This document shows positions 1 to 64,000 of a stretch of DNA of 64,000 bases, piece after piece. The stretch is from Flavobacteriaceae bacterium. Its GTDB lineage: Bacteria > Bacteroidota > Bacteroidia > Flavobacteriales > Flavobacteriaceae. Location: positions 567,100 to 631,099 of the forward strand of contig OZ244911.1 in assembly GCA_965221765.1 (NCBI GenBank), written 5' to 3'. The notes under the pieces are model-generated. The model saw only the letters and a list, made by a program, of their open reading frames with translations, had not been told where the DNA came from and searched no databases. How positions within the stretch are numbered: position 1 is the first letter of the stretch; every line of letters starts with the position of its first letter. Position numbers and translations under genes: made by a program.

Positions 1-700
1 TTTAATGCTCCAATTTTCTGCTTTAGTTAATACTTCATTCACTTTGGGAATATTGTAAGTACTGATGGGGTTTAACGTGAGACGTAACTTGTCTGTTAAT
101 TCACTATTTCCAATGGTTTCCAAAATAGATCCCAATAATGCCCTTGTATAGGGGGGTATTTTTAGCCAATCTCACAAGTTTTCCTTGATCTTCACTAGAT
201 AAGTTTTTTATTATTTCTAACATTCTCTTACATACTGATTGTATTGTAGCATCTAGTATTTTTTTATGTTGCGCAGAATGTCTACTATTTGTAGTAAGAA
301 AATATTCTCTCCGGTGATGATGTTTTTTTTGATGAATGGATATGGTATAGCGACCCCTTGTAAATGCTGGGCGCACATCATTTTTACCAATTTGAATCGT
401 ATTGGGGATTTGTGTTGTTAAACTAAGAGCGTTATAAGTACTAGTTCCTATTAAATAACCAATTTCCCGTCTTTTTGCAAAAGGTCTTTTACAATCTGCG
501 TTTGCTCTGGATCTAGAGTGCCGAAAATGGTGGTTTTCGGTTTATAGTATTTTCTTTTTGAGAGTTTTTCGATTTTTCTTGATTTTACTAAGTCTGTTCA
601 ACACTTTGATAATAGCCTCCCTATTATTCACATTGGGTTTAAAATTCTTATAAGTGAAAAATACCCTTTTGGAAATCTCTTTATATTATCCTTTATAAAT
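1..700 (-). pseudogene. Decayed DUF6088 / AbiEi-like (type IV TA antitoxin-domain) gene, fragmented over several frames; runs off the window edge
   Basis: Minus-strand translation gives these pieces in successive, different frames: AIIKVLNRL / VKSRKIEKLSKRKYYKPKTT / IFGTLDPEQTQIVKDLLQKDGKLVI / GYLIGTSTYNALSLTTQIPNTIQIGKNDVRPAFTRGRYTISIH / IPPYTRALLGSILETIG. Their order resembles the DUF6088/AbiEi family as I remember it. Only 104..376 is an ORF in the track. Confidence 0.35.
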
Positions 701-1062
701 AGGGTGGTTTTCAATTAATTGTACTTTTCGAAAAATATAAAATGTCCAATTTATATATTAAACAACTAGACATTATTTATGTGACTAATGAAGTTTTTCA
801 AATATTCGCCAACAATTTTGGATAGAGAATCAATATCATCTCTTAAATTGGGACAAAGAACAACTTAATGAATAAATCATATTTCATCGACGACTCTCTT
901 GTGTGTTTTTATAGGGGGTTCATCCAACCCATCTATAATGGGTTCATACATAAAAGGGTTAAGGGGATCCCCCTTAGGGCCATTAAAAGAGTCTCTTCAA
1001 TGATTAAAATAACACTGTTCATCATAGGATTTATCCATAAACTTCTTGACTCCCTTTCCAGT

Positions 1063-1602
1063 CTAAGATTCAACCTTTGATTTTGTATCTTTTACTCTAT
1101 CAAAATGATATTGTTTCCTCTTGACCTCATATTCCAGTCGAGAAAGAATTTCTTTTTTATCTTTTGAAGATGAAACCACATCAATACGAAATCCTAATTG
1201 TTGTTTTAAATAGCAATTTCGATGAGGTTCTTGGGAAATCGTAAACCATAGATGGAGATTACCAACTTCATGAACCAATACATAACGGTCCACCTCATCC
1301 CAATAATCACGAGGGCAGCCATTATTCAATAAAATTTTTTCAGTCCATCGAGAACCATAAACATAGTCCTTACTGATGGATTCTAAATCCACAATATGGC
1401 CAGGTTGTAAATCGATCATGCTGATGGTTTTGGTTTTAATGGTCCGAGTGGTTTCTTTTTCATTTTTTTCAGATTGTAGAACAATAGTTTTCATTTCTTT
1501 TTTAATAACTGGTTTTAAGCTTATTGATGAAGATACGACATTATCGAATGACTCCATACCGTTGCCTAGCCAATATGTAAGGTTCCCCCAAAATAGGAGC
1601 AT
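1063..1602 (-). CDS. Hypothetical protein with a degenerate metalloprotease-like motif (VHEVGNLH)
   Basis: 179-aa ORF with no recognisable family. YVLVHEVGNLHLW resembles an ImmA/IrrE-type HExxH with the second His replaced by Asn. The true start may be the internal MESFDN. Confidence 0.35.
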   Translation of the reverse strand: MLLFWGNLTYWLGNGMESFDNVVSSSISLKPVIKKEMKTIVLQSEKNEKETTRTIKTKTISMIDLQPGHIVDLESISKDYVYGSRWTEKILLNNGCPRDYWDEVDRYVLVHEVGNLHLWFTISQEPHRNCYLKQQLGFRIDVVSSSKDKKEILSRLEYEVKRKQYHFDRVKDTKSKVES

Positions 1603-1985
1603 TCAAAATAGAGTTTGAATCTATAAAATGGCCCAAAAGAAGACTGTTTTCGGTTGATGGTTTTTTGATAACTGAAAAAGAAAGTCAATGGGCTTATAAC
1701 CTGATTTGGAAATAATCTGCCACTTTAGTGTGTGATTCTTTTTTTTATAGTCTAAAAATTTAATCTGTTGCGTTTTTATTGAACAATAGCTTACCGTTTA
1801 TCCTTATTTTATGTCTATCCGGTTGAAGTATGCATTGGGCTTATATTATCTACAAGTATTGGTTTAGATTATATGTTAAATTCTGAATGGTGTATTCTTA
1901 GAAATTCATTTACTTTAGGGTTCTCTTTTTTGAACTAAAATATACTTTATACCCTCAAGAAAAACAACATTTTAAATAAATTCTG

Positions 1986-2975
1986 ATGTCGCAAATGGAA
2001 CCCATATTAAAAGAAAACAAAGATCGATTCGTCATTTTTCCAATCCAACACATCGATCTTTGGACTTGGTATAAAATCTGTGAAGCTAGTTTTTGGACCG
2101 CTGAAGAAATTGACTTGAGTAATGATATCACCGACTGGAATGATAAATTGAATGATGACGAACGGTACTTCATCAAGCATATATTGGCTTTTTTCGCCGC
2201 TTCCGATGGTATTGTTAATGAAAATTTAGCTGAAAATTTTGTCAATGAAGTGCAATTCACTGAAGCAAAGTTTTTTTATGGGTTTCAAATCATGATGGAA
2301 AACATTCATTCCGAAACCTATTCATTATTAATTGAAACGTATGTCGAAGATCCCGAAGAAAAAGACCGGCTATTTAAAGCTATTGAAGTGTTCCCAGCTA
2401 TTAAAAAGAAAGCGGATTGGGCACTAAAATGGATTGAGTCAGATTCTTTTGCTGAACGCTTGATTGCTTTTGCAGCCGTTGAAGGAATTTTCTTTTCTGG
2501 TGCATTTTGTTCTATTTTTTGGCTCAAAAAAAGAGGATTGATGCCGGGGTTGACTTTCTCCAATGAATTGATTTCTCGAGATGAAGGAATGCATTGTGAC
2601 TTTGCTGTGCATGTCCATAACAACCATTTGGTTAATAAAGTCCCTAAAAATAGAATTCGAGAAATTCTAGTCGATGCCTTAAATATCGAACGAGAATTCA
2701 TCACAGAATCTCTTCCTGTCCGATTGATTGGTATGAATGCTAATCTGATGACACAATATCTTGAATTTGTTACCGACCGATTGCTCGTTCAATTGGAAGT
2801 AGAAAAAGAATACCATGTGGAAAATCCATTTGATTTCATGGAAATCATTTCTATCGAAGGGAAAACCAACTTTTTTGAAAAGAAAGTTGCTGAATATCAA
2901 AAGGCAGGGGTCAAAAGATCGGCTAGTGATATCGCTTCAGGTATCAAAGAATTTGGCACTGATGAAGAATTTTAA
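1986..2975 (+). CDS. nrdB: Ribonucleoside-diphosphate reductase, class Ia, beta (R2) subunit
   Basis: Eukaryote-like R2. Has the N-terminal [11 protein letters not shown], di-iron ExxH motifs ([19 protein letters not shown]) and an acidic C-terminal tail ending DEEF. It lies directly upstream of nrdA. Confidence 0.95.
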
Positions 2976-3008
2976 TACCCCTAGAACCCATTAAATCAAT
3001 ATAGAGCA

Positions 3009-5447
3009 ATGTTTGTCATAAAAAGAGGTGGGCGGAAAGAAGCCGTCATGCTAGATAAAATTACTGCGCGGGTAGCTCAGTTGTGTTATGGTTTAAGTGA
3101 TATCGTTGAGCCAGTACGTGTGACTTTAAAAGTCATCGAGGGAATGTATGATGGGGTTACCACCTCAGAACTAGACAATTTAGCTGCTGAAATCGCTGCT
3201 ACTCTAGCCACAACGCATCCAGATTATGCCCTTTTAGCTGCCCGAATTGCTGTTTCTAACCTCCATAAAAACACAGAAAAGTCATTTTCCAAAACCATGG
3301 AGTCCCTCTATTCGTATGTCAATCCTAAAACCAATAAAAAAGCGCCACTACTTTCGGATGAAGTCTATAAAATCATTGAAAATAATGCTGAAAAACTAGA
3401 TTCTCATATTATCACTAGTCGAGATTATGACTATGATTATTTCGGGTTTAAAACCCTAGAGCGATCCTATCTACTGAGAATTAATAATCAAGTGGTAGAA
3501 CGGCCACAACACATGCTCATGAGAGTTAGTGTAGGGATACACTTTGATGATATTGAGGCCGTTTTGGAAACTTATGAAATGATGTCCAAACGCTATTTTA
3601 CTCATGCAACACCGACTTTATTCAATTCTGGCACTCCAAAACCTCAAATGTCTTCTTGTTTTTTATTGACCATGCAAGACGATAGTATAGAAGGCATCTA
3701 CAACACACTAAAACAAACTGCGAAAATTTCTCAATCTGCTGGAGGAATTGGCTTATCCGTTCACAACATCAGGGCTACTGGTTCCTATATTGCTGGAACC
3801 AATGGCACCTCTAATGGAATTGTTCCTATGCTCCGTGTCTTTAATGATACCGCAAGGTATGTTGATCAGGGGGGGGGGAAACGAAAAGGATCTTTTGCTA
3901 TTTATATCGAGCCCTGGCATGCAGATATTTTAGAATTTCTTGACTTAAAAAAGAATCATGGAAAAGAAGAAATGCGTGCGCGAGATTTATTTTATGCCAT
4001 GTGGGTGCCTGATTTATTTATGAAAAGAGTGGAAAATGATGAGAAATGGACCTTGATGTGCCCCAATGAGTGTCCTAGTCTTTATGATATCCATGGAGAA
4101 AAATTTGAAAAGCTTTATGAGCATTATGAATCTGAAAATAAAGGTCGAAAGCAAATTGATGCTCGAAAATTATGGTTTAAAATTCTAGAATCTCAAATCG
4201 AAACAGGGACGCCTTATATGCTCTATAAAGATCATGCCAATAGAAAATCAAATCAAAAGAACTTAGGAACTATTCGTTCTTCGAACTTATGCGCCGAAAT
4301 CATAGAGTACACTTCAAAAGATGAAATAGCTGTCTGTAATTTAGCATCCATCGCTTTGCCAATGTATGTGACTGAACATGGAGAATTTGACCATGACGAA
4401 TTATACAAAGTCACTAGATTGATTACGCGGAACCTCAATCGAGTCATCGATAGAAACTATTATCCCGTCATTGAAGCCAAAAATTCCAATATTAGACATC
4501 GGCCCATTGGGATTGGGGTCCAAGGTCTTGCCGATACCTTCATCAAGCTACGTTATCCTTTTACTTCTGATGAAGCTCAAAAGTTAAATAAAGATATTTT
4601 TGAAACCATTTATTTTGCTGCCGTCACGGCCTCTTATGAAGAAGCTCTTAAGGATGGCCCCTATCAATCATTTAAAGGATCCCCTATTTCAAAAGGGGAA
4701 TTTCAATATAATTTATGGGGATTAACAGATGAGGATATGAGTGGTCGCTGGGATTGGGCGTATCTTCGTAAAAAAGTGGTGAAGCATGGTGTTCGAAATT
4801 CATTATTATTATCCCCAATGCCCACAGCTTCTACATCTCAAATCCTTGGAAACAATGAGTGTATCGAACCTTATACCACCAACATGTACGCTAGAAGAGT
4901 GATTTCTGGTGAATTTGTTGTGGTCAATAAACATTTATTAAAAGATTTGGTTGATATGGGATTATGGAACGAAGATTTAAAACAAGAATTGATGCGATCC
5001 AATGGATCCATACAGCATATTGAAGGGATTCCAAATGATTTAAAAGAGTTGTACCGAACCGTTTGGGAGTTAAAAATGAAAGACATCATCGATATGGCTA
5101 GACATCGAGGTTATTTTATTGATCAAAGCCAATCATTAAATCTCTTCATGGAAGATCCCACCGAAAAGAAATTGACTTCAATGCATTTTTATGCTTGGCG
5201 CTCAGGACTTAAAACTGGCATGTATTATTTGCGTACCAAAGCGGCTGTTGACCCAACCAAATTCACCATTGATATCACCAAAAAGCAAGTAGAAAAAGTA
5301 AAAGTGGCAGAAACGACGGTCAAGCCAAAAACTGACGCGACCAAGCAAAATGTCCCCACTGAACCCATTAATCCAGAAGAGCTGAGAAGTTTAATCGACA
5401 CTAGTCGTGGAGGAGACCAAGATGATTGCGAAATGTGCGGCAGTTAA
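3009..5447 (+). CDS. nrdA: Ribonucleoside-diphosphate reductase, class Ia, alpha (R1) subunit
   Basis: N-terminal ATP-cone ([16 protein letters not shown]), active-site [26 protein letters not shown], and a C-terminal redox Cys pair (CEMCGS). 812 aa. Confidence 0.95.
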
Positions 5448-5479
5448 ATATGAATCATTTTACTCCTCTATAAAGAGTT

Positions 5480-5677
5480 TTATTCGTTATAATCTTCGCA
5501 ATTATATTTTTTAGCGATAACTTCCCTATGGAACCGAAACTCATCTTTAATATCTTTTCGAACACTTTCTAGGGGAACTCTTTCTTCTAATATTTTAATG
5601 CCTAAATTGATGTTTGATGCATATGGATGAACGAAATTCCTTATCGCTTTGACTCCACTGTTGTTTTTGATTATCAA
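5480..5677 (-). CDS. Small hypothetical protein; may be a fragment of a longer disrupted gene
   Basis: 65-aa ORF. The sequence just upstream on the same strand reads on in another frame (QSLRDLKKEVLGIDNQKQQW). No family recognised. Confidence 0.2.
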   Translation of the reverse strand: MIIKNNSGVKAIRNFVHPYASNINLGIKILEERVPLESVRKDIKDEFRFHREVIAKKYNCEDYNE

Positions 5678-6121
5678 TTCCTAAAACTTCTTTTTTGAGA
5701 TCTCTAAGCGATTGCATTTCTGCATTTTCTCTTGTTTTTCTTTATACGCTTTCTATTTCGAAGCTACATTTTCAAGAAAAATAAACAATCTGAAATAGAT
5801 TCGCAATGAAAACAATGCATAAACCAATCGTTAGCCAAGGATATCAAAAGTCCATTTAAGGTAATTCACATCTTGTTGCATGTACTATAAAATGGTTATA
5901 TCCGACATGTTTGTATGATTTCATTTGCAATATACGCCTTTCATTATCTTGAATCATAAAAAACGATATCAGCCCTTTATCCATTGTGATTCTTTGACAA
6001 AATATATAGAACCTAATGCATCGTTTATTGATAACTCTACCATTGGGCACCGTTTAAACCAAGTTTATCAGACATTCATGATGATTATGCGATCTTTTAT
6101 TTTCTGGGTGTATCTTTATCC

Positions 6122-7255
6122 CTAGATAGCAGACTTTGAAAGATAATTCATCGTATCGTCTTGAAAACCTAATTTCTCTTGAACAATGTCCTTTGTGATT
6201 TCAATTTTCTGATTTCTATATCGATGAATTTCAAATCTATATTCCTTTAATACCTTTTCACAAATGGCTTGTAAGCCCCTAGCACCTTTTTTTCATTAAT
6301 AGCTTGAACCGCTACTTCCTCCAAAGCTTCTTGAGTAAACTCTAACTGAATCCTATCAACTGAAAATATTAGTTTGTATTGTTTTATGATCGAGTTTTTT
6401 GGTTCTGTTAAAATTCTAACCAAGGCTTCTATATCTAGTGGATTCGTATGAGTAATGTTGGGGATTCTACCTATAAGTTCAGGGATATAATTATATTTTT
6501 AAGTCCTCTGTCGTAACATGGGATAGTACATACTCTTTTTGACACTTGTTTTTCGGATTTTTATTAAATCCTAATTGCACTCCACCTCTTCTTCTTTCAA
6601 TAATTTTATCTAATCCCTCATGAGCGCCCGTACAAATGAATAACATATTGGTTGTATCCAAATTGATATCCCCACTTCTACTCCCATTGGTTCTCCCTCC
6701 TATTGGAATATTCATGACACTACCTTCAAACATTTTTAATAGTTCTGATTGAATATTGGTCACTAATTTCCATAAAATCGAAGCTCTTCCACAGACTTTG
6801 TCAATCTCATCGATATAGACAATCCCCCATTGGGCTTCTTCTGTTTCAAACTTCGTTAGTGGTTGAATGAGGCTCTCAACATCATTTCCTAGATAACTAG
6901 TCTCAGAAATATTCGTCATCGATCCTTCTGCAAATGGAATATTCATGATATGACACAAGCTTCTTACCATTTCAGTCTTTCCGGTTCCCGATGGACCGAG
7001 CATCAATACATTTGATTTTTTGACTTCATGTCCCCATTGAAACAACTTTTTTCGCTGTAAATGATCATAAACTGAGACACAGAGGACTAGCTTGATCTTG
7101 TCCAATGATGTATTTATCCAACTTCTTTTTAATTTCTAATGGCGAATGAAACTCGAGTTTGTGATAATTATCACTTTCTTGTTCATCTTAATATTTAAAC
7201 TGTTATTTTGTTCTGATATGTCCCTATTTAATTGATTGGTGAATTTGTTATCCAT
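6122..7255 (-). pseudogene. ClpX-like AAA+ ATPase paralogue without an N-terminal zinc finger, disrupted by several frameshifts
   Basis: The track ORF 6491..7105 carries Walker A (LMLGPSGTGKTE) and Walker B (VYIDEIDKV). Upstream in another frame is LEIKKKLDKYIIGQDQA, the ClpX IGQ motif. Downstream in other frames are YIPELIGRIPNITHTNPLDIEALVRILTEPKNSIIKQYKLIFSVDRIQLEFTQEALEEVAVQAINEKK and then GARGLQAICEKVL (sensor-2). One frame break falls in an A7 run. Confidence 0.6.
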
Positions 7256-7473
7256 TATTTAACTCATCATTTCATGAATTTTATTACTTGCCATGTTCAA
7301 CGATCTAGTTCCCATTATTCTTTAGTTACTCGCTTTCTCGAGATTTGACTTTCCGCTTGTCTTTACCCATAATTTATCTCCGAATTTTATAGATAATTGA
7401 CGCTATAACATTGAAACTAGATATTATTTTAAAACCGTAGAATTACAAATTAAATTTATTTATAATAAATTAT

Positions 7474-8885
7474 AGAGACCTTTGAATAATGCAAAATCAA
7501 AAAAAATGGGGTGTGATGGGGAAATTATTTTTTCTTTTCAGCCATTGAGTCTCTCATTCGATGTGATTTTCTTCCAAAAAATCACGCTATTTTTCTGATT
7601 TTGGCCTCTTTGGCTCCTTTTTCCCCTCATGGTTGAGCCGAATACGGCTTTGAGAACTTCTTTTTCGATCATCTCCCTTTTTAAGTTGGCATGAGAGCCA
7701 TCATACTCGGTGATCTCTTTCAATGCTAGGCCATCGACTCCAAAATAGGTTGATGATGGACTTTTTCCAGTCCCTTGAGTCGGGTCACTTGACCCTAGAA
7801 CCAGCGAGCCAAACCACCAACGGTCTGTTCCACCACCCAAGGTTCTTTACTGATGGGGTTGTTTCGTTCTTTCTGTGGCTCGGTCAAGGGCTTGTGACCA
7901 TAGCCCTTTTCCATCACTAAGGATGCACTCCCCATGGCCTCTAAGAGCTGGGCATTTTCTTTTGATGGGTCCCCTTTATCGGCCAAGACTCGTTGTCGTT
8001 CTTCGACCCAAAGGCCTTCCATCAAAGGCTGGAGACCTCTGGACGGTCCTGTTCATTGGCAGCCACCGTATGCACCCCCCCCCCTAAAATCAAGCCTTTT
8101 TCGGTCGTGGCCATGGGCCGTTTATACCCATCGTACGTCTTTTTTCTTTTTTTAAACCAACGGGCTTCATGGTCGGCGTTGGGACGGTCTTCCTGTTTTT
8201 CTTCATCATAACTCTGTTCAGCTTGAAGTTCTGACTCTTCACGCTGGTCTTCTTTTGGGTCTTGAGTCATTTTTTTGGGTTGACTTTTGGGGGTGAAGGG
8301 ACCGGTGGTGATGCAGGCATCCACCACCGCCCTGCCTTGAATGATCACGGCCTTTTGGGTGAGTTGTCCATGGACTTGCTCCATGATCTTTTGATAGCGC
8401 TTTTTGGCCGTCAACGCCGAACGAAAGCCAGACCGCCTGCTGTAATCGGGGACGGCATCTTCCCTATCTAAACCACAAAAAGCCGTGAAACGGATGCGGT
8501 CTTTAATGAACTCTTGGGTTCGAACATCCCAGAGGTGGAACCCGACAGAGAGGAGTGGCCTATTCAACAAAATCATCGGATGATCAGCCTTTTGGCCTCG
8601 TTGTTTTTTGCCCAATGTATCGTTTTCAACCCATAAAGCCTCCAGGGGCTCCCAATCGATCAGGTCATGGACTTGATTGAACAACGGTGGGGTCGTTGTG
8701 CGACTCCGCCCTTGATGGAGATTCAAAAAACGCATGGGGTTGGATTCATACGATTTGAAGTGATTCATCACGCGTACCATAGACCAAAAAAAAATGATAA
8801 AAACCAATGGTCAAATAAAAAAAAGAGATTTCGACCCAAACCCTTTATCTTAGCAAAAAACCGAAATTTTAGGGCAAAGGTCTCT
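7474..8885 (-). mobile_element. IS5-family insertion sequence with a decayed transposase, compositionally foreign (GC-rich)
   Basis: An 11-bp inverted repeat, AGAGACCTTTG at 7474..7484 and CAAAGGTCTCT at 8875..8885, brackets the transposase fragments. TAT is present immediately outside both ends, a possible 3-bp target duplication. The interior is clearly more GC-rich than the flanks. Confidence 0.55.
7538..8807 (-). pseudogene. IS5-family (DUF772 + DDE) transposase, split over three frames
   Basis: 8022..8807 has an N-terminal DUF772-like part (IRFTAFCGLDREDAVPDYSRRSGFRSAL) and the start of the DDE domain (ILGGGVHTVAANEQD). 7795..8025 continues with VLADKGDPSKENAQLLEAMG...KPLTEPQKERNNPISKEPWVVEQTVGGLARWF. 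The C-terminal end is in a third frame (7538..7840). Confidence 0.65.
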
Positions 8886-9674
8886 TATTGTATATTACAA
8901 AACTTGTTTTGTATTTGAATTACCCTAAAGTACTTCTTAGCTTTGTTTTTGCTAAACAATTTGGGTTCATTATCTATCCACCATCAAATATGGAAATGAA
9001 CAAAACAAAAAAGATATCAATCTCCCTCATTCAAAATCAACTCGTGTCATTCGCCTGGTCATTCCCCATTCAGTAAAAGATCGCTTTGAAGAGCGTTATT
9101 GGTCTTAACTAAAAAAAGAGCGAGCCTATGGGAAAACGAGCCGACATGATTTTATTGCTCTAGTCATTGATTTTCTGGATGATAAAAATTTAACCCCAGC
9201 TCCAAAAGATTTTGTTCGGTGGATCACTCGAAAAGGGAAACCGTCTCTTTCATCGTTCAAATAACCGATGAACATTATAACAACTATTTAAAACTGATAT
9301 ATCATTTCGATCTAGGAAAAAAAGAGCCAACAGTATCCTCATTTATTCCACAATTTTTAGAAATGGCTTCGGAAAAATTAGGCTATCCTTAATTTTTTTC
9401 GCCACACCAAAATCTATCTTTTCGAATTCCCTTTCCTATTCAAAATATGCTGGATTCATCGAGCCATTTCTGCTCCAATAATCCAAAACATTTCCGATTT
9501 ATTCAAAATTTTATACGACATGACTTCCTATTGAAGTCCAAAGAAAGACTCTCAGTTCAATCGATTTTATCAGTCAAACCTAATGCTTTTTTGTTGATTC
9601 TATATTCCAATATGAACTTAATGTTAACTAAATAAGAATTTTATATTATCTTTGAGTTAACTAAATATTATCAA

Positions 9675-10040
9675 ATGATGAAAATAACTATTTTTTTACT
9701 GTGTTTCGCTGTATTCACTATGGCCATATCCCAAGAAACTGAAAGAAGTATTTCATACCATCAAGAAGGGAATGTGATTCAATTTATGGAATATCACAAT
9801 AATGGAAAATTAGCTCAAATTGGTCAAATTCGTGATCATTTAAATGATGGATTGTGGTCCGCTTATGATGATGATGGGCGAAAAATTGCTGAAGGACGTT
9901 ATGAGAAAGGAATGCGGGTTTCTAAGTGGTTTTTTTGGGATGATGATTCATTAATTGAAGTCGATTTTGAAGACAACAAAATTATCAAAGTGATTCGTTG
10001 GGGTCAAAGTCAAATTATCGCTGCTACTCAAAATCTTTGA
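9675..10040 (+). CDS. Secreted MORN-repeat-variant (YwqK-like) protein
   Basis: Signal peptide MMKITIFLLCFAVFTMAISQ. Repeated G-x-W/Y-x-x-Y-x-x-x-G-type units (NGKLAQIGQIRDHLNDGLWSAYDDDGRKIAEGRYEKGMRVSKWFFW). Confidence 0.55.
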   Translation: MMKITIFLLCFAVFTMAISQETERSISYHQEGNVIQFMEYHNNGKLAQIGQIRDHLNDGLWSAYDDDGRKIAEGRYEKGMRVSKWFFWDDDSLIEVDFEDNKIIKVIRWGQSQIIAATQNL

Positions 10041-10063
10041 TGATTATAATGTCCATCTGATTC

Positions 10064-11692
10064 CTAATCTATATTGACACTTTGGTTTTTAGATTTTCTT
10101 TGTTCTAACTGATATTTTTTTAAAACATTGCGATGGCTTCTGATGATAAGCAGCACTACAACTAAAGCAATGGCTATGACAGAAATGAGTTTCCCAATGT
10201 GTAAAAGAGTCAATATGATAGCACTAACAGTAAACGCAGCGATGGCAGTGATAAACCATCCACCAATAACATTAATCACCCCAGAAACTCGATGAACGGC
10301 ACTTCCTTTTTGCCATGCTCGATCGGCCAACGAGGTACCCATAGCAACCATAAAAGTGACATAGGTGGTTGATAAGGGCAATTTTAATGTTGTGGCCCAT
10401 GAAATCAATAATGCCGCCACAACCAAATTGATGGAGGCTCTGATTTGATCAAAAGCAGGTCGAATTACATTGATTCGAGCTAACTCAATGGGCTGAAATC
10501 GCTGGGTCATCCAAGATTTAAGTTTTAATGGTAATAATCCAACCAATAATTGATTAACGCTATTGAAGGCTCTTACTAGACCGATGGCCAATAGATTTGA
10601 TTTAAAGCGTTCATCTACTTGATGTTGATTTGAGAGATCAATCGATGTTTTGACCACTCTCTTTGCTTTAGCATTGACCCAAAGGGTCACCACCATGATT
10701 ACTCCGGCAATGATAAGAAAGATGATGGGGGTTTTTACTTGACCAGCCATATCTACCATCGAAAATTCAGTTGCTGAAATACCCGAGGCTATCCAAATTT
10801 GAAATGACTGAAAAGCCGCTATCGGGACCCCGATAAAATTGACCAAATCATTTCCAGCAAAAGCCAATGCAAGAGCAAATGTTCCAACGCCAATAATCAA
10901 CTTATAAATATTCACTTTTGCTAGCGTCTGTAATAAATGTGAGATGAAAGTCCAAAATAAAGTGCTGAATCCTAGAACAACTAAACTATTGGTTTGAATG
11001 TATTCTGGTAGCGATAATCCACCAAGTGAATCATAGGTCATCTCTGCATAAGCGCTTCCCTTGATGCCCTTTATAAAAATAAAATAACCCAAAGCGGATA
11101 GTGCAATACCTCCAAATAGTGCGTTCATCCATTTTCGCCATTTGTTTATTTGAAAACCCAATGCCAATCGAACAATCCATTGGATGATTGATCCCGCCGT
11201 AAATGCAATACCCACCGAAAGCAAAATGCCGATGATGATTTCTAATGATTGATCGGTATTGATATAATTATAAAGGAAGGAGATTCCTTGTTCCGACTCC
11301 AAAAGTTTGATGACCGACATGGCTACAGCCGCCCCCAAAAGCTCAAAAACAATCGATACCGTGGTCGATGTTGGCAGACCTAATGTATTGAAAAAATCAA
11401 GCAATAAAATATCGGTCAACATGACGGCTAAAAAAATAAAAATGATTTCGTCAAAAAAAAACTCTGATGGATTGAAAATTCCTTTTCTGGCAACTTCCAT
11501 CATTCCGCTAGAAAAAATCGCCCCAACGATAATTCCCAAACTAGCATAAATCATGAGCCTCCTAAAAGGAATCACTCGTGAACCAATGGCAGAACTCAAA
11601 AAATTGACAGCATCATTGCTGACCCCCACAATTAAATCTCCTATTGCCAGCAGACAAATCAGAATGACAATCAGTAAAAAAACATATTCCAT
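10064..11692 (-). CDS. Inorganic phosphate transporter, PiT (PHO4) family
   Basis: Polytopic membrane protein with the duplicated PiT signature (GVSNDAVNFLSSAIGS and AGNDLVNFIGVPIAA). 542 aa. Confidence 0.85.
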   Translation of the reverse strand: MEYVFLLIVILICLLAIGDLIVGVSNDAVNFLSSAIGSRVIPFRRLMIYASLGIIVGAIFSSGMMEVARKGIFNPSEFFFDEIIFIFLAVMLTDILLLDFFNTLGLPTSTTVSIVFELLGAAVAMSVIKLLESEQGISFLYNYINTDQSLEIIIGILLSVGIAFTAGSIIQWIVRLALGFQINKWRKWMNALFGGIALSALGYFIFIKGIKGSAYAEMTYDSLGGLSLPEYIQTNSLVVLGFSTLFWTFISHLLQTLAKVNIYKLIIGVGTFALALAFAGNDLVNFIGVPIAAFQSFQIWIASGISATEFSMVDMAGQVKTPIIFLIIAGVIMVVTLWVNAKAKRVVKTSIDLSNQHQVDERFKSNLLAIGLVRAFNSVNQLLVGLLPLKLKSWMTQRFQPIELARINVIRPAFDQIRASINLVVAALLISWATTLKLPLSTTYVTFMVAMGTSLADRAWQKGSAVHRVSGVINVIGGWFITAIAAFTVSAIILTLLHIGKLISVIAIALVVVLLIIRSHRNVLKKYQLEQRKSKNQSVNID

Positions 11693-11722
11693 TAAAGATA
11701 GTCGATGCTTATAACCCCAATA

Positions 11723-14578
11723 TTATAAAGAAATTTGATACCCTATCGATAGACTAGTGCCAGGATCTCGAAATCGAAAATATTGATCTTTAGCTCCAAA
11801 AGATTGATATAAACTTTCTCTTTTATCTCCCAAAATATTTTCTACTTTGAAAGTTAGAGAGGTATTGTTTTTAAAATTTTTTATCACATTTAGGCTCAAG
11901 TCATTGAATGGCATGGTATAGACATCGGGATAAAACCCATCACCGACCACTTCAAGTGTTTTTCCTTGAACATTAAAATATAAGCCGGCTTGAAGTCCTT
12001 TCTCACTCTGATCATAGGTTATGCCGGTATTGATTAAAAATGGCGATTGTCCTTGCAATTCTCTACCATCATCCAATGTTTCACCCTCTCTCAGTGCATT
12101 AGTTCGTAAATCTCTTTCATCGGCACTGAACGGCTCGTCTGAAATGATATAGGACCCATTAAAACTTAAACTGAAATATTTCAATATTGGAATCCATTCG
12201 GAAAGTCGTTTTCTCAATTCTAATTCAGCACCATAAATAGTTGCATCGCCAAGATTACGTGGGGTATAGTTTGAAGTGGCCGCTCTGACAAACCCTATTT
12301 CGATGGGATTGATTAAATTTTTATAAAATAAACTGAAAGCAAATAGTTGAGCAGATTGTGCATAATTTTCATATCGGATATCATAATTATCGATATATGC
12401 GGGTTTAATATCAATATTCCCAATAAAAGTCAAATTTGAAATAGGATCAAATATTGCTGCAATAGAAGCTTCTTTAAAACTTGGTCGAGCCGTGGTTTTG
12501 GAATATGCTAACCTCAAATTTGAATTTTGAGTTAAAGAATAGATCACATTGATCGATGGAAACAAATCTGTTTTATTCATTAATTCTTGATTTTCAAAAA
12601 CAAGGCCTCTTTGACTATTTTCTCCAGTATAGAACACCCTATAATTTTCTACTCTTAAACCAATGATTGATTTAATCTTTTCTGAAACATTAAACTCATT
12701 AGAAATATAACCCGCTATATTTTCTTGAATTGAACTAAACTTATTAACATCTTGTCTGATGGTCGTATTGGCATTGAAGAACGTTCCTTTTGGATTATCT
12801 ATGGATACGATATTATCCGCCGATAAAATTCTATTCGGATCTCCATTAATTCGATCCCAATGTCTTGAAGACGTATAATTAGTACTAATAGAAAACTCAT
12901 CGATATAAAAATCTCGTTCTTTTTGTGAAACATACCCCCCCAATTTTAATAACGCATCTCGACCAAATAAAGAATATCTTTGGGTAACATTAAGTTTTCC
13001 GACCATGTTCAATTCGTCTAAGTAACGCCATATCCTTTTTGGCTCCGCATTGTTTGGAATGCTAAACTCTTCATTTTCATCTTGAAAGGCTGTATTGCGG
13101 ATATCTTTATCATGGATTTTAGCGAGAGTGGCTGAACCCGTCCATTCAATTTTAAATTGACCATTATTGAAATTATGCAATCCTGAGAGTTGGATATTAG
13201 AAATAGAACGCTCAAAATATTCAAGGCTATATTTATTGAAGTCTATAAAGTCAGAAAATCTAGTTTCTTGACGAAAATCACCGGCCGTACTTTGTCCATT
13301 TTGGATATGAAACACATTTAATTTAAATCGACTCATCCCTGTTTTAAAAGATAACCCTAGCAATCCATTAGCAATGACATCATTTTCTCCTATAGATCCA
13401 AACTGGATACGATTTTTTTCAAACTCAAAAACGAATGTATCTGAATTGAGATTATAGATATTGTTTCGAGCTTCTTCAAAATAAGATTGACTCTTTTTGT
13501 AAGCCACCGAAAACAACACCCCTAGTTCCGATTCGTTACCTACAGAATATCGATTCGCTAGGCCCAAACTAAATCCATAATCCATGGCACTATTATTTGT
13601 CAATGGGCCCATTTGGGGATCAAATCTTTGCGCTAAAGACGAAATTCGATTGATAGATCCTAGTCCAGTACTAATTGTGGGATCTAATTCAACACCTAAC
13701 CTCGGATTAGAATCATCAGCAATTTGATCTTCTAGCGGATTGGCTCTTTTTCCATCATCAAATCCCAACCAATCAGTAGCACTACCTTCATAACCTAGGA
13801 ACTGATTGTTAAAATGCATTTTGGGATTGTACTCGATACTGGCTGAAACTAAAATTTCTTTTGAAGCAGGAATATCTTTTGTAATAATATCGATAACGCC
13901 CCCTGTAAAATCAGCTGGTAAATCGGCACGAGCTGACTTAGTGATCTGAATATTTGAAAGCATATTGGTCGGGAAAAGATCCATTTGGACTGTGTTTTTA
14001 TCGGGATCCAAACCTGGTATATCCACACCATTAAGTATGGATTTTGAATACCGATCTCCCAAGCCTCGCACATAAACGTATTTGCCTCCTTGAACAGAAA
14101 CGCCAGGGACTCTTTTTACAGCATTAGCGATTGTTGAAGCACCTACTTTTTTAAAAGATTGAGCTGATAGCCCATCCATGAGACTAGCTGATTTTTTTTG
14201 AATTTCCAAAACCGATGCTTCAGAATTGGTGTCGGCTTCGACACTAATAATGACTTCTTCCAATCCAGAAGCGGCTGATAATAGGACAATATCGAGTACC
14301 GCATAATCTCCTTCAGAAACTTTGATTCCTAAGATCTCTTTTGTCTGATACCCAATAAATGATGCGAGTATACTATAGGTGCCGGTATTCAAATCAATAC
14401 TAAAATTGCCGTCAAAATCAGTGATTACTCCTTGATCTGTCTCTTTGATGATGATGTTGGCAAAAGGAAGAGGTTCATTAAAGTCTCCATCTATAATTTT
14501 TCCTGAAATACCTTGTTGCGTATAACCGACAAACCCAATGATTAATGGGATAAGTAGAGCGTATTTATTTAGTAGCAT
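11723..14578 (-). CDS. TonB-dependent outer-membrane receptor with an N-terminal CarboxypepD_reg domain
   Basis: Signal peptide, CarboxypepD_reg-like ISGKIIDGDFNEPLPFANIIIKETDQGVITDFDGNFSI, plug region VPGVSVQGGKYVYVRGLGDRYS, and a long beta-barrel. 951 aa. Confidence 0.85.
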   Translation of the reverse strand: MLLNKYALLIPLIIGFVGYTQQGISGKIIDGDFNEPLPFANIIIKETDQGVITDFDGNFSIDLNTGTYSILASFIGYQTKEILGIKVSEGDYAVLDIVLLSAASGLEEVIISVEADTNSEASVLEIQKKSASLMDGLSAQSFKKVGASTIANAVKRVPGVSVQGGKYVYVRGLGDRYSKSILNGVDIPGLDPDKNTVQMDLFPTNMLSNIQITKSARADLPADFTGGVIDIITKDIPASKEILVSASIEYNPKMHFNNQFLGYEGSATDWLGFDDGKRANPLEDQIADDSNPRLGVELDPTISTGLGSINRISSLAQRFDPQMGPLTNNSAMDYGFSLGLANRYSVGNESELGVLFSVAYKKSQSYFEEARNNIYNLNSDTFVFEFEKNRIQFGSIGENDVIANGLLGLSFKTGMSRFKLNVFHIQNGQSTAGDFRQETRFSDFIDFNKYSLEYFERSISNIQLSGLHNFNNGQFKIEWTGSATLAKIHDKDIRNTAFQDENEEFSIPNNAEPKRIWRYLDELNMVGKLNVTQRYSLFGRDALLKLGGYVSQKERDFYIDEFSISTNYTSSRHWDRINGDPNRILSADNIVSIDNPKGTFFNANTTIRQDVNKFSSIQENIAGYISNEFNVSEKIKSIIGLRVENYRVFYTGENSQRGLVFENQELMNKTDLFPSINVIYSLTQNSNLRLAYSKTTARPSFKEASIAAIFDPISNLTFIGNIDIKPAYIDNYDIRYENYAQSAQLFAFSLFYKNLINPIEIGFVRAATSNYTPRNLGDATIYGAELELRKRLSEWIPILKYFSLSFNGSYIISDEPFSADERDLRTNALREGETLDDGRELQGQSPFLINTGITYDQSEKGLQAGLYFNVQGKTLEVVGDGFYPDVYTMPFNDLSLNVIKNFKNNTSLTFKVENILGDKRESLYQSFGAKDQYFRFRDPGTSLSIGYQISL

Positions 14579-14619
14579 TTTAGAGTTATAATATTAAATA
14601 TGGATTTCGTCATTATAAA

Positions 14620-14647
14620 TAAAAAAATGCCCAAAGGTATTGGGCAT
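14620..14647 (-). terminator. Rho-independent terminator downstream of the 14677..16314 lipoprotein gene
   Basis: Perfect 8-bp stem ATGCCCAA (14627..14634) / TTGGGCAT (14640..14647) with a 5-nt loop. On the minus strand it is followed by a T7 run (A7 at 14621..14627 on plus). It sits 30 nt after the stop codon. Confidence 0.6.
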
Positions 14648-14676
14648 TTATATTTTATTCCATCGATTGAAGGTTT

Positions 14677-16314
14677 TTATCGAGACTTATGCCATTGAGT
14701 CCAAGCAAATTCGTTAATATTTGCTCCTTGATCTCTGCCATCTTCAACAATTTGTGCAAAATCGCTTGCATCTGTTCCAAACGAAGTTGTATTACTCTTA
14801 TCAGCAAAAATACTGGCAAGTGTTGACGAGGGACAATTAGGCGCTTTAACGATAAATAAGTTTCTAAAGGCTAATAAGCCCTCTGCGTAATTTGCTGCCA
14901 CTGCTTGATTGTCTAATTCAAAATCTTGACCAACTGCAAAATGCTTGAATGTGACTTTATCGAGGATCCCTTGAGCATTTGAACGAAAGTCTGCCAGTTC
15001 TCCTTTTTCTCCGCCTAGGGATTCACAATTTTTATTCGTTGCACCATAAATGGTCGTATTCGTCAGTGTAAAACCCCCATCTAAGGAGCCCTCAGGACCA
15101 TCGATTTCTAATCCATGATCTGAAGCTCCTGTTAAGACAACTATTGAATTATAAATCGTTCCCATATAGGCTTGATCAATATCAATAGCATCGTCACCTT
15201 GTCCCCAAACCATAAGATTGGAAGCGTTCACTGTTCCGCCGAAAAATTCGATTCCATCATCTTTGTTATTAATGACCTCAATATTATTAATAATCGTTTG
15301 ACTACCCACACTACCCAATGTCAATCCATTGATTTCGTTTCCTTCTCCAATATCGGAACCCCCATATCTTATTGAAACATATTCCATCACACCTGAGTTA
15401 TCATTGGAATTATCCCCTCCATATAATCCATTGATATCATCGGTTGGAATTCCTTCAATTTGGACTTGTTTAACATCGTTTTTAAAAGAACCGGGGGCAT
15501 GACCTAATACGATGAATCCTCCCCACTGTCCTCTCACATCGGCTCCAGGTCTTTCAGCATTCGTTGCATAAGTACCATCTGCTTGTATTTTATCGGCTTG
15601 ATATGTCATGATAATTGGTCTTTCTGCTGTTCCCAATGCATAAATCTTTCCTCCTCTAGCAACCAAAAGTGCTGATGCATCAGCTCCGGTTCCAGGAGAT
15701 CCTTTTATCACGGTCCCAGCTGGAATTGTTAATATCTTTCCATTAGGGACTGTAACCCTTCCGTCTAATATGTATATATTTCCTGCAACTAAGGTTTGGT
15801 CTTGATCTAAAATACCAGAAAGAGTTATGGTTTCACTTTCTGTTTTTGTATCGGCGACCAATTTTTGTATCCCTCTAATTAGTTCAACCTCAGTACCTCC
15901 TGCATTAAAAGCAGAAACAAGATCTCGAAATCCAGTTGAAATATTTTCTAAAAGCTCAGAGTTTCCGCTTTTTGCAATTTCAGACTGATTACCGATCAAT
16001 GCAGCAACTTCATCGATTGCATTTCTAAATTGTTGTACTGTTTGTTGGAATACAGATTGGGGAACACCTTCTGTATTAGCTACTAAATCCCCTTCAAGTT
16101 TTGACACCTGATCTCGCAAAGATGTAATGGTACTATTAGCATTGGTTAAACTACTTTCAGCAGTGGTTTTAGCTTTATCAGCATCATTTAATTGATCTTG
16201 AAGCGTGCTAACCTGCTCACGTAGACTCTCTAGCTCGTCTTCATTGTCATCACAACTGACAAAAACAAACCCCATCGCTAAAAAAACCATAGGGAAATAA
16301 TAAATTAATTTCAT
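14677..16314 (-). CDS. Lipoprotein with an N-terminal coiled coil and a Gly/Asp-rich beta-rich C-terminal domain, partner of the adjacent TBDR
   Basis: The preferred start is the internal MKLIYYFPMVFLAMGFVFVSCDD (lipobox VSC) at 16314; the track ORF extends to 16362. The coiled-coil segment is LESLREQVSTLQDQLNDADKAKTTAESSL. No named family recognised. Confidence 0.55.
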   Translation of the reverse strand: MKLIYYFPMVFLAMGFVFVSCDDNEDELESLREQVSTLQDQLNDADKAKTTAESSLTNANSTITSLRDQVSKLEGDLVANTEGVPQSVFQQTVQQFRNAIDEVAALIGNQSEIAKSGNSELLENISTGFRDLVSAFNAGGTEVELIRGIQKLVADTKTESETITLSGILDQDQTLVAGNIYILDGRVTVPNGKILTIPAGTVIKGSPGTGADASALLVARGGKIYALGTAERPIIMTYQADKIQADGTYATNAERPGADVRGQWGGFIVLGHAPGSFKNDVKQVQIEGIPTDDINGLYGGDNSNDNSGVMEYVSIRYGGSDIGEGNEINGLTLGSVGSQTIINNIEVINNKDDGIEFFGGTVNASNLMVWGQGDDAIDIDQAYMGTIYNSIVVLTGASDHGLEIDGPEGSLDGGFTLTNTTIYGATNKNCESLGGEKGELADFRSNAQGILDKVTFKHFAVGQDFELDNQAVAANYAEGLLAFRNLFIVKAPNCPSSTLASIFADKSNTTSFGTDASDFAQIVEDGRDQGANINEFAWTQWHKSR

Positions 16315-16610
16315 GAGAATGATTAGATTTTTGATGTTGTGAAAATAAATGCCCAACATCAAGCGTATTTTACCAAATTATTAAATTTTCAATCCCTCAT
16401 GTTAACTTAATGTTATTTTTTCAATACTGGTTTTAACAATAAAGTAACTTTTAGAACTTATCTTTTTGAATATCAAATATTTAAAATGTTATTTGAGTTT
16501 TTATTAACCTTTTTAAACCATCCAAAACATCATGCTCATAAATGCATCAAAAAATACTCTACCCAGCATTTTTTATTCTGAATTACAGTTATCTTTAAAA
16601 TCAAAAATCA

Positions 16611-17831
16611 ATGTTTCGTTGGGCACTCATTATCGTCTTTTTATTATTGACATGGTATAGTTCACAAACCATTCGAACTGCATTGAACAGCCGAACTTGG
16701 CAATTGGTTTATGTAGGAAGTGTTCTATTAATATACGGGATGACTTTTTGGTTATTGTTGTTTTTTCCACGTCAGAATCAATTAGGCATCTTTAGACAGT
16801 ATCTCATCGGATTATCGATGGGATTGATGGTGTTTCAAGTACTCATTGTATTTTTTTTGTTTCTTGAAGATATTGTTAGACTATTTCAAGGAATCATTGC
16901 CTATTTTTCAAAAGGCACTCGGATCGACGATTTCTTTTTGCCTCAGAGAAGAACTTTTATTTCAAAAATTGCTGTATTAGTTGGTGCTATTCCATTGAGC
17001 TCAATCATTTATGGGATGTTTCGAGGGAAATATCATTATCGAATTCATGAGTACACTTTGACCTTTGAAGATTTACCCGCCTCTTTCGATGGCTTTACAA
17101 TCACCCAAATTTCAGATTTACATACGGGCAGTTTTGATAATAAAGAAAAAGTGGCTTATGGATTTGAATTAATCAATCAACTAGAATCTGATATCATTTT
17201 TTTTACTGGCGATTTGGTCAATGATCGGGCCTCAGAAGTGGACCCCTATAAATCTATATTTTCTTCTTTGAAAGCTAAAGAAGGTATCTTTTCAGTTTTA
17301 GGGAATCATGATTATGGAGATTATACAGCATGGGAATCACCACTAGAAAAAGAAAAAAATCTACTGGCCATGTATCAACTTCATCAAGAACTAGGCTGGC
17401 ATCTGTTATTAAATGAATTCACTATCATTGACAGAAATGGTGAACAAATTGCTATTGTGGGTGTAGAAAACTGGGGTACTGGTCGTTTTAGAAAATCGGG
17501 AGATCTCCAAAAAGCACTCGAAAATCTTTCGGAAGATAAATTCAAAATTTTATTATCTCATGATCCATCGCATTGGGATGCCAAAGTTTTATCGTCCCCT
17601 AATCCTATTCATTTGACACTAAGCGGGCATACTCATGGGATGCAATTCGGTATTGAAATTCCTAGCGTTATCAAGTGGAGTCCCGTCTCTTGGCGTTATA
17701 AGCAATGGGCGGGAATCTATCAACAAAGAGATCGATACCTCAATGTTAATCGAGGGTTTGGATACATCGCCTATCCAGGAAGGGTTGGCATCTATCCTGA
17801 AATTACCAAAATCACCCTCAAAAGAGCTTGA
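16611..17831 (+). CDS. Membrane-anchored metallophosphoesterase (calcineurin-like)
   Basis: N-terminal TM helices followed by the canonical motif series: DLHTG, GDLVND, GNHDYG, GHTHG. Confidence 0.8.
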   Translation: MFRWALIIVFLLLTWYSSQTIRTALNSRTWQLVYVGSVLLIYGMTFWLLLFFPRQNQLGIFRQYLIGLSMGLMVFQVLIVFFLFLEDIVRLFQGIIAYFSKGTRIDDFFLPQRRTFISKIAVLVGAIPLSSIIYGMFRGKYHYRIHEYTLTFEDLPASFDGFTITQISDLHTGSFDNKEKVAYGFELINQLESDIIFFTGDLVNDRASEVDPYKSIFSSLKAKEGIFSVLGNHDYGDYTAWESPLEKEKNLLAMYQLHQELGWHLLLNEFTIIDRNGEQIAIVGVENWGTGRFRKSGDLQKALENLSEDKFKILLSHDPSHWDAKVLSSPNPIHLTLSGHTHGMQFGIEIPSVIKWSPVSWRYKQWAGIYQQRDRYLNVNRGFGYIAYPGRVGIYPEITKITLKRA

Positions 17832-17885
17832 TTGAGAAGTACCATCGATTTTCTAATTTTTAATGATTACTCCATTCCAAAGATG

Positions 17886-18237
17886 TTATGAAAAATACTT
17901 GAGAGTTCGGTTTTTATCTTCCATGGATTTGTCTCCCTTGTAATATAATTCTATAAACGTTATTGTGTTTTCTTTTTTATCAAATGCATAAATAAGGCTC
18001 ATGCCTGAATTAATTCCTTTCGATTTAATACTCCTTATAGGCGAATTTCTTTCGTTTAATGATAACTGTTGATATCCCCAAGCCACCTATTCTAAAACTC
18101 CATGGAGGCTTTTCATTTGGATTCTCTTGCAATAATTTCTTGATAATTCCCAAATCTTCGGAGAGAGATTTAAATCGTCTTTTGGATAATTTCCTTAACT
18201 CTTTTTCAAACTCATCCAATGAGTCAAAATTCATCAT
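17886..18237 (-). pseudogene. RelE/ParE-superfamily-like toxin, frameshifted; cognate of the upstream Panacea antitoxin
   Basis: Two overlapping ORFs, 18025..18237 and 17886..18086. The first ends KRKKFAYKEY*. The second continues in another frame with SIKSKGINSGMSLIYAFDKKENTITFIELYYKGDKSMED. Removing one G at the AAGG near 18033..18036 would join them into about 117 aa. The 5' end overlaps the antitoxin gene by 14 nt. Confidence 0.5.
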
Positions 18238-18778
18238 TTATATCATACTCCCGAACGGTATACGGCTCTTCTCTATAAAATGCTAATTCATAATCTATAA
18301 CTTCATTAGGTTCGGTTACCCTCCAAGGAATATCATTGTGCGAATACTCGCTAATGTCTTTCGCTGATTTGTTTAATAATTGATCCATCACATTATCGAT
18401 GACTTTTTTCTCTCTTTGATGGAGTATTTTTAAACTTGGTGTTATGCAAGGAATGTATTTAATCCTAGGGAAATCCACAACTTGAATGGCCTTTTCTAAT
18501 ACCAAATTTGATTTTTTAAGCTCATCCAAGATTTGATTGAAATGTTTTGGCACAGGCCCATGTTCAAACTTAAGATATGTTTCTCCTATCATCTGCTCTT
18601 CATATGGTTCATAATGATTGAAATCTGAATAATATAAAAGTTTACAAATCATCGTTTTTCCTACATTAGGTTTGTCTTTACAAGAGTAGATGATATAAAA
18701 TAAAACCTCTTTAAACTTCTCTATATTTAATTTAGGTTCTGAAATCCTTTCTTGATATTCACTTAAAGATTTCATCAT
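18224..18778 (-). CDS. Panacea / SocA-like (DUF4065) antitoxin-domain protein
   Basis: KLLYYSDFNHYEPYEEQMIGETYLKFEHGPVP is the characteristic DUF4065 core. It lies upstream of, and overlaps, a small toxin-like gene. Confidence 0.7.
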   Translation of the reverse strand: MMKSLSEYQERISEPKLNIEKFKEVLFYIIYSCKDKPNVGKTMICKLLYYSDFNHYEPYEEQMIGETYLKFEHGPVPKHFNQILDELKKSNLVLEKAIQVVDFPRIKYIPCITPSLKILHQREKKVIDNVMDQLLNKSAKDISEYSHNDIPWRVTEPNEVIDYELAFYREEPYTVREYDINDEF

Positions 18779-19004
18779 GTGGTTGTATGTATTGTTAGGA
18801 TTTTTCTTTTTCTCTGCTCATTAACATTTGCCAGCCATCATAAAAGAGGCCATCGAATATCATTAATGACTATTTCTCCCAAAACTATTATGGTAACTAT
18901 CCTCTCTTTTCATAATAAAATGTGAATTCTGTTTATTTGCAAACACGATCCATAAGATGGACAACACCTTAGTGTCCTTATTGTGAATTTTAATTACTTG
19001 AAAA

Positions 19005-20581
19005 TTGAAAATCCCCATAATTGATCTTTTTGCTGGACCTGGAGGTTTGGGTGAGGGATTTTCCAAATTTGAGCATGAAGGTAATGGCGGTTTCGATGTT
19101 GCATTATCTATTGAAAATGAATCGAATGCTCACAAAACATTAGAACTAAGAAGTTTTTTTCGAAAATTCACTTCTAATCAAGTTCCAAAAGAGTACTACT
19201 CCATCATGCAAGAAAAAGATTTGAAAAAAAGAAGTCAACTAAGACAATCCCTATTTGAAAAATACCCTCAACAAGCTCAAAAAGCTAAGCTCGAGGCTTG
19301 GCAGACAACTTTAGGACAAACCACAATAAAAGAAGTGGATCAAAGAGTGCGTGAAGTATTAGCAGGAAAAGAAAATTGGGTTTTAATTGGAGGGCCTCCC
19401 TGTCAAGCATACTCATTGGCTGCTAGAGGACGACTAAATCCTAAAACAATTGAAGCCGATGAAAGATTGCATCTCTACAAAGAATTTGTAAGAATTGTTG
19501 CGGTGTACAGTCCTTCTGTTTTCCTAATGGAAAATGTCAAAGGGTTATTGTCATCGAAATCAAGAGGAGAAAGAATCTTTCCTAAAATCCTTTCTTATTT
19601 AGAATCTCCAAAGTTACTTTTTAATGTAGGACGCTATTGCTATAAATTGTACTCGTTATGTCAAGAGCAAGAAGATAAAAATAACGTTCATTCTAAATAT
19701 CTCATTAAATCTGAGAATTTTGGTATACCACAAAAAAGACACAGAGTGTTTGTATTGGGAATAAGAGAAGATATTAGCATGAAACCTCGTAATTTAGTGC
19801 AGTCTAAAACGACTGTTAGCGTGTCTGATGTAATTGCTGATTTGCCGATGATAAGAGCTAGTATAAATCGTTCTCTTGTGGTGGATAAGAATAGTTTTGA
19901 TTCAAAAAGAAGACAATACAAAAAAGAAGAAGATAGTTTTCAAAATTGGTTCAAAATAATGAGCACACACTATAAGGATATTAGCGATTACTTGCATATG
20001 GGTAATATTAATAAATTTGCCCCCCCCCATTAAATTCTGGTGCAGAATTTGTAAAAGGTCATACTCCTTCTAAGCTCAATCCCCTTTGTGATTGGTATCG
20101 TGATGAGAACATAAAAGGAGTTTCAAATCACGAGTCGAGATCTCACCTTGTTCAAGATTTAAAACGATATTTATTCTCGGCATTATGGGCCAAAAAACAC
20201 AAAAAGTCGCCAACCCTTTCAGATTATAAAAACACATGCGAGGATTTACTTCCCCACCATAAAAATGCTACATCTGGAAAGTTTTCAGATCGTTTTCGAG
20301 TTCAACTTGAAAATGAACCGGCTTTTACCATAACTAGTCATATTTCTGTGGATGGCCATTACTACATCCATTATGACCCTTTACAATGCCGAAGCTTTAC
20401 GGTCAGAGAAGCTGCGAGAATACAAACCTTCCCTGATAATTACTTGTTCTGTGGAAGCAGAACAGCACAATACAAACAAATCGGTAATGCTGTTCCTCCT
20501 CTACTAGCAAAACAAATAGCCGCAATTGTTTTCAACATATTAAGGCCTATTGGTAGTGATACGAATCAAGAAGAGACTTAA
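19005..20581 (+). pseudogene. dcm: DNA (cytosine-5)-methyltransferase, interrupted by a frameshift inside a C9 tract; possibly phase-variable rather than dead
   Basis: Frame A (19005..20033) has motif I DLFAGPGGLGEGF, motif IV GGPPCQAYS, motif VI ENVKGL and motif VIII QKRHRVFVLG. Frame B is open from 20015 to 20581 and has RSFTVREAARIQTFPDNY and QIGNAVPPLLA (motifs IX/X). The frames switch within C9 at 20020..20028. One extra C gives a continuous 525-aa ORF. TTG start. Confidence 0.85.
20020..20028 (+). repeat. C9 homopolymer at the frame break of the methyltransferase gene
   Basis: Reads aaatttgCCCCCCCCCattaa. The stop codon TAA follows 2 nt downstream in the 5' frame. Confidence 0.9.
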
Positions 20582-20596
20582 AATAACAATGTTAAG

Positions 20597-22072
20597 ATGA
20601 AACATCTCAAAGATTTGGACTATAACGATACACCACCAAATGCTGCAACAATGATTAATTCATTTAGAAGTTTCGGTTATGATTTAAAAACAGCAATAGC
20701 AGATGTAGTTGATAACAGTATTTCGGCATTGGCAAAAAACATATGGATTGATTACAAGTGGAAAGGGGGTAGTTCATGGGTTACCATTACAGATGATGGT
20801 TATGGAATGGATGGAAAAACATTAATTGAAGCCATGAGACCAGGTAGTAAAAACCCTCTTGATGAACGCGATGAAAAAGACTTGGGACGCTTTGGTCTTG
20901 GATTGAAAACATCTTCTTTTTCACAATGCAAATGCTTAACGGTTGTCGCTAAAAAACTCGGATATAATCTAATCAAACGACATTGGGATTTGGATTATGT
21001 TAATGACTCAGGAATATGGCGAATACACGATTATTTATCTGAAGATTATTTCACTCATCGACTTCAAAAGCTTGAAAGTGGAACAACAGTCATATGGGAG
21101 AAAATGGATCTGCTTTTAGGAGGATTAAGCATTAAAACTGAGAATGAAACCGCAATGAAGGCTTTTCTAAAAGAATTTGAAGAGGTTGAAAACCATCTCA
21201 GTTTAGTATTTCATCGCTATATCGATAGAAAGAAGCTAAATATTTGGATTAATGATCACAAGATAAAGGCATGGGATCCATTTATGAAAGAGGCTGACGG
21301 AACACAGAAAATTGCAGAAGAAAAATTAGATAACAGGCAAATACAGATTAGATGTTATGTGATTCCTCATAGTTCCAAAATAAGGGAAGAAGATTATAAG
21401 GAAACAAGAATAAATCAATGGTATGATTTGCAGGGGTTTTATATCTACAGAAATAATCGGCTTTTACTTTATGGAGATTGGTTAAAACTCTTCCCTAAAA
21501 AAGAATATTTTAAAAATGCTCGAATTCTTGTTGATATCCCAAACACCTTGGATAGTCATTGGAAAATTGATATCAAAAAAGCAAAAGCAACTCCACCAGT
21601 AACAGTTCGAAGTGATTTAAAAAGATTGGGGCTATTGACTCGGAAGCATGCTGCTAAAGTCCATCAGTTTAGAGAGTTCATCCCCCCTTATAGACCTCAT
21701 TTAAAGTTCCAATCCGTATGGCATGCCATTAGAAATAGGGACGGCATCATGCAATACAAGATTAATACAAGGCACACTATAATCGAAAACCTATTGAATA
21801 GGAACCAAATAAGCAAACGTGATTTTATAAAAGTGTTGTATCTCGTGGCACAAACCATACCCATTGAATCTATCATTCAATCTTATGATGAATATCCAAA
21901 TCATCATGATTGTATTCTTCACAAAGAATTAGAGCTTAAGACAATTGAATTTGCTAAAGATCTTTTTGAAACCTTGCTTTCTAGGGGGGAAACAAAAGAA
22001 AAAGCGAAACAAGAGATTTTAAGACTTGAACCATTCAACAACTATCCTCAACTAGAAAAGTACTTGGTGTGA
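20597..22072 (+). CDS. GHKL-superfamily ATPase (HATPase_c_3 / prokaryotic MORC-like)
   Basis: Bergerat-fold motifs in order: N-box DVVDNSISA, G1 box TDDGYGMD, G2 box GRFGLGLKTSSF. 491 aa. The start is 15 nt after the dcm stop. Confidence 0.8.
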   Translation: MKHLKDLDYNDTPPNAATMINSFRSFGYDLKTAIADVVDNSISALAKNIWIDYKWKGGSSWVTITDDGYGMDGKTLIEAMRPGSKNPLDERDEKDLGRFGLGLKTSSFSQCKCLTVVAKKLGYNLIKRHWDLDYVNDSGIWRIHDYLSEDYFTHRLQKLESGTTVIWEKMDLLLGGLSIKTENETAMKAFLKEFEEVENHLSLVFHRYIDRKKLNIWINDHKIKAWDPFMKEADGTQKIAEEKLDNRQIQIRCYVIPHSSKIREEDYKETRINQWYDLQGFYIYRNNRLLLYGDWLKLFPKKEYFKNARILVDIPNTLDSHWKIDIKKAKATPPVTVRSDLKRLGLLTRKHAAKVHQFREFIPPYRPHLKFQSVWHAIRNRDGIMQYKINTRHTIIENLLNRNQISKRDFIKVLYLVAQTIPIESIIQSYDEYPNHHDCILHKELELKTIEFAKDLFETLLSRGETKEKAKQEILRLEPFNNYPQLEKYLV

Positions 22073-24849
22073 TGACCTCCGATTACCATAAAGCTATCAG
22101 TATATGCCTCACAATTTTGGAAGGTCCTTCAAGTAGCCCATCCTATGAAAAAATAAAAAGTACCGCTACAGATCCATTAATCCTAAAAAAATATCCAAAT
22201 GTTGATTCAAATGAACTTGTGGCCGAACTACAGAGTATTTTTAAAATTGAATACTTTGATTCAAAAGAATTAGTAAGACGAGATATTAAACCTTGGATTA
22301 GAGAAATGAAATCTTCGATTGAGTGGGAGTTATGGAATCGATATACAAAACATCTCAAAAATGAGAATCCAACTTTCCCAATCCACAAACTTGATGATTA
22401 TACCGATAGAATTTTAGATAAATGTATCAATCCCAAAGAGAAAGGCCCTTGGGATTCTAGAGGAATGGTTGTTGGAAATGTTCAATCCGGAAAAACCGCA
22501 AATTATATCGGTCTCATAAATAAAGCAACTGATGCGGGTTATAAAATGATTATCGTGATTGCAGGGGTTCAAAATACTCTTAGAGCTCAAACTCAACTTC
22601 GAATTGACCAAGGTTATATTGGAAGGGATAGTGCGGAGTATATAGAAAAACGCAGAAGAAAAGTCATTGGAGTCGGAAAATTTACAGCTAAAAAAGTTAT
22701 TTATTCCTACACTTCTTCCGTTTCAAATGGGGACTTCAATAAAAATATAGCAATGAGATTGAATGTCCCAATTCATGGTGAAAGCCCGACCGTCGTTGTC
22801 ATTAAGAAAAACAAATCCATTCTTGAAAATTTAATTCTTTGGCTTGAAGGATTTGTTCAAGCCAATGAGCATGTTGATCCGAAAATAGCAGACGTTCCTT
22901 TATTGGTCATCGACGATGAAGCTGACAATGCATCCGTTAATTCAGGGACACAGTTGGATGTGAAGACGATAAATCGCTTGATACGAACACTTTTGAATTT
23001 ATTTACCCAAAGTTGCTACATAGGTTATACTGCTACCCCCTATGCGAACTTATTTATCCCTTCAGATTGGAGTAATGATCTCAGAACAAATATCAATGGA
23101 AGTAACTTACTAGTTGGGGAAGATTTATTTCCTCGTGATTTCATCATTAACATTCCCGCTCCTTCAAACCATATTGGAGGCCCTCAATTGTTTGGATTGA
23201 GACATACGCATCTAGGTGAAGATTCTGAAGGATTAAATTTAATCCGTACGGTAAATGATAGTAGCCCACACTTTCCACAAAAAATTAATAAGGAGAATGA
23301 AAAAAACCTCCCCAATGAACTTCCATTATCACTTAAAGAAGCGATACAAACTTTTATTCTGACGTGTGCCATTAGACGTGTGAGAAATCAAAAAGAAAGT
23401 CACAATTCAATGCTTATCCATGTCTCACTTCGTGTTCAATGGATTGATAGAATATCTTTCTTAGTCAATGAAACGGTTCGAGATTATGTTCGACAGATCA
23501 AGTCAAAACAAGGTGGCCTTTTACGAAAAATGAAATGTTTATACGAACAAGATTTTATCAAAACCACTGAGTCTGTAATAGAAAACATGAGCTATGAGGA
23601 CAAAAGAATTAAAAAACATAACTGGGCTCAAGTACAGCAAGAATTATATCCTGCTGCATCCAAAATTGATGTGAGAGCCGTTCATGGAGAAAAGAGAATT
23701 AAAAATTTAGAATATGATGGGGTACAAGAAATCAATTATCGCGACTATGAAAAAGGGCTGTCTATCATTACAGTTGGTGGAAATAAACTCTCAAGGGGCA
23801 TCACTTTGGAGGGACTCTCGGTGAGTTATTTCTTGAGGACAAGTCGAATGTATGATTCCTTGATGCAAATGGGGAGATGGTTTGGGTATCGACCTGGATA
23901 TGTTGATTTATGTCGCCTTTATACTACCGATACTTTGGCAAATTGGTTTCGCCATATTACTCTAGCTACTGAGGAAATGAAAAACGATTTTGATGAAATG
24001 GCTTTAAACAATAAAAGTCCAAAAGATTTTCAACTTAAAGTGAAAAAACATCCAGGGATGCTAAGCATCACCTCCATTTCAAAGATGAGAGGGCATGAAA
24101 CTTTAAAAGTTGGTTTTTCGGGTAAAACAATTCAAACTCATGAATTTTTAAATTCTGCTAAAATGGTTGAAGCCAATTATGAGGTATTTAAAGATTTTAT
24201 TTCCAATTTAAATACCCCCGAAACAAAAAAAACAAAAAGTGGAGCAGTCAATGCATTGCTTTGGAGGGATGTAAGTGTGGACTTAATTCAAAAGTTTTTA
24301 AATAAATACCAATCACCATTAACCCTCAGAAAAAAACAACTAAGTGATTACATACAAAAACAAAACAAAAATGGCAATCTAAAATCCTGGCCAGTGGCGT
24401 TAATCTTAACTTCAAAAAAACAAGCAATGTTTAAAAAGAAAAATAAACTTTTCTCAACTCAAAAAGTTTTATTTGAATGGAATGGCGGTGAAGAAAATGG
24501 TGGAATTCCATATCGAAAATTGTGTAGAAGTAACGGCAAGTTATCTGTTAAAGGGAATAAAAACGCCATTTTAGGGCCTAATGACCGAAAGATTGATCTA
24601 TACGTTGATGCTAAAAAAGAAAGCCAAATGACCGAAATAAGAAAAAGATTAAAACAACCACTACTTGCCATTTTACCAATTGACTCTCGAATCAGCGAAA
24701 ACCTCAACTCGAAAATTCCAATCATCGGTTTTGGACTGATTTTTCCTCAACTAGAAGATGAAGAAGTTGTGGAATATGCGGCTAGGCCTTTTGAAGATTA
24801 CGATAACAACCTTCAAGAAGATGACGATAGAGCTGAATATGAAAATTAA
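22069..24849 (+). CDS. Z1-domain protein (SF2 helicase-like ATPase with a C-terminal Z1 domain)
   Basis: Walker A GNVQSGKTANY, Walker B/DEAD-like LLVIDDEADNAS, and a C-terminal Z1-type block GGNKLSRGITLEGLSVSYFLRTSRMYDSLMQMGRWFGYRPGY. The start (GTG 22069 or ATG 22072) overlaps the upstream stop codon. Confidence 0.8.
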   Translation: MMTSDYHKAISICLTILEGPSSSPSYEKIKSTATDPLILKKYPNVDSNELVAELQSIFKIEYFDSKELVRRDIKPWIREMKSSIEWELWNRYTKHLKNENPTFPIHKLDDYTDRILDKCINPKEKGPWDSRGMVVGNVQSGKTANYIGLINKATDAGYKMIIVIAGVQNTLRAQTQLRIDQGYIGRDSAEYIEKRRRKVIGVGKFTAKKVIYSYTSSVSNGDFNKNIAMRLNVPIHGESPTVVVIKKNKSILENLILWLEGFVQANEHVDPKIADVPLLVIDDEADNASVNSGTQLDVKTINRLIRTLLNLFTQSCYIGYTATPYANLFIPSDWSNDLRTNINGSNLLVGEDLFPRDFIINIPAPSNHIGGPQLFGLRHTHLGEDSEGLNLIRTVNDSSPHFPQKINKENEKNLPNELPLSLKEAIQTFILTCAIRRVRNQKESHNSMLIHVSLRVQWIDRISFLVNETVRDYVRQIKSKQGGLLRKMKCLYEQDFIKTTESVIENMSYEDKRIKKHNWAQVQQELYPAASKIDVRAVHGEKRIKNLEYDGVQEINYRDYEKGLSIITVGGNKLSRGITLEGLSVSYFLRTSRMYDSLMQMGRWFGYRPGYVDLCRLYTTDTLANWFRHITLATEEMKNDFDEMALNNKSPKDFQLKVKKHPGMLSITSISKMRGHETLKVGFSGKTIQTHEFLNSAKMVEANYEVFKDFISNLNTPETKKTKSGAVNALLWRDVSVDLIQKFLNKYQSPLTLRKKQLSDYIQKQNKNGNLKSWPVALILTSKKQAMFKKKNKLFSTQKVLFEWNGGEENGGIPYRKLCRSNGKLSVKGNKNAILGPNDRKIDLYVDAKKESQMTEIRKRLKQPLLAILPIDSRISENLNSKIPIIGFGLIFPQLEDEEVVEYAARPFEDYDNNLQEDDDRAEYEN

Positions 24850-25852
24850 TCTCAATGACATTTGGTCTCGACTAGAATCTCAGACCGATAAAAATGTGCC
24901 AAAACAGCATGTAAAATCAGTTGGACAAATGCAATGTTTTATCGGTTTTGTTGGTCATACCAATAGTAAACTGTTTCAATGTGACATTCCGAAAGAAGTT
25001 CAAAGTGAAGCCGACAATCAGAGAAAATTTAGAGGAGTGGATATGTACACCATATCCAAACATGATTCTAAGCAAAGAAGTTTTATTATTCTTTTAGCTG
25101 AAGAAGCTCTAGAAGGAGTTTTTACACTTTTTATCGAAGATTTACTCAAAAGACTTGATTCAGTTGGAGATGATGAAAGTAAGGGATTTGTTGCTATAAA
25201 TAAGAGAATCGACTATTGGCAACGGTTATTTGAAAAAGTGCCTAATGGACTACTGTCTAGAGAAAAGCAAAGAGGTCTTTATGGAGAGTTATATGTCTTA
25301 AAAACATTGCTCAATGAAGGAAAAAATCCTGAAAAAGCAATCAAAAGCTGGGTTGGGGCTGAAGGATTAAGACAAGATTTTTTATTTGAAAATAACGCTT
25401 TAGAAATTAAGACTCAATTGATAGCTAGCACATCAATATCCATATCCAATGAATTTCAACTCGACTACACCGTGTTAGAAAATCTCTATTTGTCTGTTAT
25501 CCTTCTCAATGAGTCCAAGGGAAATGAAAATACGATTTATCAAATCATCTATGAAATTCAAGAACTATTAGTGCATGATTTTGAGTTGATGGATGAGTTT
25601 AAACAAAAACTTGCGTTTTTGGGAATTACAGAAAAAACAGCGTTTAATCATTATAATCAAACAAATTTCTCAGTAAAACAAACAACTTACTATAAAATCG
25701 ATGATGGATTTCCTTTGCTTATTAATCCCCTCATTAACAATGATGCAATCTATAGTGTAAGATACAAAATACATAATAGTAGCTGTGCTCAATTCAAAAT
25801 AGATAAAGACCTAGCATTGGCATTTCTTGATAATTATAAATCAGTACAATGA
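24839..25852 (+). CDS. PD-(D/E)XK-motif protein (DUF4420-like predicted nuclease)
   Basis: GLYGELYVLK ... RQDFLFENNALEIKTQ matches an E ... D ... ExK restriction-endonuclease-fold core. The preferred start is MKINLND at 24839, an 11-nt overlap with the Z1 gene. The track ORF starts at 24758 and would overlap by 92 nt. Confidence 0.6.
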   Translation: MKINLNDIWSRLESQTDKNVPKQHVKSVGQMQCFIGFVGHTNSKLFQCDIPKEVQSEADNQRKFRGVDMYTISKHDSKQRSFIILLAEEALEGVFTLFIEDLLKRLDSVGDDESKGFVAINKRIDYWQRLFEKVPNGLLSREKQRGLYGELYVLKTLLNEGKNPEKAIKSWVGAEGLRQDFLFENNALEIKTQLIASTSISISNEFQLDYTVLENLYLSVILLNESKGNENTIYQIIYEIQELLVHDFELMDEFKQKLAFLGITEKTAFNHYNQTNFSVKQTTYYKIDDGFPLLINPLINNDAIYSVRYKIHNSSCAQFKIDKDLALAFLDNYKSVQ

Positions 25853-28266
25853 AGCATATCGATTTCGAACTCGCTAAGTTTCAAAAAGAAATACACCACG
25901 AAGTGAATTCACGGGCTTCTTCTGCCGAAGAGGGAGCGACTAAAGAAGGGGTTTTTTCAGAATATATTTTGGAATTTCTGAGTGAAGCTGAGGAAACGAG
26001 TGCAACGAGAATTTGTTACTACGAAAGAGAAAATAGATGGGAAAACATAGAATGTAAAATCAACGGATATGCTGTTGAAGAGGGCTTTGATGGGAAGGCT
26101 TACGATGGTGTGGGGTACGAAACCATAGATTTATTTATTACTTATTACAAGGAAAGTTTAGAGCCTTTTCATTTACTTAAACCTGAATTTGAAAACTTGA
26201 TTAAATGGCCTTCTTGTTTTCTTGGAGATTCCTTAAGAGGACATTTGACCGATGAAATAGAAGAATCAAATGAAGCTTATGGACTATCCAAATTAATTCG
26301 AGATTCTCGTAAAGAACTCTCACGCGCAAATATCTTTATCCTTTCTAATGGAATTATTAGACATGATCCGCCAACAAATTTCGCAATTAAGGGATTTGAA
26401 GATTTAAATATCATTTTTCACGTTTGGGATATTGAGCGTTTGCTACGACTTTCGCAATCAAAATACAACCGAGAGCCTATAGAAATAGATTTTTTAAAGG
26501 ATATGCAAGTGAAGATTCCTTGTCTCCAAATGCCTTTAAAAAATGATTTATATGAATGTTATTTGGCAATTATGACAGGCAGTGTTTTGTCTAATCTATA
26601 TCACAATTACGGATCAAGATTGCTTGAAAGCAATGTAAGAGCTTTTTTACAACAAAGAGGAAAAATCAATCGAGGAATACGAGACACCATTTTACGCGAG
26701 CCAGAAATGTTTTTAACTTATAATAATGGTTTAGCAACTAGTGCTCAAGAGGTTAAAACAGAAAAAGGGGATAATGGTCAACTATACATCACTAGAATAA
26801 AAGATTTTCAAATAGTCAACGGCGGGCAAACGACAGCTTCTCTTTTTTATACCTATAAGAATTACAAGGATAAGGCCGACTTATCTAAAGTGCTTGTGCA
26901 ATTAAAACTCACGGTCATTAAAGATGAAGAGAAGAAAAATGAGATGGTCCCCAAAATAGCAAGATACGCCAATAGTCAAAATAAAGTTTCTGAACTAGAC
27001 CTCTCTTCAAACAATCCGTTTCTTCAGCGGCTTGAGGAGTTGTCTAAGACTACATATGCTCAAAATACTGATGATCCAAACAAACTGACCCTTTGGTTTT
27101 TTGAAAGAGTTCGAGGCCAATATCAAGAAGAGCTCAATAAGCGCCCCACAAGAAGTACTGAAAATGCTTTTAAAATGAAATTTCCTAGACATCAAATCAT
27201 CATTAAATCCGAGGTTGCCAAGTTTATGAATATTTGGAAACTTTATCCCTATGAAGTTTCGAGAGGGAGTCAAAAAAATTACATAACATTCATGAAAGGA
27301 GTTGAAAAGGAATTTTCAAGCAGAAAAAAACCTGGACGTGTTTATTGGGAAGATTTAGTTGCCAACGCGATTATATTCAAAACAGCAGATAAATTATTTG
27401 GAAGGAAAAATAAAAATCCAATTGGAGATACATTAATCAAGTCATATACTGTTACGTATACGTTGTCTTTTTTACATCATCTAACAAATAATTTGATAGA
27501 TCTTGAATTGATATGGAAAAAACAAACTCTTGAAGAAGATTTTCAAGAAGAGATTAAAAAAGGATTGAAATACGTATATGACTTCTTTGAGTCATTGAAT
27601 GCGCCATTAGTTTCTGAAGCTGCAAAAAGGAAGGAGACATGGAATAAACTAATCAAAATAATCGATGGTCATGGTCATCCATTTGATATGCGCGTGCTTA
27701 GTAAATATTTTACTACCAAAGAAAAGAAAATACAAAGAAATGATTTAGATAAAAACCATTCAGTCAAGCCCAAGAGTTTTGATAACTTAGAAACAATTTA
27801 CTCCCTAGGAACTAAATTTTGGGATGGCTTAGGCACTTTTAATGTTCGTGAGAAATATTTATCAGATTTCAAAGAAAACATAGTGAAAAGTATTTCTGAA
27901 AAATATAATTCCCGAAAGAGTTTGACGCCGACTGAAATAAGACATGGGATAAATATTATCAACACATTAAATAAAAAAAACATAGATTTTGAAAGTATTA
28001 GAGATTTAAGCAAAATTGAAAATGACCAAGTAATTGATCTTTCTAAGATTTACTATAAGTTGTTTTTAATCTCTGATGCCGAATGGGAAGATAAAATAGA
28101 ACTTGGAATGCAAACACAAAAACTAAATGATAATGAAATCAGCACCATGAAGGCCGTTCAATTGAAATTAAAGAGAGAAGGTTCTAAAGAAGTAGTCATT
28201 GACTTTGAACGATTGCAGATTGTATATGATTCCCTGCAAAAATTAGAAAGATATAGAAAAGTATAG
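25849..28266 (+). CDS. AIPR (abortive-infection phage-resistance-like) family protein
   Basis: Central block NVRAFLQQRGKINRGIRDTILREPEMFLTYNNGLATSA ... QIVNGGQTTASL is typical of AIPR proteins as I remember them. 805 aa. ATGA overlap with the upstream gene. Confidence 0.7.
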   Translation: MKHIDFELAKFQKEIHHEVNSRASSAEEGATKEGVFSEYILEFLSEAEETSATRICYYERENRWENIECKINGYAVEEGFDGKAYDGVGYETIDLFITYYKESLEPFHLLKPEFENLIKWPSCFLGDSLRGHLTDEIEESNEAYGLSKLIRDSRKELSRANIFILSNGIIRHDPPTNFAIKGFEDLNIIFHVWDIERLLRLSQSKYNREPIEIDFLKDMQVKIPCLQMPLKNDLYECYLAIMTGSVLSNLYHNYGSRLLESNVRAFLQQRGKINRGIRDTILREPEMFLTYNNGLATSAQEVKTEKGDNGQLYITRIKDFQIVNGGQTTASLFYTYKNYKDKADLSKVLVQLKLTVIKDEEKKNEMVPKIARYANSQNKVSELDLSSNNPFLQRLEELSKTTYAQNTDDPNKLTLWFFERVRGQYQEELNKRPTRSTENAFKMKFPRHQIIIKSEVAKFMNIWKLYPYEVSRGSQKNYITFMKGVEKEFSSRKKPGRVYWEDLVANAIIFKTADKLFGRKNKNPIGDTLIKSYTVTYTLSFLHHLTNNLIDLELIWKKQTLEEDFQEEIKKGLKYVYDFFESLNAPLVSEAAKRKETWNKLIKIIDGHGHPFDMRVLSKYFTTKEKKIQRNDLDKNHSVKPKSFDNLETIYSLGTKFWDGLGTFNVREKYLSDFKENIVKSISEKYNSRKSLTPTEIRHGINIINTLNKKNIDFESIRDLSKIENDQVIDLSKIYYKLFLISDAEWEDKIELGMQTQKLNDNEISTMKAVQLKLKREGSKEVVIDFERLQIVYDSLQKLERYRKV

Positions 28267-28323
28267 TTGGTCTTTGGTTTAGGCTTCTTTGTATAAGGGG
28301 GGGGGTAAAAGAAACATAACGAG

Positions 28324-31300
28324 TTATAAATCTTCAATGTCAATATCAAATAGCTTTAGGGTTTGATGGAAACGTTCTGATATTTGACTTTGGAAATCAG
28401 TAGTATCATTAGCCTCGATCATATCAACTATATTATTATACTGCGCAAGAATATCCGTTAGTTGATTGAGGTATAACTCAAAACTTTCGTCAGGAATACG
28501 CGTATAGACTTCGGCTCTAGAAGCATATTGTTGTGTAATTTTAAGTGCCGTTTCTTGAGCTTTTTGGATGGCCCCACTTTGGTAATAGGCATCTACAAAT
28601 TCGGACATAGGCGTATAGAATTCATATTCTCCATAGAGGTCCGTAAATGGGGTAGTGCTTTGAATAAATTGATCTATATATACTTCGTATTTCTCAATAT
28701 CTGCATTCTCAAAAATTGTTCTCAAAGCGGTTCGATATCTTTCGATTTCAGTTAAAATTTCTGAAAGAATCATATTCTGTCGATTAAACGATAACGAACT
28801 GAAATAAGCCAATCGATCCATATATTTTTCAGAAACTGTTTCAAATAAATCTCTAGCCCTTTGGGGGTTATCAATTTTATAAAAGGTGTCAATAAAGGGA
28901 TGTAACAAGGAATAATAGCCAAAAAAATCAATAGGCATTTTTTCTAATGCCAATTGAATCACCTCTTGGGCCTTATCAAATTTTTCTTCTTTTACCAACT
29001 GATTAGCAAGACGTGCAATATGACTTCTATAAGTGATGCTATTCTTACGCGTTTCAGGATCATGATAAATATTGGGGTCTTCTGAATTTCCCCATTGCCA
29101 TTGCGTGACAATGGAATACATTTTTTCTGAATCGATTTTCCCCATTAAATAGGGATTGGATGGATCTAATGGTGTTTTAATAGGAACTAATTTATACACC
29201 ATTCCTTCTAATTCAAGATACTCTTTCATCCAAATGTACTCAGAAGCTTCAAAACTTCCTCCGGTAAAATAAATAGGTCTTTTCCAATCATTATTAGCCA
29301 AAATATCCAACATCATGACTTGATTTTTAGTTAATCCTGAAGTTGGTAGATCAATATCGATATGTGAAACAATTTTAGATTCATTTTCAGGCCTAACAAT
29401 TCCATATTTTAAAACATTTTCTTTATTGATAGGAACCCGTATTTTATTGGTTGGATAGTAAATCATTTCTTGCTGACTCAATGGTAGGTATGAAAAATCG
29501 GACTCCATTTCCTCTAATATATGACGGTATCTAGTTTTAGGATGATCACTTGATATCCAATTGACAAAGTCTTTGATATCCCAACGGATGGTATCATTAA
29601 CCGGATGAAATCGAACATATTCTCGAGTTCCATAGGCATATTGTTTATGGTTCAATTGAGAAGGGATTGGGTTGCTTTCATAAGTTTTCCTTTTCATTTG
29701 ATCTATATACCAATAGGTAGCTAGTAATGACGTATTGATGGTTCGAACATCGGTTCGGATGCCTTCAATTTCTTGAGCATACCAAAGTGAAAAAGTATCA
29801 TTATCACCAATAGTAAATATCATGGTTCCCGCATCTTCTTGAAGTGATTTTAAATAGGTTTTAGACATCGACTGGGCCGTATAACGATTGGATCGATCAT
29901 GATCATCCCAATTTTCAGCAAACATCAACAAAGGCACACACAGTAGCGCCACCAAGACCATCAAAGGTCGCATCAAATGTGGTTTGAAACGTTGCCAAAG
30001 CTTGGTCAAGTAGTAAGTCCCTAGGCTAATACCAATGGAAAATACATAAAACGATCCCACCAAGGCATAATCACGTTCTCGAGGTTCAAAAGGACGTTCA
30101 TTTAAATAAACCTTGAGCGCCAAGCCTGTAAATAAAAATAAAATCAAGAGCTTCCAAAAGGTTTTTTTATCTTGATTATAGAGAAAAATAAAGCCTAAAA
30201 CCCCAAACAGAAGCGGTAAAAAATAATACGTATTGCGTGCTTTGTTGTTTAAGGTATCTTGATCTAGAGCCGACTGATTTCCTAGTCTTACTTTATCTAT
30301 AAATGGAATTCCACTAATCCAATTCCCATTCAAAATAGAATAGTCTCCTTGTATATCGTTTTGACGTCCTGTAAAATTCCACATAAAATAACGCCAATAC
30401 ATATATCCCATTTGAAAATTGAGCAGAAAGGCGAGATTATCAATCAGTGTGGGTTTTGATATCTCCAAATACCTTCCGTAAGATCTGAAAAACTCATCAT
30501 AATCTTCTCCTGTCAATAATCCTTGTTGCCCTCGAAGCTGAAAGTCACTAATAATATTTCGTAATTGTTGACTAGCTCCATATTCGGGTAATATTGAAAA
30601 ATCTAGTGGGCCAATAAAGTTCATATAGTTGGCCGCGTTCTGTGTGCTCCAAAGTCTTGGAAGCAGTCCTTTGTGGTCTGAATGGCTATTGATTCGAGCC
30701 CCTTGCCAATTATTGACCACCACATACTTCCTATTTTCGTTATCTTTTTCATACTTGGGTTTATCATCTCGAAATGGTTTAATCGGATCTTGACCCGCGT
30801 ACATATCCGAGAACATAGGGCCATAAAATAGATACGTATCTGGATACTGTTCCATTCGATAGTAGGCTAAAAGAGTTCTTGCATCAGAAGGGTCATTTTG
30901 GTTGATCACCGTATTGGCATTGGCTCTAATTGGAAGCATCATCCATGAAGAAAACCCAATGAATAGAAATAAAACACACAAAAAGGCTGTATTCAAATGC
31001 ACCCAATTTCTTTTTGCTGTCAAACGAAGAGATAACACAAAAATCAATACAATCAGTAGGCCGGCAAAAATGGTTCCACTATTAAAAGGGAGCCCCAAAG
31101 TATTGACAAAAAACACTTCAGTTTCTCCAAAAAAAGCTAATGTATTGGGTAGTAATAATTTGAATATGAATAATAAGATGGCAATGGATATTACATTGGC
31201 TAGTAAAAATCCTTTGACCGTGGTTCTCGAAAAATTTCTAAAATAATAGACCATTCCTATGGTGGGAATTGCTAATAGAGCCATAAAATGGACCCCAAAT

Positions 31301-31863
31301 GAAAAACCAATCACAAGCGACATCAATACCAACCATTGATGCCCTTTTGGCTTGAACATATCTTTCTCCCAACGCAATGCTAACCAAAACAAGATGGCTA
31401 GAAAACACATGGCCATGGCATACACTTCTGCTTCAACAGCATTAAACCAAAAACTATCCGAAAAACAAAATGCTAAGGATCCGACAGTAGCACTCCCCCA
31501 AAAAGAGATTTTTGACGCTATACTTTTTAAAGACGTAAAAGCAGATAATTTTCTAAGCAGAATGGTAGTTGTCCAAAACATAAAAAGTATAGTAAAAGCA
31601 CTTGAAATGACCGACATAAAGTTGACCATGAGAGCAACTTTTTCTGGACTTGAAGCAAAGGTTGCAAAAAAAGCACCTACCATCTGAAAAAATGGAGCCC
31701 CTGGAGGATGTCCTACTTGGAGTTTTGCTGAAGTAGAAATATATTCACTAGCATCCCAAAAACTTGAAGTGGGTTCAACAGTAGAACCAAATGTAATTAG
31801 AGCAATAATGAAAATACACCAACCCCAGATATTATTCCAACGTTTGTAACTATTTTCATCCAT
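28324..31863 (-). CDS. DUF2723-domain polytopic membrane protein (PMT/GT-C-like glycosyltransferase fold) with a large C-terminal domain
   Basis: N-terminal SFWDASEYISTSAKLQVGHPPGAPFFQMVGAFF signature, many TM helices, and a TPR-like helical tail. 1179 aa. Confidence 0.75.
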   Translation of the reverse strand: MDENSYKRWNNIWGWCIFIIALITFGSTVEPTSSFWDASEYISTSAKLQVGHPPGAPFFQMVGAFFATFASSPEKVALMVNFMSVISSAFTILFMFWTTTILLRKLSAFTSLKSIASKISFWGSATVGSLAFCFSDSFWFNAVEAEVYAMAMCFLAILFWLALRWEKDMFKPKGHQWLVLMSLVIGFSFGVHFMALLAIPTIGMVYYFRNFSRTTVKGFLLANVISIAILLFIFKLLLPNTLAFFGETEVFFVNTLGLPFNSGTIFAGLLIVLIFVLSLRLTAKRNWVHLNTAFLCVLFLFIGFSSWMMLPIRANANTVINQNDPSDARTLLAYYRMEQYPDTYLFYGPMFSDMYAGQDPIKPFRDDKPKYEKDNENRKYVVVNNWQGARINSHSDHKGLLPRLWSTQNAANYMNFIGPLDFSILPEYGASQQLRNIISDFQLRGQQGLLTGEDYDEFFRSYGRYLEISKPTLIDNLAFLLNFQMGYMYWRYFMWNFTGRQNDIQGDYSILNGNWISGIPFIDKVRLGNQSALDQDTLNNKARNTYYFLPLLFGVLGFIFLYNQDKKTFWKLLILFLFTGLALKVYLNERPFEPRERDYALVGSFYVFSIGISLGTYYLTKLWQRFKPHLMRPLMVLVALLCVPLLMFAENWDDHDRSNRYTAQSMSKTYLKSLQEDAGTMIFTIGDNDTFSLWYAQEIEGIRTDVRTINTSLLATYWYIDQMKRKTYESNPIPSQLNHKQYAYGTREYVRFHPVNDTIRWDIKDFVNWISSDHPKTRYRHILEEMESDFSYLPLSQQEMIYYPTNKIRVPINKENVLKYGIVRPENESKIVSHIDIDLPTSGLTKNQVMMLDILANNDWKRPIYFTGGSFEASEYIWMKEYLELEGMVYKLVPIKTPLDPSNPYLMGKIDSEKMYSIVTQWQWGNSEDPNIYHDPETRKNSITYRSHIARLANQLVKEEKFDKAQEVIQLALEKMPIDFFGYYSLLHPFIDTFYKIDNPQRARDLFETVSEKYMDRLAYFSSLSFNRQNMILSEILTEIERYRTALRTIFENADIEKYEVYIDQFIQSTTPFTDLYGEYEFYTPMSEFVDAYYQSGAIQKAQETALKITQQYASRAEVYTRIPDESFELYLNQLTDILAQYNNIVDMIEANDTTDFQSQISERFHQTLKLFDIDIEDL

Positions 31864-32382
31864 GCATTATTATTAAAAAGATGGGGGACTAAAATAAGCA
31901 TTATACGAGCCTTTATTTGAGAATCATAAGCTAACTACAAATTAGCACTATATTGATTTAACCTTGTCTTTGCAGTCAACAATAACCTACGATTGCCTAT
32001 CCTATTTTAATCCTTATGCAGTAAAAGCAGATTGAGGTTTGCATATCAAAATCCATGTCACCTTGTTATTGATTTATCGAGAAGTTTTGAAATATTAAAA
32101 AATCTGAATTTTTGAGGGATATCCCCTTAGCATTAGGCAAAAAACTCAATCCAATTAACACAACATTTCCGATTTTGATGTTTTCAACTTCATTTTGAGT
32201 TGTTTTAGACTCGATGAGGGCTTTTGGGGACTTATTTTTCTTGAACCCCATTTTTAGTGAAGTAGAAAACAAGGGCTTATAGAATCGAGTCATACTTTCT
32301 ATAAACCTCAAAAATTTAAAGTACCTTTACGTGTTATCTTTTGACTAAGCAGTGCTAACAAAATTTTAATTTCCAAAATCAA

Positions 32383-32679
32383 ATGAATAGAGATATGGAA
32401 AACCAACACGCCAATAAAAGCGACATAAAAGAGTTAAAAAGCGACATAAAAGAGTTAAAAAGCGACATAAAAGAGTTAAAAAGCGACATAAAAGAGTTAT
32501 TAAATCCTATAAATACTCGACTAGAAAATATAGAAACCGAAGTTCGAGAATTACATAGTAAGTTCGATACCATCAACCATAGAACAGGAAGACATGGAAG
32601 TTTTATTTGGATATATGGTATTGTCTTGGGACTTATATTAAGTGGAATCATAACTAAAGCCTTTCAATTAGTGGATTAA
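32383..32679 (+). CDS. Small tail-anchored protein with four exact KSDIKEL heptads
   Basis: 98 aa. The N-terminal half is charged and coiled-coil-like, with (KSDIKEL)x4. A single C-terminal TM helix reads FIWIYGIVLGLILSGIITKAF. Confidence 0.5.
   Translation: MNRDMENQHANKSDIKELKSDIKELKSDIKELKSDIKELLNPINTRLENIETEVRELHSKFDTINHRTGRHGSFIWIYGIVLGLILSGIITKAFQLVD
32416..32499 (+). repeat. Perfect 21-bp tandem repeat x4 (aaaagcgacataaaagagtta), in frame
   Basis: Four identical head-to-tail copies read directly from the sequence. Confidence 0.9.
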
Positions 32680-32736
32680 AGATTTACATAAATTTCCAAT
32701 ATCAAAAGAGACCAATGATCTAACTCAATGGAATTT

Positions 32737-33318
32737 TCAATTTGAATCGAACTCATAGATTTTTTTAGGAGTAATTAAATAATTGAGTTTTTGATCTGCA
32801 GAATGGATATTTTCAATTGATTGAATCGGAGCAAAAAATCCCAATCCAATTTTTAATGTTGCCGGGGCACACTGATTTAAAAACCGGTCATAAAACCCTT
32901 TTCCATAACCCAATCTGTATCCCTTTTGATCTGCTACAATTAAAGGCAAAAAAGCAACTTGTATTACTTCTATACTCGCTTGATTTGATTCCATAGGTTC
33001 TGGAATAAACCATTGATTATTTCTCAATACTGTGTTTTTAGTAAATGGATATAGTTCTAGTTCTTTTCCATTAACTTTTGGCACAAATACTCGTTTTTTC
33101 TCTTTCCACAGCATATCAATCAGTTGAAACGTTTTCACTTCTTTATGATTCGGATTTTCAGAAGTGAGATAAACATGGTAACTCTGATAGGACCATATAT
33201 CGAGGGATCTGGTTTGATTGGTTATCATTTCGGAATATTTGGTATGCATTTGATCTGATAAAACAAATCTTTGATGACCATAATAATTTCGAAGTTCTTG
33301 TTTATTTCCTTTTTGCAT
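32737..33318 (-). CDS. 5-formyltetrahydrofolate cyclo-ligase
   Basis: C-terminal signature LPLIVADQKGYRLGYGKGFYDRFL. The preferred start is MQKGNKQELR at 33318; the track ORF begins at 33345. Confidence 0.75.
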   Translation of the reverse strand: MQKGNKQELRNYYGHQRFVLSDQMHTKYSEMITNQTRSLDIWSYQSYHVYLTSENPNHKEVKTFQLIDMLWKEKKRVFVPKVNGKELELYPFTKNTVLRNNQWFIPEPMESNQASIEVIQVAFLPLIVADQKGYRLGYGKGFYDRFLNQCAPATLKIGLGFFAPIQSIENIHSADQKLNYLITPKKIYEFDSN

Positions 33319-34740
33319 GTCTTGTAGAACAGTCAGTCTATGCACTTCTATGGACTAATGCACCATTGAGTCCTTCATAGTTTATCACTTGCTCTGAATT
33401 TTTTCTATGATATCATTTGTGGCATTGCTAGTGAAGAATCTTCTTTAAGCGTCCACTTGCTACTCTACTGAACAAAGCTTGCATGATTAACTCTTTTCTT
33501 CTAATAGAATCTTTCAAGAAGGATAAATAGAAATACGTTAACATAAATCTTTCTTCACAATCTCGAGCCAGGTGAACAGAACTGAATATTGCTTTATTTA
33601 TAACTCTTGTAGCAAAAGCCATACACCAAATGAAAGTAATATTGATTATCGACCATCTGATTGCTATGCTCATATCATTTTAAAAATAGCTCATAAATTC
33701 TGTTCTAGTGTGTTCAAATGTAATACACCTAACGAGATAGTTGCAATCAGAATAACTAAGGTAAACCGACTTGGAGTATTCAATTTTTTATACCTTTTTG
33801 ATCAGTACTTTGCTGATTCTTCATTCGTTTATTTAAATCTACGCTAAAAGTTTTGAAATCTCTATTTTCATCATCAAAACACTTATTAAAAGCTTTTTCT
33901 CTATTTTTTTAATGCATCTATATGGATGTTCCGTGGACTTTTCGTCAATGCTTTTTAGGGGTTCTAATTCACTCGCAAGTTTTGGTAGGCTGTTTTGAAA
34001 TCGTGTTAATAGATTAGATAACCTCTCCCTATTTCTTATTTCATTCATTGTTTTCAAATCCTTTAATTTAAGTTTGTAAGCGATTACATATCCATATAAC
34101 ATCACCTATTTTTTTATCCCTCTGACGTATTCGATGATATAATCATATGTGATACTATACGATTTAGGATGGGTTTTAATTAAAAAACCGGTTTCCGGAT
34201 AATCAAATATGAAACTATTTTGAGTGTTTTTGTATTTGAGTTTCTACTCGATTAAACAAATAATTCTATTTGGAATCGATTTCTGTTGAGTTCCCGGATG
34301 AATTTATAATGCCTATCAGCTGATTTTTTATGGACCAAAAATGATTTTTGAATTAATCTGTTCTCTTGGTAAGTTTTCGCCTAGTGTTACCCAACCGCTG
34401 ATTTTTGTTGATTTACAACTTGATGTATATGGGCAAAGCCTTTGAATTAGTATTCAAATGGCTGTAGTTTAAATCAAATTCAACTGCGTTGAACGACTTG
34501 GTATTTACTGATTGGCTTATTTTCTTAATTCAGTTGGCATCATAATTATCCGATTTATTGCTATTTTGATGGACATTCATAGATAACAATATGAAGATAC
34601 TCTTTCAACTTGCTGAGATTTATTTAAAACCCTTTTCGGTCAATGATTATATACCATTACAACGAATCTGCTTTTAATTTAAAGTCATGTTTCCTCACCA
34701 TAAACCTAATGTTTAGTTTTGCTTTTGGATAACCAAAAAG

Positions 34741-36168
34741 TTGAATTCAGTAAAAAATATTTGTTGTATTGGAGCAGGCTATGTGGGGGGACCTACCATG
34801 GCCGTCATCGCATTAAAATGTCCAGATATAACTGTCACTGTTGTCGATATTGATCAAAAGAAGATAAACGCATGGAATTCCCAAGACTTATCTCAATTAC
34901 CGGTTTATGAACCAGGACTTCAAGAAATAGTTCAAAAAGTACGAGGAAAAAACTTGTTTTTTAGCGGTGATATTGATCACGCCATATTAGAATCAGAAAT
35001 GATATTCATGGCCGTGAATACTCCTACCAAAACCAGCGGTGAGGGAAAAGGAATGGCTGCTGACTTAACCTATGTGGAACAATGTGCCAAGCGAATTGGA
35101 AGAATCGCTCGAACCGATAAAATTGTCATTGAAAAGTCAACGCTTCCAGTTAGAACAGCAGAAAAAATCAAAGAAGTCCTCAAACGAGAAAATCAAACTG
35201 TGCACTTTGAAGTGCTTTCCAACCCTGAATTTCTAGCAGAAGGTACCGCCATTGAAGATCTATTTTATTCCGATAGAGTTCTTATAGGTGGAGATCCAAC
35301 ACCAAGGGGTCAAAAAGCCATCAGACAATTGGTTAATATCTATCAGCGTTGGATTCCAAAAGAAAAAATCCTAACTTCCAATATTTGGTCAGCAGAATTA
35401 TCCAAATTAGCTTCTAATGCCATGTTAGCACAGAGAATTTCTTCAATCAATGCCCTAAGTGCTCTTTGTGAAAAAACTGGAGCCAATATTCATGAAGTTG
35501 CCCAAGCTATTGGGATGGACCAACGAATTGGGCCTATGTTTTTAAAGTGTTCGATAGCCTTTGGAGGAAGTTGTTTTAAAAAGGATGTGCTCAATTTGGT
35601 ATATATGTGCAAAACTTTAGGATTAAATCAAGTGGCCGATTATTGGGAAAGCATAATACACATCAATCACTACCAAACCCATCGTTTTACAGATTTGATT
35701 GTTGAGCATCTAGCAGGAGTTGCCAAAGGGCAACCTAGACAACAAACCGCATGTATCCTAGGATGGGCTTTTAAAAAGAATACCAACGATTCTCGAGAAT
35801 CACCTGCTATAAAAATAGGCTACAAACTCTTATCATTAGGTTTTAGGGTATCGGTTTATGATCCCATGGTTGCCCGAAAAAGAATCACTTCTGACTTATT
35901 GTTTTACCATCATGAATCAGAACAATCGTCTTCTAATTTCAATCAAAAAATCAAAGCATTAACTATCCATTCTTGTTCACAAGACGCTATAGAACAAGCT
36001 TCTGCTATTGCCATTGTTACCGAATGGGATGAATTCAAACATCTTGATTGGAATCATATCATCAATGGCTCAAAAAACCAATTAAAAGTTTTTGATGGTC
36101 GTGATATCGTCGATTCGACATCCATCGACAATACGCAATTCCTCTATAAAATAGGCGTCGATTTATAA
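34741..36168 (+). CDS. ugd: UDP-glucose 6-dehydrogenase (eukaryote-like long form)
   Basis: Rossmann motif CCIGAGYVGGPT, catalytic-Cys block FGGSCFKKD. 475 aa. TTG start. Confidence 0.9.
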   Translation: MNSVKNICCIGAGYVGGPTMAVIALKCPDITVTVVDIDQKKINAWNSQDLSQLPVYEPGLQEIVQKVRGKNLFFSGDIDHAILESEMIFMAVNTPTKTSGEGKGMAADLTYVEQCAKRIGRIARTDKIVIEKSTLPVRTAEKIKEVLKRENQTVHFEVLSNPEFLAEGTAIEDLFYSDRVLIGGDPTPRGQKAIRQLVNIYQRWIPKEKILTSNIWSAELSKLASNAMLAQRISSINALSALCEKTGANIHEVAQAIGMDQRIGPMFLKCSIAFGGSCFKKDVLNLVYMCKTLGLNQVADYWESIIHINHYQTHRFTDLIVEHLAGVAKGQPRQQTACILGWAFKKNTNDSRESPAIKIGYKLLSLGFRVSVYDPMVARKRITSDLLFYHHESEQSSSNFNQKIKALTIHSCSQDAIEQASAIAIVTEWDEFKHLDWNHIINGSKNQLKVFDGRDIVDSTSIDNTQFLYKIGVDL

Positions 36169-36171
36169 GTT

Positions 36172-37977
36172 CTAACCCATGGCATTATCGCTTAATTTTT
36201 GAATTTCTTCAAATATTTTTTTTCCTCTTTGTTTTCCTAAAAAATTTTGGAATTCGATCAAAGGAGTCGTTTCAATTCGTTTTAATGATTTAAATTTTCC
36301 AAGCAATTTGCCTTTGGTTTTTTCACCGACACCAGGAATGAGATCTAATTTTGAAGCTATACTGCTTTTAGACCTTTTGATGCGGTGATGATTCAAACTG
36401 AACCTATGAGCCTCATCACGAGCCATTTGAATGATTTTAAGAGTTTCCGATCTTTTATCGATATAAAGAGGGTGTGAATCATTTTGAAGAAAAATCTCTT
36501 CTAATTTTTTAGCAATTCCAATAGCAGTAATTTTGTCCTTTAATCCTAATACTTCTAAACTTTTCAAACAAGAAGTAAGTTGTCCTTTCCCACCATCGAC
36601 AATAATTAATTCGGGTAATGAAATGCGTTCATCCACCAATCTCTTATAACGTCTTAAAATCACTTCCTCCATCGATGCAAAATCGTCAGGTCCAGTGACC
36701 GTTTTAATATTATAGTGTCGATATTCTTTTTTACTAGGTTTGCCATTTCGGAAAACTATACAAGCAGACACTGGATTAGTGCCTTGGATATTGGAGTTAT
36801 CAAAACATTCGATATGACGGGGTTCAACCTTGAGTCGTAAATCTTTTTTCATTTGATACATAATCCGATTGGCATGACGATTGGGGTCGGTTATTTTAAT
36901 TTGTTTGAATCGTTCTATTCGAAAATACTTGGCATTTCTCAGAGATAATTCGATTAACTTTTTTTTATCTCCTTTTTGTGGAACTTTAATCACTGTTTGT
37001 TGATCTAAAATAAATGGATGTGAGGCGATAATATTATTTGAATGACTATCAAATCGCTGTCGCAGTTCGACGACCGCCAAGGTCAATAGTTTTGAATGAT
37101 TTTCATCTAATTTTTTTTTGATTTCTATAGTATGACATCGGACAACAGCCCCGTGATTGACTTGGAGATAATTCACATAAGCAAACGTTGAGTCTGAAAT
37201 AATGCTATAGACATCTAAATTGCGAATTGTTGGATGCACAATCATCGATTTTTTTTGATAGCTCTCAAGGCTCTCAATTTTTTCTTTAATCTCTTGAGCT
37301 TTTTCAAATTCTTGATTATCTGCAAACATTTTCATCTCTTTTTTTAAACCTTTTAAAGAATCTTTAAAATTTCCATTGAAAATTTTTCTCACTTGTTGGA
37401 TGTTTTGATTATACGCTAGTTCTTTAATTTTTGCTTCGCAAGGTCCCTTACAGTTTCCAATGTGATACTCTAGACACACTTTGTACTTCTTCCGAGCTAT
37501 TTTTTCTTCACTTAAATCGTAATTACAACTTCTCAATGGATATAATTCATTGGTTAATTCCATCAGAGTTCGTACTGTGGTGAAGTTTGGATAGGGGCCA
37601 AAGTATTCTGAACCATCATTGATTTTTTTTCGAGTATAAAAAACTCTTGGAAAACGTTCTTTTTTAATACAAAGCCAAGGGTAGGTTTTACCATCTTTGA
37701 GCATCACATTAAACCGAGGTTGGTATTGCTTTATCAAATTATTTTCTAGCAACAAGGCATCAAACTCAGACTCAACCACAGTAGTTGTCAAACGTTTGAT
37801 CTGACTGACCATCACTTTGGTTTTTCTATTCTCGTGTTTAATTTTAAAATATGACTTCACCCTTTTGTTTAAATCTTTGGATTTCCCAACATAAAGTAAC
37901 TTGCCATTCTGATCATAAAATTGATAGACGCCACATTCATGTGGTAAGTCATTAATCTGAGATTCTAATTCTGTCAT
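36172..37977 (-). CDS. uvrC: Excinuclease ABC subunit C
   Basis: GIY-YIG N-terminus (GVYQFYDQNGKLLYVGKSKDLNKRVKSYF), a UVR-like domain, an Endo V-like domain, and a C-terminal HhH (IPGVGEKTKGKLL). 601 aa. Confidence 0.95.
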   Translation of the reverse strand: MTELESQINDLPHECGVYQFYDQNGKLLYVGKSKDLNKRVKSYFKIKHENRKTKVMVSQIKRLTTTVVESEFDALLLENNLIKQYQPRFNVMLKDGKTYPWLCIKKERFPRVFYTRKKINDGSEYFGPYPNFTTVRTLMELTNELYPLRSCNYDLSEEKIARKKYKVCLEYHIGNCKGPCEAKIKELAYNQNIQQVRKIFNGNFKDSLKGLKKEMKMFADNQEFEKAQEIKEKIESLESYQKKSMIVHPTIRNLDVYSIISDSTFAYVNYLQVNHGAVVRCHTIEIKKKLDENHSKLLTLAVVELRQRFDSHSNNIIASHPFILDQQTVIKVPQKGDKKKLIELSLRNAKYFRIERFKQIKITDPNRHANRIMYQMKKDLRLKVEPRHIECFDNSNIQGTNPVSACIVFRNGKPSKKEYRHYNIKTVTGPDDFASMEEVILRRYKRLVDERISLPELIIVDGGKGQLTSCLKSLEVLGLKDKITAIGIAKKLEEIFLQNDSHPLYIDKRSETLKIIQMARDEAHRFSLNHHRIKRSKSSIASKLDLIPGVGEKTKGKLLGKFKSLKRIETTPLIEFQNFLGKQRGKKIFEEIQKLSDNAMG

Positions 37978-38110
37978 CCGTTATGAATTATCTAATATGG
38001 AGTAAAAAATCTAACTATTACGATACGCTATCCTAAATTAAATCAGCAAATCTAATTGCAATATCCATCGTTTTATGTTTTTATAACTTCATCATTAATT
38101 CCCGAGACTG

Positions 38111-38545
38111 ATGTTTTATCAAAGTTTTTTGTTTGCACAACAGATTATCACTTATTTGTTAATTGGATTACTTGGGCTTTGTATCCTTCTAGGAACTCTA
38201 TTTTTTTATAAAAATAAAAACCCTTCAAAATATTATTTTTCAATCGTTCGATATTCTCTAATATTAGCATACTTACATGCCATCTTATTAACAATCCATT
38301 ACTTTTTCTCCCCCTATTATACGCTTTGGAAACAACTAGAATTATCTGAAATTTTCAATTCCTCAGTTCAACGATTTATACTTATAGAACAACCCCTAGT
38401 AAATTTTCTAGCAGTTTTTTTAGTTACCATTGGTTATACTTTACAATTAAGGCAACTAAATCCTAAAAAATTATTTTTTCGAATCATTATTTTTTATGGA
38501 TTAAGTATTCTTTGTTTTTCATTTGGGGCTTCTATTCAATTTTGA
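38111..38545 (+). CDS. Hypothetical four-TM membrane protein
   Basis: 144-aa ORF made of hydrophobic helices. No family recognised. Confidence 0.4.
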   Translation: MFYQSFLFAQQIITYLLIGLLGLCILLGTLFFYKNKNPSKYYFSIVRYSLILAYLHAILLTIHYFFSPYYTLWKQLELSEIFNSSVQRFILIEQPLVNFLAVFLVTIGYTLQLRQLNPKKLFFRIIIFYGLSILCFSFGASIQF

Positions 38546-38792
38546 TTTAGGAATTTGTTGTAGTCCTCCGATGATAGCAGTCTAAACCCCACAATGGAAT
38601 AACATGGCATTTCTAAATTTTTAAAGCTTTAAAAACCTCTATGTTCATAAAAATTGCCTATGTAGGCCCCTAAACTGGTTCCACACCTTTCGAGATATAA
38701 CCAAAAATATTTACCTTTGATCCTTCCATGACAACCATTACGATATGTTTCATTAAGCGTCTCCTTTTAAACCCAGGGTTTCCCCATAAAAT

Positions 38793-38801
38793 GGGGGGGG
38801 G
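38793..38801 (+). repeat. G9 homopolymer beginning with the G of the ATG start codon
   Basis: Reads ataaaatGGGGGGGGGctgtagcc. The current reading is MGGGCSPRWPMPTLFLR followed by a stop. Confidence 0.9.
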
Positions 38802-40104
38802 CTGTAGCCCTCGGTGGCCTATGCCTACTCTTTTCCTGCGGTAAGACCGATTCGTCCGAACCCACTCCTAGTCTGCCGTCGACTCCCCCCACCTATACCA
38901 TCACCACCACTGCCACCATAGGCGGCACCATCACCCCCACCCAAACCGTCCCCCATGGCCAAACCATCACCGTGACCCTCACCCTACAACCCCATTATCA
39001 ACTCCAGCAGTGGCAAAGCGATTGTGGGTCGTTCGACCCACAACAAAACACCCTAGAACTCCTAGTCCAAAAAGACTGTACCATCACCGCCCGACTCACC
39101 CTCGATACCCCTTTGTATCTCGATACCAATGGGCTCACCATCCGAAGCCGACCCCAAGGAGAACGATTCATCGGACAAACCAAGCTCCTGGCCCACCCAG
39201 AACACCCAGAGCCCCTAGCCATCCGCATCGTGGATCAAACCGCCCTACGAACCCTCATCCAACAACAAGACTGGTCGGCCCTCGAAACCATCAATACCAC
39301 CTTTGTTACCAATCTGCGCAATCTCTTCCGGAGCCAAGACACCTTTAATGCCGATATCCGCTCGTGGGATGTCAGCAACGTCACCACCATGCAAAAACTC
39401 TTCCAGGGAGCCACCGCTTTCCAACAAGATCTCAGCCAGTGGACCGTCTCACAAGTGACCGATTGCCATCAGTTTGCTCAACAGAGTGCCTTCACCCCCG
39501 ATGGGTGGCCTCGCTTTACCGCTTGTGATTTACAAGAAATCGAAGAAACCAGAGATTGCCATGGCATCCCCACCCCCATTGATCAACCCTGTCCTAGTCG
39601 CCCACAGCCCCAGACCAAAGAGTGCAACCGACAGCAGATTCCCGTGGATGAAGATTGTCTAGCGAGACCCGCCACCAAAACCTGTTGGGATGGTTCGGTG
39701 ATTCCTCGCTCTCAAAATTGTCCGATGCAAACCAAAGATTGCCATGGCAATCAAATCCCCGCTGGCGATACTTGTCCGCCCTTGCTAAAAAAAGCTACCA
39801 ATGGGGTCACGGTCATCATCAATCCCGTGCTGCAAAACCCTGCCCAATACGTGGGACGAAAAGCTACCCTCGATGGAACCCAGTATACCATCGTGAATAA
39901 TGCCTCGCTCAAAGCATGGGCAGCGGCTGATCATACCAATGCCGTGTGTACCACCCTGGTGACCGATATGACAAATCTATTTTCTAATAAAACTAACTTT
40001 AATCAAGATATTGGGGATTGGGATGTCAGTAATGTCACCGATATGACTGGTATGTTCACTGATGCTAGAGCCTTTAATCGAGATATTGGGGATTGGGATA
40101 CGGG

Positions 40105-40270
40105 TAGCGTGACTAGTATGGTTGGCATGTTTCAATTGACTAGAGCCTTCAATCGAGATATTAGTGCTTGGGATGTGAGTAATGTCAAAAATATGGATGG
40201 CATGTTTCAATTGACTAGAGCCTTCAATCGAGATATTAGTGCTTGGGATGTGAGTAGCGTGACTAGTATG
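40105..40270 (+). repeat. Near-identical 75-bp-period tandem duplication inside the DUF285 repeat region
   Basis: The 58-nt string ggcatgtttcaattgactagagccttcaatcgagatattagtgcttgggatgtgagta occurs identically at 40124..40181 and 40199..40256. agcgtgactagtatg also recurs (about 40107 and 40257). Confidence 0.85.
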
Positions 40271-40995
40271 AAGCTTATGTTTTTTCGAGCCACGTCTTTC
40301 AATCAAGATATCAGTCGCTGGATCGTCAGTGGCGTTACCAGTTGCAATAATATTTTTCTTAATTCAGTCTTAATTCCATCACGCCGTCCTTCGTTTAATA
40401 ATTGCGAACCATAATTGATGAATCAATAGACCATGATTTTTAAGCCTTTTTGAAATATTTTTATTCGATAAGTGGAAAGCATATGTCGGATGGGCTAAAG
40501 CGTATGTAATCCATGATTGATTCCACTTAGATTAAGTACTTCATCTATCGACACCGTGGGACAAATAAAAATCACGAATCATCCTAAAAAATGGCCTTTT
40601 GCTCTCTTAGAAGAATCCAGAGAGCAGAACCGAAAAACAAAACCTCATCCTCCAAGCGATTCAAAAAACCAATCGATAAGTCAGCAAAGCTTGGAAATGT
40701 CGTGGCTATTTTCAATACCAAAGGTACCCAATGTGCCAAAGATTGGGTTTTGGTTTGGTGACCCGATGGCTAGGTGGGCAAGATATTTTTAACCCATCGA
40801 CACTATCATCACGGCACTATCCTTTAAACAATAGAACCACAGAGTATAGCGGGTCCATGGAAAAATCCAACAAATCAAAACAGTCGCAAGGAGCTATCGA
40901 ACGTTTGAAAACCTTTAATCGGCTGTCCTATTTTTCTCTAGTCGGTTCAATCTCAATCTACCCATATGGGAATAGAATCCAAGATTTTATCCTCT

Positions 40996-41568
40996 TTATT
41001 TATACACTTGTTGATTCACAGTCCAATCCCAAAGAACAACGCTATAGGAATTGCTTTTATAACGCGTGGTTTGAATTTCTTTAAAGCCTCGTAATAAATG
41101 AGCTTTGAGAGATCCCGAGTTTTTTTTATCAATCGAAGTAATACAATAATGATAGTCATTACCATAGGTCTGTTGAAATTTTTTATAAATATGTTGAGCC
41201 ATTTTCTGTCGCCGATGTGATTTAGCAACACATAGTTGTCCCACAACGATATACTTAGATTCCCTAAGTAGTTTCGATTGATACATTGTATTATCAATGA
41301 AATTTATCAAATCATCTAACAGATGATTGATTCCCACAGAACTTTTAGTAGCCGCCAAAGCGTAGCCAATGATTTTATTATTATCCATGGCTATAACTGA
41401 TGAAGCTGTTTCATGCAATGCTTTTAAATCATCAATCGAATAATTTATAGTAATGAATCCTTGCGCAATAAGTTCTTTTTCGGTGAGATTGGATCGGTGA
41501 TTTTCAGATAAAAGATTCTTAATTCCCTTGAGATCATCTACTGATTGCGATGTTCTAATATGGATCAA
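40996..41568 (-). CDS. GNAT-family N-acetyltransferase
   Basis: Acetyl-CoA motif-A-like VGQLCVAKSHRRQKMAQHIYKKF. 190 aa. Confidence 0.7.
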   Translation of the reverse strand: MIHIRTSQSVDDLKGIKNLLSENHRSNLTEKELIAQGFITINYSIDDLKALHETASSVIAMDNNKIIGYALAATKSSVGINHLLDDLINFIDNTMYQSKLLRESKYIVVGQLCVAKSHRRQKMAQHIYKKFQQTYGNDYHYCITSIDKKNSGSLKAHLLRGFKEIQTTRYKSNSYSVVLWDWTVNQQVYK

Positions 41569-41589
41569 AATAGAATTTTAAACCTCGTT

Positions 41590-42510
41590 TTAATACATTC
41601 GATCTAAGTGAACCTGATGCAAAAGGGGTTCCCCAATGCGAACCCTTCGAAAGTTTTCCAAAACTTGATGGATTCCTTCTTTAGGAGAAGAAAAACTAGC
41701 ATTATGTGGTGTAATCATGATTTTGTGATTGTTCCACAGTAGACTATCTGAAGGTAACGGTTCTTCTTCAAAAACATCAAGACAAGCTCCAGTTAAAATA
41801 CCCCGATTAATGGCTTCTAAGATATCCTTTTCCTTTTGAATTTTTCCACGAGCCACATTGATTAAATAGGTAGGCTGTCTAAACTTTTTAAATAAATCCA
41901 TCGAAAGCATTCCTTTTGTTTTTTCTGTCAGTGGTGCAGTACACACCAATACATTGATTTGTGATAAAAATGAATCTAATTGATTTCCACTATAGGTGGG
42001 AAAATTAGCTTTTTTCGGACTTAAACTATATCCGATTACTTGATGGCCCAAAAACTGTAGTTTTTTGGCAGCATCCATCCCCAAATGACCAATTCCAAGC
42101 ACACCTATGCAAAGCTCTCGTTCATCAAAGTCATATTGCTTCCATTGTTTAACCTGTTTCAATTCGATAAAATCATACCAATGGCGATGATAGTTTAATA
42201 CTCCTGTGATAATATAATTACTCATTGAAAAAGCCATTTGTGGATCTACAATGCGACAAATGGGAATCTTGGTTGATATGGATTGATCCCACACGATATG
42301 ATCTGCTCCAGCCCCCATCGAATAAATCAATTTTAGGTTTTTAAAATTTGAATATTTGATTCCTTGATTTCCCCAAACCATAATACACTGGACCTGATCC
42401 TGAAAAGGAGATTGATTGCCAATATCCAAAGGAATATGGGGAGCTATTTTTTTAAAAGACTTGATCCATCTAGCTTGTGGTTCCTTAGGAGCTGCAATTA
42501 AAAATCGCAT
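41590..42510 (-). CDS. D-isomer-specific 2-hydroxyacid dehydrogenase (GhrA-like glyoxylate/hydroxypyruvate reductase)
   Basis: NAD-binding GVLGIGHLG, catalytic region NVARG ... DVFEEEPLP ... ITPHNAS. 306 aa. Confidence 0.8.
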   Translation of the reverse strand: MRFLIAAPKEPQARWIKSFKKIAPHIPLDIGNQSPFQDQVQCIMVWGNQGIKYSNFKNLKLIYSMGAGADHIVWDQSISTKIPICRIVDPQMAFSMSNYIITGVLNYHRHWYDFIELKQVKQWKQYDFDERELCIGVLGIGHLGMDAAKKLQFLGHQVIGYSLSPKKANFPTYSGNQLDSFLSQINVLVCTAPLTEKTKGMLSMDLFKKFRQPTYLINVARGKIQKEKDILEAINRGILTGACLDVFEEEPLPSDSLLWNNHKIMITPHNASFSSPKEGIHQVLENFRRVRIGEPLLHQVHLDRMY

Positions 42511-42651
42511 TATTTGAAATTAAAATGGATTCAAAAATAAACATCATAGGCCCAATTTGATAATTTGTATCTGACGAATATTTGTAACATTTTATTGATT
42601 TTTTTATTCTAAATGATGGGAAATGATTTGGTTAATTTTGTATTGACAAAG

Positions 42652-43329
42652 ATGAAAATTAAATCCTTGATTTTGATGCTGTTGGTTATTCCTTATGGGG
42701 GATTTTTAATGCCATCTTTTGGACAAACCCCCACCGATAATCGACGAATTATCAATCTTTTTAATACTGAAAACCAAGAATCTAATGCCCCTAATTTACT
42801 ACCTCAAACCAAACGCTCTTTTTTATCTGGTAACACGGTTAACCCTTTTCAACCCCAAAGTAATCAAATAACCACAGTCAATAATTGGAATATGACTGGT
42901 GGAGAAAATTTTATTGATCCAGGGGAAAAATATCTCAGAAAGTTAAATACCGCCCATAATTCTAATGCGAATGAAGATAAATCATTGATGAGTAGAGTTG
43001 ATGTTTTTCTTGGTGATATTCGAGATAATGGGGATTTTGTTCAAATTGCCCTCAGAGACCATGAATATCCAGATGGAGACTTAATTCGAGTCTATGTCAA
43101 TGACATCGAGGTTTTTCCAAGGGTTCTTTTACATGAACGATATTCGATTCTTCAGGTTCAACTAGCCCCTGGGTTTAATAAATTGGATTTTCTTGCACTC
43201 AACCAAGGTTCTTCAGGGCCAAATACAGCAGAAATTAAAGTATTTAACGATCACGGAAATTTGGTTGGCAATGACCGGTGGTATATGGCGACAGGTGTTA
43301 AAGCAACCTACTTGGTAGTCAAAGAATAA
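42652..43329 (+). CDS. Secreted hypothetical protein
   Basis: The preferred start MKIKSLILMLLVIPYGGFLMPSFGQ is a signal peptide; the track ORF starts at 42613. No family recognised. Confidence 0.45.
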   Translation: MKIKSLILMLLVIPYGGFLMPSFGQTPTDNRRIINLFNTENQESNAPNLLPQTKRSFLSGNTVNPFQPQSNQITTVNNWNMTGGENFIDPGEKYLRKLNTAHNSNANEDKSLMSRVDVFLGDIRDNGDFVQIALRDHEYPDGDLIRVYVNDIEVFPRVLLHERYSILQVQLAPGFNKLDFLALNQGSSGPNTAEIKVFNDHGNLVGNDRWYMATGVKATYLVVKE

Positions 43330-43335
43330 TCTATT

Positions 43336-44691
43336 TTGCTGACCGACTTTTTCCAATTTTTTGAAAATCTTCTCAACTCTTTAATCCGCCCTTTTGAATG
43401 GGTGATGCTTCTACTGATCGTTGGCGGAGGCATCTACTTGGTCTTCCATTCTCGATTGGCTCCACTTAGAAGAATCTCTAAAGGATTTAAACTGCTAATG
43501 TCTGTAGATCAAAAACAAGGGATTTCCCGTTTTAAAGTTTTATCTGCTGTTTTAGCTGCAACTGTTGGACTAGGCAATATATCGGGAGTGGCCATCGCCA
43601 TTTATATGGGCGGACCAGGGGTGTTGGTTTGGATGTGGTTGACGGCCATCGTGGGGATGATTATCAAGTTTTATTCTTGTTCGTTATCGGTTCAACTTCG
43701 AGCTAAAGACCCTCAGGGTCAGTGGTTGGGAGGCCCAATGTATTACATGGATTTAGGCATTAAACGCTATGGAAAATCCATGGCCATTTGGTTTTCTATC
43801 GCTGGATTATTTGGCGTTCTTCCTGCATTCACCGCCAATCAAATGACAGCTTCGATCATCAATGTAGTTCAGCCTAATCAATACTTAGAATTTAGTGACT
43901 TTTATTGGAAACTCATTTTGGGAATCATTTTTTGTGTTATCAGTGCTGTTGTCATATTTGGTGGATTAAAAAAAATAGTCCAAGTCACTTCTTCACTAGT
44001 GCCTTCCATGGTAGGAGTTTATTTCTTATTAGGAGGATATATCCTATTGACCCATCGTTCTCAAATTATTCCTTCATTTGGAATCATCTTCCGTGAGGCC
44101 TTTGATTTTGAGACGGCGGTCACCGGTGGGTTTTGGGGATTGGTTTTATTGGGAATACGAAGAGCTGTTTTTTCTAATGAATCAGGGGTAGGCAATGCAC
44201 CAATGTATCATGGACAATCCCAAAGTGAAAAAGGAACTGATGAAGGCTTGGTGGCCATGCTAGGTCCTTTATTTGATACTATTTTGGTTTGCACCATCAC
44301 CGGATTGGTACTAATAATTTCACAAGCTTATCTCATCGATGATTTAAATGGCATTACATTGACTTTAGAGGCCTTTCGGTCCTTATTTTATGGGTTTGGG
44401 GATGAATTACTTTTATTAATGGTGCTGGTTTTTGGTATTTCTACACTGCTGACCTATTCTTATTATGGTGTCAAATGCTTAGGGTATTTAACTCAGCCCA
44501 AATGGGGCTATCTATATAACTACTTTTATATCGCTAGTATCGTACTTTCATCAATCGTTACTGTTGAAATCGTTGTCGGCATCATCGATTTGTCATTTGC
44601 CCTGATGTGTATTCCCAATATGATTGCTTTACTTTATTTAGCCAATCGCGTACGCAACGAAATGAAACAAAGACAGTGGCTCAGTCGATAG
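43336..44691 (+). CDS. Alanine/glycine:cation symporter (AGCS) family transporter
   Basis: Polytopic, with AGCS-like blocks ATVGLGNISGVAIAIYMGGPGVLVWMW and FSNESGVGNAPM. 451 aa. TTG start. Confidence 0.8.
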   Translation: MLTDFFQFFENLLNSLIRPFEWVMLLLIVGGGIYLVFHSRLAPLRRISKGFKLLMSVDQKQGISRFKVLSAVLAATVGLGNISGVAIAIYMGGPGVLVWMWLTAIVGMIIKFYSCSLSVQLRAKDPQGQWLGGPMYYMDLGIKRYGKSMAIWFSIAGLFGVLPAFTANQMTASIINVVQPNQYLEFSDFYWKLILGIIFCVISAVVIFGGLKKIVQVTSSLVPSMVGVYFLLGGYILLTHRSQIIPSFGIIFREAFDFETAVTGGFWGLVLLGIRRAVFSNESGVGNAPMYHGQSQSEKGTDEGLVAMLGPLFDTILVCTITGLVLIISQAYLIDDLNGITLTLEAFRSLFYGFGDELLLLMVLVFGISTLLTYSYYGVKCLGYLTQPKWGYLYNYFYIASIVLSSIVTVEIVVGIIDLSFALMCIPNMIALLYLANRVRNEMKQRQWLSR

Positions 44692-44849
44692 CGACTTCAT
44701 CTTGATAGTCTACGTGGGATCATCAAGAAGATAAAATCAACATGAGGTTCTATTGAGCTTCGTAGTTGAACATGGCCATTGTATATAAAAATGATTCATG
44801 AATTGAATAAAAATTTTTATACCTTGCTAAGTACTTAAACTTTCATGAT

Positions 44850-45275
44850 ATGAAACTATTAGGAATTTTACTCGTTATTATCGGTATTGTCGTGGGATTA
44901 CAATTTGTTTTGGAGCCCATTTTACATACCGCAACCCCTAAAACTCCATTCAGCCCCAATTGGAAGTATGTGAACATTGCCACGATGACTGCCATCGTTA
45001 TTGGATTGGTTGTCAGTTCATTACAAACAAAAAAGCCAGAAGGATCCTCTGCAAGTTGTGGCCCCTGCACTCGCAACAATGTGTATTGCGCAGGATATTT
45101 TGTTCTTTTACTCCTATTTATTTGGAACTATGCCCAATTATTCAATGAAAATTATACAGAATTAGTCGCAACTAAGGAGGTGCATTCGTTGATATGGGTC
45201 ATTATTGATGTTTCTGTGATTTTACTTTCTATTTCACTTGGAAAAGATTTATTGCAATCGAAACCATCAAGTTAA
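44850..45275 (+). CDS. Hypothetical four-TM membrane protein
   Basis: 141-aa hydrophobic ORF. It has a decayed tandem paralogue downstream. Confidence 0.45.
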   Translation: MKLLGILLVIIGIVVGLQFVLEPILHTATPKTPFSPNWKYVNIATMTAIVIGLVVSSLQTKKPEGSSASCGPCTRNNVYCAGYFVLLLLFIWNYAQLFNENYTELVATKEVHSLIWVIIDVSVILLSISLGKDLLQSKPSS

Positions 45276-45839
45276 ATTCTTACACTCGATAAATCAGAAG
45301 ATGATTCTCTTATGCTTTAATTTATAACTGATGGATTGAATTGGTAAATGCAAATAGACAGGGATTAGGCTAGTCTTTTCAGCAAGAACAGTTTTTATTT
45401 AAATCCATAATAAGAGTTGAAAACGGTGAATTAGCATGATAAAGAGATGAACCTAAATTTTCATTGGGCGTGTTTTCAGTACTTTTATGAGTGAAATTCT
45501 CACAGTTATTCATGTCTGATGGTTTCTTTTTCTAGATTTGATTAATGCATTTCAAATGCATTGACTTATAGAAAAACGATTCCATGAAGTTAAAGTCATC
45601 TATAGGGAATCGATAATCTTTTAAATGCATGACTTATAATTTTTATACCTCCCTCAAAAATTGGGTTGAACATTACTTCTTTTTTGCGGATTTTTTGAAG
45701 TTTTGATTCTTGGGATTATTCTAATTGGCTAAAAAAACGATATGCATTTTTGGGGGAACAGAGTTTGATATTGATTATTACACATAAAAATCTCATTTTT
45801 TTGATTAAAATTTCAAGTAAATTGGTTTTCTTAAGTTTC

Positions 45840-46266
45840 ATGAAATTTCTCGGCACTTTAGTCCTTCTTATAGGGGGTTTGGTAGGCCTTCGGTTGGTAT
45901 TAGAACCCATACTATATCCTTCAGCACTCTAGTCCCCTTCTAGTTCAACCATGGAAATATGGTAATTATGCGATGATTTTGGGAGTTTTTATTAGACTAA
46001 TTGTCACGTCATTTAAACTAAATCAAGTAAAAGAGTCTTCCCAAAACTCTAATTAGAGGTTCTCGAGAAAAAATCAATCGATTGGTTTTATTGCCATGGC
46101 ATCTCTATTCTCATGGAACGATGCTCTAATTCATACCCAAGGTTTTGTAGAAATGGCCAAAACGCAAACCCGTCGTGAAATCATATGGGAAATTATAGAT
46201 GTTTCTTTGATTTTACTATCGGTTTCTCTTCGAAAAGATTTGTTATGTTCACCCCATGATTTATAA
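45840..46266 (+). pseudogene. Decayed tandem paralogue of the 44850..45275 membrane protein
   Basis: MKFLGTLVLLIGGLVGLRLVLEPILYPSAL* parallels MKLLGILLVIIGIVVGLQFVLEPILHTATP. Later pieces in other frames (VQPWKYGNYAMILGVFIRLIV; EIIWEIIDVSLILLSVSLRKDLL) parallel SPNWKYVNIATMTAIVIGLVV and SLIWVIIDVSVILLSISLGKDLL. Contains stop codons and frameshifts. Confidence 0.55.
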
Positions 46267-46404
46267 TTCATTGCATTAAAAACGAGAGAGTCTTTTTATC
46301 CAAACTCAAAACAAACGATTATGATTCCACATAAACGGGAAAATGTAGGACAATTCCGTAGTGAACAATCTTGATATGCTAAAAAAAAGAATTAAATTTA
46401 CAAT

Positions 46405-46776
46405 ATGAGAGCTGGAGGAACAAACGAAGCTTTTTTAGCGTACTTCATCACCTTGTTTAGTTGGCAGTTTCTAACTCCTGTATTCACCGTTTTGGCTTCT
46501 ACGGCAACAATAACTATAGTCATCATCACCATTGTAAGAGGGGGTAGAAGAGCTAAACGTGAAATAGCTCAAGAGAAAAGAGAGATAGCTCAAGAGAAAA
46601 GAGAGATAGCTCAAGAGAAAAGAGAGATAGCTCAAGAATTGAGAGAAAAAGAGATGCATGAAGAACAAAAGGCTATAATCAAAGCCCAAGAGAATAGAAA
46701 GGAAGAAAAACATCGACTTGAAATGAAAATTCTCGAACAAAAACTAAAGGCGAATGCTAAGAATAACAAAGGGTGA
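46405..46776 (+). CDS. Small N-terminally membrane-anchored protein with a K/E-rich tail carrying (KREIAQE)x4
   Basis: 123 aa. Hydrophobic N-terminus (FLAYFITLFSWQFLTPVFTVLASTATITIVIITIV), then a charged helical tail. It resembles 62177..62494 in architecture and in the KREKAQEKR...EEKH string. Confidence 0.5.
   Translation: MRAGGTNEAFLAYFITLFSWQFLTPVFTVLASTATITIVIITIVRGGRRAKREIAQEKREIAQEKREIAQEKREIAQELREKEMHEEQKAIIKAQENRKEEKHRLEMKILEQKLKANAKNNKG
46558..46641 (+). repeat. 21-bp tandem repeat x4 (agagagatagctcaagagaaa; first and last copies imperfect), in frame
   Basis: Read directly from the sequence. Encodes KREIAQE heptads. Confidence 0.85.
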
Positions 46777-46972
46777 GTGAGGTAAGAAAAAAAGATGATG
46801 TGGATTAGTTTATACTCTATTCTTTCCAAACCGAAACACCCCCCCCCCACAAATCTTTAATCCCTCCATCGCTAGATGATACTAGTAATAACTCTCATGG
46901 GTGTTTGCTCTATATAGGCTATGTTCTACTCATGTCCCGTCATGATTTTTTACTTTCGTATTTTGATGGTAA

Positions 46973-48691
46973 ATGATTGATTCTGAGATTTCGGCTAACT
47001 ATCAAGCTTGGTTGAGTCCCCCTTTTGATGCCCAAACTAGAAACCAAGTAAAAAAGCTTCAAAGAAATCCTGTGCAACTAACAGAGGCTTTTGCAAAAAA
47101 TCTTGAATTTGGAACTGGTGGGATTCGAGGAATCATGGGAGTAGGAACAAACCGAATCAACCGATATACTTTGGGTAGATCGACCCAAGGATTGTGCAAT
47201 TATCTGAAGTCCGCTCATAAAGATGAGTCCATCACATCAGTTGTGGCCTATGATTGTCGAAAGAATAGTTATCAATTAGCAAAAGCGGTTGCCAATGTAT
47301 TTGCAGCTAACGGAGTCAAATGTTTTCTATTTTCAAAATTGAGAACCACTCCTGAACTTTCATTTGCGGTTCGATATCTAAAGGCTCACTGTGGTATTGT
47401 CATTACGGCTTCTCACAACCCCCCTCGATATAATGGATATAAAGTTTATGGACCTGATGGCGGGCAGATTGTCTCTCCCATCGATCAATACATCATCGAT
47501 GCCATTCATGGTATATCATTTAATGACATACGATTTGAAGCCAACGAAGATTTCATTGAACTCATCGATAAAAAAATTGATATCCCGTACTTCAATACTG
47601 TTTTGGAGGTTGCTAGAATCAACACTAGTAGCCATAAAAGTTTAAAGGTTGTATTTACTTCACTTCATGGGACGAGTATCACGGCTATTCCTACGGTATT
47701 GGAAAAAGCTGGATATCACCAGTTACAAATTGTTAAACAACAAGCCCAAATAGATGGCGATTTTCCAACCGTCGAATCTCCAAATCCCGAAGAGGTTAAA
47801 GCCTTTTCTATGGCATTTGAATTGGCTAAACAAAACGATGCTGAAATCGTTATTGGGACAGATCCTGATGGAGATCGATTAGGGGTAGGGGTTAAAACTT
47901 CCGATGGCCATTATAAACTGTTATCTGGAAACCAAACCATGGTTTTGATGACAGAATTTTTATTACATCATAAAAAACAAAAAGGGCAGTTGAATCGAAA
48001 CTCTTTTATCGCTACCACGGTAGTTTCAACACCTTTGATGGAAAAAATTGCCCATCATTATGGTATTGAATGTAAAATTTGTTTAACGGGTTTTAAATGG
48101 ATTGGTAAAATGATTCAAGATTTTCAAGACCAAGAGTTCATCTGTGGTGGAGAAGAAAGTTTTGGCTTTTTAGTGGGAGATGCCGTTCGAGATAAAGATG
48201 CTGTTTCAGCAACCCTATTGATTTGTGAAATCGCTCAGATTTTAAAAGATAAAGGCCATAATTTACTCGAATATCTTTCTGAAATTTATAGCAAATATGG
48301 TCTTTTCCATGAAGATTTGTTATCCTTGACCAAAGAAGGAATCTCTGGTTTTCAAGAAATTCAACAACAACTCAAACATCTTCGGGAATTTCCTCCTAAA
48401 ATATTGGCCAATCAACCCCTTGTCAGAATGAATGACTTTGAATCGTCAGAAAGTTTTGATGTTCAAACCAAGCAAGTTCAATCCATTGAATTACCCTCAT
48501 CAAACATGCTTCAATTCATTACTCGAAACCATTCCAAAGTGACCATTCGACCTAGTGGAACAGAACCCAAAATAAAATTTTATTTCAGTGTCCAAAGACC
48601 CTATCAATCTAACTACTCTCTTTTAGAACAATTAGATCAATTGGCTGAAGAAATTGGATTATTGAAACAAGATTTTAATCTTTCTCCATGA
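46973..48691 (+). CDS. Phosphoglucomutase / phosphomannomutase-family phospho-sugar mutase
   Basis: Active-site Ser loop TASHNPPRYNGYKVY, metal loop GTDPDGDRLGV, sugar loop GGEESFG. 572 aa. Confidence 0.9.
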   Translation: MIDSEISANYQAWLSPPFDAQTRNQVKKLQRNPVQLTEAFAKNLEFGTGGIRGIMGVGTNRINRYTLGRSTQGLCNYLKSAHKDESITSVVAYDCRKNSYQLAKAVANVFAANGVKCFLFSKLRTTPELSFAVRYLKAHCGIVITASHNPPRYNGYKVYGPDGGQIVSPIDQYIIDAIHGISFNDIRFEANEDFIELIDKKIDIPYFNTVLEVARINTSSHKSLKVVFTSLHGTSITAIPTVLEKAGYHQLQIVKQQAQIDGDFPTVESPNPEEVKAFSMAFELAKQNDAEIVIGTDPDGDRLGVGVKTSDGHYKLLSGNQTMVLMTEFLLHHKKQKGQLNRNSFIATTVVSTPLMEKIAHHYGIECKICLTGFKWIGKMIQDFQDQEFICGGEESFGFLVGDAVRDKDAVSATLLICEIAQILKDKGHNLLEYLSEIYSKYGLFHEDLLSLTKEGISGFQEIQQQLKHLREFPPKILANQPLVRMNDFESSESFDVQTKQVQSIELPSSNMLQFITRNHSKVTIRPSGTEPKIKFYFSVQRPYQSNYSLLEQLDQLAEEIGLLKQDFNLSP

Positions 48692-50511
48692 AACTATTAA
48701 AGCAATTTTTTGCTTTTGGATTTCCCTATAAAGGCTATGCGGCTCTCAACATCCTATTTAACTTTTTATATGCCCTATTTAGTGGCTTGGCTTTTATTTC
48801 TCTTATTCCCATGTTAGATGTGTTGTTTGGTACCAATCAACCTCAAACCTCACCACCAGTATACCATGGCCTTGAAAACTTTACAATCTATCTCAAATCC
48901 TATATAGATTATTATATACACCAACATTTTGATAATAATACCAATCAACTCTTAATTTTTGTTATCGCTATTGTTTTAACCACTTTTTTATTGAAAAACT
49001 TGAGCAATTATTTGGCATTATTTTTCATCACCTTTTTAAGAAATGGTATTCTTAGAGATTTAAGAAATCAATTATATCACAAAATCATCCATCTTCCGGT
49101 ATCTTATTTTTCAGAGAAGAAAAAAGGAGATTTAATTTCTCGAATGACCAATGACGTTAATGAAGTACACGTATCTTTTTTGTCTATGTTGGAGGTTTTA
49201 GTAAGAGATCCCTTGACCATTTTGTTTTCTATTTTTTTCATGTTTACCATCAGTATCCCATTGACTTTGGTTGTTTTGGTATTTATTCCAATTTCTGGTT
49301 TTTTAATCACCCAAATTGGAAAACGGCTCAAAAAAGATTCCGATTTATTACAACAACAACAAGGACGCTTTATGTCAATCATGGATGAAACCATCGAAGG
49401 ACAAACCGTCATCAAATCATTTCGTGCTGAAAATAGATTTATCACGGCCTTTATAACGGCTACCAAACGATTTTATCGCTTTTCTAATCGCTTTTTTCAT
49501 CGTTCAAATTTAGCTTCTCCTATGAGCGAATTTTTAGGGATTTGTATCATCGGTGTTTTACTTTGGATTGGGGGGCAAGAAGTGCTTAAAAATGGTTCAC
49601 TCTCTGGTGCATTTTTTATCTCTTATATGGGATTGGCTTATAATATTTTGACTCCTGCCAAAAACATTAGCAAAGCCTACTACAGTATCCGAAAAGCAGA
49701 GGCTGCTGGAGAACGGATTTTTGAAGTTTTAGAAATTCCTTCACAAAAAGACCACAAACAAGCCATCAATAAAAATGATTTTAACCATCAAATCATATTT
49801 GATCAGGTCTATTTTAAATATCGAGATCAGTGGGTTTTAGACGATCTATCTTTTACAATTAAAAAGGGTCAAATGGTGGCCTTGGTGGGGGCATCAGGAA
49901 GTGGTAAAACCACCATCGCCAATATTCTATTGGGATTCCAATCCATCCAAAAAGGGCATCTTAAAATCGATGATATCCCCATTGATGAAATCAAACGATC
50001 AAGTTTATACGAGCTCATCGGTTCGGTCGATCAACACTCTATTTTATTTCATGACACGGTGACCAATAATTTAAACATTGGTAAATCCGATGCCACTCAA
50101 ACAGAACTCACCGAGGCAGCAAGAGTTGCCAATGCTCATGAATTTATACAACAACTGCCCAATCAATACCATTCGAACATTGGTGAAGGAGGAGCTAATA
50201 AGCTTTCAGGAGGACAAAAGCAGCGATTGTGTATTGCTCGTGCAGTTGTTAAAAACCCACAGATATTAATTCTCGATGAAGCTACTTCATCATTAGATAC
50301 AGAAAGTGAAAAATTGGTTCAACAAGCACTAGAAAAACTCATGAAAGGACGCACAACACTCGTCATTGCACACCGATTATCAACCGTTGTAAAAGCCGAT
50401 AAGATTTTAGTGCTCGATAAAGGAACCATTGCTGAATTTGGAACCCACTCCGAACTCATTAATAAGCCAAGCATCTATAAAAAATTGGTTAATCTCCAAA
50501 ACTTGACATAA
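48688..50511 (+). CDS. ABC transporter, fused permease/ATPase (MsbA-like exporter)
   Basis: Six-TM N-terminal half. Walker A GASGSGKTT, signature LSGGQKQR, Walker B ILILDEATS. ATGA overlap with the upstream gene. Confidence 0.9.
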   Translation: MKLLKQFFAFGFPYKGYAALNILFNFLYALFSGLAFISLIPMLDVLFGTNQPQTSPPVYHGLENFTIYLKSYIDYYIHQHFDNNTNQLLIFVIAIVLTTFLLKNLSNYLALFFITFLRNGILRDLRNQLYHKIIHLPVSYFSEKKKGDLISRMTNDVNEVHVSFLSMLEVLVRDPLTILFSIFFMFTISIPLTLVVLVFIPISGFLITQIGKRLKKDSDLLQQQQGRFMSIMDETIEGQTVIKSFRAENRFITAFITATKRFYRFSNRFFHRSNLASPMSEFLGICIIGVLLWIGGQEVLKNGSLSGAFFISYMGLAYNILTPAKNISKAYYSIRKAEAAGERIFEVLEIPSQKDHKQAINKNDFNHQIIFDQVYFKYRDQWVLDDLSFTIKKGQMVALVGASGSGKTTIANILLGFQSIQKGHLKIDDIPIDEIKRSSLYELIGSVDQHSILFHDTVTNNLNIGKSDATQTELTEAARVANAHEFIQQLPNQYHSNIGEGGANKLSGGQKQRLCIARAVVKNPQILILDEATSSLDTESEKLVQQALEKLMKGRTTLVIAHRLSTVVKADKILVLDKGTIAEFGTHSELINKPSIYKKLVNLQNLT

Positions 50512-50526
50512 TGGTTGTCGATTGAT

Positions 50527-50554
50527 AAAAAAAAAGCGATCCATCGACCGCTTT
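50527..50554 (-). terminator. Possible rho-independent terminator after the GH3 gene
   Basis: On the minus strand, AGCGGTCGATGGATCGCT can form a 6-bp stem (including one G-U pair) with a 4-nt loop, followed by a T9 run (A9 on plus, 50527..50535). The stem is weak. Confidence 0.3.
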
Positions 50555-50646
50555 GAGTGTTTTCACAACGGAATAATCCTTATTGTGAATTGGAATCAAA
50601 ATGCAAATATAAACTTCTTGGCTGAATTATCTTGATGAAAGGCTTT

Positions 50647-52170
50647 TCAAGGGGTGTTTTCAAACCTTAGAAGTTCTTCAACATGTTGTCTAGAATTTGA
50701 TAATCTAGGCACCTTGTGTTGACCCCCTAGTTTATTTTTACTAGCCAACCAATCATAAAATAAATTTTCTCTAGCCATGTGAATCACTGGCAAGTCAACG
50801 GTGATGTTTTTATATCGTTTGGCTTGATAATCAGAATTTAAATTTTGCAAGGCTTGGTCTAAATCTATCGTAAATTGACTTAGATCTTTAGGAGGTGATT
50901 TAAATTCGATAATCCACTGATGGCTGCCCTTAGAACCACTATCCATATAGATGGGAGCCACGGTATAATCTGAAATTAAACTCTGGTGTTTTTTATTGAC
51001 TTGCTCTAATGCTTTTTCAGCATTATCAATAATCAATTCTTCGCCAAAAGCATTGATATGGCTTTTCGTTCTGCCAGTGACTTGAACCCGATAAGGACTC
51101 AATGAAGTAAACACGACAGTATCCCCTATTCGATAACGCCAAAGACCCGCATTGGTAGTAATCACCACTTCATATTGTAGACCCAATTCAACGCTATCAA
51201 TGGCCACAATTTTATTTTTGACTGCCTTTTTATCGACTCCTAAAGGAATAAATTCATAAAAAATACCATAATCTAACATCAACAGCAAATCATTTTCAAA
51301 ATTTCGGTCTTGAATAGCTAAGAATCCCTCAGAAGCATTATATATCTCATAGTATTTGAACTCGGCATCGGGAATCAATCGTTCAAATTGACTTTTATAG
51401 GGATTAAAACTAACCCCTCCATGAAAATATACTTCCAAATTTGGCCATACCTGCTTGATATGTTCTCTTTTAGTAAACTTTATAATCTCATTCAGAAGAG
51501 ATAACATCCATGAAGGGACTCCTGCCATTCCTGTGACCTTCTGTCTAACTGTTTTTTTAACGATTGCCTTGATTTTTGATTCCCATTCACTCATCAAAGA
51601 AACCGACTGATTGGGAGTACTGCTGAGTTTTGCCCAAAAAGGAAGATTATCGATAATGATAGCTGATAAATCGCCATAATAACTATTATGTTTATGATAT
51701 AATTCATGGCTTCCTCCTAATTTTAAATTTTTTCCAGCCAATAGTTGTGATTTTGGATTATTATGGAAATACAATGAAAGCATGTCTTTTCCCGCTTTAT
51801 AATGACAACTTTCTAAAGCTTGGGTGCTGACTGGAATATATTTGCTTTTATCATTAGTGGTCCCACTAGATTTTGCAAACCATTTGATGTGGGTAGGCCA
51901 AAAAATATTTTGTTCTCCTTGGCGACAACGATCGATAAGATGGGTGATTTGTTCGTATTCTACAATCGGAATGCGCTGTTTGAAAGTATCATAATTATCA
52001 ATAGAGGCAAAATCATATTGCTTTCCTAATTGGGTATTCGAAGCCACTTTTAATAATTCCAACATCAGTTCCATTTGGACTTCTACTGGATATTTTATAA
52101 ATAATTCAATTTGATGAATTCTCTTTTTTAATAACCATGAAGCAATCAAATGAAACCAAGGGTGTGGCAT
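50647..52170 (-). CDS. GH3-family (auxin-responsive-promoter-like) adenylate-forming enzyme
   Basis: 507 aa. N-terminal nucleotide-binding-like block WFAKSSGTTNDKSKYIP and the overall length and layout are typical of the bacterial GH3 proteins common in Bacteroidota. Confidence 0.7.
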   Translation of the reverse strand: MPHPWFHLIASWLLKKRIHQIELFIKYPVEVQMELMLELLKVASNTQLGKQYDFASIDNYDTFKQRIPIVEYEQITHLIDRCRQGEQNIFWPTHIKWFAKSSGTTNDKSKYIPVSTQALESCHYKAGKDMLSLYFHNNPKSQLLAGKNLKLGGSHELYHKHNSYYGDLSAIIIDNLPFWAKLSSTPNQSVSLMSEWESKIKAIVKKTVRQKVTGMAGVPSWMLSLLNEIIKFTKREHIKQVWPNLEVYFHGGVSFNPYKSQFERLIPDAEFKYYEIYNASEGFLAIQDRNFENDLLLMLDYGIFYEFIPLGVDKKAVKNKIVAIDSVELGLQYEVVITTNAGLWRYRIGDTVVFTSLSPYRVQVTGRTKSHINAFGEELIIDNAEKALEQVNKKHQSLISDYTVAPIYMDSGSKGSHQWIIEFKSPPKDLSQFTIDLDQALQNLNSDYQAKRYKNITVDLPVIHMARENLFYDWLASKNKLGGQHKVPRLSNSRQHVEELLRFENTP

Positions 52171-52219
52171 ACGGTTGATGTATCTTTGGGAGTAAAATTA
52201 GCAATTATAAAAGCCAAAA

Positions 52220-53053
52220 ATGATTCAAGGGGTATTAACCAAAATGCAATCTCAATACCACAAACAACGTCCCGTAGACTACTTTTTGGGGTTTAAAACT
52301 TCTTTTGTTCATCTTAATCAATTCATTGGTAAACACATTTCCATGATACCGCAAGGCTGTCAATGCTTGGGATGTGGTAACACCTTCACTCCATATGATG
52401 CCCCTTTTTTCTTTCGGAGAGGTTATTGTGGCAACTGCTTTTCTCAAAGACCCGAAATGGGGGATTGGGTAATTTCTCCGGAATTGAGTCAATCTCATTT
52501 AGGGATTGAAGATCGGGATTTGGCCTACGAAAAAAAATACCAACTCCAACCACACATCGTTTATTTGGCATCCACTAGCAAAATTAAAGTTGGCGTCACT
52601 CGTAAAGAAAATGCCATCACCCGGTGGATTGACCAAGGGGCAAGTCAAGCCATGGTTCTCATAGAAGTTCCCAATCGATATTTGGCTGGTATTACTGAGG
52701 TCTCACTCAAAGAATACTATGCCAGCGCGACCCCTTGGCGACAAATGCTCAAAGGAGACCATATCGAAGTAGACTGGGCTAAAGAACAGCTTCATGCCTT
52801 AAGGCTAGTCCCAAATCAAGTTAAAAAATATATCAAACCTACTGCAGAGCCTCATGCCATTCAAGTCCATTACCCAGTTAAAATAAAACCAACCAAGCCA
52901 AAGTCTTCTAGATTTGACTTTCATAAAACCAAACGACCTATTGAGGGTATTTTACAAGGTATTCGAGGGCAGTATTTGCTTTTTAATAACCAACAAGTAT
53001 TTAATGTTCGACGGCATGAAGGATTTCAGGTCAAGATTGATATTAAAAGTTAA
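52220..53053 (+). CDS. DUF2797-like protein with a four-Cys zinc-ribbon-like N-terminus
   Basis: CQCLGCGN ... GYCGNCF cysteine pairs. Divergent from the GH3 gene across a 49-bp spacer, a pairing I recall as conserved in Bacteroidota. Confidence 0.55.
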   Translation: MIQGVLTKMQSQYHKQRPVDYFLGFKTSFVHLNQFIGKHISMIPQGCQCLGCGNTFTPYDAPFFFRRGYCGNCFSQRPEMGDWVISPELSQSHLGIEDRDLAYEKKYQLQPHIVYLASTSKIKVGVTRKENAITRWIDQGASQAMVLIEVPNRYLAGITEVSLKEYYASATPWRQMLKGDHIEVDWAKEQLHALRLVPNQVKKYIKPTAEPHAIQVHYPVKIKPTKPKSSRFDFHKTKRPIEGILQGIRGQYLLFNNQQVFNVRRHEGFQVKIDIKS

Positions 53054-53135
53054 TCCTAGATTGGTAAACAAAACAAATCCATATAAAGTTTATTTGATGG
53101 CTCCATGTTCTTGAAATAACTTTGGAAAGCATCCA

Positions 53136-56100
53136 TCATTCTTTAGGAAATAATGATTCATCAAATGTTTTGATTAGCCCCCCTTCATGGGGTTCTTCAA
53201 TCGAAATTACTTGATAGTTTTGACCTTCAATAGCTCTTCTTGAAGAGACACCAGTAATTAAATTCAGAGCTCTTTTTACCAAAAGATCCTCGGCATCTCC
53301 CAATGGTTTTAGTTCTACTAAATTCTCTTTGATTTTATTGAAACTTGAAGGCGTAAACCCATCATATCCATAAGATTCACCTGAAGAATTGGTCACGGAT
53401 GATATCACAACATTTAAAACAAAGTTGTGATCCGTATTGAGATCTCCCGATATTCTATGATAATTTCTCGGCGAATCATTATGGTCAAATAAGTACAATG
53501 TTGCCAAATGCTTACCAACTGTTTGTTCGCCAATGACTGTCACATTCACATAAGGGGATATTCCACTGATGACAACTTCACTCGCTGAGGCCGTTCTACT
53601 ACTAGTAAGAACATAGACATTTGAAACATTCAATTTATTGACAGGCACTGTTTTAGATGAGTCTAAATAATCGATAAAATACTGTTTTTGAGACCCACCA
53701 TTAATATTAGAGTTATACTTTGATTGGATAAATACACTTGAAGAACTTTGTCCTGAAATCATTGATGCCAAAGCAACTGCAGTCGATAGATATCCACCTC
53801 CATTATACCTTAAATCCAATATCAAATCCGTAATCGGTTCATCGGCAAATGTTTTAAACACCGTATTTAAACCAGAAACCTCTTGATGAAATTGATAGTA
53901 GGCTAGATACCCGATCTTCTTAGATCCTTTTGAGATGATAGAATGAGCCATGATTGGATTTCTAATTACTCGTAATTGTTTAGAAATGCTGACGGTTCGA
54001 TTCAAATCGACTACTTCAACCGGATTATCCAAATCGACACTAAGTCTCAAGTCCACCATTTTTAGGCTTAGGGTATTGGCGTTTAATAACCGATGGTAAT
54101 TGCTAAGAGTGAGTCGCGTGCCATTGACATGAGAAAAAAAATCACCTCTTGAAACTTTTCCATCGGCAGGCGTTCCAGGAAAAGCAAACTGCACAACACC
54201 AACTAAATTAGAAGAATTACTAGAATACCTTAATAGTTGAAATAGTAGCCCATTGTCAAATCTTGCTGCAGAATGCACACTAGCGATATTGCTTACAGTT
54301 GTTGAATAACTATAAAGATCTCCGCCTCTTTGACCTCTTTTATACAATAAATCGCTAAAAAACCGACTATGATTTGAATTTTGTTTAATAAATCGTTTAT
54401 AATCATCCTCAGGATTAGCTTTTGAATCAGCCAAATTTGGAACATCTCCTTGCCATAAATAATAATGATTCAAGGCCTTCCATACAAAATCACTTCTCTC
54501 ATAGGTTGAAGACTCTAAATCGATATTGACCGGTGGTGGGGGTTTGATTGTGATCTCATATTCGATTTCAAAAACATGATTATCATACGTGACTTTTAAA
54601 ATGATTGTTGCGGTTCCTTTAGATTTTGGAATGATTTGTCCCGTACTAGGATCAACGGTTAGTATTGATGATTTATTGGAGTCTTTTAAACGCCAGCTAT
54701 AAGAATCCGCATTGGTGAAAATATCTTGCTCATTTTTAAAATTAAAAGTCAAGCTAGGACTGGATCCTCCCAAAATCACTTCATCATTAGAAGGTTTTCC
54801 GGTGATGGTTAATTCACGAACCTTTATTTCTAAAGAATCTTCAAATGTCAAGCCACCATAGGTTGCCGAAAGCTTGACTTGATAAGTCCCTACAGCATTG
54901 GCTCTAAAGATTCCACTAGAATTTGCCTTGGTCCATCCAATACTTTTGGGCGTTAAATCACTGCCCCCATCATCGCCATTGGTAAATGAATATCCTAATA
55001 AGACATCCTCTCCCACCAAGATTCCCTCGGTAATTTCATTGAGCCTCAGGGTGGGCTGAACAATAGTTATGGCAACAGAAGTGGCTTGAATGTTTTGATT
55101 ATTATAGATGGCTTGGGCAGAAATATTGGCAGTTCCTTTAGATAATGGGGATAATATGCCATTATTAATGTTGGCAACGGATTTATCATCACTAGTCCAT
55201 GTAATTTTATACTCGGATTCACTGACTATCTCTCCATATTCATTCCGTAATGTGGCTGATAGCGGTTGGTTCGCCGTACCATTTTGGGGAATAATGATGT
55301 TTTGATTAAAGGAATCCATACCAAAGGTAATATCCGTCATTACTGAAGTAGTAATTGTGGTTGTATAATCTGCTCCTTTGTAGTTAAAACGAGCATTGAT
55401 GCGTTTGTCTTTTCCAGGCTTGTTTACTTTGAGTTTCCCTCCTATAAATTCAAAAAAATCAGAACTCCATGAAACTGTGGGGTTTGATGTCGTTGCTTTT
55501 TCATTAGTGAAGCGGACTCCCAAGGTATGGTCGGCTTGCCCCACTTTTAAATCTGGAATATCTTGTATGGTGAATGAAATCACTTCTATCAAACTAGATT
55601 GCTGATATACTTGACCTTTAAACACGGTTTTTACGACTACAGAAGTTGACCCTGCAGATACTGGACTGATTTGACCTTGATGATTGATTATTACAACGTC
55701 TGTATCATAATTCTCATAGGAAATAATTTGACTATTGGTACGATTTGAACTAAATTGATCTGTAAATATTGGATTCAAATCATGCGTATCTCGGTTCAGT
55801 TGCAAAGGGATGTTGGGGCTTGTAATCGTCAATTCAGGTTCTACTTCAACCAAGATGGAGATTTGTTCAGTTAGGCCTTGAACCGTTACTGATATGGTTG
55901 TGCGTCCAGGTGAAATAGCCGTTAACAGATTTAGTTTTTCATTAAAACTTACCACATTCGAATTGCCGATAGACCAAGTCCCATGGGGTTGAGGAGAACT
56001 CGGTTGACCTGTTTGATCTCTATACGTGAAATAAAGGGGAATGCTTTTGCCTTGAAGCAATGTTTGGCTTGATTGAGTAAGTTCTAATTCAGGTTCCACC

Positions 56101-58379
56101 TCCATTTTGACTAAAATCGTATGGGAAGCTACGGGCCCTTGATTTCCGATTTGAACCGTGATGGTCACCTCCCCTTCATGGACGACGGTTAGTATTCCAT
56201 CTTTATCGATTTTTAATTTGTCTTCATCATCACTAGTCCAAATGATATTAGATGGTACTCTTCGATTTCCATCTTCATCGGTATATTTAATTTGCAGTTG
56301 GATGGGATCTGTTTGTAATGTGGATATTTCATTTGGTGGATTGACAATCTCTACCTTTGATTCTTGTTTAACAATCATTGCCCATTCATTTTGAGCCAAT
56401 AACATCCCATTTTGATAAGCCGAGACCGTAATTTTGACTTGATCGGGTTTTAAAGGGGTCATCATCCCACTAGAATCAATTTCTAAGGCTTCAGAATTAC
56501 TACTTTCCCATTCAACCGCCTCTAGCGTCACCGTATTTCCTTTCTCATCAATAAAACGATATCCTAATTGAATTGGCCCTTGTGTGGTTCGAATGACCTC
56601 TATGGGGGTTTCATTTGGAAATTCAAAATGAATGACTGGATTTTGCTCCACGATGATTTCTTGAGTTTTTCTCATATAATCTTTCCCATCATCAGAAATT
56701 ATTAACGTCAAATAGACCGATCCTGGTTTATTCAACGTGAAATTGCCTTGACAATCAATAATTAAAACCTCCGTATTGCTACTTTTCCAACAAAAAGAAT
56801 CGGGTATTTCTTCAAAGCCCTTTTCATTGGTAAATTCAAAGTCTCCAATTTGCATCGGCTTGCTCCCATCAATTCTAAGATGGTGAGCAATAGAGGGTAC
56901 TACCACGACTGCTTGTTGACTGATTTCAATTTCTATTTGATCTTTATATTGTTTTCCTTTAAAATCAAAAGTGACCGAAACCGTAACAATCCCTACTTTT
57001 TGGGGCATTAATTTCCCCGTGGTTTGTTCAATTTCTAAAATCTCTTGGTCATTACTTTTCCATTGAATACGCCCTACACTCGCATCAATTACCTGACCCA
57101 TGGCATCAATATATTGAACTTTTAACGGATTTAAATTTTGGTTTTCAATTTTTATCTCGGTATTGGTATTGATAATCTCCAAGGAAGGTTCTTGAATAAT
57201 TTCAATTTCAATCTCTTCTGAATATGGTACTCCATCCAGTTCAAAGACCACCCTTATGACGGCTATTCCAGGTTTTATAGGATTTAAATGTCCATGATCC
57301 GAAACAATTTCTAAAATCTCTCGATGGCGACTCTCCCACAGAATCTTGCCATTATTAGGATCGATATTTTGACCTTTTTGATTGATAAACTCAATAGATA
57401 ACGGGATTAAATCTTTATTTCCAATTTTCACCGCTGAATTAGAATTGATAATTTCTAAGACGGGTTCTTGTAGAACTTCAATTTCGATTTCTTTTGAATA
57501 TTGTTCTTCATCGATTTCAAAGATTACTTTCACAATGACTGTTCCTGGTTTTATTGGATTTAACTGACCTGTTTGAGAATCAATGATTAAAATTTCTTGG
57601 TCGCTACTCTCCCATCGTATTGTACTGGTATTGGTATCAATCGATTGCCCTTTTTTATTAATATACTGAACTCTTAAAGGTTCTATCCCCTTACTCTCTA
57701 TTTTTATCTCGGTATTGGGATTGATGATTTCCAAGGAGGGTTCTTGGATGACTTCAACTTCAATAGAAGATTGATAATCTTTATTTTCATGCGTTACCGT
57801 CAAATAGACCTTTGTTGTTCCAGGCTTTAAGGGCTGAATAACTCCGTTCTCATTGATGCTGAGAATAGGTTCTTCTGTCGAATCCACATTCCAAATGATC
57901 TTTGAGGGCGTCAATTTGGTATTGATTTGATCAACTAGTTGAAAACTCAGTATTGTTGGAATCGGGGCCCCAATCAAAACTGGCAAATCGCCAGTGCTAC
58001 TAATGTTTAAGAAGCCTTCAATGAGAACACTAGCGGTAAATTCTTGTTTTAGGATTGCCCCATAATGAGTAATAACACTCGCAGTAATGACTGCCGTTCC
58101 TGGTTTTAGAGGGGTTAATTTTCCCGATTGGGCATCAACCGAAATAACCAAGGGATTAGAACTCACCCAAGTTATAGCCCTTTGGGTATTGATTTTTCCT
58201 GTCTGGTCATAATACTGAACCTGTAAGATTGGTGATTGACCAATATTTAAAACCTGTTCTTTAGGTGATATGGCCCTTAATTCTGAATCAATGATTGGAA
58301 TCTCTTCTTCTTGACAAGCAAAAATCAAAAAGACAAAAAATACCGTTGTAAAAACAAAATTTAATCGCCAACCAATCAA
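53136..58379 (-). CDS. Giant lipoprotein: a long array of Big_2-type Ig-like domains fused to a C-terminal S41 (tail-specific protease-like) peptidase domain
   Basis: Lipobox FLIFAC. Recurrent Big_2 signature (W.SS...V..ID..G.L.P.KPG...I). S41 motifs LDLRYNGGGYL, catalytic-Ser block TSSRTASASEVVISG, and Lys block GEQTVGK. 1747 aa. TTG start. Confidence 0.8.
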   Translation of the reverse strand: MIGWRLNFVFTTVFFVFLIFACQEEEIPIIDSELRAISPKEQVLNIGQSPILQVQYYDQTGKINTQRAITWVSSNPLVISVDAQSGKLTPLKPGTAVITASVITHYGAILKQEFTASVLIEGFLNISSTGDLPVLIGAPIPTILSFQLVDQINTKLTPSKIIWNVDSTEEPILSINENGVIQPLKPGTTKVYLTVTHENKDYQSSIEVEVIQEPSLEIINPNTEIKIESKGIEPLRVQYINKKGQSIDTNTSTIRWESSDQEILIIDSQTGQLNPIKPGTVIVKVIFEIDEEQYSKEIEIEVLQEPVLEIINSNSAVKIGNKDLIPLSIEFINQKGQNIDPNNGKILWESRHREILEIVSDHGHLNPIKPGIAVIRVVFELDGVPYSEEIEIEIIQEPSLEIINTNTEIKIENQNLNPLKVQYIDAMGQVIDASVGRIQWKSNDQEILEIEQTTGKLMPQKVGIVTVSVTFDFKGKQYKDQIEIEISQQAVVVVPSIAHHLRIDGSKPMQIGDFEFTNEKGFEEIPDSFCWKSSNTEVLIIDCQGNFTLNKPGSVYLTLIISDDGKDYMRKTQEIIVEQNPVIHFEFPNETPIEVIRTTQGPIQLGYRFIDEKGNTVTLEAVEWESSNSEALEIDSSGMMTPLKPDQVKITVSAYQNGMLLAQNEWAMIVKQESKVEIVNPPNEISTLQTDPIQLQIKYTDEDGNRRVPSNIIWTSDDEDKLKIDKDGILTVVHEGEVTITVQIGNQGPVASHTILVKMEVEPELELTQSSQTLLQGKSIPLYFTYRDQTGQPSSPQPHGTWSIGNSNVVSFNEKLNLLTAISPGRTTISVTVQGLTEQISILVEVEPELTITSPNIPLQLNRDTHDLNPIFTDQFSSNRTNSQIISYENYDTDVVIINHQGQISPVSAGSTSVVVKTVFKGQVYQQSSLIEVISFTIQDIPDLKVGQADHTLGVRFTNEKATTSNPTVSWSSDFFEFIGGKLKVNKPGKDKRINARFNYKGADYTTTITTSVMTDITFGMDSFNQNIIIPQNGTANQPLSATLRNEYGEIVSESEYKITWTSDDKSVANINNGILSPLSKGTANISAQAIYNNQNIQATSVAITIVQPTLRLNEITEGILVGEDVLLGYSFTNGDDGGSDLTPKSIGWTKANSSGIFRANAVGTYQVKLSATYGGLTFEDSLEIKVRELTITGKPSNDEVILGGSSPSLTFNFKNEQDIFTNADSYSWRLKDSNKSSILTVDPSTGQIIPKSKGTATIILKVTYDNHVFEIEYEITIKPPPPVNIDLESSTYERSDFVWKALNHYYLWQGDVPNLADSKANPEDDYKRFIKQNSNHSRFFSDLLYKRGQRGGDLYSYSTTVSNIASVHSAARFDNGLLFQLLRYSSNSSNLVGVVQFAFPGTPADGKVSRGDFFSHVNGTRLTLSNYHRLLNANTLSLKMVDLRLSVDLDNPVEVVDLNRTVSISKQLRVIRNPIMAHSIISKGSKKIGYLAYYQFHQEVSGLNTVFKTFADEPITDLILDLRYNGGGYLSTAVALASMISGQSSSSVFIQSKYNSNINGGSQKQYFIDYLDSSKTVPVNKLNVSNVYVLTSSRTASASEVVISGISPYVNVTVIGEQTVGKHLATLYLFDHNDSPRNYHRISGDLNTDHNFVLNVVISSVTNSSGESYGYDGFTPSSFNKIKENLVELKPLGDAEDLLVKRALNLITGVSSRRAIEGQNYQVISIEEPHEGGLIKTFDESLFPKE
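56913..57761 (-). repeat. Three consecutive ~92-aa highly similar Big_2 modules inside the giant peptidase gene
   Basis: Units begin EVEVIQEPSLEIINPNTEIKIE (aa 207), EIEVLQEPVLEIINSNSAVKIG (aa 298) and EIEIIQEPSLEIINTNTEIKIE (aa 391). Confidence 0.8.
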
Positions 58380-58504
58380 AACACCATCGCTTTGAATGCT
58401 GCAAAGATATGAGATTTAATCCCTAAAAGGCGTTTAAACCAAACGTTATTGAAGAATGAAATTCTTTTTAATGCGCTCCTTTGGTTTCGTATTTTCTGTC
58501 AATT

Positions 58505-59215
58505 TTATTCGAAAAATGGCTGCATGTCAATTGGCGTCAATTTTCGATATTTTCCCAATGGCATATCCAGTATAATATGATGAATTCTGACTCTCTGTAG
58601 AAAAATCACTCGATATTCTAAAAATTGGCACATTCTTCGAATTTGTCGATTGAGCCCTTGCTTTAAAATGATTCGAAACGCCATATTCGACAGTTGTTCT
58701 ACACGACATTGTTGGGTAGTGGTATTCAAAATGGGTACGCCGCTTGACATTTTTTTGATAAACTCTGAGCTGATGGGTCGATGGACTCTAACGAGATATT
58801 CTTTTTCGATTTGATGTTGTGTTCTAAGGATTTTATTGACCACCGATCCATCATCGGTCAACAGAATTAATCCTTGGCTATTTTTATCCAATCGACCGAT
58901 GGGAAAAATTCGTTTGGGATAGTTGATATAATCGATGATATTGTATTTTTCTTTTTCAGAATCGGTGGTAGATATAATTCCTTTGGGCTTATTAAAAGCT
59001 AAATAGGTATTTATTTTCGGCTTGGACTTTATAAGGGTACTATCGAGAAAAATCTTATCCGTTGGCAAAACCTTTTGGCCCAGGAATGCTTTTCTCCCAT
59101 TGACCATCACCCGACCTTGTTGGATCAATTGATCTGCTTTTCTTCGAGAACATCCCCCATACTGACTGAGAAATCTATTGAGACGAATCGCCTCTTGGGC
59201 TATGGTATTTTTCAA
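58505..59215 (-). CDS. rRNA pseudouridine synthase, RsuA/RluB/RluF family
   Basis: N-terminal S4 domain (RLNRFLSQYGGCSRRKADQLIQQGRVMVNG) and the catalytic Asp motif GRLDKNSQGLILLTDDG. Confidence 0.85.
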   Translation of the reverse strand: MKNTIAQEAIRLNRFLSQYGGCSRRKADQLIQQGRVMVNGRKAFLGQKVLPTDKIFLDSTLIKSKPKINTYLAFNKPKGIISTTDSEKEKYNIIDYINYPKRIFPIGRLDKNSQGLILLTDDGSVVNKILRTQHQIEKEYLVRVHRPISSEFIKKMSSGVPILNTTTQQCRVEQLSNMAFRIILKQGLNRQIRRMCQFLEYRVIFLQRVRIHHIILDMPLGKYRKLTPIDMQPFFE

Positions 59216-59217
59216 AA

Positions 59218-59928
59218 TTATATTTCAATAATCTCTTGTCTTCCCAAACCATAACGTTTGCGATACCACATCACGATGAGATAGATTATCGGCGTATCCA
59301 CCATAGCGATGATGACTTTAAAAATAAAACCTGAAAGAATCAGTCCCCAGGCCATGGACCAAGGCAAAATACCAAAGACAGCAAATAAGGAAATGACTAC
59401 GGTGGTATCAACAAATTGTGAAGTGACGGTTGAAAAGTTATTTCGAAGCCATAAAAAGCGGCCTTTGGTTAATTTTTTCAAAAAATGATATAAATTAATG
59501 TCCAACGTCTGGGCTAAAAAATAGGCCGTCATCGAACCAATAATCGCTAATGGCGTAGCGGCAAACACTCTTGAAAACGTATCATTATCGATTGGTGAAT
59601 CCGCCATGATGGGCAATCCCAATGATATATAAATGATGAGTAATGAAAATATGGAAGCAAAGATGCCCGCCAAAACCATTTCAGACGCTTTTTTCTTTCC
59701 ATAAATTTCAGAGATTACATCTGTAATCAAAAAGGTTATCGGATAGGGTAAAATCCCGACTGATAATTCAAATAGGCGAACCCCTGCGATATGAATTTCA
59801 AAAGGAAAAGGGTACCAATAAAAAAATTTTTGAATAATCAAATTAGAAACCACCAAAGAGCAGATAAACAATCCAGTGAAATATAGATAAATTCGAAAGT
59901 GAAATGTTCGATTAATAGGTTTTTTCAT
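59218..59928 (-). CDS. YhhQ/DUF165 (VUT) family queuosine-precursor transporter-like membrane protein
   Basis: Six-TM protein with the conserved LRNNFSTVTSQFVDTTVV block. Confidence 0.7.
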   Translation of the reverse strand: MKKPINRTFHFRIYLYFTGLFICSLVVSNLIIQKFFYWYPFPFEIHIAGVRLFELSVGILPYPITFLITDVISEIYGKKKASEMVLAGIFASIFSLLIIYISLGLPIMADSPIDNDTFSRVFAATPLAIIGSMTAYFLAQTLDINLYHFLKKLTKGRFLWLRNNFSTVTSQFVDTTVVISLFAVFGILPWSMAWGLILSGFIFKVIIAMVDTPIIYLIVMWYRKRYGLGRQEIIEI

Positions 59929-61713
59929 TTACCTCAATTGGATATGAAAAGGCAAAATCGCTTGTAGTCCGTCCTGAACCAATTGCAATTTTTCTAATTC
60001 ATCCATTAACTGATTGGTCATTGCTGTATGAATCCATGGTGCTTGAGAAGTTTTGGATTGATAGGTACCTTGTAATGCATTTAAATAACTTTCCCAGCTG
60101 CTTTCAAAGCGCGGGTATTCCGTAATCGAATACTCCGTGAGATTGGCCAATGTTGCTGCTTTTTCTATCGCTAGTGATAAATCACCATGAGCATCGATAA
60201 GTCCTTTTTCCAAGGCTTGTTTTCCAGACCAAACCCTTCCTTGAGCGATTTCTTCTACTTGGTCTAAGGTCATCCTTCTTCCCTGTGCGACGCGTTCTTT
60301 GAATATCGTATAAATTTTATCTATTTCTTTGACTTGCACTGACCGAAATCCTGGCTGAATTCCTTCAAATAGACTATAATCTAGTGCATGATCATGGGTG
60401 GTGACATGCTGAGCATTGATGCCTATGTCATCAAAAAAATCTTTAGCATTGAGAAGGCTAAAAACCACGCCGATGGAGCCTGTAATGGTTTTTGGATCTG
60501 CAATGATTTGATCAGCCCCTGTCGCCATATAATAGCCTCCTGAAGCCGCCATATCGCCCATTGAAACCACCACGGGTTTTTCTTCTTTTACATCTTCAAC
60601 ACATTGCCAAATGATTTCTGAGGCTAAGGCCGATCCGCCAGGGGAGTTAATCCGCAAGACTACCCCCTTGACCGATTTTCGATTTTTGATGTTTCTAAGC
60701 GTTTTACAGATGGACCGACTGCCGATGGTTCCTTCAAAAGCATCATCTCCAAGAAGGATGATTCCTTGAGCATAGACCACCGCAATCCGATGATCCGCAC
60801 TCATCGAACGTGTTCGATTCAGATGACTGCTCTCATTGAGGGAGACTTTTTCAATGGCATCATCTAGTTGAAGGCCTAGTTTTTCTTTAACCAAGAGATC
60901 AAAATCTTCTTTATTAACCAGCGTATCGACCAATCCCAAGGCAAGAGCTTCTTGCACAATACCCGCTTCTAGATTATGCGCTATTTGATCGATCCGATGT
61001 TCTGTTAGATTTCGAGAAGTGGCAATCTCTTCTCGAAGCCCATGCCATATATCAAACAGTAATTCACTGAGTTGAGTTCGGTTTTCTGGACTCATTTGAT
61101 TGTTCAGATAAGGCTCTCCTGCACTTTTATAACGACCATTACGAATGACTTCCATACGAATGCCATATTTATCCTGAATATCTTTATAATACAATACTTC
61201 AGCTACCAACCCTTTGAATGAAAAGATACCCATGGGATGGACTGCCAATGTATCGGCCACCGATGAAAGATAATATCCTCTTTGGGTATAAAATTCATCA
61301 TAAGCATAGATGAATTTACCACTCGATTTGAAGTCCTCTAAAGCATCTCTTATGCTTGCCACTTGGGTCCATCCTGCTTGGGGTAGTCCTGCTTTTAAGA
61401 CTATTCCTTTGATGCGATCATCATCTCGGGCTCTTTCAATAGCATCGGTTACTTTATTGAGTCCCACTTGACCAAAATCCAATCCCAATAGATCCATGAG
61501 TTCTTCTTCAATGGGTGAAGTACGATCTCGAATCATCTTGTTGAGATTTAAGTTTAAAATACTATTATCCTCAATATTTGATGTTGTATCACTAGGTGAC
61601 AACGAAACAAATGCCGAAATAGCACCCAAAACAAAGAGAAAAACAACAAAAAGCAACAAAAAAGCTGTGATAACGCCAAAAAATGAAGCAAGGAAAACCC
61701 GAAAAAAATTCAT
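59929..61713 (-). CDS. sppA: Signal peptide peptidase SppA, 67K type (tandem S49 domains)
   Basis: N-terminal TM anchor and two S49 halves. INSPGGSALASE and GDMAASGGYYMA blocks. 594 aa. Confidence 0.9.
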   Translation of the reverse strand: MNFFRVFLASFFGVITAFLLLFVVFLFVLGAISAFVSLSPSDTTSNIEDNSILNLNLNKMIRDRTSPIEEELMDLLGLDFGQVGLNKVTDAIERARDDDRIKGIVLKAGLPQAGWTQVASIRDALEDFKSSGKFIYAYDEFYTQRGYYLSSVADTLAVHPMGIFSFKGLVAEVLYYKDIQDKYGIRMEVIRNGRYKSAGEPYLNNQMSPENRTQLSELLFDIWHGLREEIATSRNLTEHRIDQIAHNLEAGIVQEALALGLVDTLVNKEDFDLLVKEKLGLQLDDAIEKVSLNESSHLNRTRSMSADHRIAVVYAQGIILLGDDAFEGTIGSRSICKTLRNIKNRKSVKGVVLRINSPGGSALASEIIWQCVEDVKEEKPVVVSMGDMAASGGYYMATGADQIIADPKTITGSIGVVFSLLNAKDFFDDIGINAQHVTTHDHALDYSLFEGIQPGFRSVQVKEIDKIYTIFKERVAQGRRMTLDQVEEIAQGRVWSGKQALEKGLIDAHGDLSLAIEKAATLANLTEYSITEYPRFESSWESYLNALQGTYQSKTSQAPWIHTAMTNQLMDELEKLQLVQDGLQAILPFHIQLR

Positions 61714-62176
61714 GAACTTATATTGGGACGCAAAAGTAAACGATATCTACCTTTCCCATGGTATCCAAACTTTGGCTTGATACACATCAAGCGGTCAAAA
61801 ACAACGAATTAATCAGTTAGTTTTCACTATGAAATCATTCTTCAAATGCTTGTTCAAAAAGCTCCAAAACATCATCTAAGACTAACTGGTGTTTTACATT
61901 TCTAGCCTGAATCTTAGCAATCTGAAGTGATTCTAATGCAAAAAGGCTCTGGTTTCATTCATTGAAACGTTTCTACTGTCATGATGTGGTGTTTTCTAAA
62001 ATGTTATGAGAGAACATAGGGTATAAAAGATCCATAATCAATAGAATAAGTAAAACAAATCGAAAAAAACGAAATATCAAACTGAATAAGAAGTAATTAC
62101 GATTCAAAGACAACTATACCGTCAAAGTCATGTAGATACACAAGAACATCCAATCTCCTTGATTTTGAAAAGTAAT

Positions 62177-62494
62177 TCAATTTTCATCATCGCCATCGTC
62201 AACTTCCTTGGTGTCTTCATTTTCCTGATTTGGATTTTTACCCCCTCTCAACTTTTTCATACGAAATTCATGTTCCTTACGTTCCCACTCGTGCTTTTCT
62301 TCATTTCTTTTCTCTTGTGCCTTTTCACGTTTGTCTTTACGATCGTCTTTGATACTTTTTATAACACTAAAAACAATTAATACAGTCAAAGAGGCTACGG
62401 GAATCACCCAATCACTAAATAAATAAGCAGACACAATCGTTATCATGCTCAATCCAATGATCTCTAAAAATCCAACATCGACTGTTCGATTCAT
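62177..62494 (-). CDS. Small N-terminally membrane-anchored protein with a K/E/D-rich tail; paralogue-like to 46405..46776
   Basis: 105 aa. Two hydrophobic segments, then KDDRKDKREKAQEKRNEEKHEWERKEHEFRMKKL and an acidic C-terminus. Confidence 0.45.
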   Translation of the reverse strand: MNRTVDVGFLEIIGLSMITIVSAYLFSDWVIPVASLTVLIVFSVIKSIKDDRKDKREKAQEKRNEEKHEWERKEHEFRMKKLRGGKNPNQENEDTKEVDDGDDEN

Positions 62495-62572
62495 ATCACG
62501 AAATTAAACTTTTTTCATTTTTAACTCATATTTTCTTATTGTTTCTTGTCATACCCATGAAATGTTTGGGAA

Positions 62573-63837
62573 TTATATACTTTCATCACCATTCTTTACC
62601 GAATGATCCTTTCCGTCCGATGGACACTTCATGGTGTTCAGCCCCTCATTCATACGAATGATGGGGTTTACAAACACTCCGTGTCCGTTTGACCTTGTCC
62701 CCATCCTCGAGGCCAATATATTTTTCGCCGCATTCATATCCGCATTCGATTCATCACCACATTGTTGACAAACAAACTTCGATGGTGTTACACGATTTCG
62801 CAGACGGGTATCCCCACAACCATGACATCGCTGAGACGTATACGCTGGCGGCACTTGATGAATGACAGCACGTTCGGATACCTGTCGTTCTAATTGATAC
62901 CATCCCGTGCCTAAGATGACGCGATTCAAACCTAATTTCGCTTTCACATTCTTGCCCGGTGAAGCGATCATACCCGATGCCGATGCGGTCATGCCTTTGG
63001 TTTTCAGGTCTTCCATGACCACCGATGTACTGCAGCGAGCGATTTGATTCGCCATCTGTTTTAAATCATTATTTCTGATGTTTTTGATTTGGAGGTGTTT
63101 TCGATTGATCGTCTACGCTATTTTTTGGTAACGAGCACTCCCTTCTTTCTTTTTGGCTTTTTGTTTTTGCCATGTTTTCATTCTTTTTTCTAATCGAGAC
63201 GTGTCGATTAATCGATAAATATGACCTCGATCATCCTATTTTGTCTCACATGACGATCAATACCCATGCCGATTTGATCTTCTGTTTGCGGTATCGCATC
63301 CACATGATAGGTGATATGGAAATACCATTTTCCTGTCGTTGATTGAGTGATCCGAGCTATTGTGGTGAGTATTGCATTTTGATAACAATTTCATGGTTGG
63401 TGATATTGGATTCATGGGATGTCTTGCCCTTTTTTAATTCTAAAATAGACCCCATCGGCTTTGAATTTGAATGGATCACCATTGATTTCAACCGGTATCG
63501 ATGGTCGATGTCTATTTTTACTTTTCCATTGGGGAAACCCTCTTTTTCCTTGAATAAAAGAAGTATAAGCCATCGATAAATCTTTCAATACCAAACGAGT
63601 GACCACTTGTGGATAATCTTTTAACCATTGAAATGAAGGGTTTTTCTTATGCTGCACATACCATCGACACCATTAAAAATAACTAAAATCAGATGGTCCT
63701 GTTTCTTGGTATGGTTGATTTAAAGATTCTAACGCTTGATTCCATACCGAACGATTCGCTCCCGCCATCGCATACAATAAACGATCACTTGGTTTCGTCG
63801 TTCGAATACGATATCGTCATGTGATCTTTGTCTTCAC
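62573..63837 (-). pseudogene. tnpB: TnpB (IS200/IS605-type OrfB, RuvC-like + zinc-ribbon) with in-frame stops and frameshifts
   Basis: The C-terminal ORF 62573..63055 has VVMEDLKTKGM (RuvC), PPAYTSQRCHGCG ... FVCQQCGDESNADMNAAKNI (zinc ribbon plus the last RuvC motif). Upstream pieces are RLEKRMKTWQKQKAKKKEGSARYQKIA*TINRK (stop codon), 63412..63657 (NPSFQWLKDYPQVVTRLVLKDLSMAY) and an N-terminal RYRIRTTKPSDRLL...RSVWNQALESL. No tnpA is visible. Confidence 0.65.
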
Positions 63838-64000
63838 TCTATAAAGATACGAATGGATTGGTTATGAAAGTATATAGTCGCTCCTTAAAAAGTTTTTTTT
63901 ACCAGTTGTCGTTCACTTGTTTTTATTATCGAAGTTCTTTGAACTGAAAATAGAGCCCCTCTGAAAAAGTAAAAAAGAACCTATTGAACTAGTGGTTTCA

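Follow-up and report, generated by a model that had tools for sequence, protein, structure and literature searches.

A Dcm-linked Mza-type operon in an uncultured Flavobacteriaceae lineage with a probably phase-variable methylase gene

Five close-set genes on the plus strand, at positions 19005-28266 of a 64-kb window (the whole stretch of Flavobacteriaceae DNA that was analysed), encode an m5C methylase (Dcm), a GHKL ATPase, a Z1/SF2 ATPase, a DUF4420 PD-(D/E)XK protein and an AIPR protein and, judged from their sequences, make up an operon of the nuclease-based anti-phage family Mza, in its Dcm-linked form. This Dcm-linked layout was already known from computational work of 2008 and 2022. 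New here is that dcm is broken at a tract of nine C's (C9) and that a near-identical genome carries ten (C10) and an intact gene. A Dcm-linked Mza operon in which dcm expression depends on a hypermutable poly-C tract is the best explanation of the observations as a whole, to which we assign a probability of about 0.6; the methylase would most likely be phase-variable, in a lineage where G/C tracts abound.

The dcm region (19005-20581) ends 15 nt before the gene of the MzaB-like, 491-aa GHKL ATPase of the MutL/MORC type (20597-22072), which overlaps the gene of the MzaC-like, 925-aa SF2 ATPase with Z1 domain (22072-24849) by 1 nt when the latter starts at ATG 22072 and by 4 nt when it starts at GTG 22069. 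For the MzaD-like predicted nuclease (24821-25852, 343 aa) candidate starts lie at 24839 (11-nt overlap), 24821 (the public gene call) and 24758, and the gene of the MzaE-like, 805-aa AIPR family protein (25849-28266) overlaps it by 4 nt (ATGA). The initial annotation was right in describing one tightly coupled unit. A terminator scan found no terminator-like site on the plus strand inside the five genes. A sigma-70 promoter scan, made with a tool that contains no Bacteroidota promoters, stayed below shuffle expectation. The toxin-antitoxin neighbour that had been reported beside the operon is also there, as a toxin-antitoxin-like pair of a SocA/Panacea antitoxin (18224-18778) and a 70-aa partner. 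Since neither an Rfam nor a tRNA scan gave a hit in the window, rRNA was ruled out for a GC-rich stretch at 39-40 kb, which encodes a DUF285 repeat protein.

Profile searches with Pfam recovered all five domains that the initial annotation had assigned: DNA_methylase on the two dcm pieces (7e-31 and 5.6e-16), HATPase_c_3 on the GHKL protein (5e-29), Z1 (1e-77), DUF4420 (3e-60), and AIPR (2e-86) with AIPR_N (8e-32). The diagnostic motifs listed with them are all present, on family-invariant columns. In the GHKL protein, D39-N40, D66xGxG70, G97RFGxG102 and K328 are conserved among 77 sequences. The Z1 protein carries a Walker A motif (G135-T142), DDEAD (281-285), TAT (320-322) and QMGRWFGYR (599-607), columns that are invariant across the family, as is D595-S-L-M-Q-M-G-R-W-F-G605, which agrees with the motif DThhQXuRhFG. 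The MzaD-like protein has E156, D186 and E195-I-K197, with E156, D186, E195, K197 and P298 invariant among 35 sequences, and the AIPR protein has N292-N293-G294 and V323-N324-G325-G326-Q327-T328. Sequence and profile searches of the PDB gave no match for MzaC, MzaD or MzaE, and for MzaB a weak match to human MORC4 alone (9e-4). AlphaFold models of the AIPR protein (pLDDT 80.9, pTM 0.45) and the MzaD-like protein (pLDDT 81.2, pTM 0.59) had no Foldseek match in the PDB at E <= 0.001, and the PDB and Foldseek searches yielded no mechanism for AIPR on the basis of its fold.

Genes 2 to 5, adjacent, on one strand and in B-C-D-E order, match the PADLOC models of MzaB (1.5e-88), MzaC (1.3e-152), MzaD (4.6e-17) and MzaE (5e-80), and the NCBIfam 'MZA anti-phage system' models of the same proteins (3.3e-106, 8.5e-185, 7.9e-28 and 1.3e-107). 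With this match to a named, characterised system, an outcome that the initial annotation had itself listed as a refutation, its claim of a candidate uncharacterised system largely falls. It was right in taking the set, in general terms, for a defence system linked to a methylase. All four genes miss the NCBIfam equivalog cut-offs, with 355 bits against 850 for MzaB, 616 against 1500 for MzaC, 98 against 420 for MzaD and 361 against 1050 for MzaE, or 23-41% of the cut-off; with scores so far below, transferring function from E. coli Mza to this operon is an extrapolation. Such scores are in line with an identity of about 20%, the figure published for this group (PMC9523054).

With mzaABCDE (Gao_Mza in DefenseFinder, mza in PADLOC, NF041932-NF041935) the window operon shares the four proteins and their order, and the matches span most of each model's length. 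It differs in lacking MzaA, in having an m5C methyltransferase in first position and in its host, an uncultured Flavobacteriaceae lineage instead of Enterobacteriaceae. No PADLOC match to MzaA was obtained on the neighbouring ORFs of the window or on 14 ORFs upstream of mzaB in related loci, and a tblastn search against plasmids for a canonical MzaA-containing locus returned no enterobacterial record. The mzaABCDE system of Gao 2020 is called 'validated' in a later survey (PMC9523054), and phage protection is known only from Salmonella and E. coli Mza systems (PMC9523054; 10.1101/2022.06.16.496414). In E. coli the system protects, without arresting growth, against T4 and against its cytosine-modification mutants T4(hmC) and T4(C), purified MzaD is a DNase in vitro, and MzaD is weakened by D187A and P297A (preprint 10.1101/2022.06.16.496414). 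Residues D186 and P298 of the MzaD-like protein lie within one residue number of D187 and P297, a correspondence of numbering only.

The complete order Dcm-B-C-D-E on one strand was found in 52 of 80 loci, spanning Bacteroidota, Cyanobacteria, Chloroflexota, Pseudomonadota, Bacillota, Actinomycetota, Verrucomicrobiota and methanogens; the gene order is thus conserved in other genomes, far beyond chance. Most of the 80 loci have dcm directly upstream on the same strand, often overlapping mzaB; in five of them it follows the operon or is encoded on the other strand. [quoted passage not shown] The layout is identical, but a poly-C switch in dcm does not figure in that description. Miller, Stern and Burstein 2022 (PMC9523054) described a putative 'type II' system with a core of Dcm, Z1 and PD-(D/E)XK, to which AIPR is added, strongly associated with a MORC-family protein and spread bacteria-wide; its core matches the 925-aa Z1 protein, the PD-(D/E)XK protein and the cytosine methylase of the window. 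Their systems were reported as undetected by PADLOC and DefenseFinder, whereas the current PADLOC and NCBIfam Mza models match all four proteins here. By itself, the operon is one more case of a very common, named and partly characterised family.

What sets this copy apart is the state of dcm, which the initial annotation had treated as one ORF. That it encodes an m5C methylase stands, but its reading frame does not run through: the N-terminal ORF (19005-20033, 342 aa) holds motifs I-VIII, and a single frameshift in the C9 tract at 20020-20028 leads to a stop two codons after it. The remainder, with motifs IX-X, lies in another frame (20030-20581, within a frame open from 20021 to 20581) and as an ORF extends over 20348-20581. 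With a C10 tract, one protein of 525 aa results, and the intact allele of the near-identical genome L001 scores 153 bits against TIGR00675 dcm (cut-off 100.65). The tract falls in the non-conserved target-recognition region; the Pro-Pro-Pro that it encodes is not conserved in other Dcm homologues, CCC makes up just 21% of the Pro codons, and under an iid model 0.014 C runs of at least 9 are expected in the window. No other frameshift occurs in the operon of the window. The break had been regarded as damage to be repaired; it is probably a regulated on/off switch instead. Natural split methylases exist, M.AquI being one, and the two dcm pieces were considered as such. We rejected this, given that the first start in the downstream frame lies at 20348, which would cost the variable region about 105 residues.

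Both tract lengths recur among eight assemblies of two species. In the window species, C9 is present in the window and in L083 (a 2x-coverage contig with obvious errors in the Z1 gene) and C10 in L001 (L001/L085); between the window and L001 the tract is the sole indel in 21.5 kb, compared with 9 SNPs. In a sister species, with 88% nucleotide identity to the window species and the operon at a shared chromosomal site, C9 is present in L084, L087, L088 and L090 and C10 in L089, and a comparison of L087 with L089 over 22.4 kb again has the tract as its sole indel. The allele that breaks the frame (OFF) is thus found in six of the eight assemblies, with B-E intact in most (the window, L087, L088 and L090); in L084 an IS1595 insertion of 3.8 kb interrupts the AIPR gene. 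No further alleles came from JGI metagenomes scanned with patterns of the tract flanks. Downstream of the tract, dN/dS in the ON frame is 0.18 over 183 codons, free of stops in both species, compared with 0.22 upstream of it and 0.13-0.32 for B, C, D and E, which indicates purifying selection on this part of dcm in the ON frame. Conservation of the tract between the species, taken alone, was rejected as proof of selection, as nine unchanged bases at 88% identity are insufficiently improbable: by our own estimate the chance of keeping nine C's across 12% divergence is about 0.15-0.3, which is only weakly improbable.

G/C tracts of at least 8 nt are almost absent in the 80 other loci, and the lineage of the window species has an excess of tracts of 9-10 nt, a hint of contingency-locus biology in environmental Bacteroidota. 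Between the AIPR gene and a TMEM260-like gene, which converge, a 57-nt spacer contains a G9 tract (28297-28305); L001 likewise has G9, and G10 was seen solely in L083, the contig with 2x coverage. An in-frame G10 tract that agrees between assemblies lies inside the essential nrdA gene, so tracts in this genome are not limited to contingency-type genes. Phasevarions, in which restriction-modification methyltransferases are phase-variable, are known from Haemophilus, Neisseria, Helicobacter and Campylobacter, mostly as Type III mod or Type I hsd genes of host-adapted pathogens. As in those methyltransferases, a G/C homopolymer lies inside the methylase ORF, one-base changes toggle the frame and both alleles are present among near-identical genomes; unlike them, the methylase is part of a Mza-like operon and its host an environmental Flavobacteriaceae MAG, and the switching is predicted from assemblies.

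In the working model, Dcm would methylate a host-specific cytosine motif and so mark self DNA, MzaC and MzaB may together engage incoming DNA that lacks the mark, as a motor or clamp powered by ATP, and MzaD would cut that DNA. Expression of dcm would be set by the poly-C tract, with C10 giving the full 525-aa enzyme and C9 the stop two codons past the tract. An OFF dcm may also lower B-E expression by polarity, because 564 untranslated nt precede the close-packed downstream genes; polarity would switch the whole system instead of leaving restriction activity without its methylase. OFF alleles with intact B-E are awkward for the classical view that the methylase protects self, unless B-E are co-silenced.

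An alternative that we consider unlikely is that the MzaB-E core recognises invaders independently of methylation, so that an OFF dcm leaves defence intact and Dcm has another job, for instance in epigenetic regulation as a phasevarion, in protection against other nucleases or in fine-tuning autoimmunity. Enterobacterial Mza is described with a sigma-factor-like MzaA as first gene and without a methylase (PMC9523054) and works in E. coli without growth arrest; therefore the core may not depend on methylation. The OFF dcm beside intact B-E in four assemblies and the displaced or inverted dcm in five of 80 loci point the same way. The same-strand dcm directly upstream in most loci is, however, the pattern of an obligate partner, and a frequent cytosine methylase linkage was already noted by Iyer 2008.

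It is quite unlikely, in our judgement, that the gene is intact in all strains, with nothing switched, and that sequencing or polishing produced the frameshift by getting the homopolymer length wrong, even though the metaMDBG-like contig names of the window-species assemblies (ctgN_Nx_l) suggest long-read assembly prone to such errors, with an assembler probably working in homopolymer-compressed space, the 2x contig L083 has its Z1 gene errors, and the window and contig ctg10120 differ by one base in three of six G/C tracts. The C9/C10 split recurs in the sister-species assemblies, whose names are of short-read type (k141_8656, scaffold_5, Logan), the short-read support for the alleles thus resting on contig names such as k141_; moreover, the assemblies concur on other long homopolymers, the nrdA G10 among them, and there are essentially no indels outside tracts. 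A decaying system, with an ordinary loss of function in dcm and an operon turning into a pseudogene cluster, is very unlikely. The prevalence of the OFF allele and the IS1595 insertion in L084 would fit it, but both alleles in both species would require repeated mutation at one site, the ON frame past the tract is stop-free and constrained, and B-E retain their motifs and low dN/dS, without a further frameshift in the operon of the window.

In the literature searched, we found no mechanism for Mza and no methylase role in its Dcm-linked form. The near-identical genomes described here, with the methylase ON or OFF and four intact effector genes, amount to a natural experiment, through which the C9 and C10 alleles could tell whether the Mza family acts as a restriction-modification system. 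Only tentatively, at somewhat below even odds, do we propose that this uncultured Flavobacteriaceae lineage switches its methylase, and possibly the whole Mza-like operon, via poly-G/C contingency tracts, a device known mainly from host-adapted pathogens. If this is true, frequent OFF alleles with intact MzaB-E would mean either that the core is co-silenced or that methylation is not needed to spare self, and either outcome would be a first handle on how Mza discriminates self from non-self.

Five genes lie on the same strand in the window as the initial annotation had described, namely a cytosine-5 methyltransferase gene (dcm) followed by genes for a GHKL ATPase, a Z1/SF2 ATPase, a DUF4420 PD-(D/E)XK protein and an AIPR protein. 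The first of these had been read as a single ORF, which did not hold: dcm starts at a TTG codon at 19005 (+ strand) and is broken by one frameshift into 19005-20033 and 20348-20581. The GHKL gene (20597-22072, +) begins 15 nt past the dcm stop, and the Z1 gene (+) starts at ATG 22072 or GTG 22069, which gives it an overlap of 1 or 4 nt with the GHKL stop. Its own stop at 24849 is overlapped by the DUF4420 gene (+; candidate starts 24839, 24821 and 24758), with which the AIPR gene (25849-28266, +) shares a 4-nt overlap at the stop. A terminator scan found no terminator-like sites on the + strand within the five-gene unit, and scans of the window for sigma-70 promoters (Bacteroidota promoters being outside the tool's scope), Rfam families and tRNAs gave nothing informative. 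All five domain assignments were borne out by Pfam (DNA_methylase, HATPase_c_3, Z1, DUF4420, and AIPR plus AIPR_N) well above the curated thresholds, and the diagnostic motifs were all found, on invariant or near-invariant columns in alignments of dozens of homologues.

Genes 2-5 match the Mza anti-phage models of PADLOC (MzaB 1.5e-88, MzaC 1.3e-152, MzaD 4.6e-17, MzaE 5.1e-80) and the NCBIfam models named "MZA anti-phage system associated" (MzaB 3.3e-106, MzaC 8.5e-185, MzaD 7.9e-28, MzaE 1.3e-107), the latter over most of each model's length. The name mzaABCDE goes back to Gao et al. 2020, and PMC9523054 cites the system as validated. In E. coli, Mza protects 10^3- to 10^4-fold against T4(C) and T4(hmC) and more weakly against glucosylated T4; growth arrest is absent, and the purified MzaD of that system cuts DNA (preprint 10.1101/2022.06.16.496414). 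Already in 2008, Iyer, Abhiman and Aravind (PMC2292703) recognised, as the third type of MORC/paraMORC operon, one that combines the GHKL ATPase with an SFII helicase carrying DThhQXuRhFG in its C-terminal part and with a novel E-D-ExK protein of RE fold, often accompanied by cytosine methylases and AIPR. Miller et al. 2022 (PMC9523054) likewise described a putative "type II" system with a core of Z1, PD-(D/E)XK and cytosine methylase, to which AIPR is added and with which a MORC-family protein is highly associated. Given these matches and descriptions, the five-gene architecture is already named, partly characterised and repeatedly described, so that the kind of system initially proposed stands while its proposed novelty does not. 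PDB sequence and profile searches with MzaC, MzaD and AIPR, and Foldseek searches with two AlphaFold models (AIPR and MzaD), returned no informative match. The VNGGQTT motif of AIPR may be akin to DGQQR, a motif of DUF262/ParB-like NTPases.

The window's MzaB-E proteins score only 23-41% of the NCBI equivalog cut-offs for canonical Mza, and MzaA was found neither among the window's neighbouring genes nor in 14 ORFs upstream of mzaB in related loci. On these sequence comparisons, what the window holds is thus a divergent subfamily linked to Dcm, and not an equivalog of enterobacterial Mza. Among the 14 upstream ORFs, six encode NOV_C/DUF3883 proteins and three HhH-GPD proteins. The NOV_C/HhH-GPD ORFs (~255 aa in the related loci L009, L011, L023, L029, L031, L039 and L050, and found in three more members of alignment A2) sit directly upstream of mzaB, in several relatives between dcm and mzaB, and appear to be a sixth, optional component of the Dcm-linked Mza-like operon. 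Three ORFs upstream of mzaB matched the PADLOC type II nicking-endonuclease model.

Searches with Z1 and AIPR each returned at least ~7,900 relatives, and at least 588 loci came from scanning a single genome of each GTDB species. In the best 80 of these, ORFs were labelled by phmmer with the window's proteins as queries, and 52 of the 80 show the complete Dcm-B-C-D-E order on one strand (B to E being the MzaB-E-like genes); in five more dcm follows the operon or lies on the opposite strand, and the remaining loci are mostly interrupted by contig ends. The juxtaposition is thus common and not due to chance. Hosts include Bacteroidota, Cyanobacteria, Chloroflexota, Pseudomonadota, Bacillota, Actinomycetota and Verrucomicrobiota as well as the methanogens Methanosarcina, Methanoregula and Methanocalculus, and homologues occur on 39 plasmid records. 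The window operon is a Mza-like, Dcm-linked addition to this known and widespread family.

The frameshift in dcm is located in a run of nine C (20020-20028), from which the alternative frame is open to the normal stop. Further assemblies of the locus were recovered via exact-protein look-ups. Against the window, contig ctg10120 of the same species (1.46 Mb, 11x; L001/L085) shows 9 substitutions and a single indel in 21.5 kb, this indel being in the dcm tract, where C10 restores an intact Dcm of 525 aa; another contig of the species (L083, 2x) has C9. A sister species, labelled Flavobacteriaceae MAG in the source, has the operon in the same chromosomal place, flanked by metallophosphoesterase/Panacea genes and a TMEM260-like gene, with 88% nucleotide identity and the tract at the identical position; at this identity, conservation of nine bases is unremarkable by itself. 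Four of its assemblies have C9 (L084, L087, L088, L090) and one has C10 (L089), and L087 and L089 are separated by 14 substitutions and a single indel over 22.4 kb, again the dcm tract. Contig names in this species (k141_8656 and scaffold_5 among them) and the Logan source suggest short-read assembly. Two JGI metagenome scans for tract patterns found no further alleles. Another C9 tract lies 144 nt ahead of the start of dcm in the sister species (L084 6799, L087 3019 and equivalents); it is invariant there and is missing from the window.

Three more observations speak against dcm being a decaying pseudogene. Between the two species, dN/dS over the 183 codons past the tract is 0.18 in the ON frame, compared to 0.22 upstream of the tract and 0.13-0.32 for B-E. 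The tract codes for Pro-Pro-Pro within the variable target-recognition region, a stretch that other Dcm homologues do not conserve, and CCC makes up only 21% of Pro codons in the window's genome. Together with the C9 (OFF) and C10 (ON) alleles in both species, this points to a probable reversible slipped-strand switch, a caveat being that the window species is represented by what look like long-read assemblies.

Such tracts are not restricted to dcm. The window (36% G+C) contains six G/C runs of 9-10 nt (starting at 3869, 8075, 20020, 28297, 38793 and 46839), none of 8 and one of 7, where an iid model predicts ~0.02 runs of at least 9, and the other 80 loci, which come from other taxa (~1.4 Mb), contain three runs of at least 8. 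A one-base difference between the window and ctg10120 is seen at three of the six: the dcm tract, a C10 tract (8075-8084; C9 in ctg10120) close to the 3' end of the DUF772 ORF of an IS transposase gene, and a C10 tract (46839-46848; C9 in ctg10120) ~130 nt upstream of a phosphoglucomutase/phosphomannomutase gene (46973-48691, +). The other three have the same length in both, among them a G10 tract (3869-3878) in frame within the ribonucleotide reductase large subunit gene nrdA (3009-5447, +), encoding the Gly-Gly-Gly of ...DQGGGKRKG..., and a G9 tract (38793-38801) ~180 nt upstream of a DUF285 repeat protein gene (38972-40414, +; 480 aa). The excess, the length differences and the near absence from other taxa suggest lineage-wide hypermutable tracts, a lineage feature and indel hot spots that, with one in frame in nrdA, are not confined to classical contingency genes. 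A slippage-prone tract in the essential nrdA is odd. The IS-type transposase (7538-8807, -) is split into a DUF772 and a DDE ORF, which may reflect frameshift control or merely a broken IS. The DUF285 protein, whose gene at 52% G+C lies far above the genome average, is a candidate for a surface protein regulated through a promoter tract.

At 18025-18778 (-), the gene of a SocA/Panacea-domain antitoxin (184 aa) shares an overlap with a 70-aa ORF, probably forming a PanA-type toxin-antitoxin pair; the 70-aa ORF has no family match, and neither protein has a PADLOC or NCBIfam match. In one sister-species strain, a 3.8-kb insertion (L084 14980-18812; window ~27044-27047) interrupts AIPR. It brings an IS1595-family transposase, an MTaX1-domain protein and a further DNA methylase that has a G9 tract of its own close to the 5' end, and its junctions overlap by 9 bp, suggestive of target-site duplication. 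Synonymous divergence from the sister species (L087; window 19005-31863) climbs gene by gene through the operon (dcm 0.26, B 0.30, C 0.40, D 0.45, E 0.56) and reaches 0.67 in the flanking TMEM260-like gene, possibly the mark of recombination at the operon's 5' end.

The sequences show B-E to be homologous, over their full length, to a validated nuclease-based defence system, and all their catalytic motifs are intact. Dcm would mark self DNA, while unmarked DNA would be engaged by the SF2 ATPase and the GHKL clamp and then cleaved by MzaD. A simple restriction-modification model does not readily account for OFF dcm alleles predominating alongside intact B-E genes. Two explanations would resolve this. 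In the first, the premature stop, which lies 564 nt before mzaB, would lower B-E expression by polarity, and the whole operon would phase-vary. We favour this restriction-like model, polarity on B-E included, with a probability of roughly 0.6 for the package. The second explanation, and the main rival, is that the Mza core spares self DNA without methylation; it draws on enterobacterial Mza, which has no methylase and so suggests a methylation-independent core, and we hold it to be unlikely. What is new at this locus is a probable poly-C on/off switch in the methylase, and it offers a natural way to ask what role the methylase plays in the Mza-like family.

Follow-up and report, generated by a model that had tools for sequence, protein, structure and literature searches.

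A homopolymeric C tract as a probable ON/OFF switch in the methyltransferase gene of a Dcm-linked Mza-type operon from a sponge-associated member of the Flavobacteriaceae

The analysed stretch of DNA (hereafter, the window) comprises 64,000 nucleotides of a Flavobacteriaceae bacterium assembly (GCA_965221765.1, contig OZ244911.1, positions 567,100–631,099). On its forward strand lie a gene for a C5-cytosine DNA methyltransferase (dcm), which is split into two reading frames at a run of nine cytosines, and four genes of a predicted defence operon. The 5′ reading frame of dcm (19005–20033) occupies the position of mzaA. It starts with TTG at 19005 and ends with TAA at 20031–20033, giving a product of 342 amino acids with the C-terminus ...NKFAPPH, and it is the only long open reading frame that enters the tract. 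The C9 run itself is located at 20020–20028, and with this length translation terminates one codon past it. The 3′ reading frame (20015–20581) is in the −1 frame relative to the 5′ frame; it is preceded by two TAA codons at 20009–20014, is open from 20015, and reaches its stop at 20579–20581. The tract, the end of the 5′ frame, and the open 3′ frame had all been pointed out in a first-pass annotation of the sequence and were confirmed by direct reading. Frame arithmetic also agrees with its proposal that the two frames can be fused: one added C (C10) yields ...NKFAPPPLNSGAEFVKGH... and an uninterrupted protein of 525 amino acids, and removal of two (C7) yields ...NKFAPPLNSG..., i.e., the C10 fusion less one proline. 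With C8, translation enters the third frame and meets a stop about 17 codons later. As in contingency loci, a change of one unit in this intragenic mononucleotide run toggles the gene between a truncated (C9, 342 residues) and a full-length frame (C10, 525 residues). A CCACCTCCGC-type synonymous recoding would be a form of the tract locked ON, and CCACCGCCC with one base removed would be an example of a C9-locked form.

The four downstream genes are co-oriented with dcm, and their starts overlap or abut the preceding stops. The first, mzaB (20597–22072), starts 15 nt downstream of the dcm stop and encodes a GHKL/MORC-like ATPase (HATPase_c_3; PF13589, 5e-29; MzaB, 1.5e-88). Its stop overlaps by 4 nt with the start of mzaC (22069–24849), which encodes a Z1-domain superfamily-II helicase-like protein (PF10593, 1e-77; MzaC, 1e-152). 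The product of mzaD (24758–25852) is a DUF4420 protein, a predicted PD-(D/E)XK nuclease (PF14390, 3e-60; MzaD match); the start of this gene is called at 24821 in the other strain. Finally, mzaE (25849–28266) overlaps mzaD in an ATGA and encodes an AIPR protein (PF10592, 2e-86, with AIPR_N; MzaE, 5e-80). The open reading frames, the Pfam matches, and the matches to the PADLOC models MzaB, MzaC, MzaD, and MzaE bear out the earlier statement that all four genes are intact.

This gene content (GHKL ATPase, Z1 helicase, DUF4420, and AIPR) is that of a Mza/MORC-type restriction-modification (R-M) operon. A MORC-type R-M operon with a GHKL ATPase, a Z1 superfamily-II helicase, a restriction endonuclease-fold protein, an AIPR protein, and a DCM was described by Iyer, Abhiman, and Aravind in 2008 (PMC2292703), and the present gene set corresponds to the DCM-containing type drawn there. 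The methylase-less MzaABCDE (Gao et al. 2020) is described as validated in PMC9523054, which calls MzaA a sigma factor. MzaB to MzaE all have counterparts here, whereas the first gene encodes Dcm in the position held by the non-methylase MzaA of the validated system. Judged by its genes, the operon is a Dcm-linked MORC/Z1/DUF4420/AIPR (Mza-type) system with a predicted role in phage defence. All four partners also lie downstream of dcm in 25 of 79 GTDB loci encoding this Dcm family. In the literature searched, no phase-variable member of the Mza group was found described. One further locus (L051), which has C9 and G11 runs, was considered as a second variable Mza system and rejected because no MzaBCDE genes lie downstream of it.

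The two pieces of dcm match complementary ranges of the PF00145 profile (positions 36–213 for the 5′ piece and 196–320 for the 3′ piece), indicating that they are the halves of one C5-methyltransferase. The 5′ piece contains motifs I (DLFAGPGG), IV (GGPPCQAYS), VI (ENV), and VIII (QKRHRVF), and the 3′ piece contains the target-recognition region, motif IX (FTVREAARIQTFPD), and motif X (GNAVPP), which together gives the motif order of C5-cytosine DNA methyltransferases. The C10 product shows 51–56% identity to 118 full-length homologues with no gap across the junction, and it can be aligned along its entire length with homologues of 520–550 residues. At the junction, the middle proline is the sole conserved residue (in 69 of the 118 homologues) and the flanking residues vary freely, so that the tract lies in a linker that tolerates change, with motif VIII on one side and the recognition region on the other. 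The 342-residue C9 fragment, devoid of the recognition region and of motifs IX and X, should be catalytically dead, as predicted from the motifs that it lacks. A scan of GTDB genomes revealed a single close relative, the sister species described below. In the other 79 GTDB loci encoding this Dcm family, identity does not exceed 54%, every dcm gene is full length, and the junction site carries no tract. CCC makes up 24% of the proline codons of the window, and the tract was built from such codons within this lineage.

In split C5-methyltransferases, whether natural or engineered, the cut lies between motif VIII and the target-recognition domain; M.AquI is a split enzyme of two polypeptides. The break in dcm falls in this same variable region, as would be expected if the two halves were made separately and assembled into an active methyltransferase. 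However, the first start in the 3′ frame of the window is GTG at 20348, which leaves 77 residues and loses most of the recognition region. In the sister species the start is called elsewhere (position 11167 of contig L003, with 136 residues left) and is thus not conserved, nor is there a conserved Shine-Dalgarno-independent restart signal. Moreover, fused C10 alleles exist. A split enzyme is therefore extremely improbable.

Additional sequences of the locus are available from both species. The 342-residue product of the window is on record in a 2.75-Mb contig and in a 19-kb metagenome contig. The sister species (species B) is represented by the metagenome-assembled genome Flavobacteriaceae bacterium CAR1_bin_5 (GCA_026710085.1), which is syntenic with the window at 87.6% nucleotide identity. 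Its operon lies at the equivalent chromosomal place, the codon position of the tract (TTTACCCCCCCCCATTAAA, C9) is unchanged, and the stop is shared with the window. In protein clusters at 90% identity, each of the two truncated proteins has a member of 525 residues. For the window's species, this ON allele is carried by a 1.45-Mb contig (L088, ERZ25070844:ctg10120_11x_l) with C10 and a called 525-residue methylase. Over 22.4 kb, 13 SNPs and two 1-nt indels separate L088 from the window, and one of the indels is the change from C9 to C10. For species B, the ON allele (C10) is carried by L090 (ERZ27276879:k141_8656). Over 21,030 bp, it differs from L003 (GCA_026710085.1, a NODE_ contig at 70x) by one SNP and one indel, which is again the change from C9 to C10; both are short-read-style assemblies. 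Hence, tract length is polymorphic between near-identical strains in each species, as is typical of contingency loci. The tract changes in the time that the surrounding 20 kb takes to gain between one and a dozen substitutions, a pattern characteristic of hypermutable switches.

Collectively, C9 was found in L001–L006, L089, and L091, and C10 in L088 and L090; C7, C8, and C11 were never seen among the assemblies compared. C9 is the commoner consensus state in both species. In species B (L002–L006 and L091), it spans at least three haplotypes, with L002, L003, and L004 identical, L005 differing by 13 SNPs, L006 by one SNP, and L091 being more distant; these samples are possibly non-independent, given the identity of L002, L003, and L004 and the similar contig sizes of L090 and L002. 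The lengths of mzaB, mzaC, mzaD, and mzaE are equal in ON and OFF strains, except in L091, in which an IS1595 element cuts mzaE. The first-pass annotation had suggested comparing tract lengths among relatives and had held that a single length fixed in every strain would speak against a switch; in public assemblies, C9 and C10 both occur within each of the two species. A pattern scan of JGI metagenome contigs, using both flanks around a tract of variable length, gave no match, and the lineage seems to be absent from these contigs. Exact-protein look-ups returned nothing for the ribonucleotide reductase (RNR) beta subunit and only the 2x contig for PHO4.

Length differences of this kind could also arise as homopolymer miscalls, in which case there would be one true tract length (e.g., C10), the C9/C10 differences would be assembly or sequencing errors, and the gene would be simply intact or broken. 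The contigs of the window's species appear to derive from long reads assembled at low to medium coverage (2x, 11x, and 17x in their names). Names of the form ctgN_Nx_l presumably denote long-read metagenome assembly, for which we take homopolymer length to be the main error. Indeed, within 13 kb of the 2x contig (L089), three homopolymers carry a +1 error, and two of these errors disrupt mzaC. However, the C9 haplotypes of species B come from short-read-style assemblies (NODE_ at 70x, scaffold_, and Logan), and C10 was read in a k141_ contig that is otherwise one SNP apart. In the comparison of L088 with the window, neither of the just two indels falls in the many A/T runs of 8–9 bases. Errors can produce neither the tract itself, nor its conservation across species, nor the excess of similar tracts described below. 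Miscalling is consequently quite unlikely to account for the pattern.

The two halves of dcm were compared between the window and species B, which have diverged to a dS of about 0.26. For the 5′ half, dN/dS is 0.23 (binomial P = 4e-10 against neutrality). For the 3′ half in its −1 reading frame, it is 0.18 (26 synonymous and 20 non-synonymous differences; P = 2e-7), with no indels and with no stops in this frame versus 8 and 15 in the other two. Both halves are free of stops and indels in the two species, and mzaB, mzaC, and mzaE have dN/dS values of 0.13–0.32. As the consensus is out of frame in both species and is nevertheless conserved like its neighbours, the junction must be translated through often enough for selection to act. 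The retention of the tract at one codon over the species split, together with purifying selection on the halves, can be taken as clear evidence that mutability itself has been selected.

These values bear directly on plain decay, according to which the deletion of one base would have turned the methylase gene into a pseudogene, and loss of the operon would be under way. The IS1595 insertion in mzaE of L091 and an additional Thr-to-Arg change in the OFF allele L003 are what such decay might leave behind. Still, the frameshift position is common to two species, intact C10 alleles occur in both of them, and the partner genes remain under constraint. The conservation of the out-of-frame half, free of stops and indels, excludes plain decay in the main, and the probability left to it is very small. 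Further inactivating mutations, which the first-pass annotation had named as a sign of decay, were not found in either half of dcm.

The sequences flanking the tract are conserved as well. An A/U-rich 9-bp hairpin (UAAAUUCUG-GUG-CAGAAUUUG; 20031–20051, forward strand) begins 2 nt past the tract, with the OFF-state stop codon inside it. Its folding energy is −6.1 kcal/mol, and one of 200 shuffles of the 28-nt piece folds as well. The block 20020–20056, which comprises tract and hairpin, is invariant between the window and species B. On the upstream side, a leader of about 100 nt (18905–19004, forward strand) is conserved between the two species and contains a near-consensus Bacteroidota −7 box (TTTATTTG, 18932–18939); it is a probable promoter region. 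A TAnnTTTG box abutting the tract (20012–20019) was considered as an internal promoter and rejected, as it is not conserved in species B (TAAATTTA). A scan for sigma-70 promoters and terminators gave 33 sites versus 40.6 expected, this promoter type not being applicable to Bacteroidota.

The hairpin raises the question of programmed recoding, in which C9 would be the functional form, the full-length enzyme would arise from it through a −1 frameshift of ribosomes at C_CCC_CCC or through slippage of RNA polymerase along the C run, and DNA variation would be incidental. The shift needed is indeed −1, and C_CCC_CCC at 20021–20027 formally fits the X_XXY_YYZ heptamer, a stop codon lying one codon further on. 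The conserved hairpin, the purifying selection on the 3′ half, and the C9 majority in both species, also expected of a tract length fixed for recoding, fit the same reading. Yet the C10 alleles found in both species need no recoding, and the gene is not fixed out of frame. The hairpin is weak and begins 3 nt past the heptamer, whereas known frameshift stimulators sit 5–9 nt downstream, and a search of Rfam with 18700–20800 gave no match. In addition, similar tracts in the window are intergenic or lie beside a start codon, positions at which recoding would serve no purpose. Recoding as the main explanation is thus unlikely. Leaky slippage from C9 may add to a DNA-level switch, with which it is compatible, although the switch does not require it.

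The dcm tract is not the only long G/C run in the window. In this DNA of 36% GC, six G/C runs of at least 9 bases were observed versus 0.14 expected from a first-order Markov model (Poisson P = 8e-9). Their length distribution is bimodal, with six runs of 9–10 bases, none of 8, and one of 7. By comparison, 79 unrelated bacterial loci totalling 1.34 Mb contain four G/C runs of at least 9 bases. The five further runs are a G10 at 3869, in frame within the gene of the class I RNR alpha subunit; a C10 at 8075, within an IS5-like transposase remnant; a G9 at 28297, between the convergent mzaE and a TMEM260-like gene; a G9 at 38793, which immediately follows the ATG start of a DUF285 lipoprotein-like gene and shifts that gene out of frame; and a C10 at 46839, 134 nt upstream of pgm. 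Contingency loci do not usually include an in-frame tract in an essential-looking gene such as that of RNR alpha. Of the six tracts, three (dcm, 46839, and 8075) differ by one unit between the window and the second strain, whereas ordinary sites differ at approximately 0.1–0.3% between the same two strains and none of the A/T runs of 8–9 bases differ. Tracts are also gained and lost between the species: species B lacks the run at 28297 and carries a C9 of its own located 144 nt upstream of dcm. Unlike the run at 28297, the dcm tract is retained in species B.

From these comparisons, the C tract in dcm is likely a DNA-level ON/OFF switch, with C9 as the OFF state and C10 as the ON state. Phase variability of the methyltransferase gene, as proposed in the first-pass annotation, is supported by alleles on near-identical backgrounds, by selection on both halves, and by the absence of other lesions. 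Slipped-strand mispairing at replication would toggle the hypermutable tract between C9 and C10, so that the cell would make either the full C5-cytosine methyltransferase of 525 residues or a stub of 342 residues. We infer that switching is reversible and frequent within a lineage.

Populations with C9 and intact mzaBCDE indicate that these genes are tolerated without the methylase. Since C9 is the commoner consensus state, the effector genes are presumably not self-toxic in the absence of methylation, and the earlier suggestion that OFF cells are merely transient or counter-selected is unlikely. If an OFF methylase beside intact effectors is common, the effectors cannot be a classical restriction enzyme that kills unmethylated self DNA. 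The locus is therefore a natural genetic experiment for Dcm-linked Mza/MORC defence that constrains its mechanism. Two routes to tolerance can be considered. The methyltransferase itself may be needed for target recognition or restriction, as are Mod in Type III systems and PglX in BREX/Pgl. Alternatively, termination 564 nt upstream of mzaB may lower downstream expression, through lost translational coupling or Rho-dependent polarity. Methyltransferase-dependent restriction, reduced downstream expression, or both are the most likely basis for tolerance of the OFF state. The tract would then switch the whole Dcm-Mza system, and genome-wide m5C methylation would flip with it, with possible regulatory, phasevarion-like side effects. 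These system-level consequences, whether by polarity or by methyltransferase-dependent restriction, are less certain than the DNA-level switch. Only tentatively can a wider picture be drawn, in which a genome-wide set of poly-G/C contingency loci (approximately one per 10 kb here) would include the conserved dcm tract as the master switch of Dcm-Mza, the methyltransferase would be an obligatory specificity or activating subunit, and an m5C phasevarion would operate in a marine animal symbiont.

The excess of G/C runs recalls poly-G/C contingency loci in the low-GC genomes of Campylobacter jejuni and Helicobacter pylori, in which runs of about 9–10 bases are found in coding 5′ ends, promoters, and R-M genes. 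The window shares with these genomes the bimodal excess of G/C runs, the start-codon-proximal, promoter-proximal, and R-M-gene positions of its tracts, and length differences between near-identical strains; what differs is the host, which belongs to the Flavobacteriaceae and is associated with sponges. R-M genes of H. pylori with poly-G/C tracts have been reported (PMC4209511, PMC3936762), and slipped-strand phase variation is general among R-M methyltransferases (PMC12707154). For Flavobacteriaceae and for sponge symbionts, a literature search yielded no paper that describes phase variation at homopolymers.

Phasevarions have been described for Type III mod and Type I hsd genes of Neisseria, Haemophilus, Helicobacter, and Moraxella (PMC12707154, PMC6902483, PMC5700931). 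They resemble the present case in having a repeat within the methyltransferase reading frame, at which slipped-strand mispairing switches expression ON or OFF, and their OFF state is tolerated since restriction depends on the methyltransferase subunit. However, phasevarions involve m6A, Type I or III enzymes, host-adapted pathogens, and demonstrated regulons, whereas dcm is a predicted m5C, Type II-like enzyme with Mza-type partners; it is the variable-methyltransferase half of the phasevarion definition that is found here.

The nearest analogue of the dcm tract can be considered to be the G tract of pglX in Streptomyces coelicolor (Sumby and Smith 2003), which, according to PMC4365076, phase-varies Pgl defence at a frequency of 1e-2 to 1e-4. 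In both cases, a G/C homopolymer lies inside the methyltransferase gene of a multi-gene, non-classical defence operon whose other genes are intact. Length changes in pglX toggle the defence phenotype at high frequency, whereas switching of dcm is deduced from strain comparison. Furthermore, PglX methylates adenine at N6 and belongs to an unrelated system (BREX/Pgl) of a high-GC actinomycete, and the enzyme described here is a C5-cytosine methyltransferase in a MORC/Z1/DUF4420/AIPR operon of a flavobacterium with 36% GC. The predicted mechanism is thus that of an ordinary simple-sequence phase-variable methyltransferase. What is new is a Dcm at the head of a Mza/MORC-type operon, the m5C enzyme class, and the sponge-associated Flavobacteriaceae host. 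This widens the range of homopolymer contingency loci from host-adapted pathogens to the Bacteroidota, here an uncultured associate of a marine sponge, and adds to it a candidate m5C phasevarion.

Outside the operon, a possible switchable gene lies at a G9 run (38791–38801), which is located immediately 3′ of an ATG and ahead of a DUF285 open reading frame (38972–40414). A signal-peptide and lipobox frame (...LGGLCLLFSCGK...) runs on into this open reading frame; with G9 the lipobox frame is out of frame, and G8 or G11 would bring it in frame. The gene is OFF in the window and in the second strain of the same species alike, and its body (38921–40256) is hypervariable between the two. The DUF285 gene is a candidate phase-variable surface lipoprotein.

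Two C runs differ by one base between the window and a second strain. In the remnant of an IS5-like (DUF772) transposase (8022–8807), the tract at 8075–8084 is C10 in the window versus C9 in the second strain (L093), and position 8289 of the same remnant reads T4G5 versus T9G9. The phosphoglucomutase gene (46973–48691) is preceded, at a distance of 134 nt, by an intergenic tract that is C10 in the window (46839–46848) versus C9 in the second strain (L087); an indel of one 21-nt repeat unit also separates these sequences at 46564. Another run, at 28297–28305, sits in the 57 nt that separate mzaE from the convergent gene for a TMEM260-like O-mannosyltransferase (28324–31863); it is G9 in the window, G10 in a 2× contig of the same species, and absent in the sister species, species B. 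By comparison, the class I ribonucleotide reductase alpha gene (3009–5447) contains an in-frame G10 run (3869–3878) that shows no length difference between the window and L093; a hypermutable-looking tract within an essential-looking gene is unusual. Outside any homopolymer, the window and the second strain differ by a 1-nt indel at 33342, where the gene for 5-formyltetrahydrofolate cyclo-ligase begins; the product of this gene has 202 residues in the window, starting from GTG, versus 216 in L087.

The surroundings of the dcm C tract show several additional features. Directly 3′ of the tract, a perfect A/U-rich inverted repeat (20031–20051; AAATTCTG gtg CAGAATTT) encloses the OFF stop codon, and the block that holds both tract and repeat (20020–20056) shows no change at all between the window and species B. 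In one OFF allele of species B (that of L003, GCA_026710085.1), the out-of-frame 3′ half of dcm encodes Arg in place of Thr at 11459 (corresponding to window 20462–20464), a change that is found neither in the ON allele (L090), nor in a more distant species B strain (L091), nor in the window. Species B also has a second C9 run (L003 9857–9865). It precedes the start of dcm by 144 nt, falls just beyond the edge of the conserved dcm leader, and has one length across every assembly seen; its approximate window counterpart is only C3. Further upstream in the window, a SocA/Panacea-domain antitoxin gene (18224–18778, minus strand), overlapped by a small ORF (18025–18237, minus strand), lies just before the dcm–mza operon and is divergent from it. 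Between this gene and dcm, species B contains an ISL3 transposase fragment and approximately 3 kb of additional DNA.

Along the operon (19005–28266), dS between the window and L003 climbs from 0.26 in dcm to 0.30 in mzaB, 0.40 in mzaC, and 0.56 in mzaE, a gradient that may result from recombination or from unequal constraint. In the 16839–21029 region of L091 (ERZ25067984), an IS1595-family transposase insertion cuts mzaE to 406 residues. The insertion is followed by a second Dcm gene (19255–20505), in which a separate G9 run, in frame (..KIGGGCIF..), lies just 3′ of motif I, and by an MTaX1-domain gene.

What the first reader, a model, noticed from the sequence alone, without database searches (positions are those of the whole stretch)
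38768..38975. ATG followed by G9: surface lipoprotein whose signal peptide is uncoupled by a homopolymer (phase-variation candidate)
Seen in the sequence: ATG 38791 runs straight into nine Gs (38793..38801). In the present state it encodes MGGGCSPRWPMPTLFLR followed by a stop. The long ORF frame is open from 38771. It encodes ...AVALGGLCLLFSCGKTDSSEPTP, a hydrophobic core plus lipobox, but has no ATG, GTG or TTG before GTG 38972, which lies after the lipobox. Removing one G gives MGGAVALGGLCLLFSCGKT..., a complete lipoprotein precursor of about 540 aa.

Established knowledge: poly-G/C tracts at the 5' end of surface-protein genes are classic contingency loci.

Inference: this is ON/OFF switching of a BspA/DUF285-type surface protein.
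Basis: partly seen in the sequence, partly recalled or inferred. Interest (0 to 1): 0.65.

Follow-up and report, generated by a model that had tools for sequence, protein, structure and literature searches.

The report
Poly-G switch in flavobacterial surface lipoprotein
A run of nine Gs right after the start codon keeps a repeat-rich surface lipoprotein gene of an uncultured flavobacterium out of frame, which is most likely a classical slippage ON/OFF switch, a known mechanism seen here in an unusual host and gene family.

Summary
ATG 38791 runs into G9 (38793-38801). The ATG frame stops after 17 codons. The 548-codon frame (38771-40414) has no ATG/GTG/TTG before GTG 38972. G8 or G11 gives a 540/541-aa DUF285/PARCEL lipoprotein precursor.

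Three additions:
- A second ATG (38728) lies in the same frame and is conserved in a paralog type.
- The gene is a GC3-rich, mosaic member of a paralog family. Most 5' ends in that family carry G/C tracts, in the signal peptide, the promoter spacer or the mature N-terminus.
- The window holds six G/C runs of 9-10 nt, where about 0.16 nine-base matches are expected by chance. One of them splits a defence-system DNA methylase.

A 99.9%-identical sister assembly also has G9 here. No A/T homopolymer differs between the two assemblies, but a neighbouring tract does (C10 versus C9). Paralogs exist in in-frame states.

Best reading: a slipped-strand contingency locus that is OFF in the consensus. Switching at this tract was not observed. 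The sister copy and several paralogs carry further frameshifts, so a pseudogene or silent cassette is a serious rival. [quoted passage not shown]

The parts
38712..38719 (+). Candidate Bacteroidota -7 promoter box, TACCTTTG (TAnnTTTG)
   Evidence: This is the only TAnnTTTG in 38501-38800. In the window the motif sits 17-31 nt upstream of six gene starts. Here it lies 8 nt before ATG 38728 and 71 nt before ATG 38791. This is weak evidence, because the motif occurs about once per 2.4 kb per strand.
38728..38730 (+). Upstream ATG in the same frame as ATG 38791, a possible true start (MTTITICFIKRLLLNPGFPHK...)
   Evidence: Frame translation. It is homologous to the ATGACGACAAACCAT start of the L082/L086 paralog type.
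38791..38793 (+). ATG abutting the tract, in an A-rich context (ataaaATG)
   Evidence: Paralog P0128 was called from the equivalent MGG start, in frame.
38793..38801 (+). G9 homopolymer, the proposed slippage switch. G8/G11 is in frame; G9/G10/G12 is out of frame.
   Evidence: The sister assembly L001 also has G9.
38791..38844 (+). OFF-state short ORF, MGGGCSPRWPMPTLFLR plus stop (38 aa if started at 38728)
38802..38839 (+). Hydrophobic core and lipobox (AVALGGLCLLFS-C). The Cys codon TGC is at 38837-38839.
   Evidence: Paralogs carry the same ...SCGK / SCGG / SCAE motif. DNA homology with L082/L086 is near-perfect from the Cys codon onward.
38771..40414 (+). Long open frame of 548 codons encoding the DUF285/PARCEL surface lipoprotein. 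GC3 is 0.52, against 0.30 in host genes.
38895..39095 (+). Flg_new_2 (divergent InlB B-repeat) domain
   Evidence: Pfam PF18998, E = 3.3e-10, residues 35-101 of the 540-aa product.
39546..39777 (+). Cys-rich repeats (..TKDCHGxQIP..DxCP..). Their copy number varies among paralogs.
   Evidence: Direct repeat D3. The paralog proteins show expansion of this repeat (P0005; P0002).
39990..40339 (+). Tandem 75-nt (25-aa) PARCEL/DUF285 repeats
   Evidence: Repeat families D1 and D2. Pfam DUF285. TIGR02167 scores 73 bits against a cut-off of 30.

Best explanation
The G9 run is a real, slippage-prone simple sequence repeat in the signal-peptide coding region of a surface lipoprotein gene (DUF285/PARCEL, BspA-like). 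It acts as a translational ON/OFF switch.

How it works:
- Slipped-strand mispairing during replication changes the tract length.
- With G8 or G11, ATG 38791 (or the in-frame ATG 38728) is joined to the hydrophobic core, the lipobox Cys (38837-39) and the 540-aa body. A prolipoprotein is then made, exported, lipidated at the Cys and probably displayed on the cell surface.
- With G9, the state in both available assemblies, or with G10, translation stops after 17 or 5 codons. The only other start, GTG 38972, lies downstream of the lipobox, so no exportable protein is made (OFF).

The gene belongs to a recombining paralog family. Its members carry similar tracts in the signal peptide, in the -33/-7 promoter spacer or in the mature N-terminus. 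This would allow combinatorial expression and mosaic sequence variation.

Shown directly: the sequence anatomy, the frame logic, the tract over-representation, the recurrence in paralogs, and length differences elsewhere in the family and at a neighbouring tract.

Inferred: hypermutability, reversibility, selection for switching, lipidation and surface exposure.
For: - Anatomy and frame logic.
- Tract excess: six G/C tracts of 9-10 nt in a 35% GC window. A 9-G word matches 9 times against 0.16 expected, and no 8-nt runs occur.
- Assembly reliability: a sister assembly is about 99.9% identical outside the gene. It shows no length difference in any of 91 A/T runs of 6 nt or more. It has the same G9 here, but C9 instead of C10 at 46839. 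G10 in nrdA, G10 in a transposase segment and C9 in L084 are all in frame.
- Recurrence in the family: L082 and L086 have G9 at the homologous place between the n- and h-regions, and their ON state would be one base longer. P0129, from the window's own genome, reads through that tract in frame (KKRGGVFLTL). P0128 starts MGGVFLTLGLLFLMGSC, which is the ATG+G-tract design in frame. In L084 a G9 fills the spacer between TTG and TATCTTTG, where L085 has G4.
- Hot spot: the gene is 96% identical between strains whose flanks are about 99.9% identical, with repeat indels and mosaic segments shared with paralogs.
- A second contingency-type target: a C9 tract splits the C5 methylase of an Mza defence system.
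Against: - The focal tract is G9 in both assemblies, so no variation was seen at this locus.
- The sister strain's copy has an additional frameshift not located at a long tract. It is shared with L082 and L086, so that copy is dead whatever the tract length.
- P0128 and P0129 are in frame at the tract yet end at 154 and 169 aa.
- Tracts also lie in frame in the essential nrdA gene, between convergent genes, and in an intergenic region with no obvious role. Tracts in this genome may therefore arise by mutation bias without being selected as switches.
- From ATG 38791 the ON-state signal peptide has no positively charged n-region.
- The post-Cys motif KTD only partly fits the K-(D/E)2 export signal (PMC5080379).
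- No reads, transcripts or proteins were available.
Confidence: 0.55

Rival explanations
1. Pseudogene or silent cassette. The tract is real, but the gene was inactivated by a slippage event and is not maintained as a reversible switch. It survives as a decaying copy or as a donor sequence for recombination with expressed paralogs. This is similar to what was proposed for silent drp genes in M. agalactiae.
For: - Two strains share the same OFF length.
- The sister copy and the L082 and L086 paralogs carry identical extra frameshifts.
- P0128 and P0129 are truncated although in frame at the tract.
- All three window-genome gene calls of this subtype start at the internal GTG (P0001, P0003, P0125).
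- Mosaic exchange among copies.
- Nouvel et al. judged silent drp genes to be a sequence reservoir rather than phase-variable (PMC2824730).
Against: - In the window the 548-codon frame is fully open downstream of the tract, so a single 1-nt change restores an intact precursor.
- The tract is conserved at the same place in two diverged leader types, which is hard to explain without selection or recurrent expansion.
- In-frame states exist in paralogs.
Confidence: 0.27
2. Consensus or assembly error at a long homopolymer. The true tract is G8 (or G11) and the gene is simply ON.
For: - The related contigs are low-coverage long-read metagenome assemblies. Their names carry 9x, 11x and 2x, and the naming looks like metaMDBG output (my own knowledge).
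- Long G/C homopolymers are the main residual error class of such data (established knowledge).
- The one homopolymer difference between the two assemblies is at a G/C tract.
Against: - Two different consensus sequences both give G9.
- None of 91 A/T runs of 6 nt or more differ between them.
- Tracts where the frame must be kept (nrdA G10, L084 C9, transposase G10) are in frame.
- L082 and the 2x contig L086 agree on G9.
Confidence: 0.08
3. The gene is expressed in the G9 state by non-standard decoding. One route is initiation at the in-frame ATA 38786, giving MKWGGAVALGGLCLLFSC, a textbook n-region. Another is transcriptional slippage or a +1 ribosomal frameshift on the G run.
For: ATA 38786 is in the long frame, just upstream of the tract, and would supply a Lys in the n-region. 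Homopolymers can cause RNA polymerase slippage (established knowledge, mainly for A/T runs).
Against: - ATA is a very poor initiator.
- Slippage on G/C runs is little documented.
- The L082-type leader has no equivalent in-frame near-cognate start: K-R-G-G follows directly after a TAA.
- Nothing here tests this reading directly.
Confidence: 0.05

Closest known systems
[quoted passage not shown] 2010, PMC2996958; Nouvel et al. 2010, PMC2824730)
   Same: - Same protein family (DUF285/PARCEL 25-aa repeats).
- Lipoprotein precursor with a homopolymer in the 5' coding region whose length sets the frame.
- Scattered paralogs, many of them silent or broken.
- Strain-variable loci with signs of horizontal origin.
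   Different: - The host is a Gram-negative flavobacterium, not a wall-less mollicute.
- The protein has an N-terminal InlB B-repeat-like domain and Cys-rich repeats.
- Tracts also occur in the Bacteroidota-type promoter spacer.
- The mycoplasma cases are themselves mostly in silico proposals.
Neisseria pilC, and Campylobacter jejuni / Helicobacter poly-G contingency genes (own knowledge; reviews PMC8355987 and PMC6321876 appeared)
   Same: - G/C runs of 8-11 nt inside the 5' coding region (in the signal-peptide region for pilC) switch surface proteins ON or OFF by frameshift.
- Restriction-modification genes are also targets.
- Run lengths are bimodal, with a mode near 9-10.
   Different: - Different phylum, and the ecology here is uncultured and unknown.
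- The tract density here may be higher (6 per 64 kb).
- The tracts include an in-frame G10 in the essential nrdA.
- The mismatch-repair status of this organism is unknown.
Promoter-spacer homopolymer switches (Neisseria porA/opc, Bordetella fim, Mycoplasma hyorhinis vlp; own knowledge)
   Same: In paralog L084 a G9 lies between the -33-like TTG and the TAnnTTTG -7 box. The homologous L085 promoter has G4.
   Different: This applies to paralogs, not to the focal gene. The promoter type is the Bacteroidota sigma-A consensus. No effect on transcription was tested.
BspA of Tannerella forsythia and BspA-like LRR surface proteins
   Same: Database homologs are named BspA family leucine-rich repeat surface protein. 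They are surface-adhesin-like repeat proteins of Bacteroidota.
   Different: Membership in the BspA name rests on NCBI naming of homologs only. I found no report of SSR control of BspA. The domain make-up differs.

Membership tests
DUF285 / PARCEL repeat surface protein | Match to Pfam PF03382 and TIGR02167 above the curated cut-offs | tested here: met
   PF03382: E = 2.2e-78, 260 bits against a cut-off of 25, in 3 stretches. TIGR02167: 73 bits against a cut-off of 30. The Mbov_0838 lipoprotein model scores only 159 bits against a cut-off of 500, so the protein is not a member of that subfamily.
DUF285 / PARCEL repeat surface protein | Tandem 25-residue (75-nt) repeats | tested here: met
   Four to six in-register 75-nt copies at 39990-40339.
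Bacterial lipoprotein precursor (signal peptidase II substrate) | Hydrophobic core followed by a lipobox ending in Cys | tested here: met
   AVALGGLCLLFS-C. The Cys aligns with ..FFSCGK / ..MGSCGK / ..FFSCAE of the paralogs, and many homologs have ..SC[GSK]... This rests on pattern only; no predictor was available.
Bacterial lipoprotein precursor (signal peptidase II substrate) | Positively charged n-region after the start codon | tested here: inconclusive
   From ATG 38791 the n-region is MGG with no charge. From ATG 38728 it contains K, R, H and K. The real start is unknown.
Bacteroidota surface-exposed lipoprotein (LES) | K-(D/E)2 or Q-A-(D/E)2 just after the lipidated Cys (PMC5080379) | tested here: inconclusive
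   The window protein has C-G-K-T-D-S-S-E, a partial match. Paralog P0011 has C-G-K-D-D, a full match.
SSR contingency (phase-variable) locus | Homopolymer of at least 8 G/C in the 5' coding region or promoter, over-represented in the genome | tested here: met
   G9 at 38793-38801. A 9-G word matches 9 times (six tracts) against 0.16 expected.
SSR contingency (phase-variable) locus | A tract length change toggles between a full-length and a truncated product | tested here: met
   In silico, G8 and G11 give 540/541 aa, and other lengths give at most 18 aa.
SSR contingency (phase-variable) locus | Length polymorphism of the tract among strains or within a population | tested here: not met
   The focal tract is G9 in both assemblies. 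Polymorphism was seen only elsewhere: C10 versus C9 at 46839, and a 1-nt difference in the tract region inferred between L082/L086 and P0129. The sample is two strains, so the test is weak.
SSR contingency (phase-variable) locus | High-frequency, reversible switching of expression | not testable with these tools
   This needs reads, amplicons or cultures.

The most novel reading that the evidence does not exclude
This uncultured flavobacterium (a contig of about 2.75 Mb, 35% GC) runs a large poly-G/C phasome. Extrapolated from the window, that would be on the order of 100 or more tracts. It would control a GC3-rich, horizontally acquired and recombining PARCEL/DUF285 lipoprotein family through three tract placements: promoter spacer, signal peptide and mature N-terminus. 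It would also control a defence-system methylase (MzaA position), while tolerating a G10 inside the essential nrdA. That would make SSR-based contingency a major strategy in a member of the Bacteroidota, a phylum known mainly for invertase-driven phase variation.
Probability: 0.35. Interest if true: 0.6.

Novelty: new member of a known kind. Interest (0 to 1): 0.42.

Why it matters
If confirmed, this would extend homopolymer-based contingency switching of surface lipoproteins to an uncultured member of the Flavobacteriaceae. It would link three things in one organism: a horizontally spread repeat-protein family (PARCEL/DUF285), paralog recombination, and poly-G switches.

It also has a practical consequence for annotation. 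Every gene call of this subtype began at an internal GTG and lost the signal peptide. Metagenome annotation therefore systematically mis-describes such genes.

The co-occurring tract in a defence methylase suggests phase-variable phage defence in the same genome.

Tried and rejected
- Exact-protein look-ups failed for the 480-aa ORF, P0001, P0003, P0011 and P0125, apparently because the window's own contig is not indexed. Other paralogs on that genome could therefore not be read as DNA.
- The GTDB genome scan with UvrC found only relatives of 63% identity or less (Flavobacteriaceae). No syntenic orthologue was available.
- Two JGI metagenome scans, one with a locus-specific DNA pattern and one with the N-terminal protein, found nothing.
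- A look-up of the adjacent 144-aa protein returned only the sister contig already in hand.
- The ten tracts share no flanking motif, so they are not footprints of one mobile element.
- No flanking direct or inverted repeats delimit the GC-rich gene.
- My guess that the region upstream of the gene (38546-38790, minus strand) is a GNAT remnant was not supported by tblastn.
- Literature searches for poly-G phase variation in Flavobacteria or Bacteroidetes returned no direct report. These were not exhaustive.
- A paper checked for a HiFi homopolymer bias turned out to be irrelevant.
- The sigma-70 promoter scanner was not used, because Bacteroidota promoters differ. A TAnnTTTG count was used instead.

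Full report
**1. The observation**

The sequence at 38760-38830 reads ...ccttttaaacccagggtttccccataaaATGGGGGGGGGctgtagccctcggtggcc.... The ATG is at 38791-38793, and its G opens a run of nine Gs at 38793-38801.

The ATG frame gives MGGGCSPRWPMPTLFLR and then TAA. The long frame opens after TAA 38768-70 and runs 548 codons to 40414. It reads TQGFPIKWGGAVALGGLCLLFSCGKTDSSEPTP.... Its first ATG/GTG/TTG is GTG 38972, downstream of the lipobox Cys at 38837-39.

Editing the tract in silico shows that G8 and G11 give 540 and 541 aa, while G6, G7, G9, G10 and G12 give 4-18 aa.

I add two details. An ATG at 38728 lies in the same frame as ATG 38791 (MTTITICFIKRLLLNPGFPHKMGG...). An in-frame ATA lies at 38786 in the long frame.

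**2. Is it more than chance?**

The window is 35% GC. A 9-G word matches 9 times, in six tracts of 9-10 nt. Dinucleotide-preserving shuffles give 0.16 +/- 0.49, and none of 100 shuffles reached the observed count.

G/C run lengths are bimodal: 39 runs of 5, 8 of 6, 1 of 7, 0 of 8, 3 of 9 and 3 of 10. A/T runs follow expectation.

**3. What the gene is**

- Pfam gives DUF285 (E = 2.2e-78, three stretches) and an N-terminal Flg_new_2 / InlB B-repeat domain.
- NCBIfam gives the PARCEL repeat model above its cut-off.
- Tandem 75-nt repeats lie at 39990-40339.
- Homologs are named BspA-family LRR surface proteins or simply surface protein. Many start with a signal peptide ending ..SC[GSK](D/E)...
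- The gene is compositionally foreign: 52-60% GC in its 5' half, GC3 of 0.52 against 0.30 in host genes, and 53 of 68 Thr codons are ACC.

**4. The organism and a sister strain**

UvrC, next to the gene, is at most 63% identical to any GTDB species representative. All the best hits are Flavobacteriaceae.

The window's own protein (P0001) sits on a 2.75 Mb contig. A second assembly (ERZ25070844, contig ctg10120_11x_l, locus L001) covers window 26171-47760.

Outside the DUF285 gene the two assemblies differ by only 9 substitutions and three length differences: one single-base indel, a 21-bp tandem-repeat indel, and C10 versus C9 at 46839. None of the 91 A/T runs of 6 nt or more differ.

The focal tract is G9 in both assemblies, and so is the tract at 28297.

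The gene itself is only about 96% identical between the two. It shows a repeat indel and mosaic segments shared with paralogs. The sister copy has an extra B-repeat that ends in a frameshift (..ITPTSRPL*), identical to one found in paralogs L082 and L086.

**5. The paralog family**

The same sample holds further copies.

- **L082 and L086** are two different loci, from samples at 9x and 2x coverage. They share a leader ...ATGACGACAAACCAT...ATGGAGCCAACGCCTTTTTATAAAAAAGGGGGGGGGTATTTTTGACC.... Its G9 sits between an n-region (MEPTPFYKK) and the hydrophobic core (VFLTLSLLFLMGSC). The frame is broken there, and one more base would restore it.
- **The window-type and L082-type leaders are homologous** from about 100 nt upstream. 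They share the ATGAC..AACCAT start and the tract position. They are otherwise diverged until the Cys codon, after which they are nearly identical.
- **A search with the N-terminus** found two relevant proteins. P0129 is on the window's genome and reads MEPTPFYKKRGGVFLTLSLLFLMGSC..., the L082-type leader in frame with a tract region one base longer. P0128 is on the sister genome and starts MGGVFLTLGLLFLMGSCGKT..., an ATG+G-tract design in frame. I could not read their DNA. Both ORFs end early, at 169 and 154 aa.
- **A third leader type (L084)** has G9 inside the 21-nt spacer between TTG and TATCTTTG. The homologous L085 promoter has G4 and a 20-nt spacer, and L083 has no tract. L084 also has an in-frame C9 encoding ..VTPPLFY...
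- **P0127** reads through an equivalent promoter tract as ..FFFKGGGNYYLWKD...

Tracts are thus concentrated at the 5' ends of this family, in three placements.

**6. The other tracts in the window**

| Position | Tract | Context |
|---|---|---|
| 3869 | G10 | Encodes GGG, in frame, in the ribonucleotide reductase large subunit |
| 8075 | C10 | Encodes GGG, in frame, in a GC-rich degraded DUF772 transposase |
| 20020 | C9 | Splits a C5 DNA methylase (Pfam positions 36-213 before the tract, 196-320 after). It heads an MzaB-MzaE defence operon. |
| 28297 | G9 | Between two convergent genes |
| 46839 | C10 | Intergenic, about 125 nt upstream of a phosphoglucomutase-type gene. It differs between the strains. 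|

Two of the six tracts break contingency-type genes: a surface protein and a defence methylase. Two are kept in frame. Two are non-coding. The ten tracts I could read share no flanking motif.

**7. Mechanism**

The best-supported reading is a slipped-strand contingency switch.

- G8 or G11 joins the ATG to the lipoprotein precursor. Export, lipidation at Cys and surface display would follow. Those steps are inferred from the lipobox and from a partial match to the Bacteroidota export signal K-(D/E)2 (PMC5080379). Paralog P0011 has an exact CGKDD.
- G9 and G10 stop translation after 17 or 5 codons.
- The consensus state in both assemblies is OFF.
- Which ATG is used is open. TACCTTTG (38712-19) fits the TAnnTTTG -7 box. 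That motif sits 17-31 nt before six gene starts in the window. It lies 8 nt before ATG 38728 and 71 nt before ATG 38791, which has the better A-rich context.

**8. Rivals**

(a) *Pseudogene or silent cassette.* This is supported by the shared OFF state, by the extra frameshifts in the sister copy and in paralogs, and by the truncated P0128 and P0129. It is weakened by the fully open 548-codon frame in the window and by conservation of the tract in two diverged leaders.

(b) *Assembly error.* This is possible for low-coverage long-read data. It is unlikely given two concordant consensus sequences, no A/T-run discordance, and in-frame tracts wherever the frame must be kept.

(c) *Non-standard decoding,* by an ATA start or by slippage in transcription or translation. 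This is untested and a priori unlikely.

**9. Comparison with the known**

Roske et al. (PMC2996958) defined PARCEL (= DUF285). [quoted passage not shown] Nouvel et al. (PMC2824730) described the scattered, strain-variable drp (DUF285) family. Only 2 of its 12-13 members are expressed. It includes one poly-A frameshift pseudogene and a proposed silent reservoir.

Neisseria pilC (a poly-G in the signal-peptide region) and the Campylobacter poly-G genes are the mechanistic archetypes (own knowledge).

The present case has the same design in a different phylum. It adds promoter-spacer tracts of the Bacteroidota promoter type. My searches found no report of poly-G switching in Flavobacteria, though they were not exhaustive.

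**10. Verdict**

This is a good contingency-locus candidate embedded in a tract-rich genome and a tract-bearing paralog family, but switching at this tract is not shown and decay is a real alternative.
- It is a new member of a known kind, of moderate interest.

Noticed in passing
window 3869-3878: A G10 run encodes Gly-Gly-Gly (CAG GGG GGG GGG AAA), in frame, in the ribonucleotide reductase large subunit (812 aa, Pfam E = 4e-216). GGG is only 19% of Gly codons in host genes. A slippage-prone tract in an essential gene hints at a mutational drive toward long G runs in this genome.
   Followed up: partly
window 19005-28266 (tract at 20020-20028): A C9 run splits a C5 cytosine DNA methylase into two frames. 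The gene heads an operon whose next four proteins match MzaB, MzaC, MzaD and MzaE of PADLOC (HATPase, Z1, DUF4420, AIPR). This is a candidate phase-variable or inactivated methylase of an Mza defence system.
   Followed up: partly
window 46839-46848 and 46564: The intergenic C10 is C9 in the 99.9%-identical sister assembly. It is the only homopolymer difference in about 21 kb. Nearby, a 21-bp tandem repeat inside ORF 46405-46776 has one more copy in the sister strain.
   Followed up: partly
window 7300-8807 (minus strand): A GC-rich (about 49%) remnant of a DUF772 / IS5-like transposase. It has an in-frame G10 (GLILGGGVHTVAAN) and a separate frameshift further on. It is probably a decayed insertion sequence.
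   Followed up: partly
window 28297-28305: A G9 run lies exactly between the stop codons of two convergent genes (AIPR/MzaE ending at 28266, and a TMEM260-like gene ending at 28324). Its length is identical in the sister strain, and it has no obvious function.
   Followed up: no
window 38771-40414; L082, L084, L085, L086: The DUF285 genes are islands of high GC3 (0.52 against 0.30) with extreme ACC/CCC/ATC codon preference in a 35% GC genome. This fits horizontal origin or GC-biased gene conversion among the recombining paralogs.
   Followed up: partly
L082 2260-2275 and 2975-2990; L086 7110-7125; L001 8820-8850 (minus strand): Identical frameshifts at short C runs are shared by paralogs at different loci and in different samples. 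They are therefore inherited or spread by gene conversion rather than assembly noise.
   Followed up: partly
proteins P0012, P0018-P0020, P0022, P0057 (other Flavobacteriaceae MAGs): Homologs in unrelated MAGs are called from MPMASTPPLMYTV... or MYTVATATS..., just at or after the ..TPP(L)FYT.. site where L084 has a C9 run. They lack signal peptides. Similar tract-induced truncations may be common in this family across Flavobacteriaceae MAGs.
   Followed up: no
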